Source of the DNA: a virus | IMG/VR virus record: IMGVR_UViG_3300025096_000001 | Location: 1-64,000 of that record | Strand: one strand, 5' to 3' | DNA length: 64,000 bases | Shown: in pieces, positions 1 through 64,000 of the stretch | How positions within the stretch are numbered: the stretch's first letter is position 1 | How the letters are laid out: each line of letters starts with the position of its first letter | Made by a program: the position numbers and the translations under genes | The notes under the pieces: generated by a model | Seen by the model: the letters and a program-made list of their open reading frames with translations, nothing else | What the model was told of the DNA's origin: nothing | The model's database searches: none

Positions 1-156
1 ACCAAATCTTAATAGCGCTTTTCCCATTCTGGGCCATCTGTTAGCAGCCTTGTTCAAAATAATGTTTTGGGATAACTCTCCCCACGTACTTGGTTGATCA
101 ACACCTTCTTCGAGAAAGGCGTCCCAGTTATCCATTATGGTTTTCATATCGGGCAT
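1..156 (-). CDS. hypothetical protein, N-terminal 52 codons only (gene runs off the window start)
   Basis: The frame is open from 156 down to base 1. The ATG at 156 has AGGAGA 5 nt upstream. It begins MPDMKTIMDNWDAFLEEG. It is absent from the ORF track because it is truncated. Confidence 0.35.
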   Translation of the reverse strand, partial: MPDMKTIMDNWDAFLEEGVDQPSTWGELSQNIILNKAANRWPRMGKALLRFG

Positions 157-166
157 AATCGCTCTC

Positions 167-706
167 CTATATCGTATACATATAACTCAAGGAATATGGA
201 TCTCGAACCATGCCCTTTCTAATGGAACCTTGTTCAATGCTGTGTGGCACTTCGCCAAGTTCTGTAGAGAATTCTTTGTCTGGCTCAATAAGCGCAGCGT
301 CGTCGGCGGCGATAATAGCTTCCATAGACTCAAAATAAGGCCTCTCATCTTCAATAAAACCGCTTATATTAATTAATGTTAATTTAGCGGCTTCAATGCT
401 TTCATCGAAGGGTTGCTGTAGAGTTGCTTCCATAGCTCCCGAAAAGGCGCCTGCTTGGATTGATTCGTATACTACAATACCCTTTTTACGCAAAAAGGAA
501 AACAAGCGATTTTGGGCGCCGTAGACTAAATCGTTTAAAGATTCTTTAGGAAAGGCCACAACTTTATTGTTAGCTGTGGATAATATTATATCGATATCGC
601 CATGGTCGAAGATCATCAAATCTCCGTTGATAGCCTTGCGGATATCCATTTCTAAGCGAATGGTTTGTGTCTCATCTGCTTTGTCAATTTTAATCGTTAT
701 TGCCAT
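167..706 (-). CDS. hypothetical protein (head-module neighbourhood)
   Basis: 179-aa ORF. GAGGGAA lies 7 nt upstream of the ATG at 706. It overlaps the stop of the upstream gene by 17 nt. I recognise no motif. Confidence 0.5.
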   Translation of the reverse strand: MAITIKIDKADETQTIRLEMDIRKAINGDLMIFDHGDIDIILSTANNKVVAFPKESLNDLVYGAQNRLFSFLRKKGIVVYESIQAGAFSGAMEATLQQPFDESIEAAKLTLINISGFIEDERPYFESMEAIIAADDAALIEPDKEFSTELGEVPHSIEQGSIRKGMVRDPYSLSYMYTI

Positions 707-1523
707 CGGTAAGTTCCCTCGCTAGTTCTTGTGTTTTAAGGATTGTATTTAATACCTCTTCGTCGACATTTCTTGTAGAGTAACTCTCTAATAGTTTAAT
801 AACATCTTGAGCGCGAGATACCATATCTGAGTCTTCAACAAACTCTTTTGTAGTAGTACTTTCTACGATGGTACACTTAAGCCTCGTTATCTCTTCATTA
901 AGATAGGATTTAAGGCTAAGTGAGTTGTCGGCGAATGATGAGATATATAAAGTTAGAAGGTGTTTTTGTTCCTCCGAAAGTGTTTTTGCATATTTGTCGT
1001 TAAACTTCTCCACAAAAGAATTGACTACCAAGCTGTCTATTGGCTGCATTGCCTCTTTATCGGCGGTGGGGGCAGACATGTCACCAAGTAACTGCATCTC
1101 CAATATAACTGAATTCTTGGGAGAGGTATCCGCTGAAAATATTTGATAGATTGAAGCCAGTGTTTTATAATTTGGAACGAAGTTATTGAAGATCTTTGGT
1201 GAAAGCTCTTTGTTTACATCGTCAATCAAATCCGTTTGACTAACGAACAGGCCGGTCGTATCCAAGAGTCGACTGCCGATTTTTGCTTCTTTAATTATCT
1301 TTTCGCATGTCTCTTTATTGATCCCTTTGGTTTCGTAAAGTGAGCGATAACATTCTAAATGTTTCTTAAGAACAGAATTAGGAGAAAAATGTTTCTTTAT
1401 AATGCTGACAACTTTGTCTTTTGTCTGTGTATCATTTTTTATTACTGCTATCGTTGCTTCCCTAACGAGAGCCTCGTAGACAAATGCAGTATTTCTTTTT
1501 TTATTGTGACGTATTTTCATCAT
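690..1523 (-). CDS. hypothetical protein directly downstream of portal (scaffold-position gene; function only guessed from position)
   Basis: The ORF track gives 690..1553. GGAG lies 4-7 nt upstream of tandem ATGs at 1523 and 1520, which favours the shorter form. The start is ambiguous (1553, 1523 or 1520). Confidence 0.45.
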   Translation of the reverse strand: MMKIRHNKKRNTAFVYEALVREATIAVIKNDTQTKDKVVSIIKKHFSPNSVLKKHLECYRSLYETKGINKETCEKIIKEAKIGSRLLDTTGLFVSQTDLIDDVNKELSPKIFNNFVPNYKTLASIYQIFSADTSPKNSVILEMQLLGDMSAPTADKEAMQPIDSLVVNSFVEKFNDKYAKTLSEEQKHLLTLYISSFADNSLSLKSYLNEEITRLKCTIVESTTTKEFVEDSDMVSRAQDVIKLLESYSTRNVDEEVLNTILKTQELARELTDGNND

Positions 1524-3528
1524 CTTGCTCCATTGCTTTTGTTTCAACAGCATTCTGATCTAAGTCACCAATCAGAGTACGAATTGACTCATTAATATTA
1601 AACAGTTTTTGTTCTTCTTTTTGCTCTCTCAAGTTGTAAATAGGCTCCTCATTTTCATAAATACCGACGTTGGCGCCAATTGGTTTTGCTAGAGCAGAAA
1701 TATCTGCGGCGCCGGGAACAATATTTCTTATTCCGGAGCTGCTTTTCTGGCCAGAGGCAGCCTTAAAATTCCTACTACGAGGTCCAGATCCAGCGCGTCT
1801 ATCGTCCTTCTTAGGGTGATATACTTTTCCTTTAGATCCTGGCGTAAGTCTGGGAGCATTTCTTGAGCCGGGAGGTACTGCCAACAATGGCGAGTCATCT
1901 TCTCCGCCGACATCACCGGCCGGCATTTCTTCTGGACCACCTCCAAGATCACCTCCGAGTTCATCGCCACCTAAGTCACCGCCGAGGTCGCCGCCAAGGT
2001 CGCCACCTAAGTCACCGCCCAAGTCGCCACCAAGCCCACCACCGGTTTCTCCGGCTGCCGCAGCCTCTGCGACGGCTTGTAGAGCGGCATCCTGTTTACG
2101 GTCAAAATACATTTCTCTCTGATTACGAACAAAATCTTCATGACTCATGGAGAAAATGTGCTCAGATACCCAGCGACGAGAGAAAAAGCCCTCAGTTGCG
2201 GAGCCGGCAATATCAAATTTCTGTTTCCAGTGTTCCAACTCTTGAAGTTCTGCGATCTTCGAGGGATTGTTTAACTGCAGTTCGAATGATAACAGATCAT
2301 CGCCGCGGAAACCCAAAGTGTAAAGATGGATAATGCCAACCTTTGTTAACTCTGCAATAATGACTCTCTGGAGTCTTTGGATTGTTCTTGCAAAGCGAAT
2401 ATCTTTCTGTGCTAGTGTCGTCTTATCTTCGGCTGCACCCTCACCCATCGCAAGATATGCTTGAGGAATCTTGAGCGCAGAGAACAATTTATCACGCAGG
2501 TATTTAATGTCATCGATTTGCGTAGTGTTTGTACCTCCTGCGAGGTTCTGAATATCTGTTGCTGATCCAGGCCGAACAGGGATGAAATAATCTTCTTCGA
2601 TACTCATTGGATTATAACGTAAGTCAACACGGCCAGTTTTTGCATCAACGACCGAATGTCTCTTAAGTTGTGTGACAATCTTCTCCATGAACTGTTCTAC
2701 TTCATTCGGTGGTACCGCACCAACATCAATTTTGAAAACCCTCCGCTCTGATGAGCGGACAACTCGGTAGGCCATCATTGCGTCTTCCATTAAAACCAGT
2801 TGGCGCCAGATGCGGCGCGCGGGTTCAAGAATAGATGTTCCATATGGGCCATACTTGTCGTTTCCGAGGATGCGAAAATGAGAAATTTGCCAGTTCTCGA
2901 ATGTCATACCAGCAGTGTTCCATTGATATTGTACATAATTGGGATTGGTTGCATCCATTCCTTCTAAGCGCTCTATCTCTTGGGGAGGTAGTGCGATACA
3001 AGAAGTGATTCCAAATTTCTCATCGATGTCGAGATACAAGAAAAAGTCTCCATACTTACACATTGTACGAGACCACCCAAAAAGATTGTATTCTACATTT
3101 AAAATATTTGAGTATAAGATGTTTAAAACAGCCCGGATCTCTTCGTTAGGGCACTTAATGTTTAACATCGGTCGAAGGGCCGAATAGGTTGTCATCTCAT
3201 CCGCATAGATATCCATAGTGGATGCTATCTCTGGCATGTATTCCATTTGGTCAAAATCAATATATCGTTCGGAACGACGTTGGTTTCCGATCGCATTAGC
3301 TGCAATTGTATCCAAAGGGTTGTAGAGCGTTTTCTTAAACTGTTGCCCAGATGCCGAAGAAAATCTACTTGAAAATTTATCAAGATGTTGCCGGCGAATT
3401 CTGCGGCCGGTCTGGGAACGATAATTGATTATCGGTCCCGAGAACAGGCGCGTTAGCCTTTTAAATAATTCGGATTGTTCATTTGCGGGGTTTTTGCCGC
3501 CGGGTATATTTTTTCTTCTGTCTGCCAT
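1501..3528 (-). CDS. portal protein (T7 gp8-type head-to-tail connector family) with a long C-terminal extension
   Basis: 675 aa, immediately downstream of the large terminase. The N-terminal region RSERYIDFDQMEYMPEIASTMDIYADEMT resembles the conserved block of T7-like connector proteins. The C-terminal ~200 aa are low complexity. Confidence 0.8.
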   Translation of the reverse strand: MADRRKNIPGGKNPANEQSELFKRLTRLFSGPIINYRSQTGRRIRRQHLDKFSSRFSSASGQQFKKTLYNPLDTIAANAIGNQRRSERYIDFDQMEYMPEIASTMDIYADEMTTYSALRPMLNIKCPNEEIRAVLNILYSNILNVEYNLFGWSRTMCKYGDFFLYLDIDEKFGITSCIALPPQEIERLEGMDATNPNYVQYQWNTAGMTFENWQISHFRILGNDKYGPYGTSILEPARRIWRQLVLMEDAMMAYRVVRSSERRVFKIDVGAVPPNEVEQFMEKIVTQLKRHSVVDAKTGRVDLRYNPMSIEEDYFIPVRPGSATDIQNLAGGTNTTQIDDIKYLRDKLFSALKIPQAYLAMGEGAAEDKTTLAQKDIRFARTIQRLQRVIIAELTKVGIIHLYTLGFRGDDLLSFELQLNNPSKIAELQELEHWKQKFDIAGSATEGFFSRRWVSEHIFSMSHEDFVRNQREMYFDRKQDAALQAVAEAAAAGETGGGLGGDLGGDLGGDLGGDLGGDLGGDELGGDLGGGPEEMPAGDVGGEDDSPLLAVPPGSRNAPRLTPGSKGKVYHPKKDDRRAGSGPRSRNFKAASGQKSSSGIRNIVPGAADISALAKPIGANVGIYENEEPIYNLREQKEEQKLFNINESIRTLIGDLDQNAVETKAMEQDDENTSQ
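1936..2043 (-). repeat. coding tandem repeat (12-nt unit) specifying GGGL(GGDL)5GGDEL GGDL GGG inside the portal gene
   Basis: I decoded it codon by codon. The units differ at synonymous positions (gcc/acc, gag/aag/taa/caa on the plus strand), so the peptide repeat is preserved while the DNA repeat is degenerate. Confidence 0.9.
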
Positions 3529-3536
3529 TTATTTTC

Positions 3537-5120
3537 TCACTTTATGATCCACTTATGTTGGTTATACAAGTCTTCAGCTTCTTTTATTTTATCAAATGTG
3601 GAGTCTTTTTTGTAGCCATGTTGTCCTTTAATTTGAGTATTCATTGTAGTTTTAGTTTTGATAATCGAACTTAAAAAGGCTTTTTGATAATTTATTTCTC
3701 TGGCATTGGCTTGGAGGGCTGTATCTCTAACCCAACATGCTATCGCTAACGCCATGATTAAATCATCATTGTAGCCCTTCATTGCTTGCGGCTTACCGTT
3801 CCTCCATATAAAAGTCTTCATTTCGTTAACGGTTCGTGAAGAATATAAAGTAATTAGTTTATTTCTAATAAACTCCTCTAATTTTGCTATGATGAGTGGT
3901 CGGGTTTTCATTGACGTTGTGAAGCCGGCTACTGCGGAGGTTCTATATTCTGCTTGGTGCTGCTCAATATATTCATGAGATGATTTAATGGAATGATATA
4001 AATTTGGATACCCGTATTCAATTAACTTATCCAGCACCGTATATCCTATATTGTTATTCTCAACCACCAACATCGCATTACCATATTCGCGGCCGACTTG
4101 ATTTAAAAAGTTGGCGAACATATCTGGGGTGGGCTTTCCTTGGTACTCTGCGATAATCTCAAGGGTTTCTAACTTGATAATATGCAGCGTTGAATAGTCG
4201 GCACCGTCGCCTCGCGACACATCAGCGACTGCAAGATAACTACATGACGCGTCAAATTCTTCCCAGATCCAGAAATTTCGATCAAAACCGGTTCTATATT
4301 TTGGCTCACATATCGTAGATAGCATCCATTTCATACAATCAGGGTCAATAACAGTTTCACCGGAGGTGTTGAAATTGCACTCAAGCTCTTGTGCGATCTG
4401 GCGCCTGGACATATTTCTTGTCTCTTTTTTATACCAAGCTTGATCTCTCTCTGGATGAATGTCCCATGGGAGTGTTGTTAAATTAAAGTTATTCAAGTCT
4501 GTTTCGGCGTCCATGCACGTCTTATGAAACCAATTTCCGACGCCGTTCGGTGTCGATAATGCAATGCAGCGACCACCGGTAGACAGTGTGGGATACAAAC
4601 CAGTCCAAAGTTCTTCTAATCCCTCGATATGTGCAGCCTCATCTAGAACCAACAAAGATAGTGCCTCAGAACGACCAGCATCGCCGGAGGTAGAGGCCGC
4701 CTTGATAGACGACCCATTTGAAAGTTCGAAAGATGTGCGGTTGTCTACTGAAATATCTGATATTTTAAGCCATTGTGGCAGATTGCGCATAATGCTTTTG
4801 ACTTTTTTTACTAAGTTTCCAGCTGTGGCAAACTTGGTTGCCATAACTAAAATCGCTTTATCGCGATGGAACAACATTAACCAAACGATATATCCAGCCG
4901 TAATTGTTGAAATACCAAGCTGTCGCGCTTTTAGAATAATATTAAAGCGATAATCATTAAAATCTTGTAGAAGGTCGTCTTGGAAATCATAAGTATTAAA
5001 AAGGATTAGCCCGTGCATCGGGTGAGATATACGGGCATATGTTTTGAGAAAGTACGAAGGATCCTTACCGCACTTGAGTATTTCTTTTACTTGTTGCTTT
5101 TTGTCTAACTGAAATGTCAT
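3537..5120 (-). CDS. terL: terminase large subunit
   Basis: 527 aa. ATPase motifs are ILKARQLGISTI (Walker A-like) and LLVLDEAAH (Walker B). The C-terminal RNaseH-like nuclease acidic residues are ADVSRGDGADYS, VVENNNIG and NDDLIMALAIA. The gene is adjacent to portal. Confidence 0.9.
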   Translation of the reverse strand: MTFQLDKKQQVKEILKCGKDPSYFLKTYARISHPMHGLILFNTYDFQDDLLQDFNDYRFNIILKARQLGISTITAGYIVWLMLFHRDKAILVMATKFATAGNLVKKVKSIMRNLPQWLKISDISVDNRTSFELSNGSSIKAASTSGDAGRSEALSLLVLDEAAHIEGLEELWTGLYPTLSTGGRCIALSTPNGVGNWFHKTCMDAETDLNNFNLTTLPWDIHPERDQAWYKKETRNMSRRQIAQELECNFNTSGETVIDPDCMKWMLSTICEPKYRTGFDRNFWIWEEFDASCSYLAVADVSRGDGADYSTLHIIKLETLEIIAEYQGKPTPDMFANFLNQVGREYGNAMLVVENNNIGYTVLDKLIEYGYPNLYHSIKSSHEYIEQHQAEYRTSAVAGFTTSMKTRPLIIAKLEEFIRNKLITLYSSRTVNEMKTFIWRNGKPQAMKGYNDDLIMALAIACWVRDTALQANAREINYQKAFLSSIIKTKTTMNTQIKGQHGYKKDSTFDKIKEAEDLYNQHKWIIK

Positions 5121-5674
5121 TACTCATTATCTGATTTTGGTCTCGTGTCGTTATCGGGGCGTGTGCCTCCCTTTCCGTTCCAACCGCCTTGGTCTACAAA
5201 ACTACGCCAGCTTGATTCTACTCGATCTTTCGATTCTGGAGTAACTGACATTTCTTGGTCTAGTCCGCCAACTTTATAATGCATTTTGGCAATTACCCAA
5301 GAGCGTACGCGAGTAGAATTCTCGACACGAATGTCGACTTCATCTTCCGCTGTTAAAGATACTGATTTACCAGTAATCTTTTTATATTCTTTTTGTAGAA
5401 ATTTCACAATTTCAGATAGCTGGCGTTCTACTTCAGTTTCGAAGCCGTTAGCATATACTTCCTTTAAGTGCACATCCGATTGGTATGTTAGGCACATCAT
5501 GTTTCCATAAAACTTGACATTGAAACCATCGTTCACTCTTTTGTCGAGAATCGGATCGCCCTCTTCTCTTTTAAGGCCGGCCAAGAGTGGCTCACCGTTT
5601 TCATCTAACGCTCCATCATAGGCGTTGGCCGCGGCTTGTGAAAGCCCTTGTACTATTTCATAAACTGTTGCCAT
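5120..5674 (-). CDS. hypothetical protein upstream of terL (small-terminase position, no motif support)
   Basis: 184-aa ORF with TAATG overlaps at both ends. I recognise no motif. Confidence 0.4.
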   Translation of the reverse strand: MATVYEIVQGLSQAAANAYDGALDENGEPLLAGLKREEGDPILDKRVNDGFNVKFYGNMMCLTYQSDVHLKEVYANGFETEVERQLSEIVKFLQKEYKKITGKSVSLTAEDEVDIRVENSTRVRSWVIAKMHYKVGGLDQEMSVTPESKDRVESSWRSFVDQGGWNGKGGTRPDNDTRPKSDNE

Positions 5675-5967
5675 TATTCTTGTGCTCCTTTAAGCATTTG
5701 TAAAACTATAGTGTTGATGGCGGCACCTTTAGGGCCGAAAATTGCCTCTAATGCTTGCTTGCGCGCCTGCGGAGAGACCTTGGGACTTAGCAAGACTCTC
5801 TTGAGCATGGTGGCATATTGTTCGACATCCATAAGGCCGCCCGATGTAGTTGCAGCGTCCACTTTTTGCTGGCGTGCGTCGGTAGCGCTAGCTGCCGGTG
5901 CTGGGGCTTGTTCTTCTCCTAAGCTCTCACGAATAATTTGCTTGAGTATTTCTTTATTTAGTTTCAT
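5674..5967 (-). CDS. leader class A small protein (MKLNKEILKQIIRESL...)
   Basis: The ORF track gives 5674..6090. The internal ATG at 5967 has GGAGA upstream and recreates the conserved leader found on five other genes. The longer form would overlap the upstream gene by about 137 nt. Confidence 0.65.
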   Translation of the reverse strand: MKLNKEILKQIIRESLGEEQAPAPAASATDARQQKVDAATTSGGLMDVEQYATMLKRVLLSPKVSPQARKQALEAIFGPKGAAINTIVLQMLKGAQE

Positions 5968-6361
5968 TGGGTCTCCATCCTTTTTGCCATCTTTCTTCCC
6001 TTCCTTCGACATATTGAATATAACATTGGTTGCAACACTCAAATTTGACAAGGCAAACATCATCCATTGTTTTTCTCGGGAAAGATCCACAGACAGGACA
6101 ATTATGTAAAGATTCTCTATTAAGTAGTTTTTTTGATATCTTTATACCATTAACATCTACTTTTTCTTGTGACTGCTTGCTTTTCAGACGAGAAGAATAA
6201 AATTCTTTCATTTGGCTTAAATACTCTTTTTCTTTTTCTTCAGTCCAATCCGCTTTTGGATTCTGGATCGCTTCCTTGCCGTATTTCTCAGCAATAGCCT
6301 TTTCTGTCGCCGCAATCTTATCAAAATCTTTACTCATTATTAAACACTCTATAGCTACCAT
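5954..6361 (-). CDS. hypothetical Cys-rich (zinc-ribbon-like) protein
   Basis: It contains NCPVCG ... CCNQC. The start is ambiguous (6361, or 6337 giving MSKDFDK). There is no clear SD for either start. Confidence 0.45.
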   Translation of the reverse strand: MVAIECLIMSKDFDKIAATEKAIAEKYGKEAIQNPKADWTEEKEKEYLSQMKEFYSSRLKSKQSQEKVDVNGIKISKKLLNRESLHNCPVCGSFPRKTMDDVCLVKFECCNQCYIQYVEGREERWQKGWRPNETK

Positions 6362-6761
6362 AAGTTATGGCCATGCCCCCAACAACGCCGGCGGCGACCC
6401 ACAAGATTGGATTCCTTCTACTTTGTTTTCGCAAAGCGTTGGCTAAAGCGTCACTCTCTCTTTCTAGTGATTGAACTCTCATATCATATTCGTTTATCAA
6501 TGCATCATGTCGAATTTGCAAATTTTGTATTTCTAATGTGTGCTCAGCAATTTGTGTATCTAAAGCATGTTGCATTTTATTCTCGCATTGGCCGACCACA
6601 AAACTTCTCTCTGCTAAGATTGTAGCAGTTGCAGCCGGGTCAAACAACACACCTTCGAATGGGGCACATTCATTTTGTCCCAAAAACGTGAATTGACCTG
6701 GGGGAGTGGCTATAGCTATATTACTCCACAAGCTGAAAACCATAAGCGTCAATAATCTCAC
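6330..6761 (-). CDS. secreted/membrane coiled-coil protein (N-terminal signal-like segment, C-terminal TM)
   Basis: It starts MRLLTLMVFSLWSNIAIATPP, has a central heptad-like region, and ends with the C-terminal segment ILWVAAGVVGGMAITYGSY. It overlaps the upstream gene by 41 nt. Confidence 0.45.
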   Translation of the reverse strand: MRLLTLMVFSLWSNIAIATPPGQFTFLGQNECAPFEGVLFDPAATATILAERSFVVGQCENKMQHALDTQIAEHTLEIQNLQIRHDALINEYDMRVQSLERESDALANALRKQSRRNPILWVAAGVVGGMAITYGSYRVFNNE

Positions 6762-7107
6762 TGCTCAGTGCCTCCTTATCTTGCGAAAACTGTCTTACAT
6801 ATTCGGTGGTGTTGTTTTGCCTTTCTTCTTCTAAGTCGGCTTGTGATTCCAAGTAACTCTGTTGAATGCTCTCTATAGTGTCTCGATAAGATTGAAGGGA
6901 TTCTTCGCGCTGTCGCAGTTCTTCGGCATGGATATCCCGAAGAGATGAGATCTGTAGCTCCATCTCTTGTTGGGAGGTTTCGTATGCTTTAACTATCGCA
7001 TTATAATCTATCCTAGTTTTAAGAGTAACAAGCGATAAGGATATAACTACTAATATTTCCTTCCAATGTTTTAGAGCAAATGCAAACACTTTTGCTTTGT
7101 CGATCAT
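6721..7107 (-). CDS. type-II membrane coiled-coil protein (i-spanin-like architecture, unproven)
   Basis: It has an N-terminal TM segment ILVVISLSLVTL followed by a long charged coiled-coil-like region. Its start overlaps the stop of the 63-aa gene by 1 nt. Confidence 0.4.
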   Translation of the reverse strand: MIDKAKVFAFALKHWKEILVVISLSLVTLKTRIDYNAIVKAYETSQQEMELQISSLRDIHAEELRQREESLQSYRDTIESIQQSYLESQADLEEERQNNTTEYVRQFSQDKEALSSEIIDAYGFQLVE

Positions 7108-7298
7108 CAGACACCCTTAACTTTTGCTAAGCCATCGACGACTCCTTGGGTTCCGATATAAATTGCGGAGAGCATTACCCAATCGCTCGATTCAAGACCA
7201 TAAAACGCCATCAGCCCTGTGGCTGTGAGCCAAACAAGAAACTTGCGAGATATCATCTTTTCGACTAGTCTATCTAATTTTCCTTTTGTTTCTTCCAT
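7107..7298 (-). CDS. small two-TM membrane protein (holin-like)
   Basis: 63 aa with two hydrophobic segments (FLVWLTATGLMAFYGL and WVMLSAIYIGTQGVV) and charged termini. Confidence 0.4.
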   Translation of the reverse strand: MEETKGKLDRLVEKMISRKFLVWLTATGLMAFYGLESSDWVMLSAIYIGTQGVVDGLAKVKGV

Positions 7299-7302
7299 TG
7301 TT

Positions 7303-7746
7303 TTATTCCTTTTTCTTTTTTTTGCCTGCTTTGGACATTTGTTTATCAGCTACGCCATAAGCCTGATCTTCAGGTACACCCTTGTCTATAAGGTATTCGG
7401 CGCGCTCTTCTTTTGCTTTGTAAAAGGACTTTTTATATTTCTCTTCTTCTTCAATTGTACGTAGTTCTTGTACTATTGCATCGACTATCTCGTTCATGCG
7501 CGATGGGTCGTTCAATGGATGTTCTTTTTTTGGCTTAATTACTTTCGCAAAGCGCCCCAATGCGCCTTGGGCATATCCCAAAGCCGCAGGGCTTTCTCCC
7601 GTAACTGCGCCGGCTAAATAATCTATACTAACATCTAGATTATCAATTTTGCTAGCCAAATTATTAATTGCCATCATCAGCGAAGAATCGAGATTCCCCA
7701 ACTCTTCTGTTATAATTTCTTTTATTTTGGACTTCGTAAGCTTCAT
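7303..7746 (-). CDS. leader class A protein (MKLTKSKIKEIITEEL...), Lys-rich C-terminus
   Basis: The ORF track gives 7303..7824. The ATG at 7746 has AAGGGAA upstream, removes the overlap with 7763..8212 and restores the family leader. Confidence 0.65.
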   Translation of the reverse strand: MKLTKSKIKEIITEELGNLDSSLMMAINNLASKIDNLDVSIDYLAGAVTGESPAALGYAQGALGRFAKVIKPKKEHPLNDPSRMNEIVDAIVQELRTIEEEEKYKKSFYKAKEERAEYLIDKGVPEDQAYGVADKQMSKAGKKKKKE

Positions 7747-7762
7747 ACTGCTGTTCCCTTGT

Positions 7763-8212
7763 TCATGTCCTATAGGTTTTTGCAAAGATTTCTCTACCAA
7801 CCACCCCATAGTCGCCCGGGCCATATTGTACTAAATAGTCTCCCGGCTCTCCTTGGAGTAAATCATTTGACCACGATACTTTAACTTGGAATGGGTCGCT
7901 CATTTCTTTGGCAAATACCGGTATGTTTTTCTTCGCCGCTGTTCCATCACCAAGGTCGTCGTATGTTTGCGCGAACTTCTCGGCTGGGATCGGCCACTGC
8001 TCGCCTTCCGTGCCTGTCATAACAGCATCGCCGGCTTTTGCTCCCACTGAACCTTCCTTGGTTTCGATGGTTTCGTCCGTCTCGGCGTATCTAAATTCTA
8101 ATGGAATAGGTTTCTTGGCGGTTTGAAAGCCATCTTGGGACAAGTCAGGGTTGTCTTCTAACCCAACTGTCTCATTCAAATACCTGTTCCAACTTTCAAA
8201 TAGTTTTTTCAC
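7763..8212 (-). CDS. leader class B protein with C-terminal PGDYG-type motif
   Basis: GTG start at 8212 (plus strand cac). It begins MKKLFESWNRYLNE. The C-terminus GEPGDYLVQYGPGDYGVVGREIF resembles the PGDYG domain family. That domain assignment is from memory and was not searched. Confidence 0.55.
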   Translation of the reverse strand: MKKLFESWNRYLNETVGLEDNPDLSQDGFQTAKKPIPLEFRYAETDETIETKEGSVGAKAGDAVMTGTEGEQWPIPAEKFAQTYDDLGDGTAAKKNIPVFAKEMSDPFQVKVSWSNDLLQGEPGDYLVQYGPGDYGVVGREIFAKTYRT

Positions 8213-8214
8213 GC

Positions 8215-8523
8215 CTAATACCCTGCATCGTATGGTGATTCGTCTTCATACCAATCGTGTGAGCCAAAATCTCTGCGGCCTATTTCATCCGATAGATCTC
8301 GATGCATCTCTTCGGTGTCGTGATACACGGTAGTTTCTCCATTTTGATGTGTTACCAAAATGGCAGGCTTTCCATCACTATCGATCTCAACGGATGCCTC
8401 GACATTAAACTTGTCAGCCAAGTCTTGCACTTCATCACGCATAAGATCTTCTTTAATAATATCTGTTTTCTCGTCCATAAAATACCGAGGGTCAATTCTT
8501 TTTTTGTTTTTTCTTATAGCCAT
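8215..8523 (-). CDS. hypothetical acidic protein
   Basis: 102 aa. AAGGAA lies 7 nt upstream of the ATG at 8523. Confidence 0.5.
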   Translation of the reverse strand: MAIRKNKKRIDPRYFMDEKTDIIKEDLMRDEVQDLADKFNVEASVEIDSDGKPAILVTHQNGETTVYHDTEEMHRDLSDEIGRRDFGSHDWYEDESPYDAGY

Positions 8524-8538
8524 TATATTATTCCTTTT

Positions 8539-8564
8539 ATGTTGCTAATCCATTCATACTTAGT
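8539..8564. repeat. 26-bp direct repeat, copy 2 (25/26 identical to 9062..9087)
   Basis: The plus strand reads atgttgCtaatccattcatacttagt. It lies in the gap between genes 8560..9063 and 8215..8523 and contains the stop codon of the former. Confidence 0.9.
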
Positions 8565-9063
8565 TTTCCCATCCGTAATCACGACGAGCGTTTGGGTCAC
8601 TATATGGTGGGGGGTTATACATACTTTCATCCCAGTTTCCAGTAGCAATAGCATACCAATTGCCGCGCTTGCCAAGTTTGCGAAAGTGAGCGAGTAGCGG
8701 ATTTTGTTCAAGAGCATCTGCTAAATTATTAAAAAGTTGAGTATATTGTTCTTTGAGTTCTTCCGGGACTGAGGATAGGAACTTTCCGGCTCGCAAATCT
8801 GTGGCGAGGGATTTTGCTGCGGCCGGTGCTTTGTCGCGATGAATTGGACGGCCGCGGCCACCGGTGGGGCCGCGAGAATAAGCTGCAAACCACTTGGTAA
8901 AGTGTTCGCCAATCCGACTATTAACATCAACATTCGACTCGTTTGGTTCTGGTTCTGGATCAGAAGGACCCATACTTCTTTCCAGTCCGCGAGTTAGACG
9001 AGGATCTGGTTCGTATTCTGCTTCGTTTAAGTGCTTTCGCCAATTTTCAAATAGTTTCTTCAT
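8560..9063 (-). CDS. leader class B protein (MKKLFENWRKHLNE...)
   Basis: The ORF track gives 8560..9147. The ATG at 9063 forms an ATGA overlap with the FtsZ-like stop and restores the class B leader. Confidence 0.65.
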   Translation of the reverse strand: MKKLFENWRKHLNEAEYEPDPRLTRGLERSMGPSDPEPEPNESNVDVNSRIGEHFTKWFAAYSRGPTGGRGRPIHRDKAPAAAKSLATDLRAGKFLSSVPEELKEQYTQLFNNLADALEQNPLLAHFRKLGKRGNWYAIATGNWDESMYNPPPYSDPNARRDYGWEN

Positions 9064-10202
9064 GTTGTTAATCCATTCATACTTAGTATCGCAATCAATC
9101 CGGGCACATTCTTTCGGACATAAACGCCCGAGAACAGTGTCTCGCATCGACCGCCGACATAAGCGATTGCCGACTCAATATTCTTGCTGACTTTAGGGTC
9201 AGCCACCATCTCCTCTGACACAACCAGTACTAACGAGCCTGCAGCAGCCTTACCTTTAGGTGGAGGGCACGCAGAACGATTCATACAGTTATGGAGAATC
9301 ACCGATCCAAGCTTTCCAGTATTGGGATCTTTTATCATGGTTGAGCCTAAGAAGGCACGACCATTATTGCCCAGACATGTTTCCAGATCTTTACTATCGA
9401 AAGATTGGATCGGTGAATCCTCGGTGGAGAGTTTTAACACCTGGGCAAATGATTTAGCAAATTGTGTGTTGGCGACAGGGTACATGCCAAGCATGCCAAT
9501 TCTGCCGCGAAGTAAGCGAGTGGCTCGTTCGTTGTCAAGAACAATGTGCGGATGCGCGGCAACATCATTTGCCAGCGTCAACGCATTACGAGCGATTGTG
9601 GGGTTAAGGTTTTCTTGCGCAGTTGGCCATGAAACTACATAAACGACGCGGCCGCTCGCTTGAACAGAGCGTAAGTAACGCTCAAAGACAGGCTGAAGAG
9701 CAGTGACAGAGCTACCGGTACCGCCGCCGCCACCAGCAAGGACGAATAACCAATCAACTTTACCGAGTTTGATGCGGAGAGCATCTTCAATAATTGCACC
9801 ATTTTGACTTAATACCTCTTTTCCATATTCTACATTTTTGCCGATTCCATCAGAATCGGGAATTAAAACGACGTGATCCTCTTCAACGTTCTTCGGAATA
9901 TCTTTTCCAGTTGTGTTTACGAGTAGCGTCTTATTGAAACCTAGTTCAATAAACGCATTCGCCATTTTGTTGCCTCCACCGCCGACGCCAACAAAGCCCA
10001 CATTAATTGAAGAGGGCGCTGTGTTTTCTGGCAAGAGGTCTTCATCAGAGTATTCCATCTGGAGTCCAAAGTCTTCTACCATACCGAAATCTTCAGCATC
10101 TACCTGTTCGTGATAGTGGTCTTTCTCCTGATTAAAGGAGGGTGGTGGTTCTGCGGGAGGCAGAAAATCAAATTCGTTTTTGTTGTCGTTCTCGTCTGAC
10201 AT
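9060..10202 (-). CDS. FtsZ/tubulin-superfamily GTPase with ~65-aa acidic N-terminal extension
   Basis: The following blocks resemble FtsZ:
- GFVGVGGGGNKMANAF resembles the FtsZ T1 loop.
- VLAGGGGGTGSSV is the tubulin signature GGGTGS, the T4 loop.
- HIVLDNERATRLL resembles FtsZ vIPNdrLl.
- SFDSKDLETCLGNNGRAFLGS resembles the T7 region NxDfaDvxtvmxxxGxAxxG.
AAGGAA lies 6 nt upstream of the ATG. Confidence 0.75.
   Translation of the reverse strand: MSDENDNKNEFDFLPPAEPPPSFNQEKDHYHEQVDAEDFGMVEDFGLQMEYSDEDLLPENTAPSSINVGFVGVGGGGNKMANAFIELGFNKTLLVNTTGKDIPKNVEEDHVVLIPDSDGIGKNVEYGKEVLSQNGAIIEDALRIKLGKVDWLFVLAGGGGGTGSSVTALQPVFERYLRSVQASGRVVYVVSWPTAQENLNPTIARNALTLANDVAAHPHIVLDNERATRLLRGRIGMLGMYPVANTQFAKSFAQVLKLSTEDSPIQSFDSKDLETCLGNNGRAFLGSTMIKDPNTGKLGSVILHNCMNRSACPPPKGKAAAGSLVLVVSEEMVADPKVSKNIESAIAYVGGRCETLFSGVYVRKNVPGLIAILSMNGLTT
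9062..9087. repeat. 26-bp direct repeat, copy 1
   Basis: The plus strand reads atgttgTtaatccattcatacttagt. It covers the last codons of the FtsZ-like gene (SMNGLTT stop) and the start codon of 8560..9063. Confidence 0.9.
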
Positions 10203-10212
10203 TGTTTATTCC

Positions 10213-11277
10213 TTATTCTGCGGCCTTTTTGGCTCTAGTAAATGTAGGTGCAAAGTTTAACTTACCACCAGCAAAATCATCTTTAACTGCACTGAAATCT
10301 GGGCCGCCCTTATCTGGATCAAACTGTGGCATGATTTCTCTTGGTGGGCCTTCGCTAGAATACTTTTGTGCGAGGGCGCCGCAGTTGTCAGCAATCTCAG
10401 CACAAGCTCCGACTACAAGCCTTTCCTTTCTCTTGCCAAGTTTGCCGCCAGGTGTGGTCAATTCTTGAACTTGTTCTGCTTCCTCTTCGGGAGCCGAACC
10501 TTGGAAGCCCTTGACAGGTTTGCCACCTGTTCCCTGTCCATATCCTGTGTTTCCTATAACCGCTATAACTTTAGGGTTCATAAAGCTGCCACCCGATTTA
10601 GGGTCCATAACTTTTCCAACATTGGATAAAAGTGCTTGCTCAACTTGTTCTCTATCCATCGCACTTGATCCGATAATGCTTCGGCCTTTCTTAGCTGATG
10701 CTGACGGGATCGCTTTGCCGGCGCCAAGATATGCTGCAATTGCCAATTGGCTAACTAAAAGCGCTTTGCCTGGATCCATTACAATTACATTGGCAGGAAT
10801 TTTACAATTGGTGTTAAAAACAGTTGCGCCGGACCACCTATGGTGACCATCAATAATATAATATGTACCACCGTTTCCGGCTACAAGAATAGGTGGAGCG
10901 GCCGAAGTACCAGCGATAACAGCTTGCAAGCCTTTAGCATTAGAACCATTAAAACCTACAGACTTAAACAAATCGATGACGCCCTGAGTTGGCACTAGTT
11001 GAGGTGCGGGAATAGTTTGCCCCATAGCAACTTTGATTACCTCGTCAGAAGGCTTTGCATCTTCGTCACCAAGTTTAAGAAGCGCCCTTACTGCTGGGCT
11101 TGCGCCTTCAGGCGTGTTTAATTTTGCAACTAGTTGCGCTAAGGGTTGATTAAAATTACCAGCATCTGCTGCATCAATAAGTGGTGCAATGTTCTGTGCT
11201 AACCATTGTGCTGCTTGTTCTTCTGTTTCTATATCTTCGTTTACGAACTTTTTCCAGTTTTCCATTAGTAATTTCAT
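10213..11277 (-). CDS. ParB/Srx-fold (ParB N-terminal-like) domain protein carrying a class B leader
   Basis: GGTYYIIDGHHRWSG (nt 10834..10851 encode DGHHRW) matches the ParB-like nuclease/Srx motif. The upstream LVPTQGVIDL block is consistent with it. The ATG at 11277 (AGGAGA 9 nt upstream) is preferred over the TTG at 11286. It begins MKLLMENWKKFVNE. Confidence 0.6.
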   Translation of the reverse strand: MKLLMENWKKFVNEDIETEEQAAQWLAQNIAPLIDAADAGNFNQPLAQLVAKLNTPEGASPAVRALLKLGDEDAKPSDEVIKVAMGQTIPAPQLVPTQGVIDLFKSVGFNGSNAKGLQAVIAGTSAAPPILVAGNGGTYYIIDGHHRWSGATVFNTNCKIPANVIVMDPGKALLVSQLAIAAYLGAGKAIPSASAKKGRSIIGSSAMDREQVEQALLSNVGKVMDPKSGGSFMNPKVIAVIGNTGYGQGTGGKPVKGFQGSAPEEEAEQVQELTTPGGKLGKRKERLVVGACAEIADNCGALAQKYSSEGPPREIMPQFDPDKGGPDFSAVKDDFAGGKLNFAPTFTRAKKAAE

Positions 11278-11290
11278 ATCGTGCAATCTC

Positions 11291-14200
11291 CTACTGGTTT
11301 ACTCTTGCATATCCGTCTTTCTTTTCGATTACGACTTGCATATCAACACAGTCTTTGAGCGAATCAAGGTGTGAGATAAGTAAGACATTCTTGAAATACA
11401 CTTTAATTAGTTCCAAGATACGAATAAATCCCTCCATATTTTCTTCATCTAATGCTGTCCCGGGTTCGTCAAGGATAAACACATCCGATTTTGGAAGAGA
11501 AGAGACACTTAAGAGCGATAACCGGATGGCCATGGCCGCCATCGTCTTCTCCGCCCCTGACGCCATTTCAATCGGGCGCTCATCATAAAGCGGGTGTTTA
11601 ATAAAAATATCAAACTTATTTCCGAAACTTTCAAAGAAAATCTCAAAATCCACAATATTTGCTAGCACTTTAGCAATTTCTTGATTGATCACTGGTATCT
11701 TCTTTTTGATTACATCGTATGCTATTCCATTAGGATGCATAGCTTGCATAAACAGATCGTAGGCTGCATATGAATTTTGTAAGTCGACATATTCTTTTTT
11801 CTGTTCTTGCAAGGTTTCTATCTTCTGCTCACAAGAACCTATCATTTTTACAACCTCAAGAGTGTCGGACTCGCAAGATTCAAGTTCACTTGATAGGGTG
11901 CCGATCTGTTTATTGAAATCGGTTCGCATTGTCATAAGTTCTTCAAGGTTTTCGATTGCATCTTTGTTGTCATCATATTTTTTAATTAACTCTGTGATCT
12001 CTCTTAATTCAAGCTCTGTTCTGGTTAAAGAATTCTTATTTCTTTCTCTAGCGAGCTTAATATTAGACAACTCCTTTTCAGCAACCGACAACTCGGAAGC
12101 AATTGATTCATACCTTATTAGATTGCTTTTGTTCTGTTCTGGCTTAAGTTCATCAAGCTTGTTCTCTGTCGTCTTTAATGTGGTAACATCGTTTTTTCTA
12201 TCTTTAGACGCGGCATGAGCATCTTTAACAAAGGTGTTCTCGCTGCAATATTTACAATCTGGATCGTACTTGTGATCCTTCAGCATTTTAATCTTTTTGT
12301 CCGCTTCGCCTATGCTGCGATTCAAAAGAGATATGTTTTGCTTTACTTTGTCGATCGTAGACTTATCTTTTAATAATTTCTCTAAATCTACAGATTCTAA
12401 AATCTTATTCAAATTAATTATTTTGATCTGTTTTAGCTTTGCTATAGTGTTTTGTTCAGAGATCGTGCTAGCCAAGGAGACCAGCATACGAGATTTACTT
12501 TTTTGTTGTTCTCTTACATTTCTAATGTCGATAAGTTCTGCTGGAATCGTTGAGATCTGTTCGTCAACCAAGGTTAGGGACGTCTTTGTTGCTTCGATCT
12601 TATTTTTGAGCAACTCACAGACCGTCTTATTGTTTTCAGACTTTTGTACTTGCTGTAGCAGGGCTAACTTCGATTCTTCTATTTCTTCGCCATAATCTCG
12701 ATTTTGGTGCTTCTTAATTAGAACCTTGGCTTCGATAGAGTCATCTTTGGCCATTTTAAATTTCTTTTCAAAAATCTCCAAATCTAAAAACTTTGCAATA
12801 ATTTCTTTTCGGCGGGTGGAACCTTCGTCAATGAAGGCCAATGAGCCGTGCTGTGAAGCCAACGAAGATACCATAAAGTCGTCCATAGTGCCAAAGTGCT
12901 TACGAATATTTGCATCTGTCTGATTGCGTGTGGTCCCATTAAGTGAAACCGTCTCATCCGTAAGCGGATCGTATACTTCGAAGTTGAGATCTGTTTTAGC
13001 TTCTAAGGTTTCTTCCCCCTTCAAACGCTTGACATATTTCTTTGATTCTCTTTCAATGGTATATGTTTTATTATTACACTCAATTGTTAGTTTACCTCTA
13101 CCGAGGTCTCTATTCTGATTGATGACATTGAGGTTCTTTCGTTCATTTTTTGAAGTTGTATTAAATAAAGTATAAAGAGCAGCGTCAATAATGGAACTTT
13201 TACCGCTAAAGTTTTTTCCGAAAATCCCAATAATACCATTAAGAGAACTAAAATTGACAGCATTGTCTTCACCATAATTAAAAAGATTATCAAACTCAAA
13301 ATTTGTTAGCTTCCAATTAACATTGCGCGAGACTTCTTCTTTCTCTTCGATGATTTTGTTGTAAGTACGATTTAACTCATAAACTTTTTCCATAGTGTCA
13401 GAGGGCACCTGATGGTCTTTAAGGTACTCTGAAATAAGCTCTTCTTGGATCTTTGGGTCTCGCAAGTTTTCAGTCTTGAGGCCGTCTGTGATTTCTTCTA
13501 CATTTCCGCGTTCACCGCTAGCGCGATTTAAAAACGATATAGATTCGGGCTTGAATCTAGACTTAGCAATATCCATTGCTCGCTTCATTACATTGAGCGG
13601 CAAGTTGTTAGTGCTGACTAAACGAAGGCGCGCGTTTTCTGGTACTTCAATTTTTCTTGGCATGCGGCCGCGGAGTGTCAACGGGATAGTGAAAAAGGGT
13701 TTGGGGTTTTGTAACACAATCGGTTCAATATCCCACTCATCCTTTGATTTAATATCCCATATAAGAATGCCCTTGTCGTTAGTTTCACCGTGATTCTGTT
13801 GGACCGTTGAGCCGGCATACCAAATGCGGCCGGCGTCATCTAAGAATTGGCGCCTGTGAATATCGCCAAGCATTGCAAAATCAAAATCATCAAAGATTGT
13901 GATCTCGTCTTCGCCAAAACTCATTGTCCAGTTAGTGTCTGTTTTACAGCGACTAATAGAGCCGTGGTAAAGAGCAATGTTGATCTTATCCGGATTACTT
14001 GGCTTTAGCCACTGTTCTCGATCAAAGACCGACAGAACATTCAAACAGAAGTCATCATTTAGATGCGTTTCTCCTGAGTCCTTGAGCAAGTGCAGCCTAG
14101 GAAGGTTTAACGCATCTACGATGGGTGTAAGCGCATCTTGGCGGCTACTATTCTTTAGATTGCCGTCGTGGTTGCCCAAGATAATATATGTTGGTGCAAT

Positions 14201-14407
14201 CTCTGCTAAACTGCGAAAGAAGTCAGAACACATCTCGACAAACTCAGGTGAGATTTGTGTCTTCGTGTGTGCAATGTCTCCGCAGTGAACAATGTAATCA
14301 ACTTCTTGTTCTCGTAAGGTTTTGTATAACTGCTCAAAAACAATTCTGTATTCATAATGATACTTCAAATTTTTGATATGAGTGTCGCTAATATGTGCAA
14401 ATTTCAA
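11291..14407 (-). CDS. single-chain Mre11/SbcD-like nuclease fused to Rad50/SbcC-like ATPase
   Basis: - The N-terminus has calcineurin-like phosphoesterase motifs HISDTH, HCGDIAH, GNHDGN and LGDIHRRQ.
- Walker A is GIFGKNFSGKSS at about residue 400.
- A long coiled coil carries a central CKYC hook-like CxxC at about residue 717 (nt 12245..12265).
- The signature motif is SGAEKT, Walker B is VFILDEPGTALD, and LLISHL follows.
- The start is TTG at 14407, with GGAGG 5 nt upstream. The first motif begins at residue 5. Confidence 0.85.
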   Translation of the reverse strand: MKFAHISDTHIKNLKYHYEYRIVFEQLYKTLREQEVDYIVHCGDIAHTKTQISPEFVEMCSDFFRSLAEIAPTYIILGNHDGNLKNSSRQDALTPIVDALNLPRLHLLKDSGETHLNDDFCLNVLSVFDREQWLKPSNPDKINIALYHGSISRCKTDTNWTMSFGEDEITIFDDFDFAMLGDIHRRQFLDDAGRIWYAGSTVQQNHGETNDKGILIWDIKSKDEWDIEPIVLQNPKPFFTIPLTLRGRMPRKIEVPENARLRLVSTNNLPLNVMKRAMDIAKSRFKPESISFLNRASGERGNVEEITDGLKTENLRDPKIQEELISEYLKDHQVPSDTMEKVYELNRTYNKIIEEKEEVSRNVNWKLTNFEFDNLFNYGEDNAVNFSSLNGIIGIFGKNFSGKSSIIDAALYTLFNTTSKNERKNLNVINQNRDLGRGKLTIECNNKTYTIERESKKYVKRLKGEETLEAKTDLNFEVYDPLTDETVSLNGTTRNQTDANIRKHFGTMDDFMVSSLASQHGSLAFIDEGSTRRKEIIAKFLDLEIFEKKFKMAKDDSIEAKVLIKKHQNRDYGEEIEESKLALLQQVQKSENNKTVCELLKNKIEATKTSLTLVDEQISTIPAELIDIRNVREQQKSKSRMLVSLASTISEQNTIAKLKQIKIINLNKILESVDLEKLLKDKSTIDKVKQNISLLNRSIGEADKKIKMLKDHKYDPDCKYCSENTFVKDAHAASKDRKNDVTTLKTTENKLDELKPEQNKSNLIRYESIASELSVAEKELSNIKLARERNKNSLTRTELELREITELIKKYDDNKDAIENLEELMTMRTDFNKQIGTLSSELESCESDTLEVVKMIGSCEQKIETLQEQKKEYVDLQNSYAAYDLFMQAMHPNGIAYDVIKKKIPVINQEIAKVLANIVDFEIFFESFGNKFDIFIKHPLYDERPIEMASGAEKTMAAMAIRLSLLSVSSLPKSDVFILDEPGTALDEENMEGFIRILELIKVYFKNVLLISHLDSLKDCVDMQVVIEKKDGYARVNQ

Positions 14408-14443
14408 TGGTCCCTCCAGACATAAGTGTGCTTCTACTATACA

Positions 14444-14472
14444 AGTATATCTCGTTTAATGAGGGATGTCAA
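14444..14472 (-). promoter_or_regulatory. sigma70-type promoter upstream of the Mre11-Rad50 gene
   Basis: The minus strand reads cTTGACAt, then 17 nt, then TATACT, about 37 nt upstream of the TTG start. Confidence 0.6.
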
Positions 14473-14480
14473 GTGTTTTT

Positions 14481-14729
14481 TTATCTGAGTGCGTCGATCA
14501 TTTCTTGAATCTTGCGGAGTGGCTCTGCCAAGTCGGCTCTGTCATTCCCTTCGAGATACAGAATAACATCCTTAAGGCGAGCACCTGCCTGAGCATGCTC
14601 AGAAGCGTCTCCTTCTGGTCCGGTGACGATTGCTTCATCGCCATGGCCGCCGATGTCTGTATCAACAATACCCTCAGAAGCAACTTCTTCCATAATAATT
14701 TTTCTAAGTTGTTCTTTTGTGATCTTCAT
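14481..14729 (-). CDS. leader class A small protein (MKITKEQLRKIIMEEV...)
   Basis: The ORF track gives 14481..14774. The ATG at 14729 has GGGAGA 5 nt upstream and restores the family leader. Confidence 0.7.
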   Translation of the reverse strand: MKITKEQLRKIIMEEVASEGIVDTDIGGHGDEAIVTGPEGDASEHAQAGARLKDVILYLEGNDRADLAEPLRKIQEMIDALR

Positions 14730-14770
14730 TTTTATCTCCCAACACTCAAACTGAGTGCTTGTTTTTGTGG

Positions 14771-15373
14771 TCACACGTGTTCTTCATCTTCTTCTTTTTC
14801 TTCTAAAAAGAATTCGTTATCGCCATCAAACCTATCGAGCTTTTGACGCTGCGCGTGGCGCTCATCTTCATAGTCCTTATAATCTAAGTCGAATTCTTTC
14901 ATAATCTTGAACAATTCTTGATCAAGCTTGACAGCCATTCTACGTATTCTACGTCCCTCAGTTTTTCGATCAAACGACTGAAGATCCAAATCTGCTGTAT
15001 ATCCGGTAAATTTATTAAACAACATACCCCACTGTTCGATCTTTCTTTTGAATGCATCGTATCTTTCGACTGGGATCTTTAATTCGGCGCCTTCTTCAAG
15101 ACCATAATCGCCTTCAATGTTTTCTTGTGAGGCATCCATTAAACTAGCGACCATATTAGCCAGCTGTTGTAGCTCTTCTGGGTCCTGGGGGTCCAAGTCG
15201 ACAACCAGTTTCATAAGTTCTGCTCTAACAGACTCTGGACGCGATGCTATACCGTGAGAGGACATTGTCTTTGCGGCGGGCATCATTGATAAATGCGCGC
15301 CGTGGCCCTCTTCTATAATATTTCGAATCTCTTCTTTAAGCAGTTGTGTAAGTTGTTGTTTTGTGATTTTCAT
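14771..15373 (-). CDS. leader class A protein (MKITKQQLTQLLKEEI...), acidic C-terminus
   Basis: 200 aa. Its first 24 nt are identical to those of gene 15385..15630. Confidence 0.7.
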   Translation of the reverse strand: MKITKQQLTQLLKEEIRNIIEEGHGAHLSMMPAAKTMSSHGIASRPESVRAELMKLVVDLDPQDPEELQQLANMVASLMDASQENIEGDYGLEEGAELKIPVERYDAFKRKIEQWGMLFNKFTGYTADLDLQSFDRKTEGRRIRRMAVKLDQELFKIMKEFDLDYKDYEDERHAQRQKLDRFDGDNEFFLEEKEEDEEHV

Positions 15374-15384
15374 TTTATTTTTCC

Positions 15385-15630
15385 TTAATTATATTCTATT
15401 TCAACTTCTTTATCTTTCAGAAACGCGGTGGCTTCGCCCATCGCTTTGTCCCAATCAATATAATCATCGGCATCGACATAATTATCTTCAATAAATTCCC
15501 AACCCAGAGACTTTGCATAATCGATAAGCTCTTGTGCATCTCCGCTATAAGTAAATACCTCACGTTCGTTCAAAACCTTTCCAATCTCTTCTTTAATGAT
15601 CTGTTTAAGTTGTTGTTTTGTGATTTTCAT
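15385..15630 (-). CDS. leader class A small protein (MKITKQQLKQIIKEEI...)
   Basis: 81 aa with the family leader. The SD is weak (TAAGAA). Confidence 0.7.
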   Translation of the reverse strand: MKITKQQLKQIIKEEIGKVLNEREVFTYSGDAQELIDYAKSLGWEFIEDNYVDADDYIDWDKAMGEATAFLKDKEVEIEYN

Positions 15631-15642
15631 ATTCTTATTACT

Positions 15643-16101
15643 TTACTTAGTGTTGTTAAGGGCGTTCTTCGCGATCAATACTCCAAGAGCCATCAACAGC
15701 GGGCCGCCCACTATCCCCAGTGCTGCAGCTGCTGGGTTAGCAGCCAGCCATGGCAAGAACTCTACAGCAAAAACAGAAGTGGGAGAAGAGGCAATAAGGC
15801 TGGCGATAGCTATTGTTCCGCCACCTATCATCGCAGTTTTTGCTGTGTTTAAATCTTGGGCGGAGCGATCATAAGTTTCGCCTAGGTTACCCTCTTCCAT
15901 AGCAGCCGCCAATATTGCTGCCAATTCAGGGTCCTGTGATAACTGTTGTACCGTGTTCATAACAACTTCTGATTGGCCTAATGCGTCGGCAACATCAGCG
16001 ATCGCCTGTGGATTCTCGCCGGATGCTGGGTTGTCTTCAGATAAGGCTGCTTCTAATTCTTCTTTGATTATTTTTTTAAGTTCTGAGCGCGCGACTTTCA
16101 T
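15643..16101 (-). CDS. leader class A protein with C-terminal hydrophobic (membrane-like) segments (MKVARSELKKIIKEEL...)
   Basis: 152 aa. AGGAGAAG lies 5 nt upstream. The C-terminus has GGGTIAIASLIASSPTSVFAV and AAAALGIVGGPLLMALGVLIA. Confidence 0.7.
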   Translation of the reverse strand: MKVARSELKKIIKEELEAALSEDNPASGENPQAIADVADALGQSEVVMNTVQQLSQDPELAAILAAAMEEGNLGETYDRSAQDLNTAKTAMIGGGTIAIASLIASSPTSVFAVEFLPWLAANPAAAALGIVGGPLLMALGVLIAKNALNNTK

Positions 16102-16112
16102 ACTATCTTCTC

Positions 16113-17051
16113 CTATATTGCCGATAATAAATCTAATAATAAATAGTCGTCGTTATCGATAAATACAGCATTGTTTTTTCTTTCTTCAAATATGCTCTTT
16201 GGCATCGAACCTACATCTTCGTATCCGGCGACATCGATCTTATAAAGTTCGATATCATATTTAAGCAACGTCTTAATAACCCGACGCTCTTTGTCTGCGG
16301 CATCTGGGTCGAGGGCAATGAAGACTGGGGTGTCGTTTTTAACGATTTCTCGTATAAGTTCGGAGTCAGACCGTAATGTTGAACCCAATATAGGAACAGC
16401 GTTTCCTGCGACCAGTGCATCAAAAATTCCCTCTACTATGGTTAAATCTTTATTCCAGTCGATATATAGGTGGTTAAAAATTATATTCTTCGAAGCTTTG
16501 GGGTTTTTATATTTATAAGAATCTCCGGAATATGATCGACCAACAAAGTAATTCACATCGCCGTCATTATCAAAGGACGGAAAAATAATTCTATTTCTAT
16601 ATTCGCCGCTGAAGCAATATCCTATCTTCCATCGTATGATATCGTCTTTCGTAATGCCGCGGGATTCTAAATAGCGCAAAGCATATAAGCCCGTGGCGGG
16701 TATGTTGCTGTGACAAAGGCTTACGAATTCTGACGGGAGTTCGAGTTTCTGCGGGCTTTCTCCAGACTCTGGTGCCATAAAGAGGTCAGCAAATCTTTCA
16801 AGATCTGACCGGTTTGTAATTGCGTCCCATTTCTGTAGTTGTGTATACGAACCAAAACGCCTAACAACACGCCTAATATTACGACCGCGATAATCGCAAA
16901 CCCAACACTTATAAGCATTTTTATCCAAGTTAACTGAGAACTTACGCTTGTGGTGATTGCATGCCGGACACGCGAAAAGTAATTCGTTGCCTTTGTCTGA
17001 GTAGTGCCCAAGCGTTTCATACAGGATCTTCTTTGCTTCTTTTCTGTTCAT
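16113..17051 (-). CDS. DNA primase (DnaG/T7 gp4-type zinc finger plus Toprim, no helicase domain)
   Basis: - The zinc finger is CPACNHHKRKF...CWVC.
- RYLESRGI, RIIFPSFD and YKYKNPKAS are primase core-like blocks.
- The Toprim motifs are IVEGIFDAL and IALDPDAAD. Confidence 0.85.
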   Translation of the reverse strand: MNRKEAKKILYETLGHYSDKGNELLFACPACNHHKRKFSVNLDKNAYKCWVCDYRGRNIRRVVRRFGSYTQLQKWDAITNRSDLERFADLFMAPESGESPQKLELPSEFVSLCHSNIPATGLYALRYLESRGITKDDIIRWKIGYCFSGEYRNRIIFPSFDNDGDVNYFVGRSYSGDSYKYKNPKASKNIIFNHLYIDWNKDLTIVEGIFDALVAGNAVPILGSTLRSDSELIREIVKNDTPVFIALDPDAADKERRVIKTLLKYDIELYKIDVAGYEDVGSMPKSIFEERKNNAVFIDNDDYLLLDLLSAI

Positions 17052-17068
17052 GTGCCACCCTCATTTAT

Positions 17069-17097
17069 AAGGTAACACAATCCATAAGTGATGTCAA
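17069..17097 (-). promoter_or_regulatory. sigma70-type promoter upstream of primase
   Basis: The minus strand reads cTTGACAt, then 17 nt, then TACCTT. The SD GAGGGTGG and the ATG at 17051 follow. Confidence 0.5.
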
Positions 17098-17110
17098 GAA
17101 GTTTTTGCTA

Positions 17111-17497
17111 TCAAGTAGTTACGTATCTGACGGTTGCCGGTGTGGCTAACACTGCGGTCGAACCTTCGGCTGCTCCGGTTGTACACCAGTGACTAAAGCC
17201 GTTATCAAATACAATTCCTTCTGGGAACACATAACTACGCTTAGAACTCGCAGGGCAGAGCAAAACCATCGACGCTGCTGTTGTGCCTGCCGTGGCGTTT
17301 GTAGTGTCGGCTAATTTAAAAAATATATCAGTTGAGTAAGAAGAATTGTCAATTTCTACCAGATAAAGCGTGCCGGCAGCACCGGTTGCATTGTCGGTCG
17401 CGGCGACAGCGCTGCTTCCCGCGTCGGCTCCGCAGCTGTTGTCTTGAACAATTTTGCTGCCCAGTGGACTTGTTTGATTGGTAACGGTAACGGCCAT
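17111..17497 (-). CDS. hypothetical Ala/Thr/Ser/Gly-rich 128-aa protein (possibly abundant or structural; function unknown)
   Basis: The ORF track gives 17111..17542. The ATG at 17497 has AAGGAGA 8 nt upstream. The longer form would start inside the terminator flank. Confidence 0.55.
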   Translation of the reverse strand: MAVTVTNQTSPLGSKIVQDNSCGADAGSSAVAATDNATGAAGTLYLVEIDNSSYSTDIFFKLADTTNATAGTTAASMVLLCPASSKRSYVFPEGIVFDNGFSHWCTTGAAEGSTAVLATPATVRYVTT

Positions 17498-17540
17498 TTT
17501 ATAATTCTCCTTATTATATAATACTCTATATAGTTCACTC

Positions 17541-17576
17541 AAAACAAAACAAGCCCTCGTTTACCGAGGGCTTGTT
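17541..17576 (-). terminator. intrinsic terminator after the FKBP gene
   Basis: The minus-strand RNA is AACAAGCCCUCG-GUAAA-CGAGGGCUUGUU followed by UUGUUUUG. The stem is 12 bp (17548..17576). Confidence 0.8.
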
Positions 17577-17591
17577 ATTATTTGTATTCTA

Positions 17592-18155
17592 TTATCCCTG
17601 AAGGGCAGCGATAAGTTGCTTCTTAGTCGTACGTGTATTGACGTCCAATCCACGCTCGCGAGCGAATTCAAGAAGTTGGGCTTTCTTCATCTTCGGAGTC
17701 CATGTTCCGCTGGTTACCGAAACTTCTCCACCATCGACCGAGACAACCTCGATCTCAAAGCTAAGATGTTGGCCGGCCAATGGATGGTTCATATCAAGAA
17801 CCACATGATCGTCCTGAAGTTCGAAGATCTTTGCCAAGAATGGGCCTGCTGGGCCGTTTCCTTGAATAGTCCCTCCGACACGAAACTCAAAATCTGGACC
17901 AAAGGCTTCCCGAGGTACCTTCTGGAAGGCATTCTCGTTGCGTGGGCCATATGCGGCATCCGGCTCTAGAGTGACCGATTTAGTCTCTCCGACAGCCATT
18001 CCCACAACCGCATCATTAAAGCCACGAATCATCCGGGGTGATCCAACTTCAAAGTTAATTGCAGTTCCGCGTGTTCTCGAATTATCAAATTCGGTACCAT
18101 CCGAGAGGGTACCTTTGTAATGGACACTAACATTGTGTCCGGTTGTTACTTTCAT
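17592..18155 (-). CDS. FKBP-type peptidyl-prolyl isomerase, SlyD-like, with C-terminal HeH/Rho-N-like helix-extended-helix tail
   Basis: VHYKGTLSDGTEFDNS, an IF-domain-like insert and DMNHPLAGQHLSFEIEVVSV are typical of SlyD/FkpB. The tail is KMKKAQLLEFARERGLDVNTRTTKKQLIAALQG. AGGAGA is the SD. Confidence 0.85.
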   Translation of the reverse strand: MKVTTGHNVSVHYKGTLSDGTEFDNSRTRGTAINFEVGSPRMIRGFNDAVVGMAVGETKSVTLEPDAAYGPRNENAFQKVPREAFGPDFEFRVGGTIQGNGPAGPFLAKIFELQDDHVVLDMNHPLAGQHLSFEIEVVSVDGGEVSVTSGTWTPKMKKAQLLEFARERGLDVNTRTTKKQLIAALQG

Positions 18156-18191
18156 TTTATCTCCTAGGTATGATGAAAGATCATCTTAATT

Positions 18192-18220
18192 ATAGTAACA
18201 TGTAATCCTACACATGTCAA
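18192..18220 (-). promoter_or_regulatory. sigma70-type promoter upstream of the FKBP gene
   Basis: The minus strand reads cTTGACAt, then 17 nt, then TACTAT. TATAAT is found 3 nt further on. It follows the Hsp20 terminator directly. Confidence 0.6.
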
Positions 18221-18222
18221 GT

Positions 18223-18249
18223 AGAAAATGCCCCCCATTGCAGGGGGGC
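18223..18249 (-). terminator. intrinsic terminator after the Hsp20 gene
   Basis: The minus-strand RNA is GCCCCCC-UGCAAU-GGGGGGC followed by AUUUUCU. The stem is 7 bp, all G:C (18230..18249). Confidence 0.8.
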
Positions 18250-18255
18250 TTGATT

Positions 18256-18741
18256 TCAGCGAATCTCAATCTTGTGCACAGCGGGTTCAATGTTCGTAGG
18301 CTGAACCTTCGGAAGTGTGATAGTTAAGATTCCATTTTCAAACGCGCCTGAGATGTCTCTTTCCACCAGATTATCCCCGAGGCGGAAGGAGCGTGCGAAT
18401 GCGGAGCGTTTAACTTCTCGCTTAACATATTGCGAATCTTCAACATTGGCACGTTGGTTGCTCTCGGCCTTGATCGTAAGTACGCCGTCCACAACCTCAA
18501 CAGATACGTCTTCTTTTGTAAGCCCCGGAATTGCGGCTTCAATTTCAACGCGATCATCAAAATTCAATACATTGCACTTTGGATATGATCCTTGTACAAA
18601 AAAGTCTTGTCCGAACTCCTGATGGAATGTTGGAAACATATCTCCCATCAAGTTATTGAATATTTCATCAAATGGAGTCAGGAATTCCCGCTTTGAAATT
18701 TGGCGCGCGGGTTGGGCGCCTCTACGAATAAGATTTGGCAT
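18256..18741 (-). CDS. hsp20: small heat-shock protein (Hsp20/alpha-crystallin family)
   Basis: The alpha-crystallin domain reads IEAAIPGLTKEDVSVEVVDGVLTIKAE ... FARSFRLGDNLVERDISGAFENGILTITLPK. The ATG at 18741 with AAGGAG upstream is preferred to the ORF-track start at 18762. Confidence 0.85.
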   Translation of the reverse strand: MPNLIRRGAQPARQISKREFLTPFDEIFNNLMGDMFPTFHQEFGQDFFVQGSYPKCNVLNFDDRVEIEAAIPGLTKEDVSVEVVDGVLTIKAESNQRANVEDSQYVKREVKRSAFARSFRLGDNLVERDISGAFENGILTITLPKVQPTNIEPAVHKIEIR

Positions 18742-18776
18742 TTTATTTCTCCTTTTTATCATTGTTAGTATAAAAT

Positions 18777-18804
18777 GACGAACAGGTACAATACTCTGTT
18801 CGTC
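18777..18804 (-). promoter_or_regulatory. perfect 9-bp inverted repeat with 10-nt spacer at the start of the hsp20 leader
   Basis: The sequence is GACGAACAG-N10-CTGTTCGTC. It begins about 6 nt downstream of the -10 element and does not cover the SD at about 18750. Confidence 0.6.
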
Positions 18805-18809
18805 TTATA

Positions 18810-18837
18810 AATATAACCCTTTTTGAAATAATGTCAA
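18810..18837 (-). promoter_or_regulatory. sigma70-type promoter upstream of hsp20
   Basis: The minus strand reads cTTGACAt, then 16 nt, then TATATT. Confidence 0.6.
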
Positions 18838-18846
18838 GCTTTTTTC

Positions 18847-19401
18847 TTAATTATTTTGTTCCAAGTTATAGCCGGCTTTAGCTACAACAATAGCATCGGC
18901 GCGGTCATAGCTTTCTGGCTTTGGATTACCATATCTTGTATATTCTATCTTAAATGCTGGTTCGTTTTTAAGAAGATGTTCTAGCGCAACCTGTTTTGCT
19001 TTCTGGCCTCTTGGGACTTTAATGCCGGCATGTTTTCTAGCGGATGAGGCTCCAATAAACTTTGGCTTGATTTCAAACAATTCATAAATAAGCCATGATG
19101 CTATGCCATTAAATCGGGTGAGTGTTGAGAGAGTTTTAGCCGACGACTTGCCGCCCATAAACATATGGAGCGATTGTTCGATATAAATATGTTCTATCGG
19201 ATAATCAGAATTGCCAAAATGAACTTCGTTATCCAACTGATACATTTCATATAGATCTAACAATTTCTCTTTAAAAGCTACTGTTTTTTCAAACACATCT
19301 TTATATTTTCTAAGATCAAACGAATCATAATAAATTAACTCGCCTTCCGCAATTAATGCAACACCAGTTATACTGGTACTAATATCAAACCCAATAACCA
19401 T
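18847..19401 (-). CDS. RuvC-like Holliday junction resolvase
   Basis: MVIGFDISTSITGVALI carries the first catalytic Asp, YIEQSL the Glu, and YDRADAIVVAKA the terminal acidic pair. 184 aa. Confidence 0.7.
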   Translation of the reverse strand: MVIGFDISTSITGVALIAEGELIYYDSFDLRKYKDVFEKTVAFKEKLLDLYEMYQLDNEVHFGNSDYPIEHIYIEQSLHMFMGGKSSAKTLSTLTRFNGIASWLIYELFEIKPKFIGASSARKHAGIKVPRGQKAKQVALEHLLKNEPAFKIEYTRYGNPKPESYDRADAIVVAKAGYNLEQNN

Positions 19402-19402
19402 T

Positions 19403-19747
19403 TTAAACCTTGTAGTTTCGCCAACTAAACTTTTTTCTTTTCGCTAAATATTCTTCTGTACACATTTGGTCATAAGCTTCTTGTTCGAATCTAATTCGGA
19501 AATAAGCCTTCTGTTTGTCGCGGTATTTTATTAATCCGACAATCCAATCCCATGCATACAACATATAAAAGAATACCACAAAAAGTTCTTTTTGTTGAAC
19601 GATGTGTATACTTTCATGGTTTAATACATCATCAGACATTACTTCTCTGCTTACGATAAACGGATATAGCGTTATAGCAGATATATCTACAACCCATGAT
19701 ATTGTCTTTAGAAATTTGGGGGCTATAATCTTTATTGGTATTTTCAT
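19403..19747 (-). CDS. small hydrophobic HExxH protein (putative zincin-like metallopeptidase)
   Basis: It has the NHESIHIVQQKE motif with a downstream FEQEAY. Hydrophobic segments flank the motif. It has an ATGA overlap with the upstream structural gene. Confidence 0.4.
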   Translation of the reverse strand: MKIPIKIIAPKFLKTISWVVDISAITLYPFIVSREVMSDDVLNHESIHIVQQKELFVVFFYMLYAWDWIVGLIKYRDKQKAYFRIRFEQEAYDQMCTEEYLAKRKKFSWRNYKV

Positions 19748-21054
19748 ATATCCAACTTGAGTTTGAATGTATAGTCCTGATTTTCTTCTTTTAATACTGG
19801 AGAACCTAGCGTAGCGACTCCTATCAGATTCTTGCTTTTGTCATATATCGCCACTTTAGAGATATAGACTTGCCTTTTAAAAGAGGCAGAGTGCTTGAGG
19901 TAACTTGAGCTTACGAAATTCACCAGTTCTACCTCATCATTCTCATGATATACCGTGGAGGATGTCTTAAAAATTAATTCTTGGCCTTTTTTAATAAATG
20001 TTGGATTGTTAGAATAATTAACTTCCCCTCGTTTTGCGTGAGCGAACATTGTTAGCACCTGGGTTTCTGTGCGGCCTTTAAATGACATTGCAAAAGACGC
20101 CGAGTTGAATGTTGCGCCGGTGTCGCTTGTGTTGTTGCCGTCGTTCGCGCCGGCAGCAAAATACTTCCAGCGAGGAGCGTCGGACAACGCGGCTCGGCCG
20201 CGGGCAGCAGAGTGCATGTGAATAGATTTGTTATTCAACTTCCACGAGCCTGTTAACAAGATGAACCCCTCATCATACATTACAACGCCCGCTACTTTAC
20301 CATTGTAGAGTGGGGAGTCTGATGAGGTTACTTGTATCAATTCTCCGTTTTGATTCTTGTCTCTTAATTCTCCGGCTAATGAACCAGTAAAATACCACTT
20401 AAGTGACACCGTTCCAGGCTCGATTCGAGAACCATAAAAAATAGATGGTATATGTATTATATTTAGCGGAGCTTCGTTTTTGGTCCGCGGAAATAGTGAT
20501 GAAGATACCAGATAATGTTCGCTTCTTGCTCCCAAATAATTCAATCTGTTTTTGAGTGCCATATACGATGCGCTATATATGCCCTTGCCGGTTTCGTCGT
20601 CTCCATCTACGTCGAGAGAAGAAGAGGGTAATCCAATATACTGACTTGTAATCGAGGCTGATAATGGGTACTCTGATCGGATGATATCTCCAACATCGAA
20701 CTCGGTTGCGTAGGACACTTCTCCAACAGTCTTAAAACTTGAACCAGCGGAATCTTTTGAGATCCATGGATAGATCATATTATTGTCAGGTATAGAAGGG
20801 TCGAGACCGACATAGCGACCGGTCGTGTGTTCGCCGCGGTCAATATTATATTCATACAAGTTTATATAACCGGCTGGAACGTTCCTAACTTTATGAGCAA
20901 CAGCGGAGCCGTCATGCCATGGTGGACGAACGCCAGGGAGATCTGGCATTTGGTTATAATAAACCTTTCCGTTGTAAATAAAAAAGTCCACGCTCGGAAA
21001 CGAGCGCATAGTGTTTGTTAAAACTTCGTGCTTTTTAAATTTCTTAAATGCCAT
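19744..21054 (-). CDS. virion structural protein, paralog of 21067..22176 (shared C-terminal block)
   Basis: Its C-terminus ISKVAIYDKSKNLIGVATLGSPVLKEENQDYTFKLKLDI aligns with ITTVGLYNGSGELLAVAKLSEPLRKDPTNDVTIRVRLDY in the neighbour. Confidence 0.45.
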   Translation of the reverse strand: MAFKKFKKHEVLTNTMRSFPSVDFFIYNGKVYYNQMPDLPGVRPPWHDGSAVAHKVRNVPAGYINLYEYNIDRGEHTTGRYVGLDPSIPDNNMIYPWISKDSAGSSFKTVGEVSYATEFDVGDIIRSEYPLSASITSQYIGLPSSSLDVDGDDETGKGIYSASYMALKNRLNYLGARSEHYLVSSSLFPRTKNEAPLNIIHIPSIFYGSRIEPGTVSLKWYFTGSLAGELRDKNQNGELIQVTSSDSPLYNGKVAGVVMYDEGFILLTGSWKLNNKSIHMHSAARGRAALSDAPRWKYFAAGANDGNNTSDTGATFNSASFAMSFKGRTETQVLTMFAHAKRGEVNYSNNPTFIKKGQELIFKTSSTVYHENDEVELVNFVSSSYLKHSASFKRQVYISKVAIYDKSKNLIGVATLGSPVLKEENQDYTFKLKLDI

Positions 21055-21066
21055 ACTTTTACCATC

Positions 21067-22176
21067 TCAATAGTCTAAGCGGACTCGGATGGTAACATCG
21101 TTAGTGGGATCTTTCCTAAGAGGTTCTGATAGTTTAGCTACTGCGAGAAGCTCGCCGCTTCCATTATATAAGCCAACTGTGGTGATGTATGACACCGGAT
21201 GATCTGCTGCGTCGTTCTTAACAACAATTTTACTGCCGCTAGTGTAGGTTGGATTTGCACTATAGTTAAATCTGTTATGTGGTACACGACAGAAATATAT
21301 CTTTGAATTGATTTCAGTTGTATTGTTGAACGAAATGTTTTTAATTCTATGCCGTAAAGCGTCACAAGAGGCTGAAATTGAAGCGCTTCTAAATGTGTCT
21401 GCAACACTAAGATTTCCTGCATAGTGGCCCTTATTAGTTGCAAACTCTGCAGCAACGCGAGGATCACCCCAATCCGCTGCGCTGGCTGACGTAAATGCAG
21501 AAGAGGAAAGCACTACAATTCCCGCTTGATAAAATACAAGGCCGTGAACTGTTGACGACTTCTTGACGTCGCCACTATCGTATAAGAGTCCGTATTCTCC
21601 GCCATCACAAATGCCCACATTAGAGCTATCAGTTGATGCAGACACATCAGATAATATTCTGGCTTTAACGGCACTACCGCTTGTCATAAACGGTTTGTCC
21701 CAAGATCCTGTTCCGAGAGTCATCGAGAAAGAGCCTTTCTTGACTTGGTCTTTTGTTAGAAGCCTTGAGAAACTAATAAAGAAGCACTCCTTCATAAGCC
21801 CTGCGCCGTCGCTGTTCAGATCGCCCTCAAATCTACGAATACCATCGGCAGTTGAGCCAGTATAACCAAGTAAAAGTTGCGCGAACTGGTTGTACATGTT
21901 TATCTTTTTCTTCTGCATAACACGTCTCAAGCTTGACGAAAGGTATGATGATTCATCGTACCCTACAGTTATATCAAGAATATGGTTTGCGGAAGAACTC
22001 AAATATGGATAATCATACACAGATTGAAATTGGCCGTGCGTATAGTCTTTAACGTTTCTTTCTGAACGAAATGCTCCATAAGTTCCACTAACTATAGTAC
22101 CAGTAAGCGGAAGAACCTCATGAAGTAAGGTTCTGGTTTCAGTAGTGTCTGTGACATCTAAATAATTTCTTGGCAT
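21067..22176 (-). CDS. virion structural protein, paralog of 19744..21054
   Basis: It shares the C-terminal block described for 19744..21054. The role is inferred from position inside the tail module. Confidence 0.45.
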   Translation of the reverse strand: MPRNYLDVTDTTETRTLLHEVLPLTGTIVSGTYGAFRSERNVKDYTHGQFQSVYDYPYLSSSANHILDITVGYDESSYLSSSLRRVMQKKKINMYNQFAQLLLGYTGSTADGIRRFEGDLNSDGAGLMKECFFISFSRLLTKDQVKKGSFSMTLGTGSWDKPFMTSGSAVKARILSDVSASTDSSNVGICDGGEYGLLYDSGDVKKSSTVHGLVFYQAGIVVLSSSAFTSASAADWGDPRVAAEFATNKGHYAGNLSVADTFRSASISASCDALRHRIKNISFNNTTEINSKIYFCRVPHNRFNYSANPTYTSGSKIVVKNDAADHPVSYITTVGLYNGSGELLAVAKLSEPLRKDPTNDVTIRVRLDY

Positions 22177-22185
22177 CTTTAACTC

Positions 22186-23223
22186 CTAAGTAGCTCTTCT
22201 AACAATTCTGACTGGTATTGATAGGGTAACACCAGAAGTGTTCCCGGTGATGTGAACCATCGTATCGATGTAATCGAAGGTTTTTCCTCCTCCAATCCCA
22301 GATATAGCTTTACCAGTCTTTCCATAATCGCTATATTTGGTTGAACGGAGGCCGGCCATTTGAGTTTGTAATACACTCTCAACTGCGGGCCTGAAAAGTG
22401 TTACAGACGCTCCGGGGCCTCTGATTTTTGTATAATCGTTATAATCGCCCTCTGAAGATATATATATTTGATTTGGCGAGGACTGCACTGTATAATTCTT
22501 ATAGTGTAGGCGGGTACCCGAGGAGGTACGTGTAGAAGCCCCTGTTGTGACCGAAGATGCCACTGGGGATGTTGGTGCTGTTCCCGAGTCACTATTAGCG
22601 TACGCAGAGGCGCCGGAACTTAAACCATACACATTATTTATAAATCTACCATCTACCGACACTGTGTACGAAGAATCAACAAGGCCGTCAGAATCTGATA
22701 TTGCTGAAGTTCTTCCTTCCGCTGTTTTATCTAGTGCGGTCGAATCAAAGCCTGTTTCCAAATATATTGCTTTTGTGCCGGCGGATCCGCCCTTTGTCGT
22801 CTTATTAGTGCCATCGAATGGCGAACTAGTTGTTAACAGGGCGTCATAAGTTTCTTGATTGACAGCAATCCAATACTTATCCAAGTAAGTATACAATATT
22901 CCGAGATCTGATACTGCTGTTTTTTCTAATCTATACATTTCTGGCATGTAGAGAATATCGTTGCGAGTAAAAGTTAGGAGGCCATAATTAATATTTGCAT
23001 TAATATCTGTAAAGCTTTCCAAGACGGGCGTTTGTAAAATTTCCAAATCATAGTAAGCTGAACCACTTGGGTGGTTCTTGTCATATAAACCATAGTTTAT
23101 TTCATCATCCCCAAGTGAAAACTGGGATATGTTAAGGCCGGTGCCCGAACTAAGTGCGGCACGACCCTTCTTTGTTAAGACCGCATCTAAAATGATGTCG
23201 CCAGAGTTATCTAAAAAGGCCAT
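22186..23223 (-). CDS. virion structural protein, paralog of 23277..24353
   Basis: It shares the N-terminal block IILDAVLTxxGRxxxSxG...FxLGDDEIxY and the C-terminal block FDYxDTxV...RIxR. GAGGAGA is the SD. Confidence 0.45.
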   Translation of the reverse strand: MAFLDNSGDIILDAVLTKKGRAALSSGTGLNISQFSLGDDEINYGLYDKNHPSGSAYYDLEILQTPVLESFTDINANINYGLLTFTRNDILYMPEMYRLEKTAVSDLGILYTYLDKYWIAVNQETYDALLTTSSPFDGTNKTTKGGSAGTKAIYLETGFDSTALDKTAEGRTSAISDSDGLVDSSYTVSVDGRFINNVYGLSSGASAYANSDSGTAPTSPVASSVTTGASTRTSSGTRLHYKNYTVQSSPNQIYISSEGDYNDYTKIRGPGASVTLFRPAVESVLQTQMAGLRSTKYSDYGKTGKAISGIGGGKTFDYIDTMVHITGNTSGVTLSIPVRIVRRAT

Positions 23224-23276
23224 TTATTTGTTTCTCCTCATATAAATAGTTGATATTTTTTTTGTTGTCCATTTAA

Positions 23277-24353
23277 TTATTCGCCCGCGTACCTTATAAT
23301 TCTCAGTGTAAACCTAATTTTCTTTGCTGTTGCGAGACCCTCGACTACAACTGGAGTATCAACATAATCAAATCTGTCGGCGAGACCCCCGGAAGTCGAA
23401 GTTGGAAAAAGAACTTGTGAAGTTTTGCCAAACAAAGTATATCTCACGTCTGGTTCACCATTGGAGGTTGAGAGCATCTTTTGGTTTATTTTAAAGTTTA
23501 AAGACAAAATCGAAGATCTGGGACCTTCAAACATTGATAATTCATCTGCTGCGTTCAATGCAACTGGTGCGTCATAATATTCATTTCCATCAAAACTAAA
23601 CAAGTCATTTTTAACGGCTCTACAATAATAAGTATCATATTCTTTTAAATATTCGTTTAAACTAGTCTTTATTCTTGTTCCAAGTGGCGATAAATTCTCA
23701 TATAAGTTGCCCGACGTATCATTGTTAACCTCGGCGTTAGCGTTGTTGGAAAGTACATTATCTATAAAGTTTCCATTACAGTGGACAAACACGCAATCGT
23801 CAAACAAATTCATATTATAAATGAAATTGTCTCTATTGTGTTTAGTGCCAACAATTTCGAATTCGTCAGTATGTGGAATTCCGGACTCTAATATAACCAT
23901 ATTACCATATACTTCATTATTTTGTATAACTTCTTTAGTAATATCGACATAAAGTTTTAATTTTTTGGTTGTTTCTTCATTTACTGACAGTAATACAACC
24001 TCATTGTTCCACAAAGCTGTGCTATTATCAATTTTTGTGTTTATCTTATAACTTGGCAATAATATTATATCTTGTCTTGGGAGATCCATGAGTCCATAAT
24101 TGATAACGGAGTGTGGAGTAGCGTGCGCTTCGAAAACCGGGACTGTTGAAGTATAGTAATAGCCGTCGTCTCCATAAAGATAATAATAGCCATCACCGGT
24201 TACTCCGTCAAGATCGCCAAGGGCATAATCGACCTCATCGTCACCTAAAGCAAACTTTTCAATATGAAATTTACCTTGTGACATATAGCGGCGGCCTGTG
24301 TCGGTTAAGACAGCATCTAAAATAATTGTACCGGCGGTGTTTTGATACGACAT
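23277..24353 (-). CDS. virion structural protein, paralog of 22186..23223
   Basis: It shares the N- and C-terminal blocks described for 22186..23223. It has a TAATG overlap with the upstream gene. Confidence 0.45.
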   Translation of the reverse strand: MSYQNTAGTIILDAVLTDTGRRYMSQGKFHIEKFALGDDEVDYALGDLDGVTGDGYYYLYGDDGYYYTSTVPVFEAHATPHSVINYGLMDLPRQDIILLPSYKINTKIDNSTALWNNEVVLLSVNEETTKKLKLYVDITKEVIQNNEVYGNMVILESGIPHTDEFEIVGTKHNRDNFIYNMNLFDDCVFVHCNGNFIDNVLSNNANAEVNNDTSGNLYENLSPLGTRIKTSLNEYLKEYDTYYCRAVKNDLFSFDGNEYYDAPVALNAADELSMFEGPRSSILSLNFKINQKMLSTSNGEPDVRYTLFGKTSQVLFPTSTSGGLADRFDYVDTPVVVEGLATAKKIRFTLRIIRYAGE

Positions 24354-27300
24354 TATAATTCGCTCCTTAGATGATACGTAACATTTAAATCAACTTTTTT
24401 ACCTGTCTTCTTAGATGTCATACGAATCTTGAATGTTTTTCCCCATATCGAGTCGCGCGATGTACCGACTACTATATTTTCAATTTGGTTTACCGATGTG
24501 TCGTTATAATCAACAGCGGAAGTGTTCAGAAAAATTTGTTCTGGGTTGGGCGCAAGTTTAAATAGTTTCTTATATTGTATCGCAGGATCGGCATCTTGTG
24601 AAGGTTGATTTAAATCTTCTACCCTAATCGAATCTTGAACAAGATATTTATACCCACCATCATTCACCAACTCAATGACCTGAATATCTTCCCATGGGCC
24701 TGGAACCATGTGTTCGTTTAAATACCTTATGGCATAATAAAATTTATGATTGGTTGCTATCTTTTCTTCATGAAATATACATGATGATACTGCAACTGTT
24801 TCGTGGAGTTCTGGCACCTCTCTATAACCATCGACAATTAAGTCGTGCCTTATAACCCGCTTTCCTTGAAAGTCAGACATTTTATTTGGTTCTTTATCTG
24901 TTCTGTAAACTTCAACAAATCGCGATTTTGACACAGAAGCATTTTCAATCTCCTCATCTACTAAAAGATTATTAGATGTGAGGTACTTGGCAGACATGGT
25001 TAAATCTTCGTTGCTAAAGACCGTTGGATATCGATGGGGAACGTGTGGTTCAAGGCGGCCCATTAGTCCGATTGTTTGCGAGTCATCTTTGGTCTGATAT
25101 GGCCTTATTTCCATTTTTGATGGAGGGTGATCAAGAACTGTTAAATCTTTTCTATCTATAGGTATCTCGAAGATCTTAAAGGTGGGTGTTACAGTAACCA
25201 AGAAATCGGCGTACGGCCAGCCTTTTTGGGCGGTTGCCACGACCATTTCTTGTGCTGTAGTTGAATACCCGCTAGTGAGTAGTGATGATAACGTTGTTCG
25301 ATTTACGTCGCCGGTGTCGCCTTGAGGTTGTACACCGAGTTCCTCTAGACGGGCTGTCTCCATAGGAGAAGCTTTCGAGTTTCCGGTATATGGATCGTAA
25401 AATTCAATGCACTGTTGTTCGTCACTTGAATCATAGCTAGCAATTGTTCTAGAGATTGCCAGATCGCTATAAGAATACCTAAAGCCCATTGAGAATACAT
25501 ACAAATAAATCTCGTATGTATATGTTTTCCCATAGACCACTTGTGTATCATAGTATTTCCAATTGATATCTGCGCTAGCCTGTTGTGAAGCGCCCTGATC
25601 ATCATTTGATACTTGCTGATTTTGAATGATAATGTTTTGTTGTTCTCCGGTCTCAACATCCGTTTTTAAAATTCTTATGGCCACCACTTCCTGTGATGAG
25701 GAATCTGGTTCTATAGCAGATAATAATATCTTGTTGTATCTGGAGTTGTCCGTGGATTCCACGAGGCCGGATGCGGAGCGGCCGGCTTTCCAAAAAGAAT
25801 AGCCTGTATCTTCGGTGATGACCTGTAGAGCTTCTATTGCAGAATCTGCGGCCAATTTATTATAATAGTGGAGGTTGTTATCACGACTAATCGAGGCCAT
25901 CTCTCTAACTCTTCGGGCGCGGGAGTCATCATCAATATTTTGACTTCCTATGAAATAAAAACTTTCATTCGCAGAGCCGAATATATTGTGGCGGGGGGTG
26001 CCCTCGTTTGAATAGTGCACTAACATTTCTGAGACATCTATATATTTTAAATCTTGAGAGTTTATTTGAGTAATTGTTTCTATTGGCGCTGTAGAAGGAT
26101 CGGTATCATCAAATGTGTCGCCGGATATTTTACTAACAAAACTTTGAGCAGGCAACATATCAGGATTATTCACAAATTGCTCTGCTATTTCACACAACAC
26201 AACATCACCAAATCCAGTGCTAACAAGTGTTTCCGAGAAGGTGCTGGCTGCGAGATTGGGCAACTCAATGATTGTTGCGTATGGCATCCTTTGCACTGCG
26301 AAATGGGCCGTTGGAAAAGTTTGTTGAACACCATATTTGTTGAAAATTAGATTTTTAGTATTGTTAAATATATAAGAGGTTACATTTGGCGCCAAATCAG
26401 TGTTTGTAAATCCGTTTCCGATCGACTCCCCAGATGGATCAACATATGATAGATATTCCTTTGCAGCATAATTTTCATGGGTATACTCAGTAGGAGAGGC
26501 TGGGGCAAAAGGTGTAGGTTCTATATCTGAAAAATCAAGGGACGGTCTCTCAAAAGCGTCTCCATATAAAAAATCAGTTATGTATGTAGTTAAAGTGGCT
26601 GCATCTACAGTTGGGCCGCCGTCTATAATATATTTAGGAACAGACTCCCAATCGCCTATATATGACCACTTTAATAGTTCGGGTTCTATACGTTCAATAT
26701 CACACGATACATTTAACACGGTTTGAGACATCAAATATATGTTCGGCATAAGGGCTATCGAAGAGTTATTTAACTCAAGATGCTGTTCATATTTATGAAG
26801 ATAATAATTATAAAGATAAGTGTGTTCGTGAGTTTGATAAGCTGCATAATTTTTTGGTGATAAAGCTTTAGCATAACCCAAATCATATGTAGTATTAACT
26901 GATAGCGAATTTATATCATATGTTCCCATGGCAACAACGCCAGGATAAGACAATTCTCCATAGCTCCCTCCCACAACATAGGCTTTCCATTTATCATTGT
27001 CCTCCATGTTGAGATAACTCGGATTATCAGCATCAGAGAAATAGTCGGAGCCATCGAGTAAATCATCCCAACCGCGAAGTGAAACACAATATTGTATACT
27101 GTTGAACAAAGTGTCATCAGTCGCTGTAAGTATCGCTTCGGTTGGGGATTCATACTGATTTATAAGAGCACTGCTAAGATTGGGACTGACATGCCGGCCG
27201 GCGTAGGCACTTACTTCTATTTCTCCTTTGACTGCGCCGTCGCCATACGTCTCGCCATCCGCATCGGGAACTATACTTAAATAGCTTTTCATGCTGTTGC

Positions 27301-27367
27301 GAAATAAATCTGAAGAACCTGATAAGAGGTTACTATCGTAGTATGTGAGTGTTATATTATCGGCCAT
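24353..27367 (-). CDS. large virion-associated protein (1004 aa), function unknown
   Basis: A long uninterrupted ORF in the structural block. I recognise no motif. Confidence 0.4.
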   Translation of the reverse strand: MADNITLTYYDSNLLSGSSDLFRNSMKSYLSIVPDADGETYGDGAVKGEIEVSAYAGRHVSPNLSSALINQYESPTEAILTATDDTLFNSIQYCVSLRGWDDLLDGSDYFSDADNPSYLNMEDNDKWKAYVVGGSYGELSYPGVVAMGTYDINSLSVNTTYDLGYAKALSPKNYAAYQTHEHTYLYNYYLHKYEQHLELNNSSIALMPNIYLMSQTVLNVSCDIERIEPELLKWSYIGDWESVPKYIIDGGPTVDAATLTTYITDFLYGDAFERPSLDFSDIEPTPFAPASPTEYTHENYAAKEYLSYVDPSGESIGNGFTNTDLAPNVTSYIFNNTKNLIFNKYGVQQTFPTAHFAVQRMPYATIIELPNLAASTFSETLVSTGFGDVVLCEIAEQFVNNPDMLPAQSFVSKISGDTFDDTDPSTAPIETITQINSQDLKYIDVSEMLVHYSNEGTPRHNIFGSANESFYFIGSQNIDDDSRARRVREMASISRDNNLHYYNKLAADSAIEALQVITEDTGYSFWKAGRSASGLVESTDNSRYNKILLSAIEPDSSSQEVVAIRILKTDVETGEQQNIIIQNQQVSNDDQGASQQASADINWKYYDTQVVYGKTYTYEIYLYVFSMGFRYSYSDLAISRTIASYDSSDEQQCIEFYDPYTGNSKASPMETARLEELGVQPQGDTGDVNRTTLSSLLTSGYSTTAQEMVVATAQKGWPYADFLVTVTPTFKIFEIPIDRKDLTVLDHPPSKMEIRPYQTKDDSQTIGLMGRLEPHVPHRYPTVFSNEDLTMSAKYLTSNNLLVDEEIENASVSKSRFVEVYRTDKEPNKMSDFQGKRVIRHDLIVDGYREVPELHETVAVSSCIFHEEKIATNHKFYYAIRYLNEHMVPGPWEDIQVIELVNDGGYKYLVQDSIRVEDLNQPSQDADPAIQYKKLFKLAPNPEQIFLNTSAVDYNDTSVNQIENIVVGTSRDSIWGKTFKIRMTSKKTGKKVDLNVTYHLRSEL

Positions 27368-27392
27368 TGTTCTCTCTGATTAATTAGCATTA

Positions 27393-28253
27393 TTATGCTG
27401 TGTCGGATTCTTCTCTGCTTGTATAATTGCCTCCAACCGTACCTCCACCGGATTCGGCTTGTTGGAGGGGCTGCAGATTATAGTTGTGGAGACCAATATT
27501 AGGTGTTACCGCGAAGGCTGTGCGGCTAACCGGAGCAGCGTTATAAATATCTGTTACGAAGTCGTGAAAAATTTCTGCTGCGGAGGCCGAAATATGCATG
27601 GACTCGGCGGTGGTTCCAAATAATTCTGTTAAATATCCTTTTTCGGACTCAGCGTATGAGGCTTGGCCGCGCCAAGGCTCAAGGTTATCAACGTTCCAGC
27701 TGACCGTGGCTGAACGGCCCGTTGAATCTTTCCAAAAGTCTCCATTATCATCTATATAATCATGGACAATATCTATCGAGTCATAGTTGGTCCATGTTTC
27801 CGAAACATCACTTTCTGCAACATTATATTCTAGCGCACGTTCGTAGTCCGAAGTTTCGCTCACATCTCCATCATATAACATCATAACTCCCACCGATGAA
27901 CTAGGTAGATTTAAAATGTCGTAATAAAATGTGTTAACCACTGAAGTGGAGAGCGTGGCGTGCGACTCCATGTCGCTGGCGTCATCACCATAGACCTTTT
28001 TATTTTCCCAAGTTGTGGTCTTAGTGATACAATATGGCGTGGCATAGTCTGGGAATTTTAAATTATCTACAAACCCCTTGGCATATAAATCTGCTCTACT
28101 TACAACTGAAGAAGTGTAAAACATCAAACTGCTATAGGACGTCGAATATGTACTCTCTATGCCGGCATCCATGGTGACGGTGGTGGAGAAGACCCACGCT
28201 TCGTGTAGATCTAAATAATAAGCATCGCTGTCCCCAAATATCCAAAACCCCAT
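27393..28253 (-). CDS. hypothetical protein (structural block)
   Basis: 286 aa. AGAGGAAAAG is the SD. Confidence 0.4.
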   Translation of the reverse strand: MGFWIFGDSDAYYLDLHEAWVFSTTVTMDAGIESTYSTSYSSLMFYTSSVVSRADLYAKGFVDNLKFPDYATPYCITKTTTWENKKVYGDDASDMESHATLSTSVVNTFYYDILNLPSSSVGVMMLYDGDVSETSDYERALEYNVAESDVSETWTNYDSIDIVHDYIDDNGDFWKDSTGRSATVSWNVDNLEPWRGQASYAESEKGYLTELFGTTAESMHISASAAEIFHDFVTDIYNAAPVSRTAFAVTPNIGLHNYNLQPLQQAESGGGTVGGNYTSREESDTA

Positions 28254-28268
28254 TTACTTTTCCTCTTA

Positions 28269-28832
28269 TTATTTATTATCTTTTAGTTGTGGTAACGAGC
28301 GGCCAATTAGTTTGCCAGTTGTCTCATTTATAGAATAAATCGCGGCGCAAACTGCAGTCATATCTGGAGCTTTTTTTGAGTCTGGTTTGGGATTTAGATT
28401 CCTAACATATCTCGGAGCTTCCATATCTAATTGATACCACGGATCTTTTGTGTTAGTGCCAAACCGATCTGCAGCAGTTATCTTTTTTCTTTCCAAAAGT
28501 TCAATCCCTTTTACATCTACAATTTTAGTATTCTTTATTTGATTGCTTGAATCTTCTTCATCTAATAAGCTTTTGTTAGGTCTTGAATCAATACTATAAC
28601 TTATGTCTAAACTAGCCAAGCAGACTTGAGCCATATTAGTGACTGTGGGGTTTGTCATAGTCGCAGACAGTGTGCCGTTTTTCGACATTTTCTGCTGCAG
28701 TTTTAACATTTTTTCTCTATTGCTGCCTGCTTTAACTGGCTGGCCTTCGACAACTTTCCAAGTCTTTTTCTTACCCATTCTTTTAGATATGCCGGCTCGA
28801 TTAAGTTCGGTAGTTCTCATAGTTTTTGACAT
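28269..28832 (-). CDS. hypothetical basic protein (structural block)
   Basis: 187 aa. AGAGGAA is the SD. A 71-nt gap precedes it. Confidence 0.4.
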   Translation of the reverse strand: MSKTMRTTELNRAGISKRMGKKKTWKVVEGQPVKAGSNREKMLKLQQKMSKNGTLSATMTNPTVTNMAQVCLASLDISYSIDSRPNKSLLDEEDSSNQIKNTKIVDVKGIELLERKKITAADRFGTNTKDPWYQLDMEAPRYVRNLNPKPDSKKAPDMTAVCAAIYSINETTGKLIGRSLPQLKDNK

Positions 28833-28903
28833 TTTATTCTATTCCTCTTGTTTAATTAGTTACTTTTTCAATATTAGTGCTCACCTAAAAAGTGCCATCC
28901 CCG

Positions 28904-31900
28904 CTATGGGCCGGGGTCCCATTCAGGAATGATGGTGTCGGAATCTCCATAGTCGATGTCTCCCGAGCCGCCGGCATCGGGGTCAGATTCCGCGGTCACA
29001 TCTACACAGGGGAACGAGCCTCCATGGTCGCGGCAGATATCGGAAAGAGAGCTGTCAGAGTCAATTTCGAAAATGGTACCATCGCAGCATTCGATTGGAA
29101 TGGTAGTTGGGCCGTCGTCCGGCGGTGGGTCGTCGAAGTCTATTTCGGCCTCTGTGTCCATGGCCGTATCGGCCGGCTCCTCTGTTTCTGAGTATTCCGG
29201 ATAATTGTCATAGTCCTCTGTTGGTACAAATACTTTAGGCTCGTCGTCCATGTCTCCGTCGACGCCGAATTTTCTGGCCTTGTAGAACATTGTCTTGAGA
29301 TCTGATATTGAGTCATAATCTGTGATCCAATCACTATCCTCGCGTTCGCTCAAGATCTCGTATAAGCTATCGTCGCCAGAGGTGGTAGTCCACGCATCAT
29401 AGATTGTATCGAACATTTCTCCGAAGTGTTGTAGTGCGGAAAGTGTGCCTGTTTCTGGAGCGATACCAGCAATCATCTCTCGGGCGGACGAATATATTAA
29501 ATCTAATGCACCATCAAATTCATCATATAAAAGATCGCTCATCATGAAGAAAATTATCGGAACCTTAATATATGGCGCCGTGGTTGGATCAGGGAATCGG
29601 GCGGCCACCGCATCAACAAAAAATTTATTAAAGTATCCATCTGTATCATTAAACGCACACTTATCCTCTGCTGCCGATATATATTCATCAAGTGAATCTT
29701 TAGCAGAAATTACCAGATCAGCCAAGAAGGCCAATATTTTGGCCGTCTCATCAAATACATATGCTCGGGGGAGGAAAAATTGATAAATCTGATGATTTTC
29801 TAGCAGACCTTCACTGGAGAAACCAGTGTCTCCAGAAGCATAGTCCGTGTCAGCCAGAGAAAACTTTGCTCTCTTTTGGTATTCAAAGGCCATATACCGG
29901 TGGTGTGGCACATGTCCTGCAAAATCTATGTTACTTATATTCAGATTTGGATTAAATCCTTCTTCATTTGACATAAGTTGGAAAGGTCTAAAAACCAAAA
30001 AACTACGTTCGATGTTCTCATCTTGCCAAAAAGCGCCGCCGTATACAGAAGACGCACCGGTTGAATCAGAATATTCCGATCTCGTAGTCAGAGCATCCTC
30101 TAACTCTGTATATAATGCAAAATAATCACCAAGATCGTATCCGCCATCGAGCGTAACCTCACCATCGCTTCTAACAATTGTGAGATCCAGTTCCGGAAAA
30201 TTATTTTCATAAGTAAAGATCGATTCCACAATACCTGTTGTGTACCAGTTGTGGTTAGTTCCGTCGTGTGTGCGAAGGACAATATCTCCTGTATGCGGGA
30301 TATCCCGTTCATACATGACGCGCGAGAATACACTAAATTTCCCTAATCGGAAAGCCCGATTGGTCAGTTTGGTACCAAAAAATTTTTCAAATCTTGTCAC
30401 ATTAATTATTCTAGAGAGTGTGCTCATTGATTTAAGTGCTTTTTCGTAGTTGAAAAACCAATATCCATTGTCAACTAAAGCATATTTATAGCCGCCCAAA
30501 TGGGCGCCTTCATCTGTTTCATCATACTCGTCTCCATCATAGGACGAGTCGAAACCGTATACTTCTGTTGTTCTGCTCCATATAGTAGATTCAACGTCGA
30601 TAAAGTCGTTTGCCATCGAATAATCTGAATAATAACCCGCGTACACATCTCCCGGTGACCAATCTCTCATATCTTTTACAACAGGGTTTGTAACTTTACT
30701 CTTAGTTAATTTAATTCCCGATTGAACGATCTTATTTGCACTATAAAGAAGTTTTTTAAACTCTTCATAAAAAGCACCTACGGAGGTGATAGATGATTTT
30801 TCGGCAAAGACTTTTCTATAGTTGTTTAGCTCGATCAAAATTCCGTTGTTTTTCTCGTTGGTCGATAAAACATATTGGAGTGCTTCACCTGCATCTCTTA
30901 AAGATTCGGCTGCAGAAGCGGCCGCGTGCTCTGCTCGGGTGGCCATGGAAGAAATTATGTCTTCTAAAGTAATTTTGTCTTGGCCATAATATAATTTGTC
31001 AATACTCTGTAATGGTTCTTTGTGAACTATTCCGTCTGAATCTCTATATACATGCATCGATTCTTGCACAATGTTGCCATTCTTTTGGAACGCTACAATA
31101 TTTGACTCAGATATTCGGGCTGCTCTCAAAAACCTTTCAGGGTCAATAGAATCGTAATAGCCCTTTGCTTCAAGCAATTCTGCTTCGGTCATATCAGTCG
31201 AGTATGACAATAGCCCCATTTGCTTAAGCTTATAATCGCCCCAGCGACCCCACAAAGCAGGCCAAGCGTCAGTAAACACTTCAACAGAGTTTGTATATTT
31301 TATAACAACGTCGCCATTAGTTTGAATATAAGTGTCCGTCTCAGTAAACGATGCGAAATTCGACGCGACAGTTAAAGTGGACAAAGGAAGATCACCCGTG
31401 ACAATATTTAAGGTTTGCATTTCAACACGGGCATCGAAATCATCGTCGGAGAGCGCGTTCTCGGCCCAGAATCGTTCGAACAAAGCATATAATGGCATTC
31501 TTTCGTCCAATAAATATTGTAGAATTAATGCTAATTTAGCTTCTCTTTCAGAACCAGAGAGTTCTGAGTAGTCATCCCGGGAACCGATATCGTCGTCAGT
31601 ATGTACATACCCAGATTCTACAAAAAAATCGCATTCTTCGGGGGGTGTCCACCATTCGGCGAATGGCCATTCGGTGGTAAATGTGTCGAAGATTTCCAAC
31701 AAGTCTGAATCCACAATCGCTCTTAAATCAACGATATCTCCGCTCGTGACGAACAGACAAGCTTCATCGAAGTGTCCGATAGATTCTAGAACAGAAGCAC
31801 TTCCATTGGCGGCATCTAGATAACCATTTACCGGATAAGAGCTAATATACTCGGAGGCGCCGCCGTCTTCCGGAGGTAGAAAAGTAGTCCAAACCCCAAT

Positions 31901-32209
31901 CGAGTCTGTGCGATCGACTGGCCAGAATGTAGAGAGTGCATATTGTTTACCCACTTCAGTGTCGGGAACACCTCTGTCCATAACGAGTTGTAAGACCCAA
32001 TTTAATCTTGGTAATAGGCCGGCCATTGTACCATCTGGCAACATGGAAGTGCTGCTTATCTGGTCTTTATATAAATATTCTTGTTCTGACATTCGTATAT
32101 AAAACGATGCTTGAACAAGGAGTTTGTCGTTATAAACCTCTATGCTCTCAATATAAGGTATTGGAAGTTTAGGGTCTGAAGTAAATGATTTAAGCCAATT
32201 TGTGGTCAT
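28904..32209 (-). CDS. large virion-associated protein (~1101 aa) with acidic Cys-containing C-terminus
   Basis: The ORF track starts at GTG 32215. The ATG at 32209 forms an ATGA overlap with the upstream stop and has GAGGTG 5 nt upstream. Confidence 0.4.
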   Translation of the reverse strand: MTTNWLKSFTSDPKLPIPYIESIEVYNDKLLVQASFYIRMSEQEYLYKDQISSTSMLPDGTMAGLLPRLNWVLQLVMDRGVPDTEVGKQYALSTFWPVDRTDSIGVWTTFLPPEDGGASEYISSYPVNGYLDAANGSASVLESIGHFDEACLFVTSGDIVDLRAIVDSDLLEIFDTFTTEWPFAEWWTPPEECDFFVESGYVHTDDDIGSRDDYSELSGSEREAKLALILQYLLDERMPLYALFERFWAENALSDDDFDARVEMQTLNIVTGDLPLSTLTVASNFASFTETDTYIQTNGDVVIKYTNSVEVFTDAWPALWGRWGDYKLKQMGLLSYSTDMTEAELLEAKGYYDSIDPERFLRAARISESNIVAFQKNGNIVQESMHVYRDSDGIVHKEPLQSIDKLYYGQDKITLEDIISSMATRAEHAAASAAESLRDAGEALQYVLSTNEKNNGILIELNNYRKVFAEKSSITSVGAFYEEFKKLLYSANKIVQSGIKLTKSKVTNPVVKDMRDWSPGDVYAGYYSDYSMANDFIDVESTIWSRTTEVYGFDSSYDGDEYDETDEGAHLGGYKYALVDNGYWFFNYEKALKSMSTLSRIINVTRFEKFFGTKLTNRAFRLGKFSVFSRVMYERDIPHTGDIVLRTHDGTNHNWYTTGIVESIFTYENNFPELDLTIVRSDGEVTLDGGYDLGDYFALYTELEDALTTRSEYSDSTGASSVYGGAFWQDENIERSFLVFRPFQLMSNEEGFNPNLNISNIDFAGHVPHHRYMAFEYQKRAKFSLADTDYASGDTGFSSEGLLENHQIYQFFLPRAYVFDETAKILAFLADLVISAKDSLDEYISAAEDKCAFNDTDGYFNKFFVDAVAARFPDPTTAPYIKVPIIFFMMSDLLYDEFDGALDLIYSSAREMIAGIAPETGTLSALQHFGEMFDTIYDAWTTTSGDDSLYEILSEREDSDWITDYDSISDLKTMFYKARKFGVDGDMDDEPKVFVPTEDYDNYPEYSETEEPADTAMDTEAEIDFDDPPPDDGPTTIPIECCDGTIFEIDSDSSLSDICRDHGGSFPCVDVTAESDPDAGGSGDIDYGDSDTIIPEWDPGP

Positions 32210-33279
32210 GAACACACCTCGGGTACCGTGGTTGGACCATATATATCATAATATCTTTGGTCACTAGGGCCAGTGCGCTGAGAGTCACAATCAAAATCTA
32301 AACTAACATAGTAAGATTGTTTATTAAAAATTTCGGCGGCGCGACAGGCTAGTAATGGATTGATTTGAGTGTCTTTAATAAAATCAAAGTAATATTCTAC
32401 GCTGCCACTGGTAATTGCTCTTGCCGCTGTATGCGACACAGAACCGTAATATGGATCGGTTGAGTCTACTTGAGTTTTTTCAGACATTAGACCGCCCAAT
32501 ATTCGTTCGGGATCTTCGGGGAAATATTTTCTTATAAGACGATCAGTAGTTGTACAGGTTTCACAGGTAGCCGCCACTGCGTCGTGTTCTATTTCAAATA
32601 CCTCAACGTCAAAATTTTCATTGAGGATATCAGTATTTAATTCTTCAGCATACATTAATAAGTCGTCTGCGCTCAGCTTAATAACGTTGCCATCCGAGAA
32701 TGTCTTAGTTATAGATGTAGCATTTCGAAGGCCTGTCTCAGTGTATCCAGCAGACATGCTGGATCGCTCAACGGAAAGTCGATAATTTAGATTGATATTT
32801 ACTTGAGGTATATCAACTTGGTTTTTCTTGTCGTCCAACGAAGATGACATGATCTCCCCATTAAGTGACACAAGTTTCCATGCGGGAGCCTTTTGTTGAT
32901 CGGCATCCAAATGTGCATCGCCGATTATAGAAGTGAACCTAAAAGCGTCTAAACGAGGTTTAATCATAGTTGGTGTGACATCAACTGAAAAATATCTTTC
33001 TGTCGTTGGATCGGCGCCATCTACAAAACTATTTTTTAAATGATTTTCTACATCTTCAAACAACACCAAGCTTTCAATATATTGTGTTTCATTTTTAATT
33101 CTATTGCTGATATCATTTTGGGTTTCGGTCATTCGGGCATAAGAGCCGTCATATATAATATTACTATCAAAGAATGCATAATATTCTGGCTTAAACCTGC
33201 CGGTAGATAATAGATAATGACCATAAGAAGTAAGCTTCAAATCGTATACTTGTTCTTTTTTGTCTATAAATTTAGCCAT
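32206..33279 (-). CDS. virion structural protein, distant N-terminal paralog of 22186..23223 and 23277..24353
   Basis: Its N-terminus LKLTSYGHYLLSTGRFKPEYYAFFDSNIIY fits the LTxxGxxxLSxG-x6-F-x3-D-x2-I-x-Y pattern of the other two genes. Confidence 0.4.
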   Translation of the reverse strand: MAKFIDKKEQVYDLKLTSYGHYLLSTGRFKPEYYAFFDSNIIYDGSYARMTETQNDISNRIKNETQYIESLVLFEDVENHLKNSFVDGADPTTERYFSVDVTPTMIKPRLDAFRFTSIIGDAHLDADQQKAPAWKLVSLNGEIMSSSLDDKKNQVDIPQVNINLNYRLSVERSSMSAGYTETGLRNATSITKTFSDGNVIKLSADDLLMYAEELNTDILNENFDVEVFEIEHDAVAATCETCTTTDRLIRKYFPEDPERILGGLMSEKTQVDSTDPYYGSVSHTAARAITSGSVEYYFDFIKDTQINPLLACRAAEIFNKQSYYVSLDFDCDSQRTGPSDQRYYDIYGPTTVPEVCS

Positions 33280-36200
33280 TAATAAATATCCTTCTTAATA
33301 CCATCTGGCGTTCCGGGACTAGAGGCCTTTGAGGCAGCTGGTGCCTCATCTGTTGTGCCGCGGGCAACGGCACTTGCCTCCCGAGCAACGGCCGCCGCGC
33401 CGCTGGCTCCATAAAGGTCATCTCCCGGAGTTCGCATTTTAAATGTTTTGGTAGGTGCCGAGACACTTTCGACGAAGGCTGCACGTGCTGTGGCGCCCTC
33501 AGATCCCGGTGGCATTGGTGGGGATGTCGATGTGCCCGGGGTGAATTCCTCACCGATTGCTCCGCCGTACCGACTAACAACTTCAGATTCTTCATGTGAC
33601 ATTTTAATATCAGCATCAATTTTGACTGACTCAATAATCGAAAAGAAATCATAGGGCCAGTTATATTGTGCATAAGAATCAAAACCATCAAGAGGAGCAT
33701 GACCAGTACCCGCACCATAAGCTAAGCTACCAATAGTGGATACTTTTTTATCATAATAATTAGACTGTACTCTCTGTTTTACTTTAAAAACCTGCCATCT
33801 TAAATTTGGATTCTCTAACAAATCAGACTCCTGAAAAAGTTCGTTATTCGCTAATATGTGGGATACCGAGGCGCCTTTTAACTCAAACTTGTTGTAGTTT
33901 CTTGGCATTACATTCTGCCACATGTACGATAGATCGTCTTTGTCAAATGTGTGACTAAACTCAAATATATACATAACAATAGGTTGGAGTTCCCTATTCG
34001 TGATAAAATCAAACTGTGGGGGGATTATATATTCTTGCATTAACCTAACCTGGGTCCTGATAGACTGTCCCACAAAATCTAACGATAGTCCCACCGGGGT
34101 GTTCATTAGATCATCTAGGGACGCGTCTATTTGTGCTAATGGGATTTCGAACAAATATTTATTTTCTACACTTGTTGGTATCGTACCATTAGCCGGCTCT
34201 TCTGCTGTTAACATATAGGGTACCGCAATAATAGCTTCTTTCACTGTTAGTGAATCTTTCAATTCTCCGATTCTTTTGCTTTTTTGTTTATCTCCAAAAC
34301 CAATCCTATCTCTCAGAGATTTGACCTTTGGTGCCAATTCGCCATCAGTGTCTGGGATGTAGTTATTATATGCACTTCCAGAGTTTCTTACGAGATAATG
34401 ATTTTTGAGCCAGTTTTCGGACATGTCATGCATCTCTAAAAACACACCAGTCTCCGCGTTGTGTGGAAGGGTTCCGAACTGATGCCACATTCCATTGGCG
34501 ATCGATCCGGAGGCATATATACCCTGCGTTCCACCGCCGGCGAGGGTGCGCGTTATTGTCTTGTTATTTAAGCTAGCGGTGACTGGTCTATCCCCATATT
34601 TGTCATTAAAGTTAAGCATTGGAGTTTCAAACTTTGTCTGAATGACCCACTTTTTACCAACTGTTTCAGTCTCAGATAATATGGTTCTGCCACTATCATG
34701 ATCAATAATTTCTTTTGGTACCGATTCGATACCAAAAATGTTCAAACTACTAGTTGCTTGCATAGCTGAATCATTGATTAGGGTACCGCCATAAATTGCT
34801 GTTGGAAAGGTATAATTACTTGTAATGCAATATGGATCATGGATTAATGAATGATAGCCGTGCACAATATCTTTAGCATATCCGTATCCGTGCGGATTAT
34901 TCGGATTACCACTATAAGTTCGAGCACCAGCGATTGGTGAGGTTTTCCCTGTGGAGGGTGATAATTTCCAATCGTAATTATTTACTCTCGGGCCTGGATC
35001 GACACGCCAACAGACAGTCTGGGTTGCTGCCATAATTTTTTCTAAATCATAAGTCACGCCAGTTTCGGGCCTAAAAATAAGATCAACCCAAGCCTCACCA
35101 TTATAATAAGGAGGTGTATAAGCCCAGTTAAAGCCCGTTCTACTGTCCATTACTTGAAAAGCGCCTGACGTATAGAAAGATGAAGTATATGGAGATAGGC
35201 GCTGACTGGGACCAATTGGGTTCGTGGCATCCAGGCCATGTATTCCCTCGATCGGTGGCCCAAAGGCGGTTGGGCGACTGTACATTGTGAATGTTTCTTT
35301 AAACGAGGGAGAATTCACAGGATCCTGTGGCAACTCAAAATATGAGGCGCCTGCCTGATATTGTTGAGATATGGACCTCGCCGCCTTCGTTGCGAGTCTT
35401 GGGTTGGGTGTGAAAGAGCGGCCGCCTAGGCGATTATATGCATAAATACTAAAAGATCCTGACTCCTTATTATAAATTCTCGATCCTGTAACGGAGCGTC
35501 TGAGTTTAATTCTAGCCATGTATACTTCATTATTGCCAAACTTAAGCTCTTTTATTGGTTCAGAGCGAAGTGAAGTAAACTCGGAATCCTTGAGATAAAA
35601 GTCAGCAACACCACCAAAGAAGTTTCTGGCCATCAGAGTATATGTTTTCTCCTCTGCTGAATTTAAGCCTGCCAAGACCGAGGAAGTTACAGGCATCCCC
35701 CCATAAGCTGAGCGCAGGGAACCGGTGTATTCTAAACTACAACTTGGGTGTGGTTCGACGTCCACAAAATCTCGCTTACTAATCAACTCTGGACGGATAA
35801 TACCCTCAAAGGGGATTCTTTTGTCGAAGAAAGAACCTGAGCCACCATACATTCCGCCCACGCCCGCGGGTGCGACAGGTTCGCCGGTGGTGGCTGGAAG
35901 ATCAGCTTCCCGAACACCGATAGCATAATCATTTATACCTTGGCTCGACGGAGGTTTCCAACCTAAACCGTTAACACTAATTTTTACTCTATCGTCGAAA
36001 ACTGGGTAATCAACTGCAATACCTGACTTGATTGAATTATATAGAATTCCGGGCGCAAACATGGCTTCACACAGCGGTCGTAGTGAGCCAGCGGCTCCAG
36101 ATAAAATAGTATCTCCATCTAATGTTAGATCATCAATAGAGTCCGGAATCATCGTTGATCTAATACGTGTTGACATATTTGGCATGAAGCTCTGTCTAAA

Positions 36201-39200
36201 TCTTTCAACAAGTTGTAAACTTCTTTCGGCAGGATAAAACCCTTCGTATGGGTGGAATTTTATGCTCGCTGAACATGCTAGCCTGATTTCTCTCGCGGGC
36301 AAGCCGGAATCGCTGTGGACTTGCGGGAAGTATCTCAGAAACTCTGAGTTACTATAATCTATATAAAAGTTGTTTTTTGAACTACTATGTTGGGTGCCGG
36401 GAATTTCAAAGGTATCGTTTTTGCCCTCGATGCTTGTTTTTCCAAAATCGATGTAATCGGGAATATGTTGGCTAATCCTGTATTCTGGGACTATCGCATA
36501 CCCTCGTGTCTTAAATTTCATTTCGGCGACGAATTTGTCATAATCATCATAGGCCGGCTTGCTTGGCTTAGAGACCCAGCGGCGATTGCCGAGGTTGTCT
36601 ATATCAACTATACCGGCTTTTTCTCCAGCTTCCCAAACAGCTTCACCACCAAAAACTTCAACCTGATTGGTCATATCAAAAGGTGTTGTTCCGAGTTTTA
36701 TGCCAGATGTTACAGTTCCAACAGCTGTTTGTATTTGGGTGGTGTATCGTTGGGCCGCTTGGTCATGAACTCCGTACGGTGACGCAAGCGATAGTGGAGA
36801 ACCTAAAGTGTGTTTTCTCGCGTACAGTGCGCCGGGCGCGAAAGCTTTGACTCTCTCCATGAAGTCATAGTTGTGTCTGGCGCCATTTGGCCCCTCACCG
36901 TAAGATATTGCACTACCAGTCTGATAGGACATATATGTATTTTGTAGCTCTCCTGGGGAAGCATAGGCGCGCCATTTGACATAATTATCAATGTCTGCGC
37001 GGCCGTCAGCACCATCTCCATAATCTCGGATTAGTGATGGGCCTGTGCGAGTTAAAATATTAGTTGGGGCATCCATTTTCCAAGCGCTAGAAGACATTCT
37101 AAGATTAAAGGAATTCTTTCTAGTCCAGTTAGGTGCCGGCAAGAGCGGGTTGGTTACTGGATATGCATACCTGTCTAACTCGGCATTAATGCTGTTTCGA
37201 GCATCTCGGTTTGAGTGCCAAAACCCATTGTTGTAATCTGTTCTCTGGGAAGGTACACGTCGTAAATGGTTTCTGTATGAGGGGAAGATACTTTCCCTAC
37301 TAATGAGGTAATTGATATCTCGGATATCCGGAGAAGCATAGCTTGCCATCAATAATGCTTGAAGCGGATTTATTTCGAGAGGAGCATAAACATACCTGTG
37401 ATTTAAGGCATCATCTTGAAAATATATTTTCTGGTGGCCCACGGTCATTAATACATTCTGAGTGGCGCCAGCCGCGTCAACCATCTGAATTGATACTTGT
37501 GCTGGGCGCCCTAAAACACTAACTGGTTGTAAATCATATTTTTCAATAGTGCGATTGTCATGCGATACGACGGAGATCTTGTTCTCGGCGCGCTCGTTCT
37601 TGATTAATTGAGTGTCGCTGCGCTGTCTAATATTCTGCCACATCGAGCCACCAAAGAGACCATTTCTTTTGATCATGAGGCTGTTAAACATATATCCCGC
37701 GGGTCCGCCGGCGCCAAAGTTCATACTGGTCGGCTCAGCAAAATCACTATTAATATACGACTTATAAGCAAATTTATCGCTACTATTAGGATATCCTACA
37801 ATATTTGTACTACCACTAACTGGTTCAATAATATTAGTATTGAAATTGCTAACTTGGGGAACGTTACTGATAGTACTTACTTGTGTCGGATCCCATTTCC
37901 GAACTGTACCAGCCAGAAAACTGTAAGCTTGGCTAGAGGTAGCAAAAAGGTACTGATCAACACGACCATTGGAACTGGACACCTTGAAATCTAAGGCATT
38001 GAATCCAGGGGGGCCATTATCAGCTACCAAGCTTGCAGCTATCCAAGCGTATTGCTTAGTTTGGCGCGGGATTTGATGCGACACGAAGAAATTATCATAA
38101 ATTTGATCGCAATCATAGCCGGTAACTACGTAGTCTCTGCTAGCCAATGTAGCGCCGCCGACCAAAATGCCCGTTGAAGATGTGCCGGCTAATACAACAG
38201 CAGCGCCATGATCAGCAGGATCTCTAGCAGTTATTTGAATATTAGCACCACTAACTACATCCACAATCCTGTTAGTTAAGTTGATGTCTTGTGTCGGAGC
38301 CGAGCCGCTAATCGATGTATTATCACCAGAGCCATCACCCATTCTCCACCAAGAATATAAGTTTCCGATATTAGAATCGGAAGAAGCAGTTAAGTTTATA
38401 GGACTCCCATCGTTATAATATTTGTTAATGTCTGTAGGGGTTAGTGCTGTCTTCCACATAGCTATTTCGTCAATGGATCCAGTCCACTGAGAGTTATTTG
38501 TGTTAAGACTACCGAAAAATTGGACCGGTGAGGCTATATCAAGGTTTTCCCAATTTCGGAAGTTATTCATCGTTGCTGTAGAGCCGGTTCGAATATAGTC
38601 TGCTGTAAAATTACCTGACCATGTGCCGGGGTAGTGAAGTCCGTTAATATAAAACGACGCAGTTGCTCTATTGTTAGAAAGGTCACCATGCAACGCTGAC
38701 AGCGTAAACACTAAATTTATCCAGTCACTACCGGTGAGGTGTGCGGCTGTGGTGGTGAATGTCTTTGATTGAGCACTGTTGTTCGCAACATTATGTGCTC
38801 TGAGCATATATTTAATTTTTCCGTTGCTTTCTCGTCTTAGTTTATGTATCGGTGCTGTTCCATCCCATCCTAAACTAACAAATTCTTCGGCTACCGACGG
38901 GAAACCTCTCAACCACATGCTAACTGAAAACTCTACTCTTTTAGGTGTTGACCCGGGCAATATGTTTTGTGCGTAATTGCCATCGAAGATTCTTTGTTTT
39001 CTTTTGGTCAACATGTTGACATCAGAAGGATCGATCAATATTGTAGTGCCATCAGACGAGGTTCTCTTTGCGGTTATTAACAAGTGTTTTGTGTTTGTCA
39101 AATGGTTATTTAAGTATGTGTTTGCCCATCCGTATTCTGGCTTACATCTGTCCATATTATTTCTATGAATCTTGTGAAACCCTGGCAACTGTGCATATTG

Positions 39201-42200
39201 TGCACCGGGTCCGCCGGATCTCGGATCTGTCTGCTGGTGGGTAGCTGATGTTCCAGAGATCCACAGTGAATCACGCATGAATCGAGCCGAATGTCGAGCA
39301 AGATGAGGGCGGAGACCAAAATCATAGCCGTGAATATCATAAGGTCGTATGCCTCTTGTTTCTACGAGCACTGAGGCGCCTTGCGGATGAGAAGAACTTG
39401 GGATCTGCTGCGGTTTAATAACCGACAGATTTTTGAATGGGAGAGCGTTATAGACAGAATATTCGTCTGCTCTAACATCGGTGTAGCCGGGCGTCATGAC
39501 TTCTATGCCACCGGGAGCCGAGAATTTATTTCTAATAACTGTTTTGTTGCCGGCGGCTGCAGTCAAATATGAAACACTATAATCTTCTACAAAGTCAAAG
39601 TGTTGCCTTGAGCCACCAACGGGATTAGAGTCATGTGGGCGATCGGGCTTCGTGGAGAGGAAGGTTCTGATGGATGTAGGCCTAGAACTGGTTGCGTAAT
39701 TTTGAAATGCGTTGGCCGGCAGCGTGGGCTGCTTTTCAATAAAGTTTCTAGGGTTTGATGTGGCGCCGAAAGTATGTATAATCTCATATTGATTGTTATA
39801 GTTACCGAGCACCATCTTGTTTGTAACACTGTTTTTTGTGTTAATGTTCTTTATATTTACTGGTCTTTTGGCTGTAAAATCTCTGTAATATACTGCGCGC
39901 TGTGGTTGAGTAGCGGGATATGGGGTGGGTGCGGGGTCAGCGACTGGTTCTGGATAATCAGCACCGACCATACCGATGGCGCCGGAATATATAGTATTGC
40001 ATGCACCAAGAAGAATTTTCCAACCTTCCGGACGATTATTCCACGTATCCGTAGCAGTAGCATTTACACCAGCATGGCGGTATTGCAAGCCTCCAACATT
40101 ATGTTCAGTAAACGGACCTTGCAATGGTTTTTCCATATCCGGCCCATATACATCATTGTGTAAGTTTGTTATTGCAATATGCATGTCCATAGCATTTTGA
40201 ACTTGTGTTTGGTAGCCGCCGGTTACTGATGAACTTATAACATTAAAGGGAAACGCCATGGACGTTTTTACGTGTTGATATCCATCACTATTATTACTGT
40301 CGCGGCCATGTAAAGCCTTTCCGTATCGTTTTGTTTTCTTAATTGGATCTGGTACGCGGTCCTTAAAGTTTGTGAGGGCTTCAAAATCGCTACCGTATGC
40401 TAATAGAATGTTTTGTGGTACAAAAATACCACCTGCTTGATTCACAGGGCCATGCGGGTATAGGGCACCTCTTGCGTAATCAAGGTTTTTAACATCTGTA
40501 AAGTTAACACCGCCCTTAATAGCTTCGTGTCGAGTGATTTTCGCATCAAATGTTTTTATGAATGTTCTACGGGGATATTCATGACTCAAGTATGCTTGCG
40601 AGTTCTTGCCGATCAATATAGTGTTGCTTGATGTCATCGCCGGGAATGACGAGACTATTTGTCTAATCGTCTCTCTCTGACTGTCAACCGTTGCATCACC
40701 GGAGGTAATCTCCGGTGCGGCTCTTTCCGCGCGGTCTTTCCAATATTTAAGACGAATATTGGTCTTTCTCGGAGAAGAGGGCAATGGACTCATACCGTCC
40801 GGACCATATAGCATTTCGGTCATACCATACGCTGGGGATGAGGGGTCCGGAACCTTAAATTCTAAAGTTGGGAACTTGTTCTCATACTTATTTCTCTCCA
40901 ACACATGACTTTCTATTGTGTTGGTGGTATCTGCCACAATGTCCATCGAGGCTGGGATTAGCTGCTGGAATATTTGAGATAGCGCGTCGTCAAACCATTT
41001 ATAATAAGCAACAAATTTTTCTACATCACTGACAGTTGTAACCCGCCGGAAAAATGCTTCTCGAAGTTTTTCTATAGATTTGTATCGAGAGCGGTATCTA
41101 TGAACCGGCTCACCAACCATGTTGTTGAAATCAACTACTCCAGCCAAGAAGATCAGCATCTCTTCTGATATTGCTTGATACATACTTTTTTCAATCGTAA
41201 ACAGGTAGTTTGGAATTGTTTCCGTGCTAGGAAATAATGTTTCATCATCACTTAGGATTTGAATCATATCAGAGCCGACATTTTCTTCTGGGTCAGTAAA
41301 CTTAAATGAATTTTCTCTTTTAATGTCGACTACGTTTGTTGAAGATTCAGCAAAATTATATCCATATCCAGTATGTTGTATTCCGGAAGTGTTACCCATC
41401 CAACCAAAGTTGTTCAATAATACGGCGGATCCAGACGAGAAGTCGCTAACCCAAAAGTTACCGCCTGAATCAGATCCAGTTACTGAATCAAAATTCCATT
41501 CTAAAGCTAACGAATTTTGATTTATTGTTTCATATTGTCCGCCTAAACCCAATGTGGTATTAAAAGAAGTATTTTTGAAGGATCCAGAAATACCAGAATT
41601 ATTAACATCAAACAAGTGCTGATTTAATGCGGCATTTTCTAAATGTTTCGTCCAATACTTGATATTTGAAACCAATGAATCGGCCTTGTGTACAATGGCG
41701 CCTGTCAAGTTTAATCGTTGGGCACCGGTATATACTCTTTTGTTTGAGGCGGCGGCGCGGGCGCCCTTTATATAACTTATAGAGCTAGAAACCTCGAAGC
41801 TATCTTGTATTACTCCTAGATTTTGTGTAATGCCGCGGAATATGACATCATATTCAAATGCTTTACCGACATCCGGAGTTGAGCCGGCAACGAAGCCAGA
41901 CACTCCATAATTTTTTGGTTTAAGCCTAACAGACAAATTCCACCTTTGATTATCATATACATCATTGAATACACTACTAGTAAGAAGTGGAAATGGCCGG
42001 CCGGCTTCGGCGGTATATGAGGATGTTAACATGAAGTAAACATCCTTTGAACTCGCTTCAGGTCTAATTGCATATACCTGCAAATTAGTACGATTGTCTT
42101 TCTCGGGGGTTGTTATAGAACCTTGTAGATGGTTCGCGCTAGCTGATGAAGGGGTCGATACTCCGAATAAAGAACTCGTTAAAAAATCTCTGTCAAATGT

Positions 42201-45185
42201 CGCTTTTGATTTAAAAAACTTCGGAAACACAACGTCAGCTTCAACAGTAAAGCCGAATCTTTGCTCGGCGCCGACGGTGCCGACATTCAGTGGTGTCGAT
42301 CCGGCAGAGGCGCCTTGAACAAACGAGCCGCTAATATAACCTCTTTCTGGGGGATGTACACTACCAAGATCTCTCTGGTAGACCACCGCATTTAGATTAG
42401 ATACGTTATTGAAGTTGACTAATTTGTTTTCTGCTACAACTTGTCGTAAATTATCAGATATCTCGTATATTTGGTTATCTGCATAAATCTTAAATCGCAG
42501 GATATTATCATCTATGTTGAACGCCCGTAGAACGTTTCTAAAGGATTTTTCAGTACCCTTTGATTTATAGATGCTTGTCAGGTTGTTATACAAATTTTGA
42601 TAAATTAAGTCTTTTGCTTCTTTTAAAGAACTTTCAAAAAAGGCCTTATCATCTCTATTGAGTAGTATTTCTTGTAACGTTGCGTCTGTGAATATATCAG
42701 ACATATACATACCCATTGACTGTGGCAAGTGGCTTGCAAAGGGTAGAGGTTCCGCAGAAGCGCTAACGTAATTAACATGTTTAAAGGTGGGTAGTGCTTG
42801 TGCATACAATCTTATTTTATCAAAGTATGCGCCGGCAATATGTGATATAAGTTTGAGATTTTCATTGCCCATATCTTCATGCTCTTCAATGATCCAACTT
42901 GGAGCATATGATAAGAATGAAGCATTGTTAGTAGAATCATAAAAAGAGCCAGATTCTAATAATTGGCTTCTTAGTGTGACATATTTTGGATGATTCGAGC
43001 GAATAATTAAGTCTTCATGTTCCGTTCTGGCAGCAGAGGCAGAAACAATCGCTGAGCCGGTATTTCTTGAAGTGGTGCTGTACCCTGTCCAAGCTGCGTT
43101 TGAGACACGACCACTGTAATCTAAAATCACTCGGTCAATACTTGCAGTCTGTGTTATTCCTTCGTTAAACTTATAGTAGATACCCAACTCTGTATTATTT
43201 ATATCCGTGTTGGTACCGCCGCCAATCTGATCAAACCAATTTTGGCCGATTTGTTGTGAGTTTCTTAAAGCTTTCCAGTATCTGAATTCATCTATTGAGC
43301 CGGAAAGCTTGCCGGCGCCAATGGCGGCGGTAGTTCCAACGGGTGCGGTTTGTAAGGCTCCGATTCTACCCATGGCTTTCTTAGATGGCAATTCCCCGAC
43401 CGTTAAGTCAACTAAATCGACTGTTACTGCACTATAAAGTGCCTCTACTTCCGTTGCTGAAAGGATCGAATTCCAAATTGCAACATCGGCGAGCCGACCA
43501 TCGAATGTACCGGATCCACCAGAGTTATTACCGATGGTGCCTCCCACGGTACCATCGATCCCATCCCATGCGACGGCTGGCGCGGTGCCAGTCTCTGCCA
43601 CCGTTTGTGCCACACCATTATAATATAACACAGCATTATTGGATGTTGATGTGGCATCATAACTGACTACGACATGTGCCCACTGATTAAAAACTCCATT
43701 CATGGATGTAGCAGTCCAATGAACGAAGTCACCGCCGTTCCATTTCGTTGAATACATGATTCGATACCCACCGGAGCCGTTGGTTTCGACTCGAAATAAT
43801 ATGTCGTTGGCTCCAAAGTCTAAGATCGTTCCGCGGGAGCCTTCCCCGAGACTAGCGGGTCTGATCCAAGCAGAGAATGACATCTTAGAGGAGCCTTCGG
43901 GGCCGGTTCCAATAATATTGTTCCACAGACTAGGGCTACCAATTGGGTTTCCAATATGGATAGCGTCGGTGGTACCATCAAAATTATATGAAGACGTGGC
44001 GTTCTGAATGTATTTCGATGGCACCGTTGGGGAAACTGTGGGTACATGTGTCGCGGCGATGAAGGTACCAGGCCTGTTGTGAACGCTTGAATCTGGTACC
44101 TTATCATTAACTGAAAATTGTTCTGTATTTAATCTCCACCAACCTTGCAGTGTTTTAGTTGAAGAATATTTCTGGCTTTCTAAAGCTGTACCAGGGAAAA
44201 CTGGCATGTGGGTGTTCAGATCATATACTCTGTCTGATGTGTCTGAAAGGGAACCATTAACGTACAATCTGGTTTTAAATATCGATCCGCTATTGAACAT
44301 AGAAATGGCATAGTGCTGCCAAGTATCTAAATTATTGTGTAAAGATGATGGGCCAAGACTTACGAACCTGCGGGCGCTTGTAGAGCCTGATTCTACTGTG
44401 ATCACGAAAGGCTTGATTGGGTTATCATCCTCATCGACTGAAGAAGTTAACTCAATTAAAATTCTACCATATTTGCTGCTAGTGGTCGCTTCATTATTCC
44501 ACCAGTCAAATACAACTTGTTTGTTAGTTAAAGTTGGGAGGGCTGCATATGATCCAGTCTTAAGCCAAAATTCTACTGTAACACCATCATCAAAGTTAGC
44601 GCGTAAATTAGATTCTCGGGTACCCTTACCATAGTCGTCAGGGAGGCCCGCGGTTTCGTAAATGCCTTCGTCGTATATATTACCGTAATCTCTAAATCCA
44701 GATGAAGGGTCTGGGCCTTGAGAAACTAAAGATGTGCCGGCAGATCCAGTGTTTGGACCGCCCTTAAACGTTATGTATTCTAAGGCACTGGGGAGGCCAT
44801 AACCGTTTGTTTTTGTAGTGCCACCCCAGCCATCAGAAGAAAGAGTTGCATACCCCGTAGACCTTGGGTGTTTGTTATTAAAAATATATTTTTCAATGGG
44901 CAACAGTGCATTATAGAATTTGTTTTGTTCATATTTCGAACCATCATAGGGATAGAAATTAATAACACGATCGAGTGCACCTTGATAATAGTAATAAGCT
45001 GATCCATATTTAGCAAATTTATAAGGATCGTCATAGTCTATTTGTGGTTCGAATGTTTCTTGTTTTCTATACAGTTCTGACGCGTTATCTTGTGATTCTA
45101 CTTGCTCAAATGTTTCTTTTTGAGTTTTATAGTCGGTAGTTTGTACGCTCTGATTGATAGATTCAAAAAGTTTTCTACTACTCAT
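33279..45185 (-). CDS. giant (3968 aa) tail fibre/adhesin-like protein with at least three LamG/ConA-like lectin-fold modules
   Basis: Three LamG terminal-strand motifs are present:
- FDGRLADVAIWNS at nt 43467..43505.
- GSIDEFRYWKAL at nt 43266..43301.
- WTGSIDEIAMWK at nt 38451..38486.
Each follows blocks of the VxFWLK, WxHxxxx and LYxNG type. The gene sits after the baseplate genes, as fibre genes do in P2-like order. Confidence 0.6.
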   Translation of the reverse strand: MSSRKLFESINQSVQTTDYKTQKETFEQVESQDNASELYRKQETFEPQIDYDDPYKFAKYGSAYYYYQGALDRVINFYPYDGSKYEQNKFYNALLPIEKYIFNNKHPRSTGYATLSSDGWGGTTKTNGYGLPSALEYITFKGGPNTGSAGTSLVSQGPDPSSGFRDYGNIYDEGIYETAGLPDDYGKGTRESNLRANFDDGVTVEFWLKTGSYAALPTLTNKQVVFDWWNNEATTSSKYGRILIELTSSVDEDDNPIKPFVITVESGSTSARRFVSLGPSSLHNNLDTWQHYAISMFNSGSIFKTRLYVNGSLSDTSDRVYDLNTHMPVFPGTALESQKYSSTKTLQGWWRLNTEQFSVNDKVPDSSVHNRPGTFIAATHVPTVSPTVPSKYIQNATSSYNFDGTTDAIHIGNPIGSPSLWNNIIGTGPEGSSKMSFSAWIRPASLGEGSRGTILDFGANDILFRVETNGSGGYRIMYSTKWNGGDFVHWTATSMNGVFNQWAHVVVSYDATSTSNNAVLYYNGVAQTVAETGTAPAVAWDGIDGTVGGTIGNNSGGSGTFDGRLADVAIWNSILSATEVEALYSAVTVDLVDLTVGELPSKKAMGRIGALQTAPVGTTAAIGAGKLSGSIDEFRYWKALRNSQQIGQNWFDQIGGGTNTDINNTELGIYYKFNEGITQTASIDRVILDYSGRVSNAAWTGYSTTSRNTGSAIVSASAARTEHEDLIIRSNHPKYVTLRSQLLESGSFYDSTNNASFLSYAPSWIIEEHEDMGNENLKLISHIAGAYFDKIRLYAQALPTFKHVNYVSASAEPLPFASHLPQSMGMYMSDIFTDATLQEILLNRDDKAFFESSLKEAKDLIYQNLYNNLTSIYKSKGTEKSFRNVLRAFNIDDNILRFKIYADNQIYEISDNLRQVVAENKLVNFNNVSNLNAVVYQRDLGSVHPPERGYISGSFVQGASAGSTPLNVGTVGAEQRFGFTVEADVVFPKFFKSKATFDRDFLTSSLFGVSTPSSASANHLQGSITTPEKDNRTNLQVYAIRPEASSKDVYFMLTSSYTAEAGRPFPLLTSSVFNDVYDNQRWNLSVRLKPKNYGVSGFVAGSTPDVGKAFEYDVIFRGITQNLGVIQDSFEVSSSISYIKGARAAASNKRVYTGAQRLNLTGAIVHKADSLVSNIKYWTKHLENAALNQHLFDVNNSGISGSFKNTSFNTTLGLGGQYETINQNSLALEWNFDSVTGSDSGGNFWVSDFSSGSAVLLNNFGWMGNTSGIQHTGYGYNFAESSTNVVDIKRENSFKFTDPEENVGSDMIQILSDDETLFPSTETIPNYLFTIEKSMYQAISEEMLIFLAGVVDFNNMVGEPVHRYRSRYKSIEKLREAFFRRVTTVSDVEKFVAYYKWFDDALSQIFQQLIPASMDIVADTTNTIESHVLERNKYENKFPTLEFKVPDPSSPAYGMTEMLYGPDGMSPLPSSPRKTNIRLKYWKDRAERAAPEITSGDATVDSQRETIRQIVSSFPAMTSSNTILIGKNSQAYLSHEYPRRTFIKTFDAKITRHEAIKGGVNFTDVKNLDYARGALYPHGPVNQAGGIFVPQNILLAYGSDFEALTNFKDRVPDPIKKTKRYGKALHGRDSNNSDGYQHVKTSMAFPFNVISSSVTGGYQTQVQNAMDMHIAITNLHNDVYGPDMEKPLQGPFTEHNVGGLQYRHAGVNATATDTWNNRPEGWKILLGACNTIYSGAIGMVGADYPEPVADPAPTPYPATQPQRAVYYRDFTAKRPVNIKNINTKNSVTNKMVLGNYNNQYEIIHTFGATSNPRNFIEKQPTLPANAFQNYATSSRPTSIRTFLSTKPDRPHDSNPVGGSRQHFDFVEDYSVSYLTAAAGNKTVIRNKFSAPGGIEVMTPGYTDVRADEYSVYNALPFKNLSVIKPQQIPSSSHPQGASVLVETRGIRPYDIHGYDFGLRPHLARHSARFMRDSLWISGTSATHQQTDPRSGGPGAQYAQLPGFHKIHRNNMDRCKPEYGWANTYLNNHLTNTKHLLITAKRTSSDGTTILIDPSDVNMLTKRKQRIFDGNYAQNILPGSTPKRVEFSVSMWLRGFPSVAEEFVSLGWDGTAPIHKLRRESNGKIKYMLRAHNVANNSAQSKTFTTTAAHLTGSDWINLVFTLSALHGDLSNNRATASFYINGLHYPGTWSGNFTADYIRTGSTATMNNFRNWENLDIASPVQFFGSLNTNNSQWTGSIDEIAMWKTALTPTDINKYYNDGSPINLTASSDSNIGNLYSWWRMGDGSGDNTSISGSAPTQDINLTNRIVDVVSGANIQITARDPADHGAAVVLAGTSSTGILVGGATLASRDYVVTGYDCDQIYDNFFVSHQIPRQTKQYAWIAASLVADNGPPGFNALDFKVSSSNGRVDQYLFATSSQAYSFLAGTVRKWDPTQVSTISNVPQVSNFNTNIIEPVSGSTNIVGYPNSSDKFAYKSYINSDFAEPTSMNFGAGGPAGYMFNSLMIKRNGLFGGSMWQNIRQRSDTQLIKNERAENKISVVSHDNRTIEKYDLQPVSVLGRPAQVSIQMVDAAGATQNVLMTVGHQKIYFQDDALNHRYVYAPLEINPLQALLMASYASPDIRDINYLISRESIFPSYRNHLRRVPSQRTDYNNGFWHSNRDARNSINAELDRYAYPVTNPLLPAPNWTRKNSFNLRMSSSAWKMDAPTNILTRTGPSLIRDYGDGADGRADIDNYVKWRAYASPGELQNTYMSYQTGSAISYGEGPNGARHNYDFMERVKAFAPGALYARKHTLGSPLSLASPYGVHDQAAQRYTTQIQTAVGTVTSGIKLGTTPFDMTNQVEVFGGEAVWEAGEKAGIVDIDNLGNRRWVSKPSKPAYDDYDKFVAEMKFKTRGYAIVPEYRISQHIPDYIDFGKTSIEGKNDTFEIPGTQHSSSKNNFYIDYSNSEFLRYFPQVHSDSGLPAREIRLACSASIKFHPYEGFYPAERSLQLVERFRQSFMPNMSTRIRSTMIPDSIDDLTLDGDTILSGAAGSLRPLCEAMFAPGILYNSIKSGIAVDYPVFDDRVKISVNGLGWKPPSSQGINDYAIGVREADLPATTGEPVAPAGVGGMYGGSGSFFDKRIPFEGIIRPELISKRDFVDVEPHPSCSLEYTGSLRSAYGGMPVTSSVLAGLNSAEEKTYTLMARNFFGGVADFYLKDSEFTSLRSEPIKELKFGNNEVYMARIKLRRSVTGSRIYNKESGSFSIYAYNRLGGRSFTPNPRLATKAARSISQQYQAGASYFELPQDPVNSPSFKETFTMYSRPTAFGPPIEGIHGLDATNPIGPSQRLSPYTSSFYTSGAFQVMDSRTGFNWAYTPPYYNGEAWVDLIFRPETGVTYDLEKIMAATQTVCWRVDPGPRVNNYDWKLSPSTGKTSPIAGARTYSGNPNNPHGYGYAKDIVHGYHSLIHDPYCITSNYTFPTAIYGGTLINDSAMQATSSLNIFGIESVPKEIIDHDSGRTILSETETVGKKWVIQTKFETPMLNFNDKYGDRPVTASLNNKTITRTLAGGGTQGIYASGSIANGMWHQFGTLPHNAETGVFLEMHDMSENWLKNHYLVRNSGSAYNNYIPDTDGELAPKVKSLRDRIGFGDKQKSKRIGELKDSLTVKEAIIAVPYMLTAEEPANGTIPTSVENKYLFEIPLAQIDASLDDLMNTPVGLSLDFVGQSIRTQVRLMQEYIIPPQFDFITNRELQPIVMYIFEFSHTFDKDDLSYMWQNVMPRNYNKFELKGASVSHILANNELFQESDLLENPNLRWQVFKVKQRVQSNYYDKKVSTIGSLAYGAGTGHAPLDGFDSYAQYNWPYDFFSIIESVKIDADIKMSHEESEVVSRYGGAIGEEFTPGTSTSPPMPPGSEGATARAAFVESVSAPTKTFKMRTPGDDLYGASGAAAVAREASAVARGTTDEAPAASKASSPGTPDGIKKDIY

Positions 45186-45186
45186 T

Positions 45187-47190
45187 TTATCTCTCTTCTA
45201 ACCAAAATTTAAATGTTTGCTCTTGTTCGGACCATGAATTAAGTCTATCATCATAAAAGACAAATTTAAAGCCATATGCATGGCCTGGTTCTAATAAATT
45301 CATATCGAAATCAAAATAATTGCCCGAAACATTATAAGATAACCCTGTGTGGAAATCACTTCCTGTTCCATATGGAACAACCGTAGTATTATCAATCAGA
45401 CGCACAACTCCGTAAGAGGCGCTTCGAATGCCTATGGATTCTATATTGTTGTTGGCTATAGTATATATGTTAGGTGACCAGTTCTTCTCTCTAACATAGA
45501 GATTGAGGCGGACCTTTTCATTGTGATAATAGTTGTTCTTAAGATTAGAAATATTGCAATAATATCTTGGCTCCAAGGAGGTCATACCGGTTCCGTATAA
45601 CTCCGGTGTTAACGTTCCAGTAAAAAATTGTCTTGCTGAACTTGTCGCCTGCATTTCGGGCTGTGTCATAGTTGAGCCAGAAAACCATATATCATATAAA
45701 GTAACAAGGTTATTTGATTTAGTTAAACATAATGAGCAGGAATATATACCAGTTGACACATATCCACCTGTTACAACCGTAGTTGGCGTTGAGGTGTTAT
45801 GTAATAAAATGGCTGGACCGGATGGGCCGTCTTGACCTGCTGAACTAGAGTATACACTAACTCTGACCCACGAATCATAAGTACCATAATTGGTGCTTAT
45901 ATTTGGCAAGTTTGTGAGGCGGCCTCTAACTAAGTTGTAAAAATATATGGTGTTCAAATTGTCGGCGCCAGATGCGCGCGAAGAGCTAAAAAATACATTT
46001 CCACGATCATCTCTGATTGATGAATCCCAGCGCGCCTCTATAACAGGGCGCTTAAAAAAGTATTGAGATCCTCTTCCGAAAAATCTCTTTGTATAATATG
46101 ATTTTGTTGCCCCATCAGCATTCAAAATTACATTGGAGTCCAGAGCTACGGCGCCCTCACTTGAAGATGCTTCATAGGACCCAGACAGCATTACTCCTAC
46201 TCCGTAGTTACCTCCAGCGGTCGAAGTTCCGGCTACCCATTCTTCAACCAAGTGTGAAATATCTATTTCTAAATCTTCCAGCCCATTAGAAAAATGCTGT
46301 GTGAATGTTTCCCCGGAAGCTGTAGAGTAAACAGCGCCGGGCGATGGAGTATATCCATCGTCAAAAGTTCCAAGCGCAGTCGGTTTTGTCCACGGTGTCT
46401 CGTTGGAGCCGGTTCTATATATTCTAGCATCTAACGGTGTTATCGTGCCCTCAATGCCCACGGCTGTACTGGGACCAGTTGCAGAGGCTGTAACATATAC
46501 TGTGGAGTCGACTCGGTTTGCCGAAAAGGCCGACAAGCCATCGGCCGCGGCTTTGAAAGCTTCAGCAATTGTCGCTGTAGCCGATAAGCCACTAATGGAA
46601 ACGCGCGTTTCAGTGCCATCGGCTGAAGGGGCTGAATCGCCGGCCCCATCATCAAACCAAAAGTTATACCTAGAGGTTCCATTATATACCTTAACATAAT
46701 TGGCGCCCGCCGCGGCCCCATAAGCTGATGGAGTTGTAGAAGAGAACACATACCTCGTAATCTCAGGTATTTTGTCTCCTGTTCTAGCAATCCAGTTAGA
46801 GCCGATATTTCCCTTCGTAGGGTCTTTATATCCGTTCAAATCCAATCCAACACCCTCTTCCCAAGATTGAGATACTGCGGATACAATCATTTTATATTCG
46901 ATCGGTACAGTGCGAGAGTGTTCTGCATTGAACATTTTAAGGTAAAAACTGACACTACCTGATGCGGGGATTGTGCCGGCTGCTCTATCACTTGATATTT
47001 TAGATGTTGGAAATTTGATCAACACCCTTGAAAGCTCTTGTGAGCTTGAGTTAATTCTGCCGTACATCGAATATACTTCCAAAACATCTGCTGCGCCGGC
47101 ATTAGATGCTGTGCCGCGTGTTCTCAGATCTAATTCGTAACCATTTACAATGGTATTATCGGCGGACGCCGTGTATCTTAAGAGTCCCAT
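45187..47190 (-). CDS. baseplate/fibre-associated protein; N-terminus resembles a DNRLRE-type (CBM-like) domain
   Basis: The pattern ADNTIVNGY...AADVLEVYS...SRVLIKFPTSKIS...VSFYLKMFNAEHS...VSAVSQSWEEGVG resembles the DNRLRE domain layout. This assignment is from memory. The gene lies between the baseplate-J-like gene and the giant fibre gene. Confidence 0.35.
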   Translation of the reverse strand: MGLLRYTASADNTIVNGYELDLRTRGTASNAGAADVLEVYSMYGRINSSSQELSRVLIKFPTSKISSDRAAGTIPASGSVSFYLKMFNAEHSRTVPIEYKMIVSAVSQSWEEGVGLDLNGYKDPTKGNIGSNWIARTGDKIPEITRYVFSSTTPSAYGAAAGANYVKVYNGTSRYNFWFDDGAGDSAPSADGTETRVSISGLSATATIAEAFKAAADGLSAFSANRVDSTVYVTASATGPSTAVGIEGTITPLDARIYRTGSNETPWTKPTALGTFDDGYTPSPGAVYSTASGETFTQHFSNGLEDLEIDISHLVEEWVAGTSTAGGNYGVGVMLSGSYEASSSEGAVALDSNVILNADGATKSYYTKRFFGRGSQYFFKRPVIEARWDSSIRDDRGNVFFSSSRASGADNLNTIYFYNLVRGRLTNLPNISTNYGTYDSWVRVSVYSSSAGQDGPSGPAILLHNTSTPTTVVTGGYVSTGIYSCSLCLTKSNNLVTLYDIWFSGSTMTQPEMQATSSARQFFTGTLTPELYGTGMTSLEPRYYCNISNLKNNYYHNEKVRLNLYVREKNWSPNIYTIANNNIESIGIRSASYGVVRLIDNTTVVPYGTGSDFHTGLSYNVSGNYFDFDMNLLEPGHAYGFKFVFYDDRLNSWSEQEQTFKFWLEER

Positions 47191-48986
47191 TATTTAACCT
47201 TTCCTCTAATATCTGAAGATGGATACTTTATTTCGAATATGGCATTTGCTGGACTTAACACCATAGAACCATCTTGAGAGATATTTTTTGAGACGTTAAA
47301 TGTCACTGGAGAATATTGACCACCGACTTTGTTTGTAATTTTTACGTTGGTAACATCCAAAATTCCAGTGATATTTTTAAGTTCGGAATATACATCACTA
47401 ACTGAAAAATCTTGGCTAATAAAATATCCTTCTGAAAACTTCTTCTTAATCGCATTGAAAGCTGCTCCTAGGGCATCATTTTTGTTGACGCCGCTCTGTA
47501 TTCTTATTTCAAAGTCAATGCCCAAATTGATAATGTATGGATCTAATATATCAACCGTATCATTTATCATTCTATAATTGTTTATCCAAGTTTTCAAGTT
47601 GGTTTTAATGGTATTATTGGTTTTGATTAATTTGCCAAATTTGTCTTCCGAGATGACATACATATTTAAATTTCTTTTGAGAGAATCCTGATCTTTGTAT
47701 ACTGCACATCTCTTAATAGAACCGAATTTTGCAGGCATTCTGTAAACTATATTTTCATAATCCGCTTGTGTAACTGCTCGGTTTTGAGTGGGGAAGGTAT
47801 CATAGATTCTTCTTTTTATCTCCGAGGATCCCGGGGAAGTTACATACCCAGTGATCGGCGTCTCATTTGTGACCTCTAGCGAGGCTCGTACCTTGCCCAT
47901 TTTATCAGCTGATAATCGATCCGCGGAATCAAATGTCATATTTATGTTAGCTACTGAAGTTACCACGTTGGTGGCACAGTTAGAATTCCCAGGATTAGTT
48001 GTCCGATATGTAACGAATAAAGAAGTATTAGCTGGTACAATGCCGTAGCTCATATTTTTTGACAGCCTAGTTGGATCAAATGTGGTATCTGTTACATATG
48101 ATTTACCAAACACATCCATTGCGACATTTTGTGGATTTGCTACAATATTAGTTTCGGATGCGTCACCGGAGCCGAACTGGATTGTAGTGTTTTGTCGGCC
48201 GCGATTTACCACAAATTTCCTAGACACCAAAAATGGCCTTAATACAGATGGAACATTATCAGTTTTATAATCTTTGTTTGCTATTTCTTTGAATACCATA
48301 TCTTGCGACAAATAATCTACTTCATAATATTGATTCCCATCTGCATCAAAAATCGATACTATTTCAACAATATCTGGATTTTTTAATGTGATTGAACGAA
48401 ATCTCTGAAACGGACCAACCGGGACTGTCTGTTGTCCTAATCGCCCAGATACAACGTTGCCATATGATTTTATAGCATAATAAAGGGGGGCGCCGGTGGT
48501 AATATTAACCTTTGATACAACCATGGGATTAGCAGGATCATTGAAATCAATGTTTTCAGTGAGCATAAAACTTAATCCAGTCTTGGACGTGAACCGAGTG
48601 CCTCGATTTAATATTGGCACATATGATGTGTCTGGACCCAAACCACTTACTTGGGCAGGTACTTGTAAATATATTGCAACTTCTCCGTAGGTCGATGAAC
48701 GACTGTTGTGTTTATATCCTAATGCTCGGCCATGGCGTAAAACATTGTCTAGTTGAAAGGATGTGTCTAAGAAAGACTCATTAATATTATAGTCTAAATA
48801 AAAGTTCAATTGATCAGCTACATATGCAACTGAGTCAATCATCATGGCGCCAAATGATGCTTCACTGAAATCTTGAAACGTTTCTGGATAGAATCGTTCA
48901 GCCATCTCCAATAAGTCGGCTCGTATTTCAGTAAACTCTCTATTAACGTACTTTATTGGTAAAAACTTTTTCTGTTCGTCGGGCAT
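47190..48986 (-). CDS. baseplate J-like protein (P2 gpJ / T4 gp6 family)
   Basis: The N-terminus FTEIRADLLEMAERFYPETFQDFSEASFGAMMIDSVAYVADQLNFYLDYNINESFLDTS matches the Baseplate_J pattern. The gene follows the gp25-like gene directly. Confidence 0.7.
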   Translation of the reverse strand: MPDEQKKFLPIKYVNREFTEIRADLLEMAERFYPETFQDFSEASFGAMMIDSVAYVADQLNFYLDYNINESFLDTSFQLDNVLRHGRALGYKHNSRSSTYGEVAIYLQVPAQVSGLGPDTSYVPILNRGTRFTSKTGLSFMLTENIDFNDPANPMVVSKVNITTGAPLYYAIKSYGNVVSGRLGQQTVPVGPFQRFRSITLKNPDIVEIVSIFDADGNQYYEVDYLSQDMVFKEIANKDYKTDNVPSVLRPFLVSRKFVVNRGRQNTTIQFGSGDASETNIVANPQNVAMDVFGKSYVTDTTFDPTRLSKNMSYGIVPANTSLFVTYRTTNPGNSNCATNVVTSVANINMTFDSADRLSADKMGKVRASLEVTNETPITGYVTSPGSSEIKRRIYDTFPTQNRAVTQADYENIVYRMPAKFGSIKRCAVYKDQDSLKRNLNMYVISEDKFGKLIKTNNTIKTNLKTWINNYRMINDTVDILDPYIINLGIDFEIRIQSGVNKNDALGAAFNAIKKKFSEGYFISQDFSVSDVYSELKNITGILDVTNVKITNKVGGQYSPVTFNVSKNISQDGSMVLSPANAIFEIKYPSSDIRGKVK

Positions 48987-49000
48987 CTATATTCCTCACA

Positions 49001-49366
49001 CTAAATAGTAATTTGTAATAAATCTTTGCTTCCTAATCTCGGAATTGAGTATGTGATTCTCATACTCAGTGTATTATTATCAGATGATGATTCAGCAAAT
49101 TGAATATCTAGTATGCTTATGGAGGGCATGTACTTTGCTGCTTGTTCTCGTATTTTGGAGGAGATAAGGCTCCGGGAATCGCTTGAAAAATTGTTGAATA
49201 AATATTGTTTTATTCCTACTCCAAAGTTAGGTTCCATCACTCTTTCCCCAGGATTAGTCAAAATTAAAGTTTTAAAATTTTGTTTTAGAGCGCGCTTGGG
49301 GGAATAGTTTAAAGTAAAACCATCGCGATCATCGGCAGTTATTGGTAGAGATAAATTAATGGCCAT
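49001..49366 (-). CDS. baseplate wedge protein, GPW/gp25 family
   Basis: 121 aa. ILTNPGERVMEPNFGVGIKQYLF is the hallmark GPW_gp25 block. Confidence 0.75.
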   Translation of the reverse strand: MAINLSLPITADDRDGFTLNYSPKRALKQNFKTLILTNPGERVMEPNFGVGIKQYLFNNFSSDSRSLISSKIREQAAKYMPSISILDIQFAESSSDNNTLSMRITYSIPRLGSKDLLQITI

Positions 49367-49388
49367 TTTAGATATTCCTTATTCAATA

Positions 49389-52300
49389 CTAGTCGCTTTT
49401 AGTACATAGTTCACCCTTAGAATTAAAGGGATTTGAAACAAGATTCCTGCGAGTAATACGGGGTAAGATTCTTGCGCCGGTGGCTGGTTTAAGTGAAGCT
49501 TTAAGTTGGCCACCTATAATTTTAGCAAAATTTGGAGGCTCTGCTTCGGCAGGGTTGAAGTCTCTACTATAATAGTCTTGCTTAAATAATTTCTTAATTC
49601 TCGCTTTAGACTGCCTAAGTAGCGTTTGATCCCATTCATCCCATGTGGTGACAAACGGAGACCATGGGCCGGTTCTATCTCCATAACTAGACCATGAGGA
49701 ATTGCCTTCATACTTTGCTTTATAGTCGCCATATGCGGCATTCGGGAATGATATTTTAGCGCCGGGTTTAGTATCAAAGTTTGGCTCTAACCAATCACTA
49801 TCAAGATTTCTTAATGTATCTCCATCTTCAACTGTTTTTTCGCCGATTGAGGCTAAGAACCCGAGGTCATTATATATTGCCAAAATGGATACTATTTTCT
49901 TTGAAGAAAAGATATAATCATTTACTATTTTAAATCTGTCGTCTTGTTTTAGCTTATTTAACACGCAAAGTAGAAGCTTACTGTTCGCTTCTAGCGGCCC
50001 TAATTGTCCGATTTTCACATCTACTGCGTCTATTTCACCCTCGGCCAATAAATATTTCCTACCATCTATTCCAATAGATAATTGGGCGCCATATCGGATG
50101 CCAAGATTTCCTTCAATACCAATCGGGGCGGCCGCTTCATTCTCCGCGGCGCCGGTGCGGGATTCAGTTGTGCCCGCCTCTGCTTGGCCGGGAGGATACA
50201 CTAACCTTAAATCTCCAGGGTAAACATCGGATATATTTAAATTTAGATCATTAACAGAGGTAACACTATTAATAGCTGCTGTTGGATTATATTTTTGACC
50301 ATTAACAGAAATATATTTCTCCAGTATAAAAGGCATTTCTTCGTCACCCAAGTTAAACCCTCCAGCTCCATATTCAGCAATATCTCCAATCTCCACAATC
50401 ATTTTGTTTGCAAACGGATTTAATTCTTCATGTTCATCGCCGGTTTCAAATTCACCAGCCATGTACAGAACATTTCCGTCTTCATCACTTTGTATGTGAT
50501 AATATCCTACATATTCTTTACCATCCGGTGTACTAAGTTCAGCGCCATTTGTAAAATGTTCTTCACCTTCTGTTGGGAGACTAGTTGGAGTTTCAACCAA
50601 TTCTTTATCTAAATCAAGGCCGTCGGCTCCTTGACACATATTTGAAAACAAGTAATATGCCAAGTCAGTATATTTGGGAGCCATTCCAACATCGTCTAAA
50701 TTTTCTGTTAGAATTTCGCCCATTGCTTGTAGTTCTATCAAGACCATTTCCTTTAATACAGTTTTGGCATCTTCTTCAGTGGCCTGAACAAACTCAAATG
50801 CTTTTTCACCTCGGTACCCCTTGAGGGTTTGAAAAAAGCCGGTTTCATCAAGTTTCTTTGCTTCTTTAAGATCACTCCTGTAAGGATATTTATATTTTTC
50901 TTGAGCATCATTAATCCTCAGAAGAGCCTGTAAAACTGCTTCTGGTGGATCTACTACTTGACCGTCATCTACTAAACGTCCATAAGTTTGTACAGACTGT
51001 TCTAAAAACGCAAACCAAAATTCATCATCTTTAAAGGGGTTGAAAAACTCCCAAAATGCTTTTTGAGAATCTCTAAACGATTTTTCCATAACCTCAACAA
51101 TGTATTGGGCGTAAATTGCGCTATAAACATTATAGAAATCTGGCTTAAACGTTGTAAACGTAGCCATAGACTTCATTATATGCACAGTACCATAAATTCT
51201 ACAAGCTGCTTTTATTAGGCCTTGTATATTAGCTTTGCCCGGGCGCTCTAAAATACGGTTATATGGGGCTTCGACTACACAATCTGGATCTGATTTGAGT
51301 CTTTGATCTTCGGGAATACTGTTATACGTCGAAGATACTTCTCCCTGTATCGCTCCAAAATCAATCAAATCCGTACTTCTTGGTTTACACGGGCTATAAT
51401 CTGGAAATAAAACATCAACAAACCCAAGCCAGCCATCATTTTTGAGTGGCTTTATATAAACCGCTGGATTTTTATAACTACCACCGTAGGTTGTTGGATC
51501 TAAATAAAATATCCTAGCATCGTCATCGCCGGCCTCAAATTGATTTCTGCTGACACCTAAAATCATATCGTCATTTGTTAATTTATCGCCGTCGATCTTG
51601 GCATCTTCATATAATGTGCCGGCGGGAGAATCTGTTTGGCCGCGTTTGACCACATATTCAGCATCCTCTATGGAGAGATCGTCATATTTAGCGCCATAAT
51701 TAAAGGCAGCATCATTTGCTGCAATTTCGGCTGCAAATTTTTCAAACATCTCTCCCATAAATGTGTCATAAAAATTTCTTAATCGGGTTTCTGATGGAGC
51801 GTCTCCATTGTTATTTTGTTGTAATAATTCCCTGAACAGGACAATTTGAGGTATGTAAGTTTTTTTGCTCTCGAAACAATCAGAAAAGTTTGGATATTGT
51901 TCAGTATCAACGCCATCGAATGTGTTATCAATGGCCACAAACTCAAATAAGCGATCCGTTACGGTCTCTTCTTTACCCTTTTTATTCTTTTTATAGTCCT
52001 TCCACTCATCGTTCGTCATCATATTCTTAAGATCTGCTTTAGAGCCTGCGGATGGATTATAGAGTTCTGTTATTTTGATTCTGGTGGTATCCAAAGGTTC
52101 AAAATAACTACCGAGATGGGACGTAACATCTTCAGGGTTCTTTTCCAACTCTGCCAAATAGACATTCAGTCTAAAACCATAAAGCCATGGCGTGTCATCG
52201 TGTTCTCTTCTTCCTTTGTTGTTATCTTTAAAATTAAGTTGTACATCATAATCTTTTTTACGAGCTATTTTTACTATCTTAACTGCTGGCTCACCATTCT

Positions 52301-55300
52301 TTGTGGTTGCAGTAAACTCAGTACCATATCCCAGATCCGGAATTGATATCATATCAACACCTCTTTTCTGGGATGCTATTTCTTCCATAGTTTTCTTGTA
52401 AGACACTTTATCTTTTATAGTATTAACCGACGAGAAATCAATATTCATATCTTTTAGCTGCGTCTGCAGCCACGGTGCAATCTTGGTTGGATAGTTACCT
52501 CTTTGTCTAAAAACCGGGGCCGGATCTGGGATCTGCCACCACTTGTTGTCATCTTCGCCGGGATCCCCCTCACTAATAAAATCTACGTATTTAGCTCGAT
52601 TAAAAGCTTTTCTATAGTGTGTAGTTAATGGGCTGCCCATCGTGTCTGCCAAGATTAAATTAACGAAGCCCCAAGAGCCGAAGCCGAGGAATCCTCCATT
52701 ACCAAGCATGTCCTCAGTATAATCTTTACGTAAAGATTCCAGGCCGGCTCCTAAAGCCACGGCTGCGGCAGCTTTTTGTTCATCAGACTCAAAGGGTAAT
52801 AGACCGTCATCACACCCGGGTTCTGATATTAAAGGTGGTAATATGTCCTGTGGATCCATTGGATCGTTCATAAATTTGGTTAAAGCTTCTAAGTCGTCTC
52901 CTAATTCATCTTGAATATCATCAAACATTTGTCGGCACTGTTCTGGAGAGGCACGACCTTCTAATATTGTACACCTGAGATCTCTGAAATCCTCAAGCTG
53001 TTCTGGGGTAGCACATAGAGAGGGGTTTGCCGGATAATCATCGTCCTCTGGGAGTTCATTTACAAAGTCTTTCATAGCCTTTTTCACATCTTCTGGCATA
53101 AGTTTACCTACATTGCCCATGAAATCGCCAATTGATGCTTTTGTCGGGAAAGCATCGGCAAACTGTGGATATTCATTTTGAATAATCTGATATACTCCTC
53201 CGGCGAATTGTGGTGACATGTCACCGTTGAATGCGTTCATCATCTCAGACCTTGTTGCAAAACTTGACATATCTTCTGTAAGTGCTATAACCGCATCTTT
53301 ATCCGCCAAGGCTGCGCCGCCGACACCAAGCTTCTCAAACATTTCAGCTATAGTATCTTCAACTTGTTCTTTATCAGCACCCTCTCCGCAGATGGCCTCT
53401 TTAATTGCGTCAGCAAATGTAGACCGACCAGCTATAATAGAAGGCAACGATGCTGCAACTGATCCTACCGCCTCAAGGGCCTTACATAATGCACTACCTA
53501 ACAATTCGCATATTTTAACTAATATGCGCATAATAATCGATATGATAGCTTTTTGAATTGCACACATTAGAGCTAACCAAAGCAGCTTGGTCAAATCTTT
53601 AAGGGTTGGGATCCACCCAAATGGGTTTGATAGCATCGGTAGTGTTATCCCCTTGGTGTTACGACACCATGGTAGATCAATATCCTTAATGAAATCAGTA
53701 AAACTAGGATCAAAGATGGGAGGCCTAGGGCAGTCTGCCATGGCCAATAACTTGGCGATCATCTGGGCGCCGGGGTATTTGTTAAGCATGTCGACAACTG
53801 ATAACAAGTCATCTTTATAAACATCGATTAATGCTAGAATATAAGCCTCTAAAACAACATTTGGACTTAATTGTTGAGCATCATTTTGAGAAACATCAAA
53901 TTGTTGGGCTAAAGTGCGGCGTGTAACTTGAGAACCCTGTTGTGAAGTCGCATGATTACGGACTGAAGCCTGTGTTGTGTCGGTATCCGATTCAGCTTTT
54001 GTTGCTTGATCCCATGGTTTTGTCCACTTTAATTTACCTGAGACTGTATCAGAGGCCACCGCGGCGCCGCCATCCTGTGCGGATCCGGATGCATCTTTAA
54101 AAATATCGCCGCTTTCAAGTTTTTTCATTACTAAGGCTTCAAGTTCGGCTTGCTTCTCTGGTGGTAATCCAATAAAGAAGTCTCCGAGATTATCAATCGA
54201 CATTGATGTTAGGGCAGACTTAATAATTCTTGATAGGGCCTCTTCTAATGATAAGCCGCCTAACAAACAACCAACCGTATCCATCAGAAGATCCATTAAG
54301 CCACAAAGTTTAATTCTTACCAGCCCTTCGGCATATAACGTATCTAAGAAACTTTGTGCGGCGCCTCCTCCTCCGCCACCTGCGGAGGCACAGCCGAAGG
54401 AAAGACCACCACTAAAGCCAGTTAAAATCCTAGCACACAGGCTCATAAATACAGCATCGTTGTCCTCTAACTCCTTAAAGGCTTGGTCGGTGGCCATGGC
54501 GAATAGATTTGTTGGTTCACCAGTATTAGGATCCATTAAAATTCCAAGCTTGCCTTGGTTCTCAAGCTCTTCGCCTAATGACTTTTTGCAAATCTGCTTA
54601 TTGAACTGGAAGGCAATGGCATCACCGATGCCGAGGATATCATCCATGATATCGTCACCAAGCTGTTTTGTCTGCTCTGCTAAGGCGTCTCCAACACAAC
54701 TCATTGCCGTTTCGGGTGTATCCCCAAAATTACCGGGCCAGTTAAAGGTATCTAGGACCTTTGGTACTGTGAATTCTTTTACGAAATCAGTCCACTCTAC
54801 AGCTTCTCGCGCGCTGAGTCGCGAGTCAATCTTGTCAAGTTGCGAAAAGTAGGCTTGGGCTACTGGATCTTTGTATGATTCTCTTCTGTTCAATGCCTTA
54901 AGTTTTCTTTTTCCGAACCGTTTTGGCTTTTCTCCACAGCCAACAGTCCATGCACGAAGTTTTGTAAGTTTATAATCCTCATTCCAAGTAAATTCTAGTT
55001 TTGTAACACGATCTCTTCCGATTGAAAGAGAACCAACTCCAAAAATGTTTAAATCATGGTCATTGAGGAAACCATCTAAATCTTTAACCACATCAGCCAT
55101 AATAGAATTTGGCCATAGGCCGGCGTCACCATACCTATCAAACTCGGTGGTTGTCCATTTTGTACCCTCTTTAGGGCCGGATTGCCACACCAAATGACCT
55201 TTATTAACAAATGCCAACACTCGATATAATCTAGAATACAAATTCATTGCTTTTCTGAATTTTATCATCTTTGTTTGTATGAAGTCGGCTTCCATTGTTA

Positions 55301-55832
55301 CCGTTATTGGGCCGGTGTTTTCTTCTTCCTCATCATCGTCGTCGTCTTCATCGGCGGCCGGCAAAGAAGCAAGATCTTCAAACGGAATCGAGTATAAAAG
55401 TTTTAAGTAAGATCCGGTGCGAGCTTCAAGGTGGTATTTCTGAAATTCTAATGATTCTGATACAGTTTCTATATTGGATTCGTTGTATGCCCTATCAAAG
55501 TTAGTTAACATTTCTTCGATTGCTGCGGCCTTATGTTCCTCAAACACAGTCTCAACATAATCATCTGGATTATAATATTCTGGGCTAAGTAGACTTGTAA
55601 TGCTGGTTGGTATTACAGCCTGTACCTTACAAAACTTTTCATTTAGCCAAGATTGGGTCTCAGTTTGTTCTCTCCAATTTGGCGCCACAAAATTCGGATT
55701 AGGCTGGCACGGGGGACATTTTGGACCATCTGCGACAGAAATTAGATCGTCACATTTGTCGTTTAATCCATCTCCGTTTTTGTCTTGAAAATTTATAAAA
55801 TTAGACTTATTATATACTGTGTCATCTGCCAC
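49389..55832 (-). CDS. giant (2147 aa) virion protein in the baseplate module (tape-measure or internal/ejected protein candidate)
   Basis: - GTG start with AAGGGAGAG 5 nt upstream.
- The N-terminal DKNGDGLNDKCDD is a thrombospondin-type-3-like Ca-binding motif.
- There is an acidic run DEDDDDDEEEE.
- Central hydrophobic helices read LLWLALMCAIQKAIISIIMRILV. Confidence 0.4.
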   Translation of the reverse strand: MADDTVYNKSNFINFQDKNGDGLNDKCDDLISVADGPKCPPCQPNPNFVAPNWREQTETQSWLNEKFCKVQAVIPTSITSLLSPEYYNPDDYVETVFEEHKAAAIEEMLTNFDRAYNESNIETVSESLEFQKYHLEARTGSYLKLLYSIPFEDLASLPAADEDDDDDEEEENTGPITVTMEADFIQTKMIKFRKAMNLYSRLYRVLAFVNKGHLVWQSGPKEGTKWTTTEFDRYGDAGLWPNSIMADVVKDLDGFLNDHDLNIFGVGSLSIGRDRVTKLEFTWNEDYKLTKLRAWTVGCGEKPKRFGKRKLKALNRRESYKDPVAQAYFSQLDKIDSRLSAREAVEWTDFVKEFTVPKVLDTFNWPGNFGDTPETAMSCVGDALAEQTKQLGDDIMDDILGIGDAIAFQFNKQICKKSLGEELENQGKLGILMDPNTGEPTNLFAMATDQAFKELEDNDAVFMSLCARILTGFSGGLSFGCASAGGGGGGAAQSFLDTLYAEGLVRIKLCGLMDLLMDTVGCLLGGLSLEEALSRIIKSALTSMSIDNLGDFFIGLPPEKQAELEALVMKKLESGDIFKDASGSAQDGGAAVASDTVSGKLKWTKPWDQATKAESDTDTTQASVRNHATSQQGSQVTRRTLAQQFDVSQNDAQQLSPNVVLEAYILALIDVYKDDLLSVVDMLNKYPGAQMIAKLLAMADCPRPPIFDPSFTDFIKDIDLPWCRNTKGITLPMLSNPFGWIPTLKDLTKLLWLALMCAIQKAIISIIMRILVKICELLGSALCKALEAVGSVAASLPSIIAGRSTFADAIKEAICGEGADKEQVEDTIAEMFEKLGVGGAALADKDAVIALTEDMSSFATRSEMMNAFNGDMSPQFAGGVYQIIQNEYPQFADAFPTKASIGDFMGNVGKLMPEDVKKAMKDFVNELPEDDDYPANPSLCATPEQLEDFRDLRCTILEGRASPEQCRQMFDDIQDELGDDLEALTKFMNDPMDPQDILPPLISEPGCDDGLLPFESDEQKAAAAVALGAGLESLRKDYTEDMLGNGGFLGFGSWGFVNLILADTMGSPLTTHYRKAFNRAKYVDFISEGDPGEDDNKWWQIPDPAPVFRQRGNYPTKIAPWLQTQLKDMNIDFSSVNTIKDKVSYKKTMEEIASQKRGVDMISIPDLGYGTEFTATTKNGEPAVKIVKIARKKDYDVQLNFKDNNKGRREHDDTPWLYGFRLNVYLAELEKNPEDVTSHLGSYFEPLDTTRIKITELYNPSAGSKADLKNMMTNDEWKDYKKNKKGKEETVTDRLFEFVAIDNTFDGVDTEQYPNFSDCFESKKTYIPQIVLFRELLQQNNNGDAPSETRLRNFYDTFMGEMFEKFAAEIAANDAAFNYGAKYDDLSIEDAEYVVKRGQTDSPAGTLYEDAKIDGDKLTNDDMILGVSRNQFEAGDDDARIFYLDPTTYGGSYKNPAVYIKPLKNDGWLGFVDVLFPDYSPCKPRSTDLIDFGAIQGEVSSTYNSIPEDQRLKSDPDCVVEAPYNRILERPGKANIQGLIKAACRIYGTVHIMKSMATFTTFKPDFYNVYSAIYAQYIVEVMEKSFRDSQKAFWEFFNPFKDDEFWFAFLEQSVQTYGRLVDDGQVVDPPEAVLQALLRINDAQEKYKYPYRSDLKEAKKLDETGFFQTLKGYRGEKAFEFVQATEEDAKTVLKEMVLIELQAMGEILTENLDDVGMAPKYTDLAYYLFSNMCQGADGLDLDKELVETPTSLPTEGEEHFTNGAELSTPDGKEYVGYYHIQSDEDGNVLYMAGEFETGDEHEELNPFANKMIVEIGDIAEYGAGGFNLGDEEMPFILEKYISVNGQKYNPTAAINSVTSVNDLNLNISDVYPGDLRLVYPPGQAEAGTTESRTGAAENEAAAPIGIEGNLGIRYGAQLSIGIDGRKYLLAEGEIDAVDVKIGQLGPLEANSKLLLCVLNKLKQDDRFKIVNDYIFSSKKIVSILAIYNDLGFLASIGEKTVEDGDTLRNLDSDWLEPNFDTKPGAKISFPNAAYGDYKAKYEGNSSWSSYGDRTGPWSPFVTTWDEWDQTLLRQSKARIKKLFKQDYYSRDFNPAEAEPPNFAKIIGGQLKASLKPATGARILPRITRRNLVSNPFNSKGELCTKSD

Positions 55833-55850
55833 GGTTTCTCTCCCTTAAAA

Positions 55851-56831
55851 TCATGTAGCGAATACATTGCCGCTGCAGACATATTTGTCGCCAAAAGGCA
55901 TAGTATAGTTAACATTGAAAAATGATTTATTGGCTCTCATGTGCCACAACGGACTTAATACCTCAGTTAGATATCTTGTATTGGTGAAAGCGGTCATTGT
56001 TGCATACCAAGGGCATGACCAGTTAATTCCGAGAGTAGCAAATAAGTAAACGTTGTATAAGGCCATGTTAAAAACCGCCGACCAAAGGCCGTCTACTATA
56101 TTAGATAAGTCTCTGAGTGCGTCTCTGACGTTTTCGCCTTTTGCTACACCCTGCAAAACCCTAATTTCTGGACCGATGCCAAGAAAGCCGGCCTCACTTT
56201 TAGTGTTCCCCGCTATCAATTCTATTGGGGGTGCGGGCTGAGATATTTTACCACCTCTAGAGTTTGTTTCTCCGTTAGAGCCGTGGCCCTTAAATGCATA
56301 TGAGCGACCTGAAACTATTTTAACTCCTTCGCGACCAATTACTCTGACTACATCCGCTTTTATACCAATACCGGCGCGGCCTTTAATAGTGCCGGCCTGG
56401 CCAGGCTCACAACCAAAGTTTGTATCAATATCAGTCAGTTGACTAATATAAATTCTTGCAGCATCGCCGCTAAAAGAATTGTTAACCCATGCGCCATCAT
56501 CCAGTTTTGGATTGGAGGACATTCTTCCAACCACCAAATCAATAGTATTTGCTGCTGTGGCGCCTTTTCCACCATACCCAGATTCCACTCCTGACGGCCG
56601 GTCGGCGCCAATAACAATTCCACAATTTTTATTCGAATCAGTGAACAACATATTATTGCCGGCAGCGACGAAGTTTCTCCGGGGTTGTTGGACCACCGAA
56701 TTATACAGACCGGAATGATCTGCAACATTGTTAACGGCGCGCCCTTCAGCCTGTGCTTGCTCTGGGCTTAATATTAAATTTTCTCTTAGAGTCGATAGAT
56801 AGTTATTATTGCTGATTGGTGTTGTTGTCAT
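55851..56831 (-). CDS. baseplate-module protein (possible hub/spike component)
   Basis: 326 aa and Gly-rich, with beta-like repeats (IGIKADVVRVIGREGVKIVSG). Assignment is by position upstream of the gp25-like and J-like genes. Confidence 0.3.
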   Translation of the reverse strand: MTTTPISNNNYLSTLRENLILSPEQAQAEGRAVNNVADHSGLYNSVVQQPRRNFVAAGNNMLFTDSNKNCGIVIGADRPSGVESGYGGKGATAANTIDLVVGRMSSNPKLDDGAWVNNSFSGDAARIYISQLTDIDTNFGCEPGQAGTIKGRAGIGIKADVVRVIGREGVKIVSGRSYAFKGHGSNGETNSRGGKISQPAPPIELIAGNTKSEAGFLGIGPEIRVLQGVAKGENVRDALRDLSNIVDGLWSAVFNMALYNVYLFATLGINWSCPWYATMTAFTNTRYLTEVLSPLWHMRANKSFFNVNYTMPFGDKYVCSGNVFAT

Positions 56832-56891
56832 GTTTATTCCATGTTATTAAGTAAAGTAAGATATAATAATATTTGTTTAAAGGGTAACTAT

Positions 56892-58364
56892 TCAAGTTGT
56901 CGATGGTGAGGGCGGTGTATACGCACTTTCACTGGGTAGATACTTCATTATAGTATAATATGGGCCGCGCATACCCGGCTGGGACATGCCGGCTGGAGTT
57001 CGGAGATAGTTGCCGTCGGCGTCAAGGGCCGCCGTACGAGATATTGACACCGACTCGCTGAGATTGCCTCCCGATAGATATGCTGTTCTATTAGCAAGAT
57101 CAATCCTATAGACCACATCGCCATGACAATTTATGATCGTAGGCCGGTTCGCGCCATTGTACACAGTTAGCAGAATATCGCCGATTTCTGCTTTAATATG
57201 ACCTAAACCAACGAGGTTTGCCGGCTGTGCTTCATAAACTTCCCAGTTGGGATGTTCCATGTAGAATTGGTGTGCGGAACTTGAGGCAAACTCCGGGTTA
57301 TTTGTAAGAGGGCCTGCTTCGTCAAAGGTACCGTCACCGTTGTCTATTTGGGTCGTATCCCAGCCGTTGGGGTGGAGTGCTCGATAGAAAATATAGCTAA
57401 TATATACTGCTGACCAGTGGGCTATAGGTTCCCCACTAAGAACATTATTTTGGACCCAACTGTCATCTCTCTCAGGCCGAGTGGCCCTCCAATACCAATA
57501 GAGTATATTATATTCGTCGGAGTCTAGGTTGACGGCGTTATTCTCCACCAGCGGAGTAGAAAAGGGGGGGAGGCCGTTCCATCGGTTGTTTTCAGAATTC
57601 ACATAGGTTTCGATGAGGCCTCGGGCGGCTGATGACATCCGCGAGGTTACTTGCATGCCTGTTGCTGCTGTAGCTGTTGCGAGAGCTTTTAATGCTCGTA
57701 TGTCAGATTCCATCTTGGCACTACCGGCCGCACCAAAGAGGCCTGAATTGAAGTTTGCCATAGATGCATCACCAACACGAGAGCCATCAAAGCGATCAAA
57801 AAGTGCTTTGAGACTTCCACATTCGGCTTGTAGTATTGCTTCGTTATATTCGCCGGCCGAAGACATAGCTATTCTATCAAATTTCGCATATTGCAAATTA
57901 ACTTTGGCCCAGCCGGCAGAAAGCTCAACATCAACTATATCACCGATGGCTGGTACCGTTCCTACAAAGTTGTCACCCGAGATGAACTTGGTGTGTTTCT
58001 TTGTCAATATAGCAGCTGACATAGGATCCGAAGTGGCGGACATGGCACAAGGGTTTCCCCACAAAGAGTGGGGAGTTGTGTTTCCCGGGACGCCCGGGCA
58101 TGCATGAATTCTGCCATAAAAATAAAACTGGCCAAAATCATTCTGGTTTGTAGGTCCAGAGCGGCCATGGTTCATAAACGCGTTCACTTTTGATGAGCGC
58201 ACAGGCAATGGTCGACTTAAGACTATAACCACAAACTTTGTTTGGCCGGCCCACTTGTCCTGCTCCATGGATCGCCTATTAGAGTTACCTGTCAGTTCTC
58301 TGGAACCTATGCGGTCACTGAACTCTCCGGGGTCTATAGAAGTTGTATTATTGCGAGTAGACAT
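56892..58364 (-). CDS. tail-associated protein with C-terminal DUF2272-like (putative cell-wall-binding/hydrolase-like) domain
   Basis: AHWSAVYISYIF (nt 57387..57422), SSAHQFYMEH and GDILLTV...CHGDVVYRID...LSGGNLSESVS resemble the WSAAFISW / H..Y / GD...H.DIV...GGN..dsV blocks of DUF2272. This assignment is from memory. Confidence 0.4.
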   Translation of the reverse strand: MSTRNNTTSIDPGEFSDRIGSRELTGNSNRRSMEQDKWAGQTKFVVIVLSRPLPVRSSKVNAFMNHGRSGPTNQNDFGQFYFYGRIHACPGVPGNTTPHSLWGNPCAMSATSDPMSAAILTKKHTKFISGDNFVGTVPAIGDIVDVELSAGWAKVNLQYAKFDRIAMSSAGEYNEAILQAECGSLKALFDRFDGSRVGDASMANFNSGLFGAAGSAKMESDIRALKALATATAATGMQVTSRMSSAARGLIETYVNSENNRWNGLPPFSTPLVENNAVNLDSDEYNILYWYWRATRPERDDSWVQNNVLSGEPIAHWSAVYISYIFYRALHPNGWDTTQIDNGDGTFDEAGPLTNNPEFASSSAHQFYMEHPNWEVYEAQPANLVGLGHIKAEIGDILLTVYNGANRPTIINCHGDVVYRIDLANRTAYLSGGNLSESVSISRTAALDADGNYLRTPAGMSQPGMRGPYYTIMKYLPSESAYTPPSPSTT

Positions 58365-58658
58365 TTAACTTTCTGCTCCTTGTATTATATCAAACAACTC
58401 ATCTTTCTCTTGTTCACTTAACTCTATGGTTCCAACAGAAGATTTTTGTTTAAGTCCTATGATTTTTACTAATTGTTCGTTGGATCTCTGCATTGTTTCT
58501 ATGTGTTTGGCTGCTACTGGACTAAGGTATTTATTTTGCTCGGCATCGAGGGCAATTTGATTTGCTATCTCATTAAGAAACTCTCGGGCCATTTTTCGAT
58601 CATCTCGAATATTGCCAAGAGCCTCTCCTATTAAGTTATCCAAATCTTTCTTGCTCAC
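58365..58658 (-). CDS. hypothetical protein
   Basis: 97 aa. GTG start in a GTGA overlap with the sigma gene stop. Confidence 0.4.
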   Translation of the reverse strand: MSKKDLDNLIGEALGNIRDDRKMAREFLNEIANQIALDAEQNKYLSPVAAKHIETMQRSNEQLVKIIGLKQKSSVGTIELSEQEKDELFDIIQGAES

Positions 58659-59371
58659 AATTGTCCACCTTCCCAGTCATGCTTAAACGAGTAATATTTC
58701 TTACGAAACTTCTTCAACGAATTTACAATTTGCTTTGTATTAAGACCGGTTATTTCACGTAGGTATAAATAAATAGCTTTTTTATTAAAAATTTCTATAT
58801 CTTCTTTCGATTCGAACAATACTATAATTGCTTTGTAAACTTTCAAATCATTTTCTTTCATCTGGTTCTCGTCCCAAGACTTGATCTCAGAATAAAATGA
58901 TTTCCAAAATTCATCCTCTTCTCTTATCGTGAGGTAGGATTCGCTAGTAGATAGAAATTCCTCCTCATACGATTTAGAGATATTATCAAAATCTATCTCT
59001 CTTTTATTTCTCTTCTGCTGGCGCTTAACTTTATGTATGAACCAGTTTTTTGTAATGACAGAAAAGTATGAAAATGCTTTAGATCCTTTATTTGGATCAT
59101 ATTTATCCAATATTGTCATTAGCCATATTTTGCACTCATCGCGGAGATAATCACAGTTAGGAAGGCTAGTAAACTTATATGTAAATACGATCTTGTCAAC
59201 CATCTGGTTGAATGCCGGCTGGATCCACTTTACATATAATTCTGTTCTCTCGCGGGTGCAAGTTGTATTACTATACCTTATTATTGCGTCTTCGTGTTCT
59301 TGCGTAAAATAATGATTTTTGGTTCTTTTTCTACGTCGTCTCTTGACTGGTTGTTTCTTCTGAATCGTCAT
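58655..59371 (-). CDS. sigma-70-family RNA polymerase sigma factor (phage-encoded)
   Basis: ILDKYDPNKGSKAFSYFSVITKNWFIHKVKRQQKR matches region 2 (FDpxkGxxFstYaxxxIrnxI). The C-terminal IYLYLREITGLNTKQIVNSLKKFRKK is a region 4.2-like HTH. The ORF-track start is TTG 59380; I prefer the ATG at 59371. Confidence 0.6.
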   Translation of the reverse strand: MTIQKKQPVKRRRRKRTKNHYFTQEHEDAIIRYSNTTCTRERTELYVKWIQPAFNQMVDKIVFTYKFTSLPNCDYLRDECKIWLMTILDKYDPNKGSKAFSYFSVITKNWFIHKVKRQQKRNKREIDFDNISKSYEEEFLSTSESYLTIREEDEFWKSFYSEIKSWDENQMKENDLKVYKAIIVLFESKEDIEIFNKKAIYLYLREITGLNTKQIVNSLKKFRKKYYSFKHDWEGGQL

Positions 59372-59684
59372 CCGTTTCAAATTCCTCTCTTTCTTCTTCA
59401 GTTTCAGTTAAAATGTAAATAAATTCAAATGTTTCAAGTTGTTCATCAAACGATCTTGCGTGATCAACTAAGGCGCTTAGTGTGGCGTCTCCATAAAACA
59501 TTTCTGTATTGTATACCGATTGAATGTGGTTAGAAAACGATGCGACCATGGCTTTTAAATCACCCAACTCCTCTGACACCCATAGAAGGCGCAGTATCGC
59601 TTGGCGTGCGTATGCAAAAACCCCTATATTAAAAATTATAGATATGGTCAAAACACTCGATAATATAATTTCAAGTCGGCTCAT
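59331..59684 (-). CDS. single-pass membrane protein with acidic C-terminal tail, overlapping the sigma gene start
   Basis: The N-terminal TM is ILSSVLTISIIFNIGVFAYA. GAGGAAAA lies 6 nt upstream. It overlaps the sigma gene by 41 nt. Confidence 0.5.
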   Translation of the reverse strand: MSRLEIILSSVLTISIIFNIGVFAYARQAILRLLWVSEELGDLKAMVASFSNHIQSVYNTEMFYGDATLSALVDHARSFDEQLETFEFIYILTETEEEREEFETDDDSEETTSQETT

Positions 59685-59934
59685 ACGTCGTTTTCCTCGC
59701 TTTTTCTTTTTCTTGTTCTAAGATTTCTTTATTTCCTTCGATATATTCTTTCGTTAACTCGCCAACTTTGTTCTCATCTTTCTTTTTTGTAGTAACATAA
59801 GTTGCACTGGTTAACTGTCTTATCATTGTACCACTTGTAGAGCATAGTGTGCAATCTGTAACAATATCACTGATTGCGTGCATAACTGAGTATGTTTTTT
59901 CACACTCAGTACATCGATAAACATACCTTGGCAT
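59671..59934 (-). CDS. FmdB-family zinc-ribbon protein
   Basis: MPRYVYRCTECEKTYSVMHAISD...CTLCSTSG fits the CxxC-x(n)-CxxC FmdB pattern MPxYxYxCxxC. Confidence 0.65.
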   Translation of the reverse strand: MPRYVYRCTECEKTYSVMHAISDIVTDCTLCSTSGTMIRQLTSATYVTTKKKDENKVGELTKEYIEGNKEILEQEKEKARKTTYEPT

Positions 59935-60186
59935 TTACTTAACCATGTTGGCCAAGTCATCTTCCGTGATCTTTTCTTCACTGGAAACACGAACTGTGGG
60001 TGGATTTTGCACCACTAGTCCATCTGGTGTTGGTACTAAATTAAATCCCTTTAATATGGGTACTATATCAAGCTCATTTAATAAAGATTCTTGCAATGCC
60101 ATCATGACAGCCCCTAAAGCCTGATTAGATAGTTTAAAAGTATCTTCTGTCGTCCCGTTGTCGTTGAAAAATGTATTTTTACTCAT
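59935..60186 (-). CDS. hypothetical protein
   Basis: The ORF track gives 59935..60228. The ATG at 60186 has AAGGAGA 8 nt upstream and removes the overlap with the dehydrogenase gene. Confidence 0.45.
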   Translation of the reverse strand: MSKNTFFNDNGTTEDTFKLSNQALGAVMMALQESLLNELDIVPILKGFNLVPTPDGLVVQNPPTVRVSSEEKITEDDLANMVK

Positions 60187-60190
60187 TTTA

Positions 60191-61057
60191 TTAATCTCCT
60201 TTTTGTTGTTTATTTGAGATGGCGCCATCGATATGGAGCCAATCTTGTTTTGTTCTTACTTGTAAATTCTTTTGCCACGATGCCTTCATTACCAAAGGTT
60301 CTACATCACAATCTTCAAAATAGTTTATGAAAGCATTAATGTCTTTAGGAAAGCACTTTCCTCCGAAGCCATGATTGCCATCGGTGCCCGGAACAAGTGT
60401 GTGCATTGGATTAATCCACCCAGAAGACAATAAGCCTCCCATGACTGCATCCCAGTCTAGATTTTGTTTTTGTGCTACTTGATAAAATTCATTTAAAATT
60501 GATATCTTAACTGCATAGAAACAATTGCAAGCGTATTTTGCAAACTCTGCTGTCTCTGAATCAGTCTGTATTATATTAACATGAGGAAAGCGTTCTCTAT
60601 ATAGCTTTTCGGCATGTTGTCGTGAAGATGGAGAGCCACCTAAAATAATCCTAGAGGGATTGTTAAAATCTAACTTAGCAGTGCGTTCTGACAGAAACTC
60701 TGGATTAAACACAATTCTAGCCTTGGGGTATTTTGTTTCGTATTTTATAGTGGTTCCGGGAATGGCTGTGGACTTGATAATTATTGTTGGCTTATTTGCC
60801 GTGAAATTGTCATTATGTTTATCTATGGATTCCATAACAGAGTCTAAGATCGATAAATCGATGGTATGACCATTAGAAACATCCATTGGTGTTGGAACAC
60901 AAACAAAAATAAAATCACTAGTTTGTATCACTTCTTGAAGCGTATGGCTAGCTAACTTTGGATTAGTATCATATATTTTTATATCATGCCAAAGAGAGAA
61001 TCCGTGCGCGACTGCAGAACCTACAAATCCATTTCCGATTATTCCAATAGTGCTCAT
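60191..61057 (-). CDS. UDP-glucose/GDP-mannose dehydrogenase-family protein, short form lacking the usual C-terminal domain
   Basis: The Rossmann N-terminus is IGIIGNGFVGSAVAHGF and the catalytic Cys block is GFGGKCFPKD. It is about 288 aa, whereas I recall typical family members as about 390-450 aa. The ATG at 61057 forms an ATGA overlap with the upstream stop. Confidence 0.65.
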   Translation of the reverse strand: MSTIGIIGNGFVGSAVAHGFSLWHDIKIYDTNPKLASHTLQEVIQTSDFIFVCVPTPMDVSNGHTIDLSILDSVMESIDKHNDNFTANKPTIIIKSTAIPGTTIKYETKYPKARIVFNPEFLSERTAKLDFNNPSRIILGGSPSSRQHAEKLYRERFPHVNIIQTDSETAEFAKYACNCFYAVKISILNEFYQVAQKQNLDWDAVMGGLLSSGWINPMHTLVPGTDGNHGFGGKCFPKDINAFINYFEDCDVEPLVMKASWQKNLQVRTKQDWLHIDGAISNKQQKGD

Positions 61058-61878
61058 ATTTGCTCTTTCCAAGTCGTATATTTTTGATATACATATTCTG
61101 CATCGGGGTGCCAGCTATGCTCATCTAAAAATAACACAGGGGTCTTATGGGGGTTCCAGTTTTCTTCATATCTAACGCGGTTCTCTGGCCTTGACCAGAC
61201 CACATGGGGAGTATTACAGAGACTAGACATATGCATTGGACCAGATGATGGACCAAAGACGCATTTAGATTCTCCTATAACACCAAAAGTTGTTTGTAGA
61301 TCGACCCCACGAAGATCGTCGGTACCTTCTATTAACAACGATTCAGTTTTACTCCCAATACTTGCCACTTTTCCGCCCAGTAACTTAAGCAGTTTTTGCC
61401 ACTTATTAACACTCCAATTGTCTTCGCTTCTTAAATCTCTATTTCTCGCATGAAACACATAATCATATGAAGTGCTTGTGTTGCCATTAAATATTATATA
61501 TTCAGGTATTATACTAATATTACCAAAGGTGGCGCTTTCTGTGTAGTGTGTAGATGGAGGAAGACCAATTCGACGAGGAGGACAGACTGTAATATTTTCA
61601 TTAAGGTGAAGTTCATTCTCCATTATAAGGCTTCTCAATTCAGTATTTATATCAAAACCGTGCATATAAAAAGAGTCTACCATACCAGTGTGTTTATCGC
61701 AAAACACATATTCATCTGCAAAATCTTTATAGATGTCTTTTGAACCACTTCGGCAAATTATGATTGTCCGGCGAAAGTGTCTTGAGAGTGCGCGCATATA
61801 TCCTTGCCATGCAAACATTTCCCATCCAAATTCTCCGATCCATGGGCCGGCTATTAATGTATTATTTAAGTTGTTCAT
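61054..61878 (-). CDS. glycosyltransferase, GT9 (heptosyltransferase)-like
   Basis: VFGPSSGPMHMSSLCNTPHVVW matches the GT9 block vGnDSGpMHlAaAlgtPvVal. Confidence 0.5.
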   Translation of the reverse strand: MNNLNNTLIAGPWIGEFGWEMFAWQGYMRALSRHFRRTIIICRSGSKDIYKDFADEYVFCDKHTGMVDSFYMHGFDINTELRSLIMENELHLNENITVCPPRRIGLPPSTHYTESATFGNISIIPEYIIFNGNTSTSYDYVFHARNRDLRSEDNWSVNKWQKLLKLLGGKVASIGSKTESLLIEGTDDLRGVDLQTTFGVIGESKCVFGPSSGPMHMSSLCNTPHVVWSRPENRVRYEENWNPHKTPVLFLDEHSWHPDAEYVYQKYTTWKEQI

Positions 61879-62746
61879 AAATCTCTACTATTCTCTTGGC
61901 CCAGTTATTCCTAGTATACTCTTGTACAGTCTTGTGGCCTTGCTCAGCGATCGATTCGGCTTGTTGAGGGTTGTTCAAATAGAATATTATCTTCTCATTT
62001 AAATCTTCAATGCCATTAAATATTACTAAATCATGATTATTTTTAAATATTTCTTTTCGCCCTTCCCAATCGTCCGTAAGTAAAAAACCTTTTGCTGCTA
62101 AAATTTTATACACTCTGTCAGAAGCGCCGTTTGAAGTGCAAAAGTTTAAGTTAACTCTACTCTTGCCAACAGCCAATGCATGTTGGGTTCCATAAGCGTT
62201 TGAAATGATATCAACCTTGGTTTCAATTTTGGAAAGTTTCTCATGTCGGTCGCCATATATGTTCCCAATAAAACTTACATCATATTGTTTATTGGTATCG
62301 TGAGGCTTATCGTTAGTTGAATCAAAACCTTCAAAAACATGATATGAATTATGATTAATCCACGATGCAGCTTCGAAAACATCTTTTTTGTCACAACAAA
62401 AAAAATCAACCAAGCTGGTTTTTATTTGCATTTCTTGATTGTAGGAAACAAGTGGATCCATAAACCAAAGACAAGTTTTTGTCAACATAGAAATTTCATG
62501 AAATGTTTTAAATGAAACTTGATTGCACTTACTAAAAATTACAAAATCAATATTTTTATCAATAACTGTGTCGAGGAGATTTTGATCTCTTGCTTCTGCT
62601 CCAATTTTGGCCGCTTTATCACGATAATTATATCCTATAACTTTAACACCAAGTTCGTTTAAGGCCAGTAATTGTGATGTATTGGTAGACTGAAAGTTTT
62701 TATCAAAGACTCCGACGAACAATATTTTAATCTTAGATAAACTCAT
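61862..62746 (-). CDS. glycosyltransferase, CgeB-like (Glyco_trans_1_2-type C-terminus)
   Basis: SDRVYKILAAKGFLLTDDWEGRKEIF...IEDLNEKIIFYLNNPQQAESIAEQGHKTV matches the CgeB-family C-terminal pattern. Confidence 0.5.
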   Translation of the reverse strand: MSLSKIKILFVGVFDKNFQSTNTSQLLALNELGVKVIGYNYRDKAAKIGAEARDQNLLDTVIDKNIDFVIFSKCNQVSFKTFHEISMLTKTCLWFMDPLVSYNQEMQIKTSLVDFFCCDKKDVFEAASWINHNSYHVFEGFDSTNDKPHDTNKQYDVSFIGNIYGDRHEKLSKIETKVDIISNAYGTQHALAVGKSRVNLNFCTSNGASDRVYKILAAKGFLLTDDWEGRKEIFKNNHDLVIFNGIEDLNEKIIFYLNNPQQAESIAEQGHKTVQEYTRNNWAKRIVEIYEQLK

Positions 62747-63803
62747 CGTTCTTGTGTCGATTTTTGATTCTATCTAAGAACTCGTTTAGGACATGTGGGC
62801 GGCATTTATAATTTCCACAAGGACTATGTTCGAGTGCGGCTACTTTGTCAATCACCTTTTGAACCTGGCCGCTGGTGTGTATTTCTTCAAATGACTGTTC
62901 ATATATATTACCAAAACTGTAATCTGGTTTATCATAGAAAATATTGCAACCATAGCAGCCTCCTTTCGCATCAATCAAAGTTAAGAAGTTATATGCATAA
63001 CATTTTTTATAACAATAGTTGTGTTCTTGGCCTTCAATCTCTGGTAGCTCTTGCATGTTTTTGCTGCGGACCATAACCGTAAAATCCTCAGTACTGCGGG
63101 CCAACAGTCTTTGGCGTAAGTCTTCATCAGTCAAGTTATAAAGCGTCGGATTAGAAGCACTCTTTGGGTGATTATGGTGTGGTTTGAACTGAATATTATC
63201 AACACCAATGTCTTTCATAAGATCGGCAAAATCTTCCATTTCGTGTAAGTTCTCTTCCATGACAATAAATTGTGCACCTATTTCAACTTCTAAACCGTGC
63301 TCTTTTTTATATTCAACTGCTTTTCGCATGTGCTTAATAATTCTATCAAAATCTTTATTTTTGTGAATTGAGTTGTGAGTATCATACGTTGCCGCATCGA
63401 TACTAAATCTAACCCAAGCAAAATATGGCCAGAGGCCCGGGAGGCGCTTAGCAGTTAAAAGGGCGCCGTTAGTAGACATAGAACACTTTAGGCCGCGGCC
63501 GTGTGCAGCTTGTACAAAATCTTCCATGCTTTTATGTAACAATGGTTCTCCTTCGCCGGCAAAATAAATCGATTTTACACCAATATCAGCCATAGAGTGG
63601 ATGGCTCGTACCAATACATCTGTATCGATCAATACTTTACCGTGTGTAATCCAATCAACACTGCAAAAGCTGCAGTAGTGATTACATCGATTTGTTGGAC
63701 CAACTTCTACATGTAGTGGTGTTCCAGCGCCAGTGGAAGCCCATTTGGCTACCTCTTCTGGATAATACATAAGTTTGTGACCATCAACGTCTTTAATTCC
63801 CAT
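62733..63803 (-). CDS. radical SAM enzyme with C-terminal Cys cluster (possible auxiliary Fe-S site)
   Basis: The CxxxCxxC motif is CNHYCSFC and the SAM-binding block is FAGEGEPLL. The C-terminus has YCYKKC, GGCYGC and CGNYKC. Confidence 0.8.
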   Translation of the reverse strand: MGIKDVDGHKLMYYPEEVAKWASTGAGTPLHVEVGPTNRCNHYCSFCSVDWITHGKVLIDTDVLVRAIHSMADIGVKSIYFAGEGEPLLHKSMEDFVQAAHGRGLKCSMSTNGALLTAKRLPGLWPYFAWVRFSIDAATYDTHNSIHKNKDFDRIIKHMRKAVEYKKEHGLEVEIGAQFIVMEENLHEMEDFADLMKDIGVDNIQFKPHHNHPKSASNPTLYNLTDEDLRQRLLARSTEDFTVMVRSKNMQELPEIEGQEHNYCYKKCYAYNFLTLIDAKGGCYGCNIFYDKPDYSFGNIYEQSFEEIHTSGQVQKVIDKVAALEHSPCGNYKCRPHVLNEFLDRIKNRHKNDEFI

Positions 63804-64000
63804 TTTCTTCTAACTCCTTTAACCAATAGTTTAACAGGTCTTGTAATGTTTGTTCAATTGAAATACTCGGACTCCAATTTAAAAGAGTACGCACCTTTGA
63901 GTCATCCGGAATCTGTATCGGGATTTCTACTTTCCTCAAAAATTTTGGCTCAATCTCAAGTTCTACTTTCCCAGTTAATTCGGAAAGTTCAAGCATTATG
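63793..64000 (-). CDS. NAD-dependent sugar epimerase/dehydratase (SDR), C-terminal fragment; gene continues beyond the window end
   Basis: The C-terminus DDSKVRTLLNWSPSISIEQTLQDLLNYW matches the dxsKaxxxLgWxPxxxlexgl pattern of 4,6-dehydratase/epimerase enzymes. The frame is still open at base 64000. Confidence 0.55.
   Translation of the reverse strand, partial: IMLELSELTGKVELEIEPKFLRKVEIPIQIPDDSKVRTLLNWSPSISIEQTLQDLLNYWLKELEENGN

What the first reader, a model, noticed from the sequence alone, without database searches (positions are those of the whole stretch)
7763..11277. Second leader class (MKKLFENWRKHLNE type) on three genes bracketing the FtsZ-like gene, including the ParB-fold protein
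Three genes share a distinct 14-residue N-terminus:
- 10213..11277 begins MKLLMENWKKFVNE.
- 8560..9063 begins MKKLFENWRKHLNE.
- 7763..8212 begins MKKLFESWNRYLNE and uses a GTG start.
The downstream sequences are unrelated: a ParB/Srx-fold domain, an unknown body, and a PGDYG-type C-terminus. The three genes surround the FtsZ-like gene, and one is ATGA-coupled to it. The leader could therefore be a docking peptide for the FtsZ-like polymer, or a common sorting signal.
Basis: seen in the sequence. Interest (0 to 1): 0.7.

Follow-up and report, generated by a model that had tools for sequence, protein, structure and literature searches.

The report
Capsid-targeting leader peptide on phage proteins
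A 14-residue tag (MKxLxENWxKFLNE) at the start of many unrelated proteins of an abundant uncultured marine T4-like phage is most likely an address label that loads them into the phage head and is then cut off by the head protease, which would let injected proteins be predicted from sequence alone.

Summary
Three minus-strand genes start with MKLLMENWKKFVNE (11277), MKKLFENWRKHLNE (9063) and GTG-MKKLFESWNRYLNE (8212), followed by unrelated bodies. A fourth, variant copy is cut by the window edge (1-156).

The tag is not specific to the FtsZ-like gene:
- It heads at least 67 unrelated protein families on more than 118 IMG/VR contigs.
- It is always N-terminal.
- True cellular genomes and GenBank phages lack it.

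The phage is an uncultured marine T4-superfamily myovirus. Its relatives all encode a T4 gp21-type (S77) prohead protease.

The tag is an amphipathic helix ending in [LIV]-x-E, the gp21 cleavage motif. Its core (hydrophobic-x-x-hydrophobic-hydrophobic-x-Glu) has the same architecture as the T4 capsid-targeting sequence and the gp23 and gp24 cleavage sites.

The same tag heads proteins next to the protease gene. It is interchangeable with two other leader classes in the window.

Best explanation (about 0.62, inferred, no proteomics): a lineage-specific capsid-targeting propeptide marking internal or ejected proteins, which here would include the ParB/Srx-fold and PGDYG proteins. FtsZ docking is not supported. 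It is a new member of a known kind.

The parts
11236..11277 (-). Class-2 leader MKLLMENWKKFVNE of the ParB/Srx-fold protein
   Evidence: In the AlphaFold model, residues 2-12 form a separate helix of lower confidence and residues 13-18 are unstructured. E14 is at least 90% conserved across 68 homologues that carry different leader classes.
10213..11277 (-). ParB/Srx-fold protein (354 aa) carrying the leader; predicted packaged cargo
   Evidence: It contains the DGHHRW motif. The AlphaFold model has pLDDT 89.3. Foldseek finds ParB, Noc, Srx and KorB at probability 0.96-1.0. PHROG ParB-like scores 3.6e-4. 159 homologues were found, nearly all with an N-terminal extension ending hydrophobic-x-E.
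9060..10202 (-). FtsZ/tubulin-like GTPase; a neighbour, not part of the leader system
   Evidence: PF00091 scores 9.9e-10 and PDB FtsZ 5.8e-12. It has no leader. It is conserved in the lineage (35 hits). No homologue was found in 50,697 GenBank phages.
9022..9063 (-). Class-2 leader MKKLFENWRKHLNE; its ATG overlaps the FtsZ-like stop codon (ATGA)
8560..9063 (-). 167-aa protein of unknown family carrying the leader; predicted packaged cargo
   Evidence: No Pfam or PHROG family matches. Body homologues in L115 and L038 also carry class-2 leaders.
8215..8523 (-). 102-aa protein with the class-3 leader MAIRKNKKRIDPRYFMDEKTDIIKE
   Evidence: Its body is 81% identical to a protein in L040 that carries a class-2 leader instead. 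The alignment starts directly after IIKE. This shows leader swapping.
8171..8212 (-). Class-2 leader (GTG start) MKKLFESWNRYLNE
   Evidence: Orthologues start MKQLFENWNRYLNE or MKLLLENWRKFITE.
7763..8212 (-). PGDYG-domain protein (149 aa) carrying the leader; predicted packaged cargo
   Evidence: PF14083 scores 3.1e-19 and 69.6 bits over residues 58-148.
7303..7746 (-). 147-aa protein with the class-1 leader MKLTKSKIKEIITE
   Evidence: The heptad IKEIITE ends at residue 14.
1..156 (-). 5' part of a fourth class-2-type leader gene (MPDMKTIMDNWDAFLEE...), cut by the window edge, in the head module downstream of the portal gene
   Evidence: The full 195-aa protein is on the identical contig L121. 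Orthologues start MKLIMENWSGFLKE or MKLIMENWNRYLTE. In relatives the S77 protease gene follows about 0.4 kb further on.
14481..16101 (-). Four consecutive genes with the class-1 leader MKITKQQLKQIIKE (starts at 14729, 15373, 15630, 16101)
   Evidence: Each has a hydrophobic-x-x-hydrophobic-hydrophobic-x-E heptad ending exactly at residue 14.
1501..3528 (-). T4 gp20-type portal protein (context: T4-type head module)
   Evidence: phrog_213 scores 2.7e-68. tblastn hits 2,576 phage records, mainly T4-like.

Best explanation
The 14-residue leader is a lineage-specific capsid-targeting propeptide, analogous to the T4 capsid-targeting sequence (CTS).

Proposed mechanism:
1. The leader folds as a short amphipathic helix (M1, L4, L/F5, W8, F/Y11, L/I/V12 on one face).
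2. The helix binds the scaffolding core of the assembling prohead, so any protein carrying it is built into the head.
3. The T4 gp21-type (S77) prohead protease then cuts after Glu14, at the [LIV]-x-E motif.
4. The mature cargo is released inside the capsid and travels with the DNA into the next host cell.

Under this model the ParB/Srx-fold protein, the PGDYG protein, the 167-aa unknown protein and the truncated head-module protein in this window are internal or ejected virion proteins. The class-1 (MKITKQQLKQIIKE) and class-3 (MAIRKNKK...IIKE) leaders in the same window would be interchangeable versions of the same signal.

Shown here:
- N-terminal exclusivity, modularity and recurrence of the leader.
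- The hydrophobic-x-E end and the helix.
- The presence of the protease and a T4-type head module in the lineage.
- The same leader on head-module proteins.

Inferred, not shown: binding to the scaffold, cleavage, packaging and ejection.
For: 1. The leader is N-terminal only and modular.
- 129 leader ORFs on more than 118 IMG/VR contigs give 116 unique leaders. 122 bodies fall into at least 67 unrelated clusters.
- In loci fetched by portal homology, independently of the leader, the core occurs 42 times within the first 60 residues and never further inside an ORF.

2. The conservation boundary is sharp and fits a cleavage motif.
- Conservation stops at E14 and an acidic, variable stretch follows.
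- In the independently fetched set, 29 of 42 have hydrophobic-x-E exactly at positions 12-14. Nearly all others have it shifted by 1-5 residues.
- P2 varies (N, T, K, I, D, S) while P3 and P1 are kept.
- gp21 cleaves after L/I-x-E (PMC9026906).

3. The lineage has the protease and a T4-type head.
- 61 loci of relatives encode a protease homologue, in most of them 1.7-2.7 kb downstream of the portal gene.
- It matches Peptidase_S77 at 6.8e-34 and the T4 gp21 structure 5JBL at 6.9e-22.
- The capsid protein matches Gp23 (PF07068) at 4e-73.
- The capsid protein carries ELLRE at residue 59/60, which I place by eye at the position of the T4 gp23 cleavage site.

4. The same leader occurs inside the head module.
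- A leader-tagged gene sits between the portal and protease genes in 14 of the 61 protease-bearing loci. Examples are L207/L078 MK[TS]LIENWNKFVNE, L171 MKLIMESWRKVLTE and the window's own truncated gene.
- The gene directly after the protease, in the scaffold position, usually starts MSDWSSF...[DE]xW[RK]xFLxE.

5. The core architecture matches T4. Class-2 WRKFLNE and class-1 LKQIIKE both end at residue 14. They share the pattern hydrophobic-x-x-hydrophobic-hydrophobic-x-E with T4 IPII/IPIII YQEFIAE(10), gp23 FGSFLTE(65) and gp24 INELLRE(10), read from NC_000866. In T4, residues 4 and 7 direct targeting and residues 8 and 10 direct processing.

6. Leaders are swapped between orthologues.
- The window's 102-aa protein (class 3) has an 81%-identical body behind a class-2 leader in L040.
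- ParB-like orthologues carry many different leaders that all end hydrophobic-x-E just before the conserved body.
- The heptad is about 12-fold enriched in their first 35 residues: 89 per 3,480 positions against 75 per 36,895.

7. The region between the FtsZ-like gene and TerL holds 0-8 leader genes in variable order. This resembles the diverse T4 internal proteins, which share only the CTS (PMC3012670).

8. The cargo domains are effector-like: protein kinase, Zeta toxin, ART-PolyVal, NUDIX, GNAT, HAD/NT5C, 2H phosphoesterase and ParB/Srx. These overlap the repertoire of proteins known or predicted to be packaged and injected (PMC5512222).

9. In the AlphaFold model the leader is a detached helix followed by a loop that contains E14. 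Its hydrophobic moment is 0.56-0.71.
Against: - No virion proteome or N-terminal sequencing exists, because the lineage has no cultured member. Cleavage and packaging are inferred.
- The protease gene itself lies just outside the window and outside the identical public contigs. Its presence in this exact genome rests on synteny with 61 relatives.
- The number of tagged genes is high: 10 within 16 kb of this window when all three classes are counted. This is many more than in T4. Some cargo (HAD phosphatases, NUDIX) has no obvious need to be injected.
- The leader is more strongly conserved (W8, E6, N7, N13) than a protease site alone requires. This could reflect another binding partner.
- ParB-like and FtsZ-like genes are adjacent in a number of relatives, which hints at a cytoplasmic partnership.
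- There is no significant sequence similarity to the T4 CTS beyond the pattern.
- No T4-type late promoter lies upstream of the leader genes.
Confidence: 0.62

Rival explanations
1. Protease-processed but not packaged. The leader is a propeptide that the prohead protease, or another protease, removes late in infection to activate or inactivate the proteins in the cytoplasm. In this reading it is a timing switch, not a loading signal.
For: The hydrophobic-x-E end and the S77 protease fit this equally well. Some cargo looks metabolic (HAD, NUDIX).
Against: In T4, gp21 acts during maturation of the assembled prohead. The strongly conserved helix upstream of the cut site implies a binding function. 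The same leader sits on proteins in the scaffold and core gene positions.
Confidence: 0.12
2. Docking peptide for the FtsZ-like polymer. The helix binds the phage FtsZ-like filament and brings the cargo to it.
For: In this window the three genes flank the FtsZ-like gene and one overlaps it by ATGA. ParB-like and FtsZ-like genes are adjacent in a number of relatives. Both the FtsZ-like gene and the leader are confined to this lineage, so their co-occurrence cannot be separated.
Against: At least 67 cargo families carry the leader, many of them among replication and metabolic genes far from the FtsZ-like gene. Leader genes lie next to the protease in the head module. In L134/L076, L143, L163 and L171 no class-2 gene flanks the FtsZ-like gene. 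The invariant hydrophobic-x-E end and the swapping with two other leader classes are not predicted by this idea. Mel-JY01 has a leader on its ParB-like protein but no detectable FtsZ homologue.
Confidence: 0.05
3. General assembly or localisation tag for another structure. The tag could be a membrane-targeting amphipathic helix, or a tag for a replication or assembly compartment.
For: The leader is clearly amphipathic, with a hydrophobic moment of 0.56-0.71; at most 3% of shuffles reach these values. N-terminal amphipathic helices anchor some FtsZ partners such as SepF (own knowledge).
Against: A membrane helix needs neither an invariant Glu14 and Asn13 nor a sharp end. The tag sits on soluble enzymes and on head-module proteins. 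It has no hydrophobic stretch and its mean hydrophobicity is negative.
Confidence: 0.08
4. A nucleic-acid-level feature. The shared 5' coding sequence would be a translation-initiation or recombination module rather than a functional peptide.
For: The codons are A-rich. The genes lie in a highly plastic region, where short shared sequences could promote cassette exchange.
Against: The three copies differ at synonymous sites, and nothing upstream of the start codon is conserved. Across contigs the amino acids are kept while the codons vary; the degenerate search pattern was needed to find them.
Confidence: 0.03

Closest known systems
Capsid-targeting sequence (CTS) of phage T4 internal proteins IPI, IPII, IPIII (and the Alt propeptide)
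   Same: - It is a short peptide at the extreme N-terminus, starting MK, on otherwise unrelated proteins.
- It ends in the gp21 motif L/I-x-E.
- It has the same hydrophobic-x-x-hydrophobic-hydrophobic-x-E core: T4 YQEFIAE against WRKFLNE and LKQIIKE here.
- The phage has a gp20 portal, gp21-type protease and gp23-type capsid protein.
- The cargo genes are diverse and lie in a plastic region.

   Different: - It is 14 residues long, not 10.
- There is no significant sequence similarity beyond the pattern.
- Three interchangeable leader classes occur in one genome.
- Far more cargo families carry it: at least 67 in the lineage and 10 tagged genes in this window, including enzymes of up to 900 aa.
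- Nothing has been tested experimentally.
Propeptides of head and inner-body proteins of giant phages (phiKZ, 201phi2-1, SPN3US) cut by gp21-like proteases
   Same: Many different proteins are packaged with the DNA. All are cut after Glu by a diverged gp21 homologue (PMC9026906).
   Different: Those propeptides are long and not similar to each other, and their motif is S/A-x-E. Here one short, nearly invariant tag is reused, and P3 is aliphatic as in T4.
Cargo-loading peptides of encapsulins (own knowledge)
   Same: A short, conserved, transferable terminal peptide directs unrelated enzymes into a shell of HK97-fold proteins.
   Different: Encapsulin peptides are usually C-terminal, bind the shell protein directly and are not cleaved. 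Here the tag is N-terminal, probably binds the scaffold core and carries a protease site.
Polyvalent proteins and other packaged early effectors of phages (Iyer et al. 2017, PMC5512222)
   Same: The domain repertoire overlaps: ParB/Srx-type domains, ADP-ribosyltransferase (ART-PolyVal), 2H phosphoesterase, NUDIX and GNAT. Both are predicted to be injected with the DNA.
   Different: Polyvalent proteins fuse many domains into one giant polypeptide. Here each domain is a separate small protein with its own address tag.

Membership tests
T4-type capsid-targeting propeptide (CTS) | Short peptide at the extreme N-terminus shared by proteins with unrelated bodies | tested here: met
   There are 116 unique leaders on at least 67 body clusters. 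The core occurs 42 times within the first 60 residues and never further inside an ORF in independently fetched loci.
T4-type capsid-targeting propeptide (CTS) | Ends in the prohead-protease cleavage motif L/I-x-E | tested here: met
   [LIV]-x-E lies at residues 12-14 in all window copies and in 29 of 42 unbiased copies; most others are shifted by 1-5 residues. Val at P3 is an extension of the T4 motif.
T4-type capsid-targeting propeptide (CTS) | The phage encodes a gp21-family (S77) prohead protease and a T4-type head module | tested here: met
   This is met for the lineage: 61 loci of relatives, Peptidase_S77 at 6.8e-34, 5JBL at 6.9e-22, Gp23 capsid protein at 4e-73 and a gp20-type portal in the window. 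The protease gene of this exact genome lies just beyond the window edge and was not seen.
T4-type capsid-targeting propeptide (CTS) | Sequence relationship to the T4 CTS MKTYQEFIAE | tested here: inconclusive
   Only the MK start and the heptad pattern hydrophobic-x-x-hydrophobic-hydrophobic-x-E are shared. There is no alignable similarity, so common descent cannot be claimed.
T4-type capsid-targeting propeptide (CTS) | The peptide is sufficient to load a protein into the prohead; the cargo is present in virions | not testable with these tools
   This needs virion mass spectrometry or leader-reporter fusions. No cultured member exists.
T4-type capsid-targeting propeptide (CTS) | The peptide is removed by the prohead protease in mature virions | not testable with these tools
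   This needs N-terminomics or an in vitro cleavage assay.
Sec/Tat-type signal peptide | Hydrophobic core of about 7-15 residues after a basic N-region | tested here: not met
   There is no hydrophobic run. Mean hydrophobicity is -0.08 to -0.41, and the hydrophobic residues are spaced as in an amphipathic helix.
ParB/Srx superfamily (gene 10213-11277) | ParB/Srx alpha+beta fold with the conserved GxxR/DGHHR-type active-site motif | tested here: met
   D143-G-H-H-R-W148 is invariant in 68 homologues. The model has pLDDT 89.3. The top Foldseek hits are ParB, Noc, KorB and sulfiredoxin at probability 0.96-1.0 with E about 3e-3. Pfam ParBc_2 is below its cut-off, at 15.3 against 23.6 bits.
PGDYG protein family PF14083 (gene 7763-8212) | Match to the Pfam model above its gathering score | tested here: met
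   The match scores 69.6 bits against a cut-off of 27, over residues 58-148 and nearly the full profile.
FtsZ/tubulin GTPases (gene 9060-10202) | Tubulin/FtsZ GTPase domain | tested here: met
   PF00091 scores 39.4 bits against a cut-off of 33. The best PDB matches are FtsZ chains at 5.8e-12.

The most novel reading that the evidence does not exclude
The tag, together with its class-1 and class-3 equivalents, is a transferable 'zip code' that loads dozens of different enzymes into the capsid of one of the most abundant uncultured marine myovirus lineages. The cargo would include kinases, an ADP-ribosyltransferase, NUDIX and HAD hydrolases, and ParB/Srx proteins. That would be the largest injected-protein arsenal readable directly from sequence. 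In addition, the shared heptad hydrophobic-x-x-hydrophobic-hydrophobic-x-Glu would be the general recognition code of gp21-family prohead proteases and scaffolds across the T4 superfamily. Injected proteins could then be predicted in any such phage genome or metagenome.
Probability: 0.35. Interest if true: 0.75.

Novelty: new member of a known kind. Interest (0 to 1): 0.55.

Why it matters
If the tag is a capsid-loading signal, the set of proteins that an uncultured phage injects ahead of its own gene expression can be listed from sequence alone. Those proteins are its first-strike tools against host defences and host metabolism.

The lineage is very common in marine viromes: more than 595 portal relatives were found in IMG/VR. 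Its tagged cargo includes protein kinases, an ADP-ribosyltransferase, Zeta-toxin-like kinases and ParB/Srx-type proteins. These are candidates for new anti-defence or host-takeover functions.

The tag would reassign the ParB-fold protein next to the FtsZ-like gene from 'partition protein' to 'protein that travels with the DNA'. It could also serve as a compact handle for loading foreign proteins into capsids, as the T4 CTS already does.

The heptad shared with the T4 cleavage sites offers a testable rule for the whole T4 superfamily.

Tried and rejected
- DNA search of the region against GenBank phages found no match.
- tblastn of 22-mer class-2 and class-1 leaders against GenBank phages found no true match. 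My recollection that such leaders occur in cultured cyanophages or pelagiphages was therefore not confirmed.
- tblastn of a distant ParB-like homologue (P0102) against GenBank phages found no match.
- I tried to reach the protease gene of this exact genome. An exact-pattern scan of IMG/VR found nothing. Look-ups of contigs encoding the window's 179-aa and portal proteins gave contigs of at most 10.6 kb that stop just short of the protease.
With 42-aa N-termini it returned only 50 short fragments, so it says nothing about breadth.
- The head-slot 195-aa protein aligns with the L207 192-aa protein only over the leader, so their bodies are not demonstrably homologous. True orthologues were then found.
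- The T4 late-promoter motif TATAAATA occurs 13 times against 5.9 expected, and none lies upstream of a leader gene.
- Literature searches for the leader strings, for Mel-JY01 and for CTS in marine phages found nothing relevant.
- I could not find the numbers for T4 gp23/gp24 cleavage positions (E65, E10) in the open texts I searched. They are cited from general knowledge of T4 and from Figure 3 of PMC9026906.
- A signal-peptide reading was rejected on hydrophobicity.
- 65 of the 118 leader loci share no gene with the reference regions. Their large ORFs are replication and metabolic genes: DnaB, UvsX-like recombinase, ribonucleotide reductase, PhoH, GroEL and DNA polymerase. This is compatible with other parts of the same large genomes, but membership of the same lineage is not proven for them.

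Full report
**Observation**

- MKLLMENWKKFVNE (11277..11236, ATG start)
- MKKLFENWRKHLNE (9063..9022, ATG start overlapping the stop codon of the FtsZ-like gene as ATGA)
- MKKLFESWNRYLNE (8212..8171, GTG start)

A gene caller applied to an identical public contig chose the same starts. A six-frame scan of the window finds the core motif only at these three places.

A fourth, variant copy (MPDMKTIMDNWDAFLEE) begins a gene that the left edge of the window cuts off at 156..1.

At the DNA level, similarity starts at the start codon and the copies differ at synonymous positions. The peptide is therefore what is conserved.

The bodies are unrelated:
- One is a PGDYG domain (PF14083, 69.6 bits).
- One is a 167-aa protein with no family match.
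- One is a 354-aa protein whose AlphaFold model (pLDDT 89.3) matches ParB, Noc, KorB and sulfiredoxin structures (probability 0.96-1.0). It carries an invariant DGHHRW motif.

The gene between them is a genuine but divergent FtsZ/tubulin GTPase.

**What genome this is**

The window is part of a large myovirus of the T4 superfamily. It encodes a gp20-type portal (phrog_213, 2.7e-68), a large terminase subunit, baseplate wedge proteins, an SbcCD-like nuclease and a primase.

The nearest cultured phages are Microcystis phage Mel-JY01 and Flavobacterium phage immuto, at only about 39% portal identity. IMG/VR holds more than 595 relatives, of which the best 80 have 70-85% portal identity, on contigs up to about 196 kb. 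This is an abundant, uncultured, mostly marine lineage.

**Recurrence**

- All 129 hits head an open reading frame.
- There are 116 distinct leaders. The 122 bodies fall into at least 67 clusters with no detectable similarity to each other.
- The same pattern found only three matches in one genome each of 185,579 bacterial and archaeal species. All three are short contigs carrying genes shared with the viral loci studied here; L207 is plainly a head-module contig of this lineage. I read all three as phage DNA mis-binned into metagenome-assembled genomes.
- A 22-residue query found nothing in 50,697 GenBank phage records.

The tag is virus-specific.

**Anatomy of the leader**

The search pattern fixed several positions, so I re-measured the leader in loci fetched by portal homology, independently of the leader.
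- The core MK-x-hydrophobic-hydrophobic-[ED]-x-W occurs 42 times there, always within the first 60 residues of an ORF and never further inside one.
- 29 of the 42 have hydrophobic-x-Glu exactly at residues 12-14. Nearly all others have it shifted by one to five residues.
- P2 varies freely (N, T, K, I, D, S), whereas the aliphatic P3 and Glu P1 are kept.
- Conservation stops abruptly after Glu14 and an acidic, variable stretch follows.
- In the AlphaFold model of the ParB-fold protein, residues 2-12 form a separate helix of lower confidence and residues 13-18 are a loop. The confident fold starts at residue 19.
- The helix is amphipathic, with a hydrophobic moment of 0.56-0.71.

**Link to head assembly**

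Sixty-one loci of relatives encode a homologue of the T4 prohead protease gp21, in most of them 1.7-2.7 kb downstream of the portal gene. It matches Peptidase_S77 at 6.8e-34 and the T4 gp21 crystal structure 5JBL at 6.9e-22. The major capsid protein is of the Gp23 family (4e-73).

T4 gp21 cuts after L/I-x-E (PMC9026906).

The window and its identical public contigs end a few hundred bases before the expected protease gene. The gene order up to that point is the same as in the relatives.

The same leader occurs inside the head module:
- In 14 of the 61 protease-bearing loci the slot between the portal and protease genes holds a leader-tagged protein. Examples are MKTLIENWNKFVNE in L207, MKLIMESWRKVLTE in L171 and the truncated gene of this window.
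- The gene immediately after the protease, the position of the T4 scaffold gene 22, usually begins MSDWSSF... followed by [DE]xW[RK]xFLxE. That is the leader core behind a short extension.
- The capsid protein of the lineage carries ELLRE at residue 59/60. Judged by eye against the conserved KW...LLEG and ENQ stretches, this lies at the position of the T4 gp23 cleavage site.

**A shared heptad**

Class-2 leaders (WRKFLNE) and the window's 'first class' leaders (MKITKQQLKQIIKE, heptad LKQIIKE) both place hydrophobic-x-x-hydrophobic-hydrophobic-x-Glu so that Glu is residue 14.

Reading the T4 record, the same heptad ends in three places:
- at residue 10 of IPII and IPIII (YQEFIAE);
- at residue 10 of gp24 (INELLRE);
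- at residue 65 of gp23 (FGSFLTE).

These are the classical gp21 cleavage sites; the positions come from general knowledge of T4 and Figure 3 of PMC9026906. In the T4 CTS, residues 4 and 7 direct targeting and residues 8 and 10 direct processing. Those are exactly the four constrained heptad positions.

**Modularity**

The window's 102-aa protein (8215-8523) has a third kind of leader, MAIRKNKKRIDPRYFMDEKTDIIKE. Its body is 81% identical to a protein in L040 that carries a class-2 leader instead, and the alignment begins right after IIKE.

The 159 homologues of the ParB-fold protein carry at least a dozen different N-terminal extensions. Examples:
- class 2;
- MSFSSFKKSKLIFENWRGFMNE;
- MK.LI.EAARLQKLAGILKE;
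- MNFKEQSYYKKFQKFLTE;
- MIKLKQLLNE;
- class 1.

All 78 that I could anchor end hydrophobic-x-Glu just before the conserved body. Glu14 is at least 90% conserved in the alignment. The heptad is about 12-fold enriched in the first 35 residues relative to the rest of these proteins.

The Mel-JY01 orthologue starts MGILKQLLKE, although no homologue of the FtsZ-like protein is detectable in GenBank phages.

**The FtsZ question**

In relatives, the stretch between the FtsZ-like gene and the terminase gene is a plastic island. It holds zero to eight small genes, nearly all with a class-1, -2 or -3 leader, in variable number and order.

In L134/L076, L143, L163 and L171 no class-2 gene flanks the FtsZ-like gene. 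In L176 the ParB-like gene lies on the other side. The bracketing is therefore a local arrangement, not a conserved feature.

**Cargo**

Forty representative tagged proteins include protein kinases, a Zeta-toxin-type kinase, an ART-PolyVal ADP-ribosyltransferase, NUDIX, GNAT, HAD/5'-nucleotidases, a 2H phosphoesterase and DUF192. By their GDGHHR and DGNHR motifs, which I identified by eye in the sequences, two further tagged protein families look like small ParB/Srx-type proteins.

This overlaps the domain repertoire of proteins known or predicted to be packaged and injected by phages, such as T4 Alt and P1 DdrB (PMC5512222).

**Interpretation**

The best-supported model is that the leader is a lineage-specific capsid-targeting propeptide. 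An amphipathic helix binds the scaffold core. A [LIV]-x-E site is then cut by the S77 protease, which releases the cargo inside the head for delivery with the DNA. I put this at about 0.62. Every step after 'the motif and the protease exist' is inference.

Main reservations:
- There are no proteomic data.
- The number of tagged genes is large.
- Some cargo looks metabolic.
- The ParB-like and FtsZ-like genes are adjacent in a number of relatives.
- The protease gene of this exact genome was not seen.

Rivals:
- Processing without packaging: 0.12.
- Another localisation function of the amphipathic helix: 0.08.
- FtsZ docking: 0.05.
- A nucleic-acid-level module: 0.03.

**Novelty**

The kind of system is known: the T4 CTS, and the propeptides of giant phages. 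This particular tag and its three interchangeable classes appear undescribed, as do the width of its cargo set and the shared heptad; no hits came from literature searches for the strings or the concept in marine phages. I rate it a new member of a known kind, of moderate interest. Its practical value is in predicting the injected proteins of uncultured phages.

Noticed in passing
window 7303-7746, 14481-14729, 14771-15373, 15385-15630, 15643-16101 (all minus strand): Five genes start with a different 14-residue leader, MK[IL]TK.QLK.II.E ('class 1'). Like class 2, it places hydrophobic residues at 8, 11 and 12 and Glu at 14. It is probably the same kind of signal.
   Followed up: partly
window 8215-8523 (minus strand): A third leader class, MAIRKNKKRIDPRYFMDEKTDIIKE (25 aa), recurs on more than 30 ORFs in relatives. 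It is exchanged with class-2 leaders on the same body (81% identity).
   Followed up: yes
window 1-156 (minus strand); full gene at L121:9790-10377: A variant class-2 leader gene (MPDMKTIMDNWDAFLEE, 195 aa) lies in the head module and is cut by the window edge.
   Followed up: yes
L134:14335-15228, L176:14338-15351, L171:15279-17012 and others: The gene directly after the prohead protease (the scaffold position) begins MSDWSSF... followed by the leader core [DE]xW[RK]xFLxE. Its length ranges from 100 to about 890 aa.
   Followed up: partly
L134:15659-15901 (and the same position in other relatives): A ribosomal protein S21 gene (PF01165, 7.7e-13) sits inside the head-morphogenesis module. Mel-JY01 has one in the same place.
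   Followed up: no
window 9060-10202 with 10213-11277: The FtsZ-like gene is conserved throughout the lineage. It lies next to the ParB/Srx-fold gene in a number of relatives. It has no detectable homologue in 50,697 GenBank phage records. Its role is unknown.
   Followed up: partly
window 33279-45185, 49389-55832, 28904-32215, 24353-27367 (minus strand): Very large ORFs (3,968, 2,147, 1,103 and 1,004 aa) lie in the tail and baseplate region. The 1,004-aa ORF had no PHROG match; the other three were not scanned.
   Followed up: no
window 17592-18155 and 18256-18762 (minus strand): The phage encodes an FKBP-type peptidyl-prolyl isomerase (2.8e-21) and an HSP20 small heat-shock protein (1.1e-19), side by side.
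   Followed up: no
window 22186-23223 and 23277-24353 (minus strand): Two adjacent genes share a similar N-terminus (MAFLDNSGDIILDAVLTKKGR and MSYQNTAGTIILDAVLTDTGR). They are probably paralogous structural proteins.
   Followed up: no
L205, L206, L207 (GTDB genome contigs CAZAZD010000082, JBBAUR010000108, PAAD01000063): Phage contigs of this lineage are binned into MAGs named Isosphaeraceae, Bdellovibrionota and Flavobacteriaceae. The Flavobacteriaceae case, together with the Flavobacterium phage relatives, is a weak hint about the host.
   Followed up: partly

What the first reader, a model, noticed from the sequence alone, without database searches (positions are those of the whole stretch)
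9060..11277. Phage-borne FtsZ/tubulin-like GTPase with an acidic N-terminal extension, translationally linked to a ParB-fold protein
The 380-aa protein carries FtsZ-type blocks: a T1 loop (GVGGGGNK), a T4 loop (GGGGGTGS), an IPNDRLL-like block and a T7-like block. Unlike cellular FtsZ, it has a roughly 65-residue highly acidic N-terminal extension and no obvious C-terminal peptide.
The gene directly upstream encodes a ParB/Srx-fold protein (DGHHRW), and its stop overlaps the FtsZ-like SD. The gene directly downstream starts in an ATGA overlap with the FtsZ-like stop.
Known phage and plasmid tubulins (PhuZ, TubZ) position or segregate DNA. TubZ works with the DNA-binding adaptor TubR. A pairing of an FtsZ-like protein with a ParB-fold protein would be a different combination. 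It could position phage DNA or interfere with host division.
Basis: partly seen in the sequence, partly recalled or inferred. Interest (0 to 1): 0.7.

Follow-up and report, generated by a model that had tools for sequence, protein, structure and literature searches.

The report
Marine phage FtsZ-like filament GTPase
A widespread group of uncultured marine T4-like phages carries its own, previously undescribed relative of the cell-division protein FtsZ. The "ParB" gene next to it is an interchangeable neighbour, probably loaded into the phage head, and not its partner.

Summary
Window 9060..10202 (-) encodes a 380-aa tubulin/FtsZ-superfamily GTPase with T1, T4 and T7 motifs, an acidic disordered N-terminal tail and no C-terminal tail. 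Pfam, PDB sequence search, AlphaFold2 and Foldseek all agree.

It is not a true FtsZ, TubZ or PhuZ. It is about 20% identical to FtsZ and CetZ alike. It belongs to a family found almost only on phage contigs, is abundant in ocean metagenomes, matches no deposited phage genome, and no description turned up in the papers searched.

The proposed pairing with ParB is not supported. The upstream protein has only a ParB/Srx-type core of about 95 aa and no detected DNA-binding domain. Among 71 related loci, 8 carry it and 20 have no gene at all in that position.

The ParB-like gene and the downstream gene both start with a 14-aa leader, MK(K/L)LFENWRKxLNE. The same leader sits on at least 31 unrelated protein bodies in the two variable slots flanking the FtsZ-like gene and beside the prohead protease. 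It ends in (L/I/V)-x-E, the T4 prohead-protease cleavage motif, so it is probably a capsid-targeting sequence.

Best reading: a polymerising phage cytoskeletal GTPase whose conserved acidic-aromatic N-terminal peptide serves as an adaptor or contact site. Its cellular role is inferred, not shown.

The parts
9060..10202 (-). FtsZ/CetZ-like GTPase gene, 380 aa. It represents a tubulin-superfamily family found almost only on phage contigs.
10008..10202 (-). Codons 1-65: disordered acidic N-terminal tail. It holds the conserved peptides EFDF(L/I)PP and DFG(M/F)(V/I)E(D/H)(F/Y)G, followed by LPxN.
   Evidence: Alignment A1, pLDDT profile, charge, N-tail motifs in the wider family.
9966..9989 (-). 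T1 loop GVGGGGNK (residues 72-79).
9711..9734 (-). T4 signature GGGGGTGS (residues 157-164).
9387..9401 (-). T7 loop FDSKD (residues 268-272). D269 and D272 are invariant in the core family.
10213..11277 (-). Variable slot A cargo: 354-aa protein made of the 14-aa leader, a ParB/Srx-type core (about residues 82-170, DGHHRWS) and a helical remainder of unknown function.
   Evidence: Present in 8 of 71 related loci.
8560..9063 (-). Variable slot B cargo 1: 167-aa protein with the leader MKKLFENWRKHLNE. Its ATG overlaps the FtsZ-like TGA.
8215..8523 (-). Variable slot B: 102-aa protein of unknown function, without the leader.
7763..8212 (-). Variable slot B cargo: PGDYG-domain protein with the leader (GTG start, MKKLFESWNRYLNE).
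7303..7824 (-). Variable slot B: 173-aa protein of unknown function.
11291..14407 (-). Conserved left anchor of the locus: Mre11-Rad50 fusion protein (1038 aa).
7107..7298 (-). Conserved right anchor of slot B: 63-aa protein. It looks holin-like (two hydrophobic stretches) from reading the sequence only.
6721..7107 (-). Rz-like spanin candidate (N-terminal hydrophobic segment followed by helical repeats).
   Evidence: phrog_1152, E=0.0014.
14444..14472 (-). Sigma-70-like promoter match (TTGACA-17-TATACT, 11 of 12) upstream of Mre11-Rad50. It may drive the operon that includes the FtsZ-like gene.
   Evidence: This is a consensus match only, and the number of sites in the region is not above chance.
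9059..9096 (.). 38-nt junction sequence (3' end of the FtsZ-like gene plus the leader ATG), repeated at 8536-8573 with 84% identity. The two copies bracket the 167-aa cassette.
   Evidence: (repeat D4).
1..158 (-). Start of a fourth leader-bearing gene (MKTIMDNWDAFLEE...), downstream of portal-p287-p179 and cut off by the window end.

Best explanation
**What it is.** The gene encodes a member of a distinct FtsZ/CetZ-like family of the tubulin superfamily, found almost only on phage contigs. It is a fixed-position gene in a cosmopolitan clade of uncultured marine T4-like myoviruses of about 150-200 kb.

**How it most likely works (inferred from intact motifs and fold).**
- It binds GTP through loops T1-T6.
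- It polymerises head to tail, so that the T7 loop (D269, D272) of one subunit completes the GTPase site of the next. This would give dynamic filaments during infection.
- It has no C-terminal tail. In its place is a disordered, strongly acidic N-terminal tail with a conserved aromatic-acidic peptide. I take this peptide to be the docking site, either for a partner protein or for the basic body of a neighbouring subunit.

**Most likely role (inference).** A phage cytoskeleton that organises the infected cell, positioning phage DNA or the head-assembly and packaging machinery, in the manner of PhuZ. It is unlikely to be a centromere-based segregation system.

**The neighbours.** The upstream ParB/Srx-like gene and the downstream 167-aa gene are not partners. 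They are exchangeable cargo genes in two hypervariable slots flanking the gene. Most such cargo genes carry a 14-aa N-terminal leader that probably targets proteins into the prohead and is cut off by the prohead protease.
For: **Identity.**
- Pfam PF00091 scores above its gathering cut-off.
- PDB sequence search: FtsZ 6e-12 with the single sequence. With the family profile, CetZ-like 3zid scores 1.1e-10 over the full length and FtsZ about 1e-9.
- AlphaFold2 model: pLDDT 89.4.
- Foldseek PDB: CetZ 5.5e-21, FtsZ about 1e-20, TubZ 3e-19, all at about 20% identity.
- Foldseek BFVD: the best hits are two uncultured-phage 'FtsZ' proteins at 16-17% identity; PhuZ scores 2e-11.

**Polymerising GTPase.** G72, G74, G75, G77, the G158-S164 stretch, N224, D269 and D272 are invariant in 21 family members. 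G74, G77, G159, G161, G163 and D269 remain invariant, and D272 at 90% or more, down to 21% identity.

**Phage-associated and widespread.**
- 885 protein clusters at 90% identity, on contigs up to 201 kb, many from Tara Oceans.
- 269 confirmed IMG/VR loci.
- 735 representatives of 50%-identity clusters.
- Of the five relatives at 25-52% identity whose contigs were read, three lie among phage genes; the other two contigs were too short to judge.
- Only 2 MAG contigs among 185,579 species genomes.
- No match in 50,697 deposited phage genomes.

**Fixed-position gene.** It lies between Mre11-Rad50 and p63...TerL-portal in the 80 fetched loci. Median identity to the window is 94%, against 83.5% for TerL, 74% for portal and 58% for Rad50.

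**N-terminal tail.**
- Conserved D38-F39...G46...L57-P58-x-N60.
- Acidic tail against a basic body.
- In the wider family, 30 of 78 representatives have phi-P-[DE]-phi in the tail, against 5.2 expected from shuffles (largest shuffle 11).

**Neighbours as cargo.**. T4 precedent for capsid-targeting sequences and the L/I-x-E cleavage motif: PMC9026906 and PMC3012670.
Against: - No biochemical or imaging data exist. Polymerisation and the cellular role are inferred from motifs and from precedent.
- The 94% identity figure is biased, because the 80 loci were chosen as the best FtsZ-like matches. In more distant relatives the protein is no better conserved than TerL or portal: L005 has 64% against 74% and 81%.
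- No conserved partner gene was found.
- A PhuZ-type positioning role is best established in nucleus-forming jumbo phages. Nothing in this window resembles that lineage, and whether small marine host cells need such positioning is unclear.
- The gene's constant association with leader-bearing cargo genes in four lineages is not explained by this model.
Confidence: 0.5

Rival explanations
1. Host-division hijack. The phage protein acts on the host divisome. It could cap or poison host FtsZ filaments, or its N-terminal peptide could compete for the membrane anchors and regulators that normally bind the FtsZ C-terminal peptide. Either way it would block or redirect division during infection.
For: - By sequence and fold it is closer to FtsZ and CetZ than to TubZ or PhuZ.
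- It lacks the FtsZ C-terminal tail.
- The N-tail motifs of the wider family (for example IPDLPLEEFEIP, FDIPDV) recall the FtsZ C-terminal peptide core D-I-P-x-F-L. That resemblance is from memory and was not tested.
- Many phages are known to inhibit FtsZ (general knowledge).
Against: - Identity to any solved FtsZ is only about 20%, and TIGR00065 scores 49.9 bits against a cut-off of 295. Co-polymerisation would need matching longitudinal interfaces.
- The family looks like an old phage lineage, not a recently captured host gene.
- Known phage division inhibitors are small proteins, not full GTPases.
Confidence: 0.2
2. TubZRC-like DNA segregation. The FtsZ-like filament would move phage or prophage DNA through the adjacent ParB-fold protein acting as a centromere-binding adaptor.
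For: - The genes are adjacent with only a 10-nt spacer.
- A ParB/Srx core is present.
- TubZ-TubR gives a precedent in phage c-st (general knowledge; cited in PMC7824862).
Against: - The ParB-like gene is present in 8 of 71 related loci, and the slot is empty in 20.
- It is absent in that position from an 85%-identical relative.
- No HTH domain was detected, and the motif is DGHHRW as in the free serine kinase, not the ParB GERRxRAA box as recalled.
- There are no iterated repeats in 6500-15500.
- The ParB-like protein carries the modular leader of its resident phage. In locus L004 that leader is a different one, and the gene lies beside the prohead protease.
- No lysogeny genes were seen in the window.
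Confidence: 0.04
3. Head-assembly or ejected protein. The FtsZ-like protein would work at the prohead, as a platform for core or cargo loading or for capsid delivery. It might even be loaded into the capsid through its acidic N-terminal extension and injected with the DNA.
For: - In relatives at 60-64% identity the gene lies between portal-p287-p179 and the S77 prohead protease and gp23.
- A relative at 27% identity (P0205) lies 3.7 kb from a T4-like portal.
- In four lineages it is immediately flanked by leader-bearing cargo genes, and in many loci the leader ATG overlaps its stop codon.
- The long acidic N-terminal extension contains L-P-E-N, which fits the L/I-x-E motif (PMC9026906).
Against: - It does not carry the 14-aa leader.
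- The Glu of LPEN is Asp in several members, and no candidate cleavage site is invariant.
- Ribosomal protein S21 also sits in that module, so position alone is weak evidence.
- In the window's clade the gene follows Mre11-Rad50, and other relatives lie among replication genes.
Confidence: 0.12

Closest known systems
FtsZ (bacterial and archaeal cell-division GTPase)
   Same: - Two-domain fold.
- T1 GVGGGGxK, T4 GGGTG(S/T), T6 N-E/D and T7 xxDxxD motifs.
- Among the best sequence and structure matches.
   Different: - About 20% identity.
- TIGR00065 scores 49.9 bits against a cut-off of 295.2.
- No C-terminal linker or conserved C-terminal peptide. It has an acidic N-terminal tail with its own conserved peptide instead.
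- Encoded by phages, not in a cell-division gene cluster.
CetZ / CetZ-like proteins of archaea (PDB 3zid, Methanosaeta thermophila)
   Same: Best profile-to-PDB match and best Foldseek match, aligned over nearly the whole globular body.
   Different: - 21% identity.
- Found on phage contigs; the host is unknown, and the only hints (two MAG bins and the nearest cultured phages) point to bacteria, not archaea.
- Different termini.
PhuZ (tubulin of nucleus-forming jumbo phages)
   Same: - A phage-encoded tubulin-superfamily GTPase.
- An acidic terminal tail combined with a basic body.
- A plausible role in organising the infected cell.
   Different: - Much weaker structural match (BFVD E=2e-11 against 1e-19 to 1e-22 for uncultured-phage FtsZ-like proteins) and no PDB sequence hit.
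- The tail is N-terminal, not C-terminal.
- The genome is of the T4-like head lineage (gp20, S77 protease and gp23 in relatives).
- No chimallin or multisubunit RNA polymerase was seen in the 64-kb window.
TubZ-TubR-tubC type III partition systems (Bacillus plasmids, Clostridium phage c-st)
   Same: A tubulin-superfamily GTPase on a mobile element. The Foldseek match is good (3e-19).
   Different: - No TubR-like gene and no centromere iterons.
- No C-terminal tail.
- The sequence match is weaker than to FtsZ (5e-6).
- The adjacent ParB/Srx-like gene is not conserved.
T4 internal proteins (IPI-III, Alt) with a capsid-targeting sequence. This applies to the neighbouring genes, not to the FtsZ-like gene.
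   Same: - A short conserved N-terminal leader on otherwise unrelated proteins.
- The genes lie in hypervariable regions.
- The leader ends in (L/I/V)-x-E, the gp21-type cleavage motif.
- An S77 protease is encoded in related genomes (PMC9026906, PMC3012670).
   Different: - The leader is 14 aa (MKKLFENWRKxLNE) against 10 aa in T4.
- The cargo includes ParB/Srx-like, PGDYG and P-loop kinase-like bodies.
- Packaging and cleavage have not been shown.

Membership tests
Tubulin/FtsZ superfamily | GTPase domain matches Pfam PF00091 above its gathering score. | tested here: met
   39.4 bits against a cut-off of 33, E=9.9e-10, residues 69-227.
Tubulin/FtsZ superfamily | Glycine-rich T1 and T4 nucleotide-binding signatures. 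| tested here: met
   GVGGGGNK and GGGGGTGS. The glycines are invariant across the family.
Tubulin/FtsZ superfamily | T7 loop with acidic residues that activate GTP hydrolysis in the neighbouring subunit. | tested here: met
   FDSKD aligns with NLDFAD of S. aureus FtsZ. D269 is invariant and D272 is conserved at 90% or more down to 21% identity.
Tubulin/FtsZ superfamily | Two-domain fold: a Rossmann-like GTPase domain, a core helix and a C-terminal domain. | tested here: met
   AlphaFold2 pLDDT 89.4. Foldseek probability 1.00 to CetZ, FtsZ and TubZ, with TM-score up to 0.81 relative to the target.
Tubulin/FtsZ superfamily | GTP-dependent polymerisation. | not testable with these tools
   Needs purified protein.
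FtsZ proper | Scores above the NCBIfam TIGR00065 equivalog cut-off. | tested here: not met
   49.9 bits against 295.2. Nine relatives also fall far below the cut-off.
FtsZ proper | C-terminal linker plus a conserved C-terminal peptide that binds membrane anchors. | tested here: not met
   The chain ends at residue 380, 2 residues after the last strand of the model.
FtsZ proper | Chromosomal gene of a cell, usually in the division and cell-wall cluster. | tested here: not met
   Phage context in the window and in the loci read. Only 2 MAG contigs among 185,579 species genomes.
CetZ | Specific sequence relationship to archaeal CetZ, and archaeal distribution. | tested here: inconclusive
   3zid is the top hit, but at 21% identity and with an E-value close to that of FtsZ. 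No reference phylogeny could be built here.
TubZ (type III partition) | Adjacent TubR-type DNA-binding adaptor and iterated centromere repeats. | tested here: not met
   No iterons in 6500-15500. The neighbours are variable cargo genes.
TubZ (type III partition) | Flexible C-terminal tail that binds the adaptor. | tested here: not met
   No C-terminal tail.
PhuZ | Closest sequence or structure relationship is to PhuZ. | tested here: not met
   No PhuZ among the PDB sequence hits. The BFVD PhuZ hit is 2e-11 at 14% identity.
PhuZ | Co-occurrence with chimallin and the nucleus-forming phage core genome. | tested here: inconclusive
   Nothing of that kind appears among the annotated ORFs of the 64-kb window. 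The rest of the roughly 195-kb genome was not examined.
ParB (partition CTPase); applies to the upstream gene | ParB/Srx-type N-terminal fold. | tested here: met
   Foldseek probability 0.99 over about 85-100 residues to ParB, Noc, KorB, sulfiredoxin, SerK and SbnI, though E-values are only 2e-3 or weaker.
ParB (partition CTPase); applies to the upstream gene | Helix-turn-helix centromere-binding domain, with parS sites or a ParA partner. | tested here: not met
   The high-probability matches cover only the ParB/Srx-type core; no DNA-binding domain is matched. There is no Pfam HTH hit, no repeats and no ParA-like neighbour.
ParB (partition CTPase); applies to the upstream gene | CTP-binding box of the GERRxRAA type (motif recalled from memory). 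| tested here: not met
   The family invariant is DGHHRWSGA, as in SerK-type members of the fold.
T4-type capsid-targeted internal proteins; applies to the neighbouring genes | Short conserved N-terminal leader shared by otherwise unrelated proteins. | tested here: met
   72 ORFs in 47 of 91 sequences searched (90 loci plus the window). The bodies fall into 31 unrelated clusters, and conservation collapses after residue 14.
T4-type capsid-targeted internal proteins; applies to the neighbouring genes | Leader ends in the prohead-protease motif L/I-x-E, and a gp21-type protease is encoded. | tested here: met
   Position 12 is L, V or I in 66 of 72 and position 14 is E in 68 of 72. An S77 protease is present in at least 15 related loci. 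The motif is taken from PMC9026906.
T4-type capsid-targeted internal proteins; applies to the neighbouring genes | Actual packaging into the head and cleavage of the leader. | not testable with these tools
   Needs virion proteomics.

The most novel reading that the evidence does not exclude
The FtsZ-like filament and the leader-bearing cargo genes may form one functional unit. In this reading, the phage cytoskeletal GTPase works at the head-assembly site as a platform that gathers prohead cores and capsid-targeted cargo, or it is itself delivered into the next host.

This would explain why the gene is embedded in leader-cargo islands, or lies next to the prohead protease, in four separate phage lineages. 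It would be a tubulin-superfamily protein coupled to virion assembly or ejection in a phage that does not form a nucleus, a role not known for any FtsZ or tubulin relative.
Probability: 0.12. Interest if true: 0.85.

Novelty: new variant of a known kind. Interest (0 to 1): 0.55.

Why it matters
Phage tubulins are so far understood from two cases: TubZ, which segregates plasmids and prophages, and PhuZ, the spindle of nucleus-forming jumbo phages.

This is a third, FtsZ/CetZ-like lineage, found almost only on phage contigs. It has a different design, with the conserved docking peptide on an acidic N-terminal tail and no C-terminal tail. It sits at a fixed position in an abundant, globally distributed clade of marine T4-like phages with no cultured representative.

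If it does form filaments, intracellular organisation by a phage cytoskeleton would be far more common in the ocean than the nucleus-forming phages suggest. The family would also be a useful outgroup for studying how FtsZ, CetZ and tubulin diverged.

The by-product may matter as much. The 14-aa leader marks a large, rapidly exchanging set of probable injected proteins (ParB/Srx-like, PGDYG, kinase-like and many unknown). Such proteins are the kind of cargo phages use against host defences.

Tried and rejected
**1. ParB as partner: rejected.** Co-occurrence is too low.

**2. Centromere-like iterons: none found.** The repeat search over 6500-15500 found only the DNA that encodes the leader (three copies) and a 38-nt cassette junction.

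**3. T4-type late promoter: uninformative.** There are 13 TATAAATA sites in the window, none below position 16,000. Expression timing is therefore not resolved. The sigma-70-like and terminator scans found no more sites than chance, apart from one 11-of-12 promoter match before Mre11-Rad50.

**4. A hidden FtsZ-like gene in the nearest cultured relatives: rejected.**
- The nearest cultured relatives by portal are Flavobacterium phage immuto and Microcystis phage Mel-JY01, at 39% portal identity.
- tblastn of the FtsZ-like protein against all deposited phage genomes found nothing.
- The 360-aa gene before the immuto prohead protease is unrelated (hhalign probability 0.2).

**5. "Most conserved gene of the region": only partly accepted.** The 94% median is inflated by how the loci were picked, and the effect disappears in more distant relatives.

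**6. Cleavable propeptide in the FtsZ-like N-tail: not supported.** No candidate L/I-x-E site is invariant.

**7. Literature.** Full-text searches and four papers read for FtsZ or tubulin mentions did not turn up this family.

**8. Host assignment: only weak hints.**
- No tRNA genes in the window.
- One phage contig binned in a Flavobacteriaceae MAG and one in a Hyphomonadaceae MAG.

Full report
**1. The observation**

All genes in this part of the window are on the minus strand. ORF 9060..10202 encodes 380 aa.
- It matches Pfam PF00091 (tubulin/FtsZ GTPase domain) above the gathering score: 39.4 bits against 33, E=9.9e-10.
- By sequence alone it finds S. aureus FtsZ in the PDB at 6e-12. In that alignment GVGGGGNK pairs with GVGGGGNN, GGGGGTGS with GMGGGTGTG, LDNERATRLL with IPNDRLL, and FDSKD with NLDFAD.
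- An AlphaFold2 model built on 37 homologues has pLDDT 89.4 and pTM 0.82. Most of residues 1-50 is modelled at low confidence, and residues 66-380 form the two-domain fold.
- Foldseek against the PDB gives CetZ 3zid at 5.5e-21, M. jannaschii and S. aureus FtsZ at about 1e-20 and TubZ at 3e-19, all near 20% identity.
- The N-terminal 65 residues hold 19 acidic and 2 basic residues (pI 4.05). The body has pI 8.6.
- There is no C-terminal tail.

**2. What genome this is**

The window carries a T4-type portal, a large terminase, an Mre11-Rad50 fusion, a DnaG-type primase, a RuvC-like resolvase, Hsp20 and a baseplate wedge protein. It is therefore a T4-like myovirus.
- The nearest cultured phages by portal protein are Microcystis phage Mel-JY01 and Flavobacterium phage immuto, at 39% identity. 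Neither has the FtsZ-like gene.
- A 100%-identical copy of the upstream protein lies on a 195,459-bp metagenomic contig.

**3. The family**
- The protein has 885 relatives among 90%-identity clusters, many from Tara Oceans, on contigs up to 201 kb.
- There are 269 confirmed loci in IMG/VR and 735 representatives of 50%-identity clusters.
- It fails the FtsZ equivalog model by a wide margin: 49.9 bits against 295.2.
- With a family profile, the CetZ-like 3zid (1.1e-10, full length) and FtsZ (about 1e-9) are equally close. TubZ is weaker (5e-6), and PhuZ and tubulin do not appear.
- In the viral structure library the best matches are two uncultured-phage 'FtsZ' proteins at 16-17% identity, and PhuZ follows at 2e-11.
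- Contigs were read for five relatives at 25-52% identity. Three lie among phage genes: ThyX and PolA; peptide deformylase, sigma factor and Cpn60; and a T4-like portal with inteins. The other two contigs were too short to judge.
- Among 185,579 species genomes, only two MAG contigs carry it.
- The literature searches did not turn up a description.

I conclude that it belongs to a distinct FtsZ/CetZ-like branch of the superfamily that is found almost only on phage contigs.

**4. Features that bear on mechanism**
- The nucleotide-binding glycines and the T7 aspartates are invariant in the core family and nearly so down to 21% identity. This is what is expected of a subunit whose GTPase is completed by the next subunit in a filament.
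- The tail carries a conserved peptide: DFG(M/F)(V/I)E(D/H)(F/Y)G followed by LPxN, with EFDF(L/I)PP further upstream in many members.
- In the wider family the N-terminal tail typically reads like IPDLPLEEFEIP, about 20-25 residues before the G-box. A phi-P-[DE]-phi motif occurs in 30 of 78 representatives, against 5.2 expected from shuffles.
- Many of those wider relatives also have a short basic C-terminal extension that the window's subfamily lacks.
- An acidic peptide on a flexible tail attached to a basic body could be an adaptor-binding site or a contact between subunits. From memory, it recalls the FtsZ C-terminal peptide, the SSB C-terminal tip and the PhuZ tail. These are leads, not tests.

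**5. The neighbours**

I ran tblastn with the window's proteins against the related loci, 83 of which belong to the window's clade (three from metagenome contigs, 80 from IMG/VR). The order is fixed: primase ... Mre11-Rad50, slot A, the FtsZ-like gene, slot B, then p63, p128, p143, p135, p184, TerL, portal, p287 and p179.
- Slot A ranges from about 0 to 2,033 nt. It is empty (under 60 nt) in 20 of 71 loci and holds a ParB-like gene in 8, only 2 of them near full length.
- Slot B ranges from 15 to 6,334 nt.
- The ParB-like protein has an invariant PTQ..ID...DGHHRWS...MPQFD pattern and matches the free serine kinase at liiDGHHRW.
- In a good model (pLDDT 85.9) it matches ParB, Noc, KorB, sulfiredoxin and SerK with high probability only over the ParB/Srx-type core of about 85-100 residues. 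No DNA-binding domain is matched.
- There are no centromere-like repeats.

**6. The leader**

The ParB-like gene, the 167-aa gene after the FtsZ-like gene and the PGDYG-domain gene all begin with MK(K/L)(L/I)(F/M)E(N/S)W(R/N)K(F/H/Y)(L/V/I)NE.
- The same 14 residues head 72 ORFs of 29-354 aa in 47 of the 91 sequences searched (90 loci plus the window). After residue 14, similarity disappears.
- The bodies fall into 31 unrelated clusters.
- 47 of these ORFs lie in slot B and 10 in slot A. Most of the rest lie just after portal-p287-p179, next to the S77 prohead protease that these genomes encode.
- The gene after the protease also carries a leader-like ENWxKFxxE.
- A fourth such gene starts at about window position 158 and is cut off by the window end.
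- In more distant relatives a different leader, MK..qLKqIIxEE, plays the same part on genes around the protease. One of these is a ParB-like protein.
- The leader ends in (L/I/V)-x-E. This is the cleavage motif of the T4 prohead protease and the way the 10-residue capsid-targeting sequence of T4 internal proteins ends (PMC9026906, PMC3012670).

I therefore read these genes as capsid-targeted, probably injected, cargo. That reading is inferred and needs proteomics.

**7. What the FtsZ-like protein does**

None of this is shown directly.
- **Most likely (about one half).** It forms GTP-dependent filaments that organise the infected cell. They would position phage DNA or the assembly and packaging machinery, with the N-terminal peptide as the docking site.
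- **Host-division interference (about 0.2).** This fits its closeness to FtsZ. It is weakened by the 20% identity and by the age of the family within phages.
- **A head-assembly or injected role (about 0.12).** This is the only reading that explains why the gene lies in leader-cargo islands or beside the prohead protease in four lineages. The protein lacks the leader, however, and has no invariant cleavage site.
- **ParB-mediated segregation (about 0.04).** This is essentially excluded.

**8. Caveats**
- The 94% median identity (against 83.5% for TerL, 74% for portal and 58% for Rad50) is inflated, because the loci were chosen by similarity of the FtsZ-like protein. In more distant relatives the protein is not unusually conserved.
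- Expression timing is unknown. The only clue is a sigma-70-like promoter match before Mre11-Rad50.
- The host is unknown. The weak hints point to Flavobacteriaceae.

Noticed in passing
window 11236-11277, 9022-9063, 8171-8212 and about 117-158 (all minus strand); loci L001-L086: A 14-aa N-terminal leader, MK(K/L)LFENWRKxLNE, heads many unrelated proteins (31 body clusters). It is concentrated in the two variable slots around the FtsZ-like gene and next to the prohead protease. It ends in (L/I/V)-x-E and is probably a capsid-targeting sequence marking injected cargo.
   Followed up: yes
window 9059-9096 and 8536-8573: A 38-nt direct repeat (84% identity) brackets the 167-aa cassette. One copy is the FtsZ-like 3' end plus the leader ATG. 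In many related loci, different cargo genes start at this same ATGA junction. This suggests cassette exchange by recombination at conserved junctions.
   Followed up: partly
window 33279-45185 and 49389-55832 (minus strand): Two giant ORFs of 3,968 and 2,147 aa lie near the baseplate wedge gene (47190-48986). Neighbouring ORFs of 1,004 and 1,103 aa have no Pfam or PHROG match; the giant ORFs themselves were not scanned.
   Followed up: no
window 11291-14407 (minus strand): Mre11-type phosphoesterase and Rad50/SMC ATPase are fused in one 1,038-aa protein. From memory, T4 encodes them separately as gp47 and gp46. Identity to relatives is only 54-73%.
   Followed up: no
window 6721-7298 (minus strand): A possible lysis cassette lies at the right edge of slot B. 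It comprises a 63-aa protein with two hydrophobic stretches (holin-like, by reading the sequence) and a 128-aa Rz-like spanin candidate (phrog_1152, E=0.0014).
   Followed up: partly
window 7763-8212 (minus strand): A PGDYG-domain protein (PF14083, E=3e-19) carries the leader and starts with GTG.
   Followed up: partly
L004 11145-11351; L005 12876-13151; L064 20923-21138: Relatives encode a ribosomal protein S21 homologue inside the head-gene module, between the prohead protease and the major capsid protein.
   Followed up: no
L095 11873-15152: A distant FtsZ-like-bearing phage has a T4-like portal gene interrupted by inteins. Other intein and HNH genes lie nearby.
   Followed up: no
L089 9214-10203: In a 52%-identical relative, the gene right after the FtsZ-like gene is a P-loop kinase or zeta-toxin-like protein. 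It starts MSFTENRLLQIIREE, a second type of leader.
   Followed up: partly
window 60191-63803 (minus strand): A UDP-glucose dehydrogenase-like gene and a radical SAM gene lie at the right end of the window. They may be auxiliary metabolic or modification genes.
   Followed up: no

What the first reader, a model, noticed from the sequence alone, without database searches (positions are those of the whole stretch)
14481..16101. Tandem array of four genes sharing a 16-residue N-terminal leader that is conserved at DNA level while the protein bodies are unrelated
Four consecutive minus-strand genes begin with near-identical leaders:
- MKVARSELKKIIKEEL (start 16101)
- MKITKQQLKQIIKEEI (start 15630)
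- MKITKQQLTQLLKEEI (start 15373)
- MKITKEQLRKIIMEEV (start 14729)
After the leader they diverge completely. They are 152, 81, 200 and 82 aa, and one has membrane-like C-terminal segments.
The leader is also conserved in the DNA. Plus-strand 15350..15373 and 15607..15630 are identical 24-mers (aagttgttgttttgtgattttcat). About 43 of the first 48 coding nt match between those two genes. The 14729 copy differs at 2 of those 24 positions. I cannot align anything after codon 16 by eye.
A shared 5-prime module on unrelated bodies suggests leader-mediated recombination or gene conversion, or strong selection on a targeting or interaction peptide. It does not look like ordinary tandem duplication.
Basis: seen in the sequence. 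Interest (0 to 1): 0.8.

Follow-up and report, generated by a model that had tools for sequence, protein, structure and literature searches.

The report
Shared capsid-address tag on diverse phage proteins
Four neighbouring genes of an uncultured marine T4-like phage share a 16-residue N-terminal helix on unrelated proteins; it most likely works like T4's capsid-targeting propeptide, which the head protease removes, and it marks thousands of candidate packaged proteins in ocean viruses.

Summary
Four consecutive minus-strand genes (152, 81, 200 and 82 aa) begin with MK[IV][TA][KR]xxLxx[IL][IL]xEE[ILV] and then diverge. Profile comparison of two of the body families finds homology only in residues 1-18.

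- two further copies of this leader;
- four genes with a second leader (MKxLFENWRKxLNE);
- one gene with a third.
All lie in the first 16 kb, next to the terminase and portal genes.

The leader is virus-specific and very common: more than 120 viral contig stretches and 9,814 protein clusters. Conservation is at the peptide level; synonymous codons vary.

The phage belongs to a distant T4-like lineage with a gp20 portal, gp23 capsid protein and gp21-type prohead protease. The best-conserved leader residues, I12-x-E14, fit that protease's L/I-x-E cleavage rule. Four further points agree:
- leader genes often flank the protease gene;
- internal leaders in polyproteins are preceded by a second hydrophobic-x-E site;
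- homologous cargo carries different leader types;
- cargo bodies under-use [LI]-x-E relative to [LI]-x-D.

Best reading (about 0.6): a capsid-targeting, protease-removed propeptide, as on T4 internal proteins. No proteomic data exist. I rate it a new variant of a known kind.

The parts
15643..16101 (-). Leader gene A, 152 aa. Type-1 leader MKVARSELKKIIKEEL (16054-16101), acidic body, hydrophobic C-terminal segments.
15385..15630 (-). Leader gene B, 81 aa. Type-1 leader MKITKQQLKQIIKEEI (15583-15630).
14771..15373 (-). Leader gene C, 200 aa. Type-1 leader MKITKQQLTQLLKEEI (15326-15373), about 70-aa low-confidence insert, then the widespread 'AELKIPVERYDAFKRKIEQW' cargo domain (residues 92-196).
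14481..14729 (-). Leader gene D, 82 aa. Type-1 leader MKITKEQLRKIIMEEV (14682-14729), linker, then a helical-hairpin body.
7303..7746 (-). The body is homologous to leader genes in related contigs.
5674..5967 (-). Sixth type-1 leader gene (variant MKLNKEILKQIIRESL), 97 aa.
10213..11277 (-). Type-2 leader gene, 354 aa (MKLLMENWKKFVNE).
8560..9063 (-). Type-2 leader gene, 167 aa (MKKLFENWRKHLNE).
7763..8212 (-). Type-2 leader gene, 149 aa, GTG start (MKKLFESWNRYLNE).
8215..8523 (-). Type-3 N-terminus gene, 102 aa (MAIRKNKKRIDPRYFMDEKTDIIKEDL). In relatives the same body occurs behind a type-2 leader.
1..147 (-). First 49 codons of a 195-aa type-2 leader gene (MKTIMDNWDAFLEE) that runs off the window. 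In a 98%-identical contig it is followed by a small membrane protein and the gp21-type prohead protease.
1501..3528 (-). T4 gp20-type portal protein.
   Evidence: PF07230, E=1.6e-74
3537..5120 (-). T4-type large terminase subunit.
16113..17051 (-). DnaG-type primase, upstream boundary of the four-gene slot.
11291..14407 (-). Fused Mre11/Rad50-like nuclease-ATPase, downstream boundary of the slot.
14444..14472 (-). Best sigma-70-like site of the region (TTGACA-17-TATACT, 11/12), directly after gene D and ahead of the Mre11/Rad50 gene. Consensus match only.
17548..17576 (-). Terminator-like hairpin (12-bp stem plus T run) upstream of the primase unit that ends with the four leader genes. The palindromic stem is also listed on the + strand.

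Best explanation
The shared leader is a detachable N-terminal address tag. It is an amphipathic helix of about 16-22 residues that recruits otherwise unrelated small proteins into the scaffolding core of the assembling prohead. The phage's gp21-type prohead protease then cuts it off after Glu14 at the conserved I-x-E. This is how the capsid-targeting sequence (CTS) of T4 internal proteins works. The tagged genes would therefore encode prohead-core or internal head proteins. Some are probably delivered into the host with the DNA. What each cargo does is unknown.

Three interchangeable leader types are attached to a fast-turning-over, shuffled set of cargo domains. These sit in variable slots of a conserved genome backbone near the head genes.

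Shown here: the leader family, its peptide-level conservation, its modular exchange, the protease and capsid gene families, and the sequence signatures of cleavage sites. Inferred: physical packaging, cleavage and ejection.
For: (1) The lineage has the T4 head system. The window holds a gp20 portal and a T4-type TerL. Related leader-bearing loci hold Peptidase_S77 proteases (E=8e-27 to 3e-36) and Gp23 capsid proteins (E about 1e-73 to 1e-76). A contig 98% identical to the window's genome continues into the protease, scaffold and gp23 genes.

(2) Protease specificity looks conserved. T4 gp23's cleavage site FLTE65|A aligns with QLLKE|A, QVLRE|A and QIVSE|A in the lineage and in phage immuto. 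The conserved protease blocks GEL(N/D)HP and G(V/I)SSRG are kept. gp21 cuts after Glu at L/I-X-E (PMC9026906).

(3) The most conserved leader residues are I12 (92%) and E14 (96%), with a variable residue 13, in a set not constrained at those positions.

(4) Position. In many loci the leader genes lie between the portal block and the protease, directly after the protease (three in tandem in L022), or after the capsid gene. This is the place of T4 core genes 67 and 68. In the window all 11 tagged genes lie within the first 16.1 kb next to TerL and portal. None lies in the other 48 kb.

(5) Polyproteins. 94 of the 269 proteins fetched in the searches carry two or more leader modules. Internal leaders are preceded by hydrophobic(-6)-x-E(-4). 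The residue at -6 is hydrophobic in 72% of cases given E(-4), against a 29% background (p=2e-13). So the leader is bracketed by two candidate cleavage sites. Twenty-two internal copies have no possible start codon.

(6) Cargo bodies show no excess of [LI]-x-E (ratio 1.01), while [LI]-x-D, [LI]-x-K and E-x-[LI] are enriched 1.34-1.42 fold. The window's untagged proteins show the reverse. Asp instead of Glu blocks processing in T4.

(7) Leaders are interchangeable on homologous cargo.

(8) AlphaFold models of C and D show a leader helix, a low-confidence linker, then a separate body.

(9) Precedent. T4 internal proteins have 10-19-residue CTS propeptides and are highly diverse, with only the CTS conserved.

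(10) The leader is virus-specific.
Against: There is no proteomic or experimental evidence that any tagged protein is in a prohead or virion, or is cleaved.

Hydrophobic-x-Glu is a short motif that amphipathic helices produce easily.

The leader has no significant sequence similarity to T4's CTS or core proteins; the best hit is gp67 IDLIKEEK at E=0.46.

The cargo is mostly acidic (median pI 4.7), whereas T4-type internal proteins are described as basic (PMC9026906).

The four genes of the finding sit between primase and a recombination nuclease, apparently at the end of a primase transcription unit. No recognisable late promoter is present, so their timing is unknown.

Some tagged proteins are unexpected passengers. 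Gene A has membrane-like segments, and some type-2 cargo are P-loop kinases.

The body-motif test shows a relative, not absolute, depletion: about one [LI]-x-E remains per body.

The junction statistics use cluster representatives that are not phylogenetically independent.
Confidence: 0.6

Rival explanations
1. The leader is a shared protein-protein interaction helix unrelated to the capsid. It would dock many small effectors onto one common partner, such as a host protein, the phage tubulin or a chaperone like the nearby Hsp20, and it is not proteolytically removed.
For: The leader is an amphipathic helix set apart from the body by a flexible linker. The four window genes lie among replication genes, not head genes. 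The cargo is acidic and small, like many early host-takeover proteins. A tubulin gene is part of the same backbone region.
Against: This does not explain the second hydrophobic-x-E site just upstream of internal leaders. It does not explain the relative avoidance of [LI]-x-E in bodies, the recurrent placement next to the prohead protease, or the resemblance to the capsid protein's own maturation site. Three unlike leader sequences would all have to bind the same partner.
Confidence: 0.2
2. The leader is mainly a DNA-level recombination cassette. A conserved 5' segment would promote shuffling and gene conversion among neighbouring genes, with no specific peptide function.
For: The adjacent genes B and C share 43/48 nt and 11/12 codons, with random similarity on both sides. 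Co-resident leaders share codons more often than leaders from different loci, 66% against 55%. Leaders and cargo domains are demonstrably exchanged.
Against: Across 351 copies every degenerate position uses several codons while the residues are kept. About one third of synonymous sites differ even within a locus. Internal in-frame copies without a start codon keep the peptide. Three different leader sequences serve the same cargo. Homology may help shuffling, but it cannot be what maintains the sequence.
Confidence: 0.05
3. The genes are ordinary tandem paralogues whose bodies diverged beyond recognition while a structurally important N-terminal helix stayed conserved.
For: Small helical phage proteins diverge fast. 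Two body pairs reach z about 3 in pairwise alignment.
Against: Profile-profile comparison of the C and D families without leaders gives 0.1% probability. 345 bodies form 235 BLAST clusters, and only 9 of 522 within-locus pairs share a cluster. The predicted folds differ. The same cargo domain occurs behind different leader types.
Confidence: 0.05
4. The genes are precursors of ribosomally made, post-translationally modified peptides. The conserved leader would be recognised by a maturase such as the radical SAM/SPASM enzyme encoded in the window.
For: A conserved leader on hypervariable cores in tandem arrays is the classic layout of such precursors. A radical SAM + SPASM gene lies at 62733-63803.
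Against: The enzyme is 47 kb away, beside sugar-metabolism genes. It has no homologue in any of the 120 leader loci. The bodies are 60-350 aa folded domains rather than short cores. Some bodies are enzymes.
Confidence: 0.03

Closest known systems
Capsid-targeting sequence (CTS) propeptides of phage T4 internal proteins IPI, IPII, IPIII and Alt
   Same: Both are short N-terminal propeptides (10-19 aa in T4, about 16-22 here) that end in hydrophobic-x-Glu. Both sit on mature parts that are otherwise unrelated and turn over fast. Both occur in a phage with a gp21-family prohead protease, gp20 portal and gp23 capsid protein. Both have hydrophobic residues three and four positions before the x-Glu (from memory, T4 has Y4, F7, I8, E10; here L8, I11, I12, E14).
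   Different: There is no significant sequence similarity to the T4 CTS. The leader is longer. At least three leader types are used in one genome. Far more genes are tagged: 11 in 16 kb here against a handful in T4. The cargo is mostly acidic rather than basic. Polyproteins with internal, doubly flanked leaders exist. Packaging and cleavage have not been demonstrated.
T4 prohead core proteins gp67, gp68 and scaffold gp22 (substrates of gp21)
   Same: The genomic position is the same, between portal and protease and between protease and capsid gene. Both are acidic. T4 gp22 starts MLKEQLIAE|A and gp67 contains DLIKEE, which resemble the leader.
   Different: The T4 core proteins are conserved single-copy genes cut into many fragments. 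Here the bodies are highly diverse and carry few internal sites.
Propeptide-bearing inner-body and ejection proteins of giant phages phiKZ, 201phi2-1 and SPN3US
   Same: Many head-internal proteins are processed after Glu at a three-residue motif by a diverged gp21 homologue. Propeptides carry redundant cleavage sites.
   Different: Those phages use S/A-X-E. No common, sequence-recognisable leader shared across unrelated proteins has been described for them in the papers read here.
Leader peptides of modified-peptide precursors (for example Nif11-type leaders on variable cores)
   Same: One conserved leader on many hypervariable downstream sequences, often in tandem arrays.
   Different: There is no linked maturase. 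The cargo are folded domains and enzymes. Cleavage-site signatures match the phage head protease. The context is a virus head module.

Membership tests
T4-type CTS-tagged internal/core head proteins | The phage encodes a gp21-family (Peptidase_S77) prohead protease with gp20 portal and gp23 capsid protein. | tested here: met
   Portal PF07230 is in the window. Peptidase_S77 and Gp23 are in leader-bearing relatives. The protease, scaffold and gp23 lie on a contig 98% identical to the window's genome.
T4-type CTS-tagged internal/core head proteins | Short N-terminal propeptide ending in L/I-X-E. | tested here: met
   I12 is 92% and E14 is 96% conserved with variable residue 13 in an unconstrained set of 180 copies. 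Type 2 ends L-x-E. The rule comes from PMC9026906.
T4-type CTS-tagged internal/core head proteins | Conserved leader on otherwise unrelated mature proteins. | tested here: met
   235 body clusters from 345 bodies. hhalign gives body-only 0.1% and full-length 95% over residues 1-18 only.
T4-type CTS-tagged internal/core head proteins | Sequence homology of the leader to the T4 CTS or T4 core proteins. | tested here: not met
   In 40 kb of T4 that includes genes 20-24 and alt, the leader profile's best hit is gp67 at E=0.46. ipI-III were not in the stretch examined.
T4-type CTS-tagged internal/core head proteins | Basic, DNA-associated mature proteins. | tested here: not met
   Median body pI is 4.7, 85% are below 7 and only 9% are above 9.
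T4-type CTS-tagged internal/core head proteins | Protein physically present in prohead or virion, with the propeptide removed by the protease. | not testable with these tools
   This needs virion proteomics or protease assays. No such data were found for the cultured relatives.
T4-type CTS-tagged internal/core head proteins | Ejection into the host with the DNA. | not testable with these tools
   Experimental only.
Modified-peptide (RiPP) precursors | Leader-recognising maturase encoded with the precursors; short core peptide. | tested here: not met
   The radical SAM/SPASM gene is 47 kb away and has no homologue in the 120 loci. The bodies are 60-350 aa.
Ordinary tandem paralogues | Homology detectable along the proteins by sensitive comparison. 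| tested here: not met

The most novel reading that the evidence does not exclude
The three leaders are sequence-readable packaging tags. They would define a very large, previously unrecognised repertoire (about 10^4 protein clusters) of capsid-loaded proteins in abundant marine T4-like phages. Many of these would be injected into the host. The repertoire includes polyproteins that the head protease cuts into several cargoes by excising the tag on both sides. If so, the set of proteins that ocean phages inject could be catalogued from sequence alone, and the tag could be used to load foreign proteins into these capsids.
Probability: 0.4. Interest if true: 0.8.

Novelty: new variant of a known kind. 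Interest (0 to 1): 0.65.

Why it matters
Proteins that phages carry inside the capsid and inject with their DNA act before any phage gene is expressed. In T4 they include inhibitors of host restriction systems. They are hard to recognise from sequence because only a very short tag is shared.

Here the tag is long and conserved enough to be searched for. That turns an anonymous mass of small marine viral genes of unknown function into a defined, testable class. It also gives a cultured entry point, Flavobacterium phage immuto. The polyprotein forms and interchangeable tags would show how such a repertoire is built and renewed.

If the packaging reading is wrong, the result still stands that about 10,000 viral protein clusters share an exchangeable N-terminal module of unknown purpose.

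Tried and rejected
- Pfam and PHROGs on the four proteins gave nothing meaningful.
- PHROGs on ten neighbouring proteins gave nothing.
- Megablast of the region and tblastn of gene B or of a consensus leader against deposited phages found no match. A 16-residue motif is below tblastn's reach there.
- Literature string searches for the leader found only unrelated papers. Searches for a marine or metagenomic description of CTS-like tags found none. No proteomics paper for immuto or Mel-JY01 was found.
- I could not reach the head genes beyond the window start by protein look-up or viral contig scans. The single metagenome scan succeeded.
- T4 late-promoter motif TATAAATA gave 13 hits against about 6 expected, scattered on both strands, so it is not informative.
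- Sigma-70-like sites overall are at chance level, 25 against 25.
- Foldseek of the gene C model against viral structures had a best E of 0.28, so no functional hint. The gene D hairpin was not searched, because a two-helix model would match non-specifically.
- A Shine-Dalgarno origin for the junction motif before internal leaders was considered. It can explain Glu/Gly/Lys/Arg at -5/-4 but not the position-specific hydrophobic residue at -6.
- The RNA or translation-initiation element reading was rejected, because synonymous sites vary and internal copies lack start codons.
Full report
OBSERVATION

The four minus-strand ORFs exist as described. Gene A is 16101-15643 (152 aa), B is 15630-15385 (81 aa), C is 15373-14771 (200 aa) and D is 14729-14481 (82 aa). 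They carry the leaders MKVARSELKKIIKEEL, MKITKQQLKQIIKEEI, MKITKQQLTQLLKEEI and MKITKEQLRKIIMEEV.

A degenerate DNA pattern for the leader has 3 matches in the window at up to 3 mismatches, against 0.00 expected from shuffles.

B and C share 43 of the first 48 nt and 11 of 12 codons at shared residues. The 40 nt upstream (17 matches) and the next 48 nt (16 matches) are at random level.

Pairwise body alignments are at noise level: z is below 1.2 in 13 of 15 pairs and about 3 in two. I collected homologues of C (112) and D (44) and compared family profiles. Without leaders hhalign gives 0.1% probability. With leaders it gives 95%, aligned over residues 1-18 only. Only this one pair, the closest by pairwise score, was tested with profiles.

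THE WINDOW HOLDS MORE

Relaxing the motif reveals two more copies:
- MKLTKSKIKEIITEEL, starting at 7746 (147 aa);
- MKLNKEILKQIIRESL, starting at 5967 (97 aa).

A second N-terminal type, MKxLFENWRKxLNE, heads four genes. They start at 11277 (354 aa), 9063 (167 aa), 8212 (GTG start, 149 aa) and 147 (a 195-aa gene that runs off the window).

A third type, MAIRKNKKxIDPRYFMDEKTxI[IV]KE[ED]L, heads the gene at 8523.

All eleven genes lie below position 16.1 kb, on the same strand as the terminase and portal genes and next to them. None lies in the other 48 kb.

HOW WIDESPREAD, AND AT WHAT LEVEL CONSERVED

The leader pattern hit more than 120 stretches of viral contigs, where the scan stopped at its limit. 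These hold 372 leader ORFs, and 100 of the 121 sources have two to ten copies.

The same pattern hit only 8 stretches on 5 MAG contigs in 596 Gb of cellular genomes. Several of those carry 2-4 clustered copies, as expected for mis-binned phage DNA.

An exhaustive profile search of 1.84 billion cluster representatives found 9,814 clusters at E<=0.001. A strict type-2 pattern hit 72 viral stretches. Of the 70 newly fetched loci, 33 also carry type 1.

Every degenerate codon position in the leader uses several codons. In 180 copies constrained only at residues 1-8, I11 is kept in 86%, I12 in 92% and E14 in 96%, while residue 13 varies. Selection therefore acts on the peptide.

Co-resident leaders share codons somewhat more often (66%) than leaders from different loci (55%) or than local codon usage predicts (45.5%). 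This allows some duplication or conversion but does not explain the conservation.

Bodies are diverse. 345 bodies form 235 BLAST clusters, and only 9 of 522 within-locus pairs share a cluster. They are mostly acidic, with median pI 4.7.

WHAT KIND OF VIRUS

There is no close relative among deposited phages. The window has a T4 gp20-type portal (E=1.6e-74), a T4-type large terminase, a gp25 baseplate wedge protein, a tubulin homologue, a fused Mre11/Rad50, a DnaG-type primase, Hsp20 and FKBP.

The nearest cultured phages are Flavobacterium phage immuto and Microcystis phage Mel-JY01, with portals about 39% identical. Gene C's exact product occurs on a 195 kb contig.

72 of the 120 loci share the window's backbone, with portal up to 85% identical. 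In them, leader genes fill variable slots between conserved genes:
- primase to Mre11/Rad50 (the slot of the finding, holding one to six leader genes in relatives);
- Mre11/Rad50 to tubulin;
- tubulin to a conserved small-gene block;
- just upstream of TerL;
- downstream of the portal block.

LINK TO HEAD MATURATION

Immuto's annotated head module runs TerL, portal, three hypothetical proteins, 'prohead core protein serine protease', a scaffold-like gene, then gp23. Its protease finds homologues (44-53% identity) in 21 leader loci. Pfam confirms Peptidase_S77 and Gp23.

Leader genes lie in three places relative to these genes:
- between the portal block and the protease (L011, L049, L061, L066, L068, L075, L079);
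- directly after the protease (three in tandem in L022; also L051 and L006);
- after the capsid gene (L033).

In T4 the order is 20, 67, 68, 21, 22, 23, so these are the positions of the T4 prohead-core genes.

A contig 98% identical to the window's genome over the 697-bp overlap continues from the window's edge. It runs through the 195-aa type-2 gene, a small membrane protein, the protease, a leader-like 141-aa gene, the scaffold and gp23.

T4 gp23's maturation site FLTE65|A aligns with QLLKE|A, QVLRE|A and QIVSE|A. The conserved protease blocks are retained. From memory, these blocks hold the catalytic His and Ser.

According to PMC9026906 and PMC3012670:
- gp21 cuts after Glu at L/I-X-E;
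- T4 internal proteins carry 10-19-residue N-terminal CTS propeptides that bind the core and are then removed;
- targeting depends on CTS residues 4 and 7, and processing on residues 8 and 10;
- Asp at position 10 blocks processing;
- the internal proteins are highly diverse, with only the CTS conserved.

The leader's I12-x-E14, and the L12-x-E14 of type 2, fit this rule.

INDEPENDENT SEQUENCE SIGNATURES

First, many proteins carry 2-4 leader modules in one reading frame. Among 134 internal copies, Glu is at -4 in 51%. Given that Glu, the residue at -6 is hydrophobic in 72% of cases, against a 29% background (p=2e-13), and no other upstream position is enriched.

A ribosome-binding site embedded in fused genes could explain purine-rich codons at -5/-4, but not the residue at -6. 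Twenty-two internal copies have no possible start codon. Internal leaders are thus bracketed by two candidate cleavage sites, as expected for an excised propeptide.

Second, in 437 bodies [LI]-x-E occurs at the shuffled expectation (ratio 1.01). Meanwhile [LI]-x-D (1.34), [LI]-x-K (1.36) and E-x-[LI] (1.42) are enriched. In the window's untagged proteins [LI]-x-E is 1.24 and [LI]-x-D is 1.08. This is a relative avoidance only.

Third, leaders are exchangeable. The C-terminal domain of gene C (AELKIPVERYDAFKRKIEQW...) follows type 1 directly in 72 homologues. It follows type 2 in 9 (P0272 at 90% identity). The remaining 31 carry other N-termini, including type 3 followed by an extra domain. Further swaps appear.

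Fourth, AlphaFold models show a leader helix (5-24 in C, 5-18 in D), a low-confidence linker, then different helical bodies. Mean pLDDT is 66.7 for C and 77.4 for D.

CAVEATS

- Nothing shows physically that these proteins enter capsids or are cut.
- The motif is short.
- The leader is not significantly similar to T4 sequences.
- The cargo is acidic, unlike T4's basic internal proteins.
- The four genes of the finding appear to end a primase transcription unit, between a terminator-like hairpin at 17548-17576 and a sigma-70-like site at 14444-14472.
- Late-promoter motifs were uninformative.
- Some cargo are unexpected: membrane-like segments in gene A, and AAA_33/zeta-toxin-like kinases behind type 2.
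- Cargo function remains unknown.

COMPARISON AND VERDICT

Functionally this is closest to the T4 CTS system. It meets the testable defining features: the protease family, the L/I-x-E propeptide, and unrelated mature parts. It fails on leader homology and on cargo charge. The physical features could not be tested.

I therefore describe it as working like a CTS system and as a new variant of that kind, not as a proven member. The differences are a longer and different tag, three interchangeable tags, a massive expansion, polyproteins with doubly flanked tags, and acidic cargo.

No description of this leader was found in the searchable literature.

A cultured phage, immuto, carries a short form of the leader on genes 175, 176 and 190 (MKKSQLRQIIKEAL..., domain E=4e-8). 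That makes the hypothesis directly testable.

Noticed in passing
window 9060-10202 (-) and 10213-11277 (-): A tubulin/FtsZ-family gene (PF00091, E=1e-9) is a conserved backbone gene of this lineage, seen in 23 of the 120 loci. The adjacent 354-aa type-2-leader protein contains a 'DGHHRW' string that looks ParB/sulfiredoxin-like by eye, but Pfam found nothing for it.
   Followed up: partly
window 1501-3528 (-), C-terminal third of the portal: Beyond the gp20 domain the portal has a long extension. It contains a run of GGDL repeats (GGLGGDLGGDLGGDLGGDLGGDLGGDELGGDLGG) followed by a basic, Ser/Gly-rich tail.
   Followed up: no
window 33279-45185 (-) and 49389-55832 (-): Two giant ORFs of 3,968 and 2,147 aa sit in the tail/baseplate region near a gp25 wedge gene (49001-49366). 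They were not annotated.
   Followed up: no
window 60191-63803 (-): A cluster of UDP-glucose/GDP-mannose dehydrogenase, glycosyltransferase-like and radical SAM + SPASM genes. None has a homologue near leader arrays in other loci.
   Followed up: partly
window 11291-14407 (-): Mre11-like phosphoesterase and Rad50/SMC-like ATPase are fused into one 1,038-aa protein. The fusion is conserved in at least 31 related loci.
   Followed up: partly
window 17592-18155 (-) and 18256-18762 (-): The phage encodes an FKBP-type peptidyl-prolyl isomerase and an Hsp20 small heat-shock protein side by side.
   Followed up: no
P0127-P0269 (for example P0132, P0159, P0172, P0150): Polyproteins with 2-4 leader-plus-cargo modules in one frame. 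Some internal leaders lack Met (for example ...EGKTKITKSQL..., ...RENKITKSKL...). The junction consensus is hydrophobic-x-E-[NSG]-K-(M)KITK.
   Followed up: yes
L140 (Flavobacterium phage immuto MW353176) 1659-2234, 2245-2724, 12553-13311, 13371-15896: A cultured phage carries a two-residue-shorter form of the leader on hypothetical proteins 175, 176 and 190 (MKKSQLRQIIKEAL, MKKSQLREIIRKEL, MKKSELVKLIKEEL). An internal copy lies in the 841-aa protein 191.
   Followed up: partly
L144 (reverse strand) 561-902; L022 1115-1420; L127 10379-10654: A small conserved membrane protein with a CPxC-type motif (LFHCPMCMGFHVGWF) sits just upstream of the prohead protease region in several members of the lineage.
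   Followed up: no
L144 (reverse strand) 1605-2030; L022 3969-4370; L033 3292-3738: A conserved gene directly after, or near, the protease starts with an expanded leader-like helix (MKKSELKQLIKPLVKECIHEVLLEEG). It is possibly a core protein related to the type-1 leader.
   Followed up: no
window 14771-15373 (-), residues 92-196 of gene C: The 'AELKIPVERYDAFKRKIEQWGMLFNKF' domain is a widespread cargo module (112 homologues). It has 26 invariant positions and no structural or family match.
   Followed up: partly
L126 (GCA_002719355.1, binned as Euryarchaeota), L133/L137/L138 (305.8 kb contig binned as Methylococcaceae), L134/L136 (101 kb contig binned as Halobacteriovorax): Large contigs carrying leader arrays are deposited inside cellular MAGs of unrelated taxa. 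They are most likely mis-binned phage genomes.
   Followed up: no
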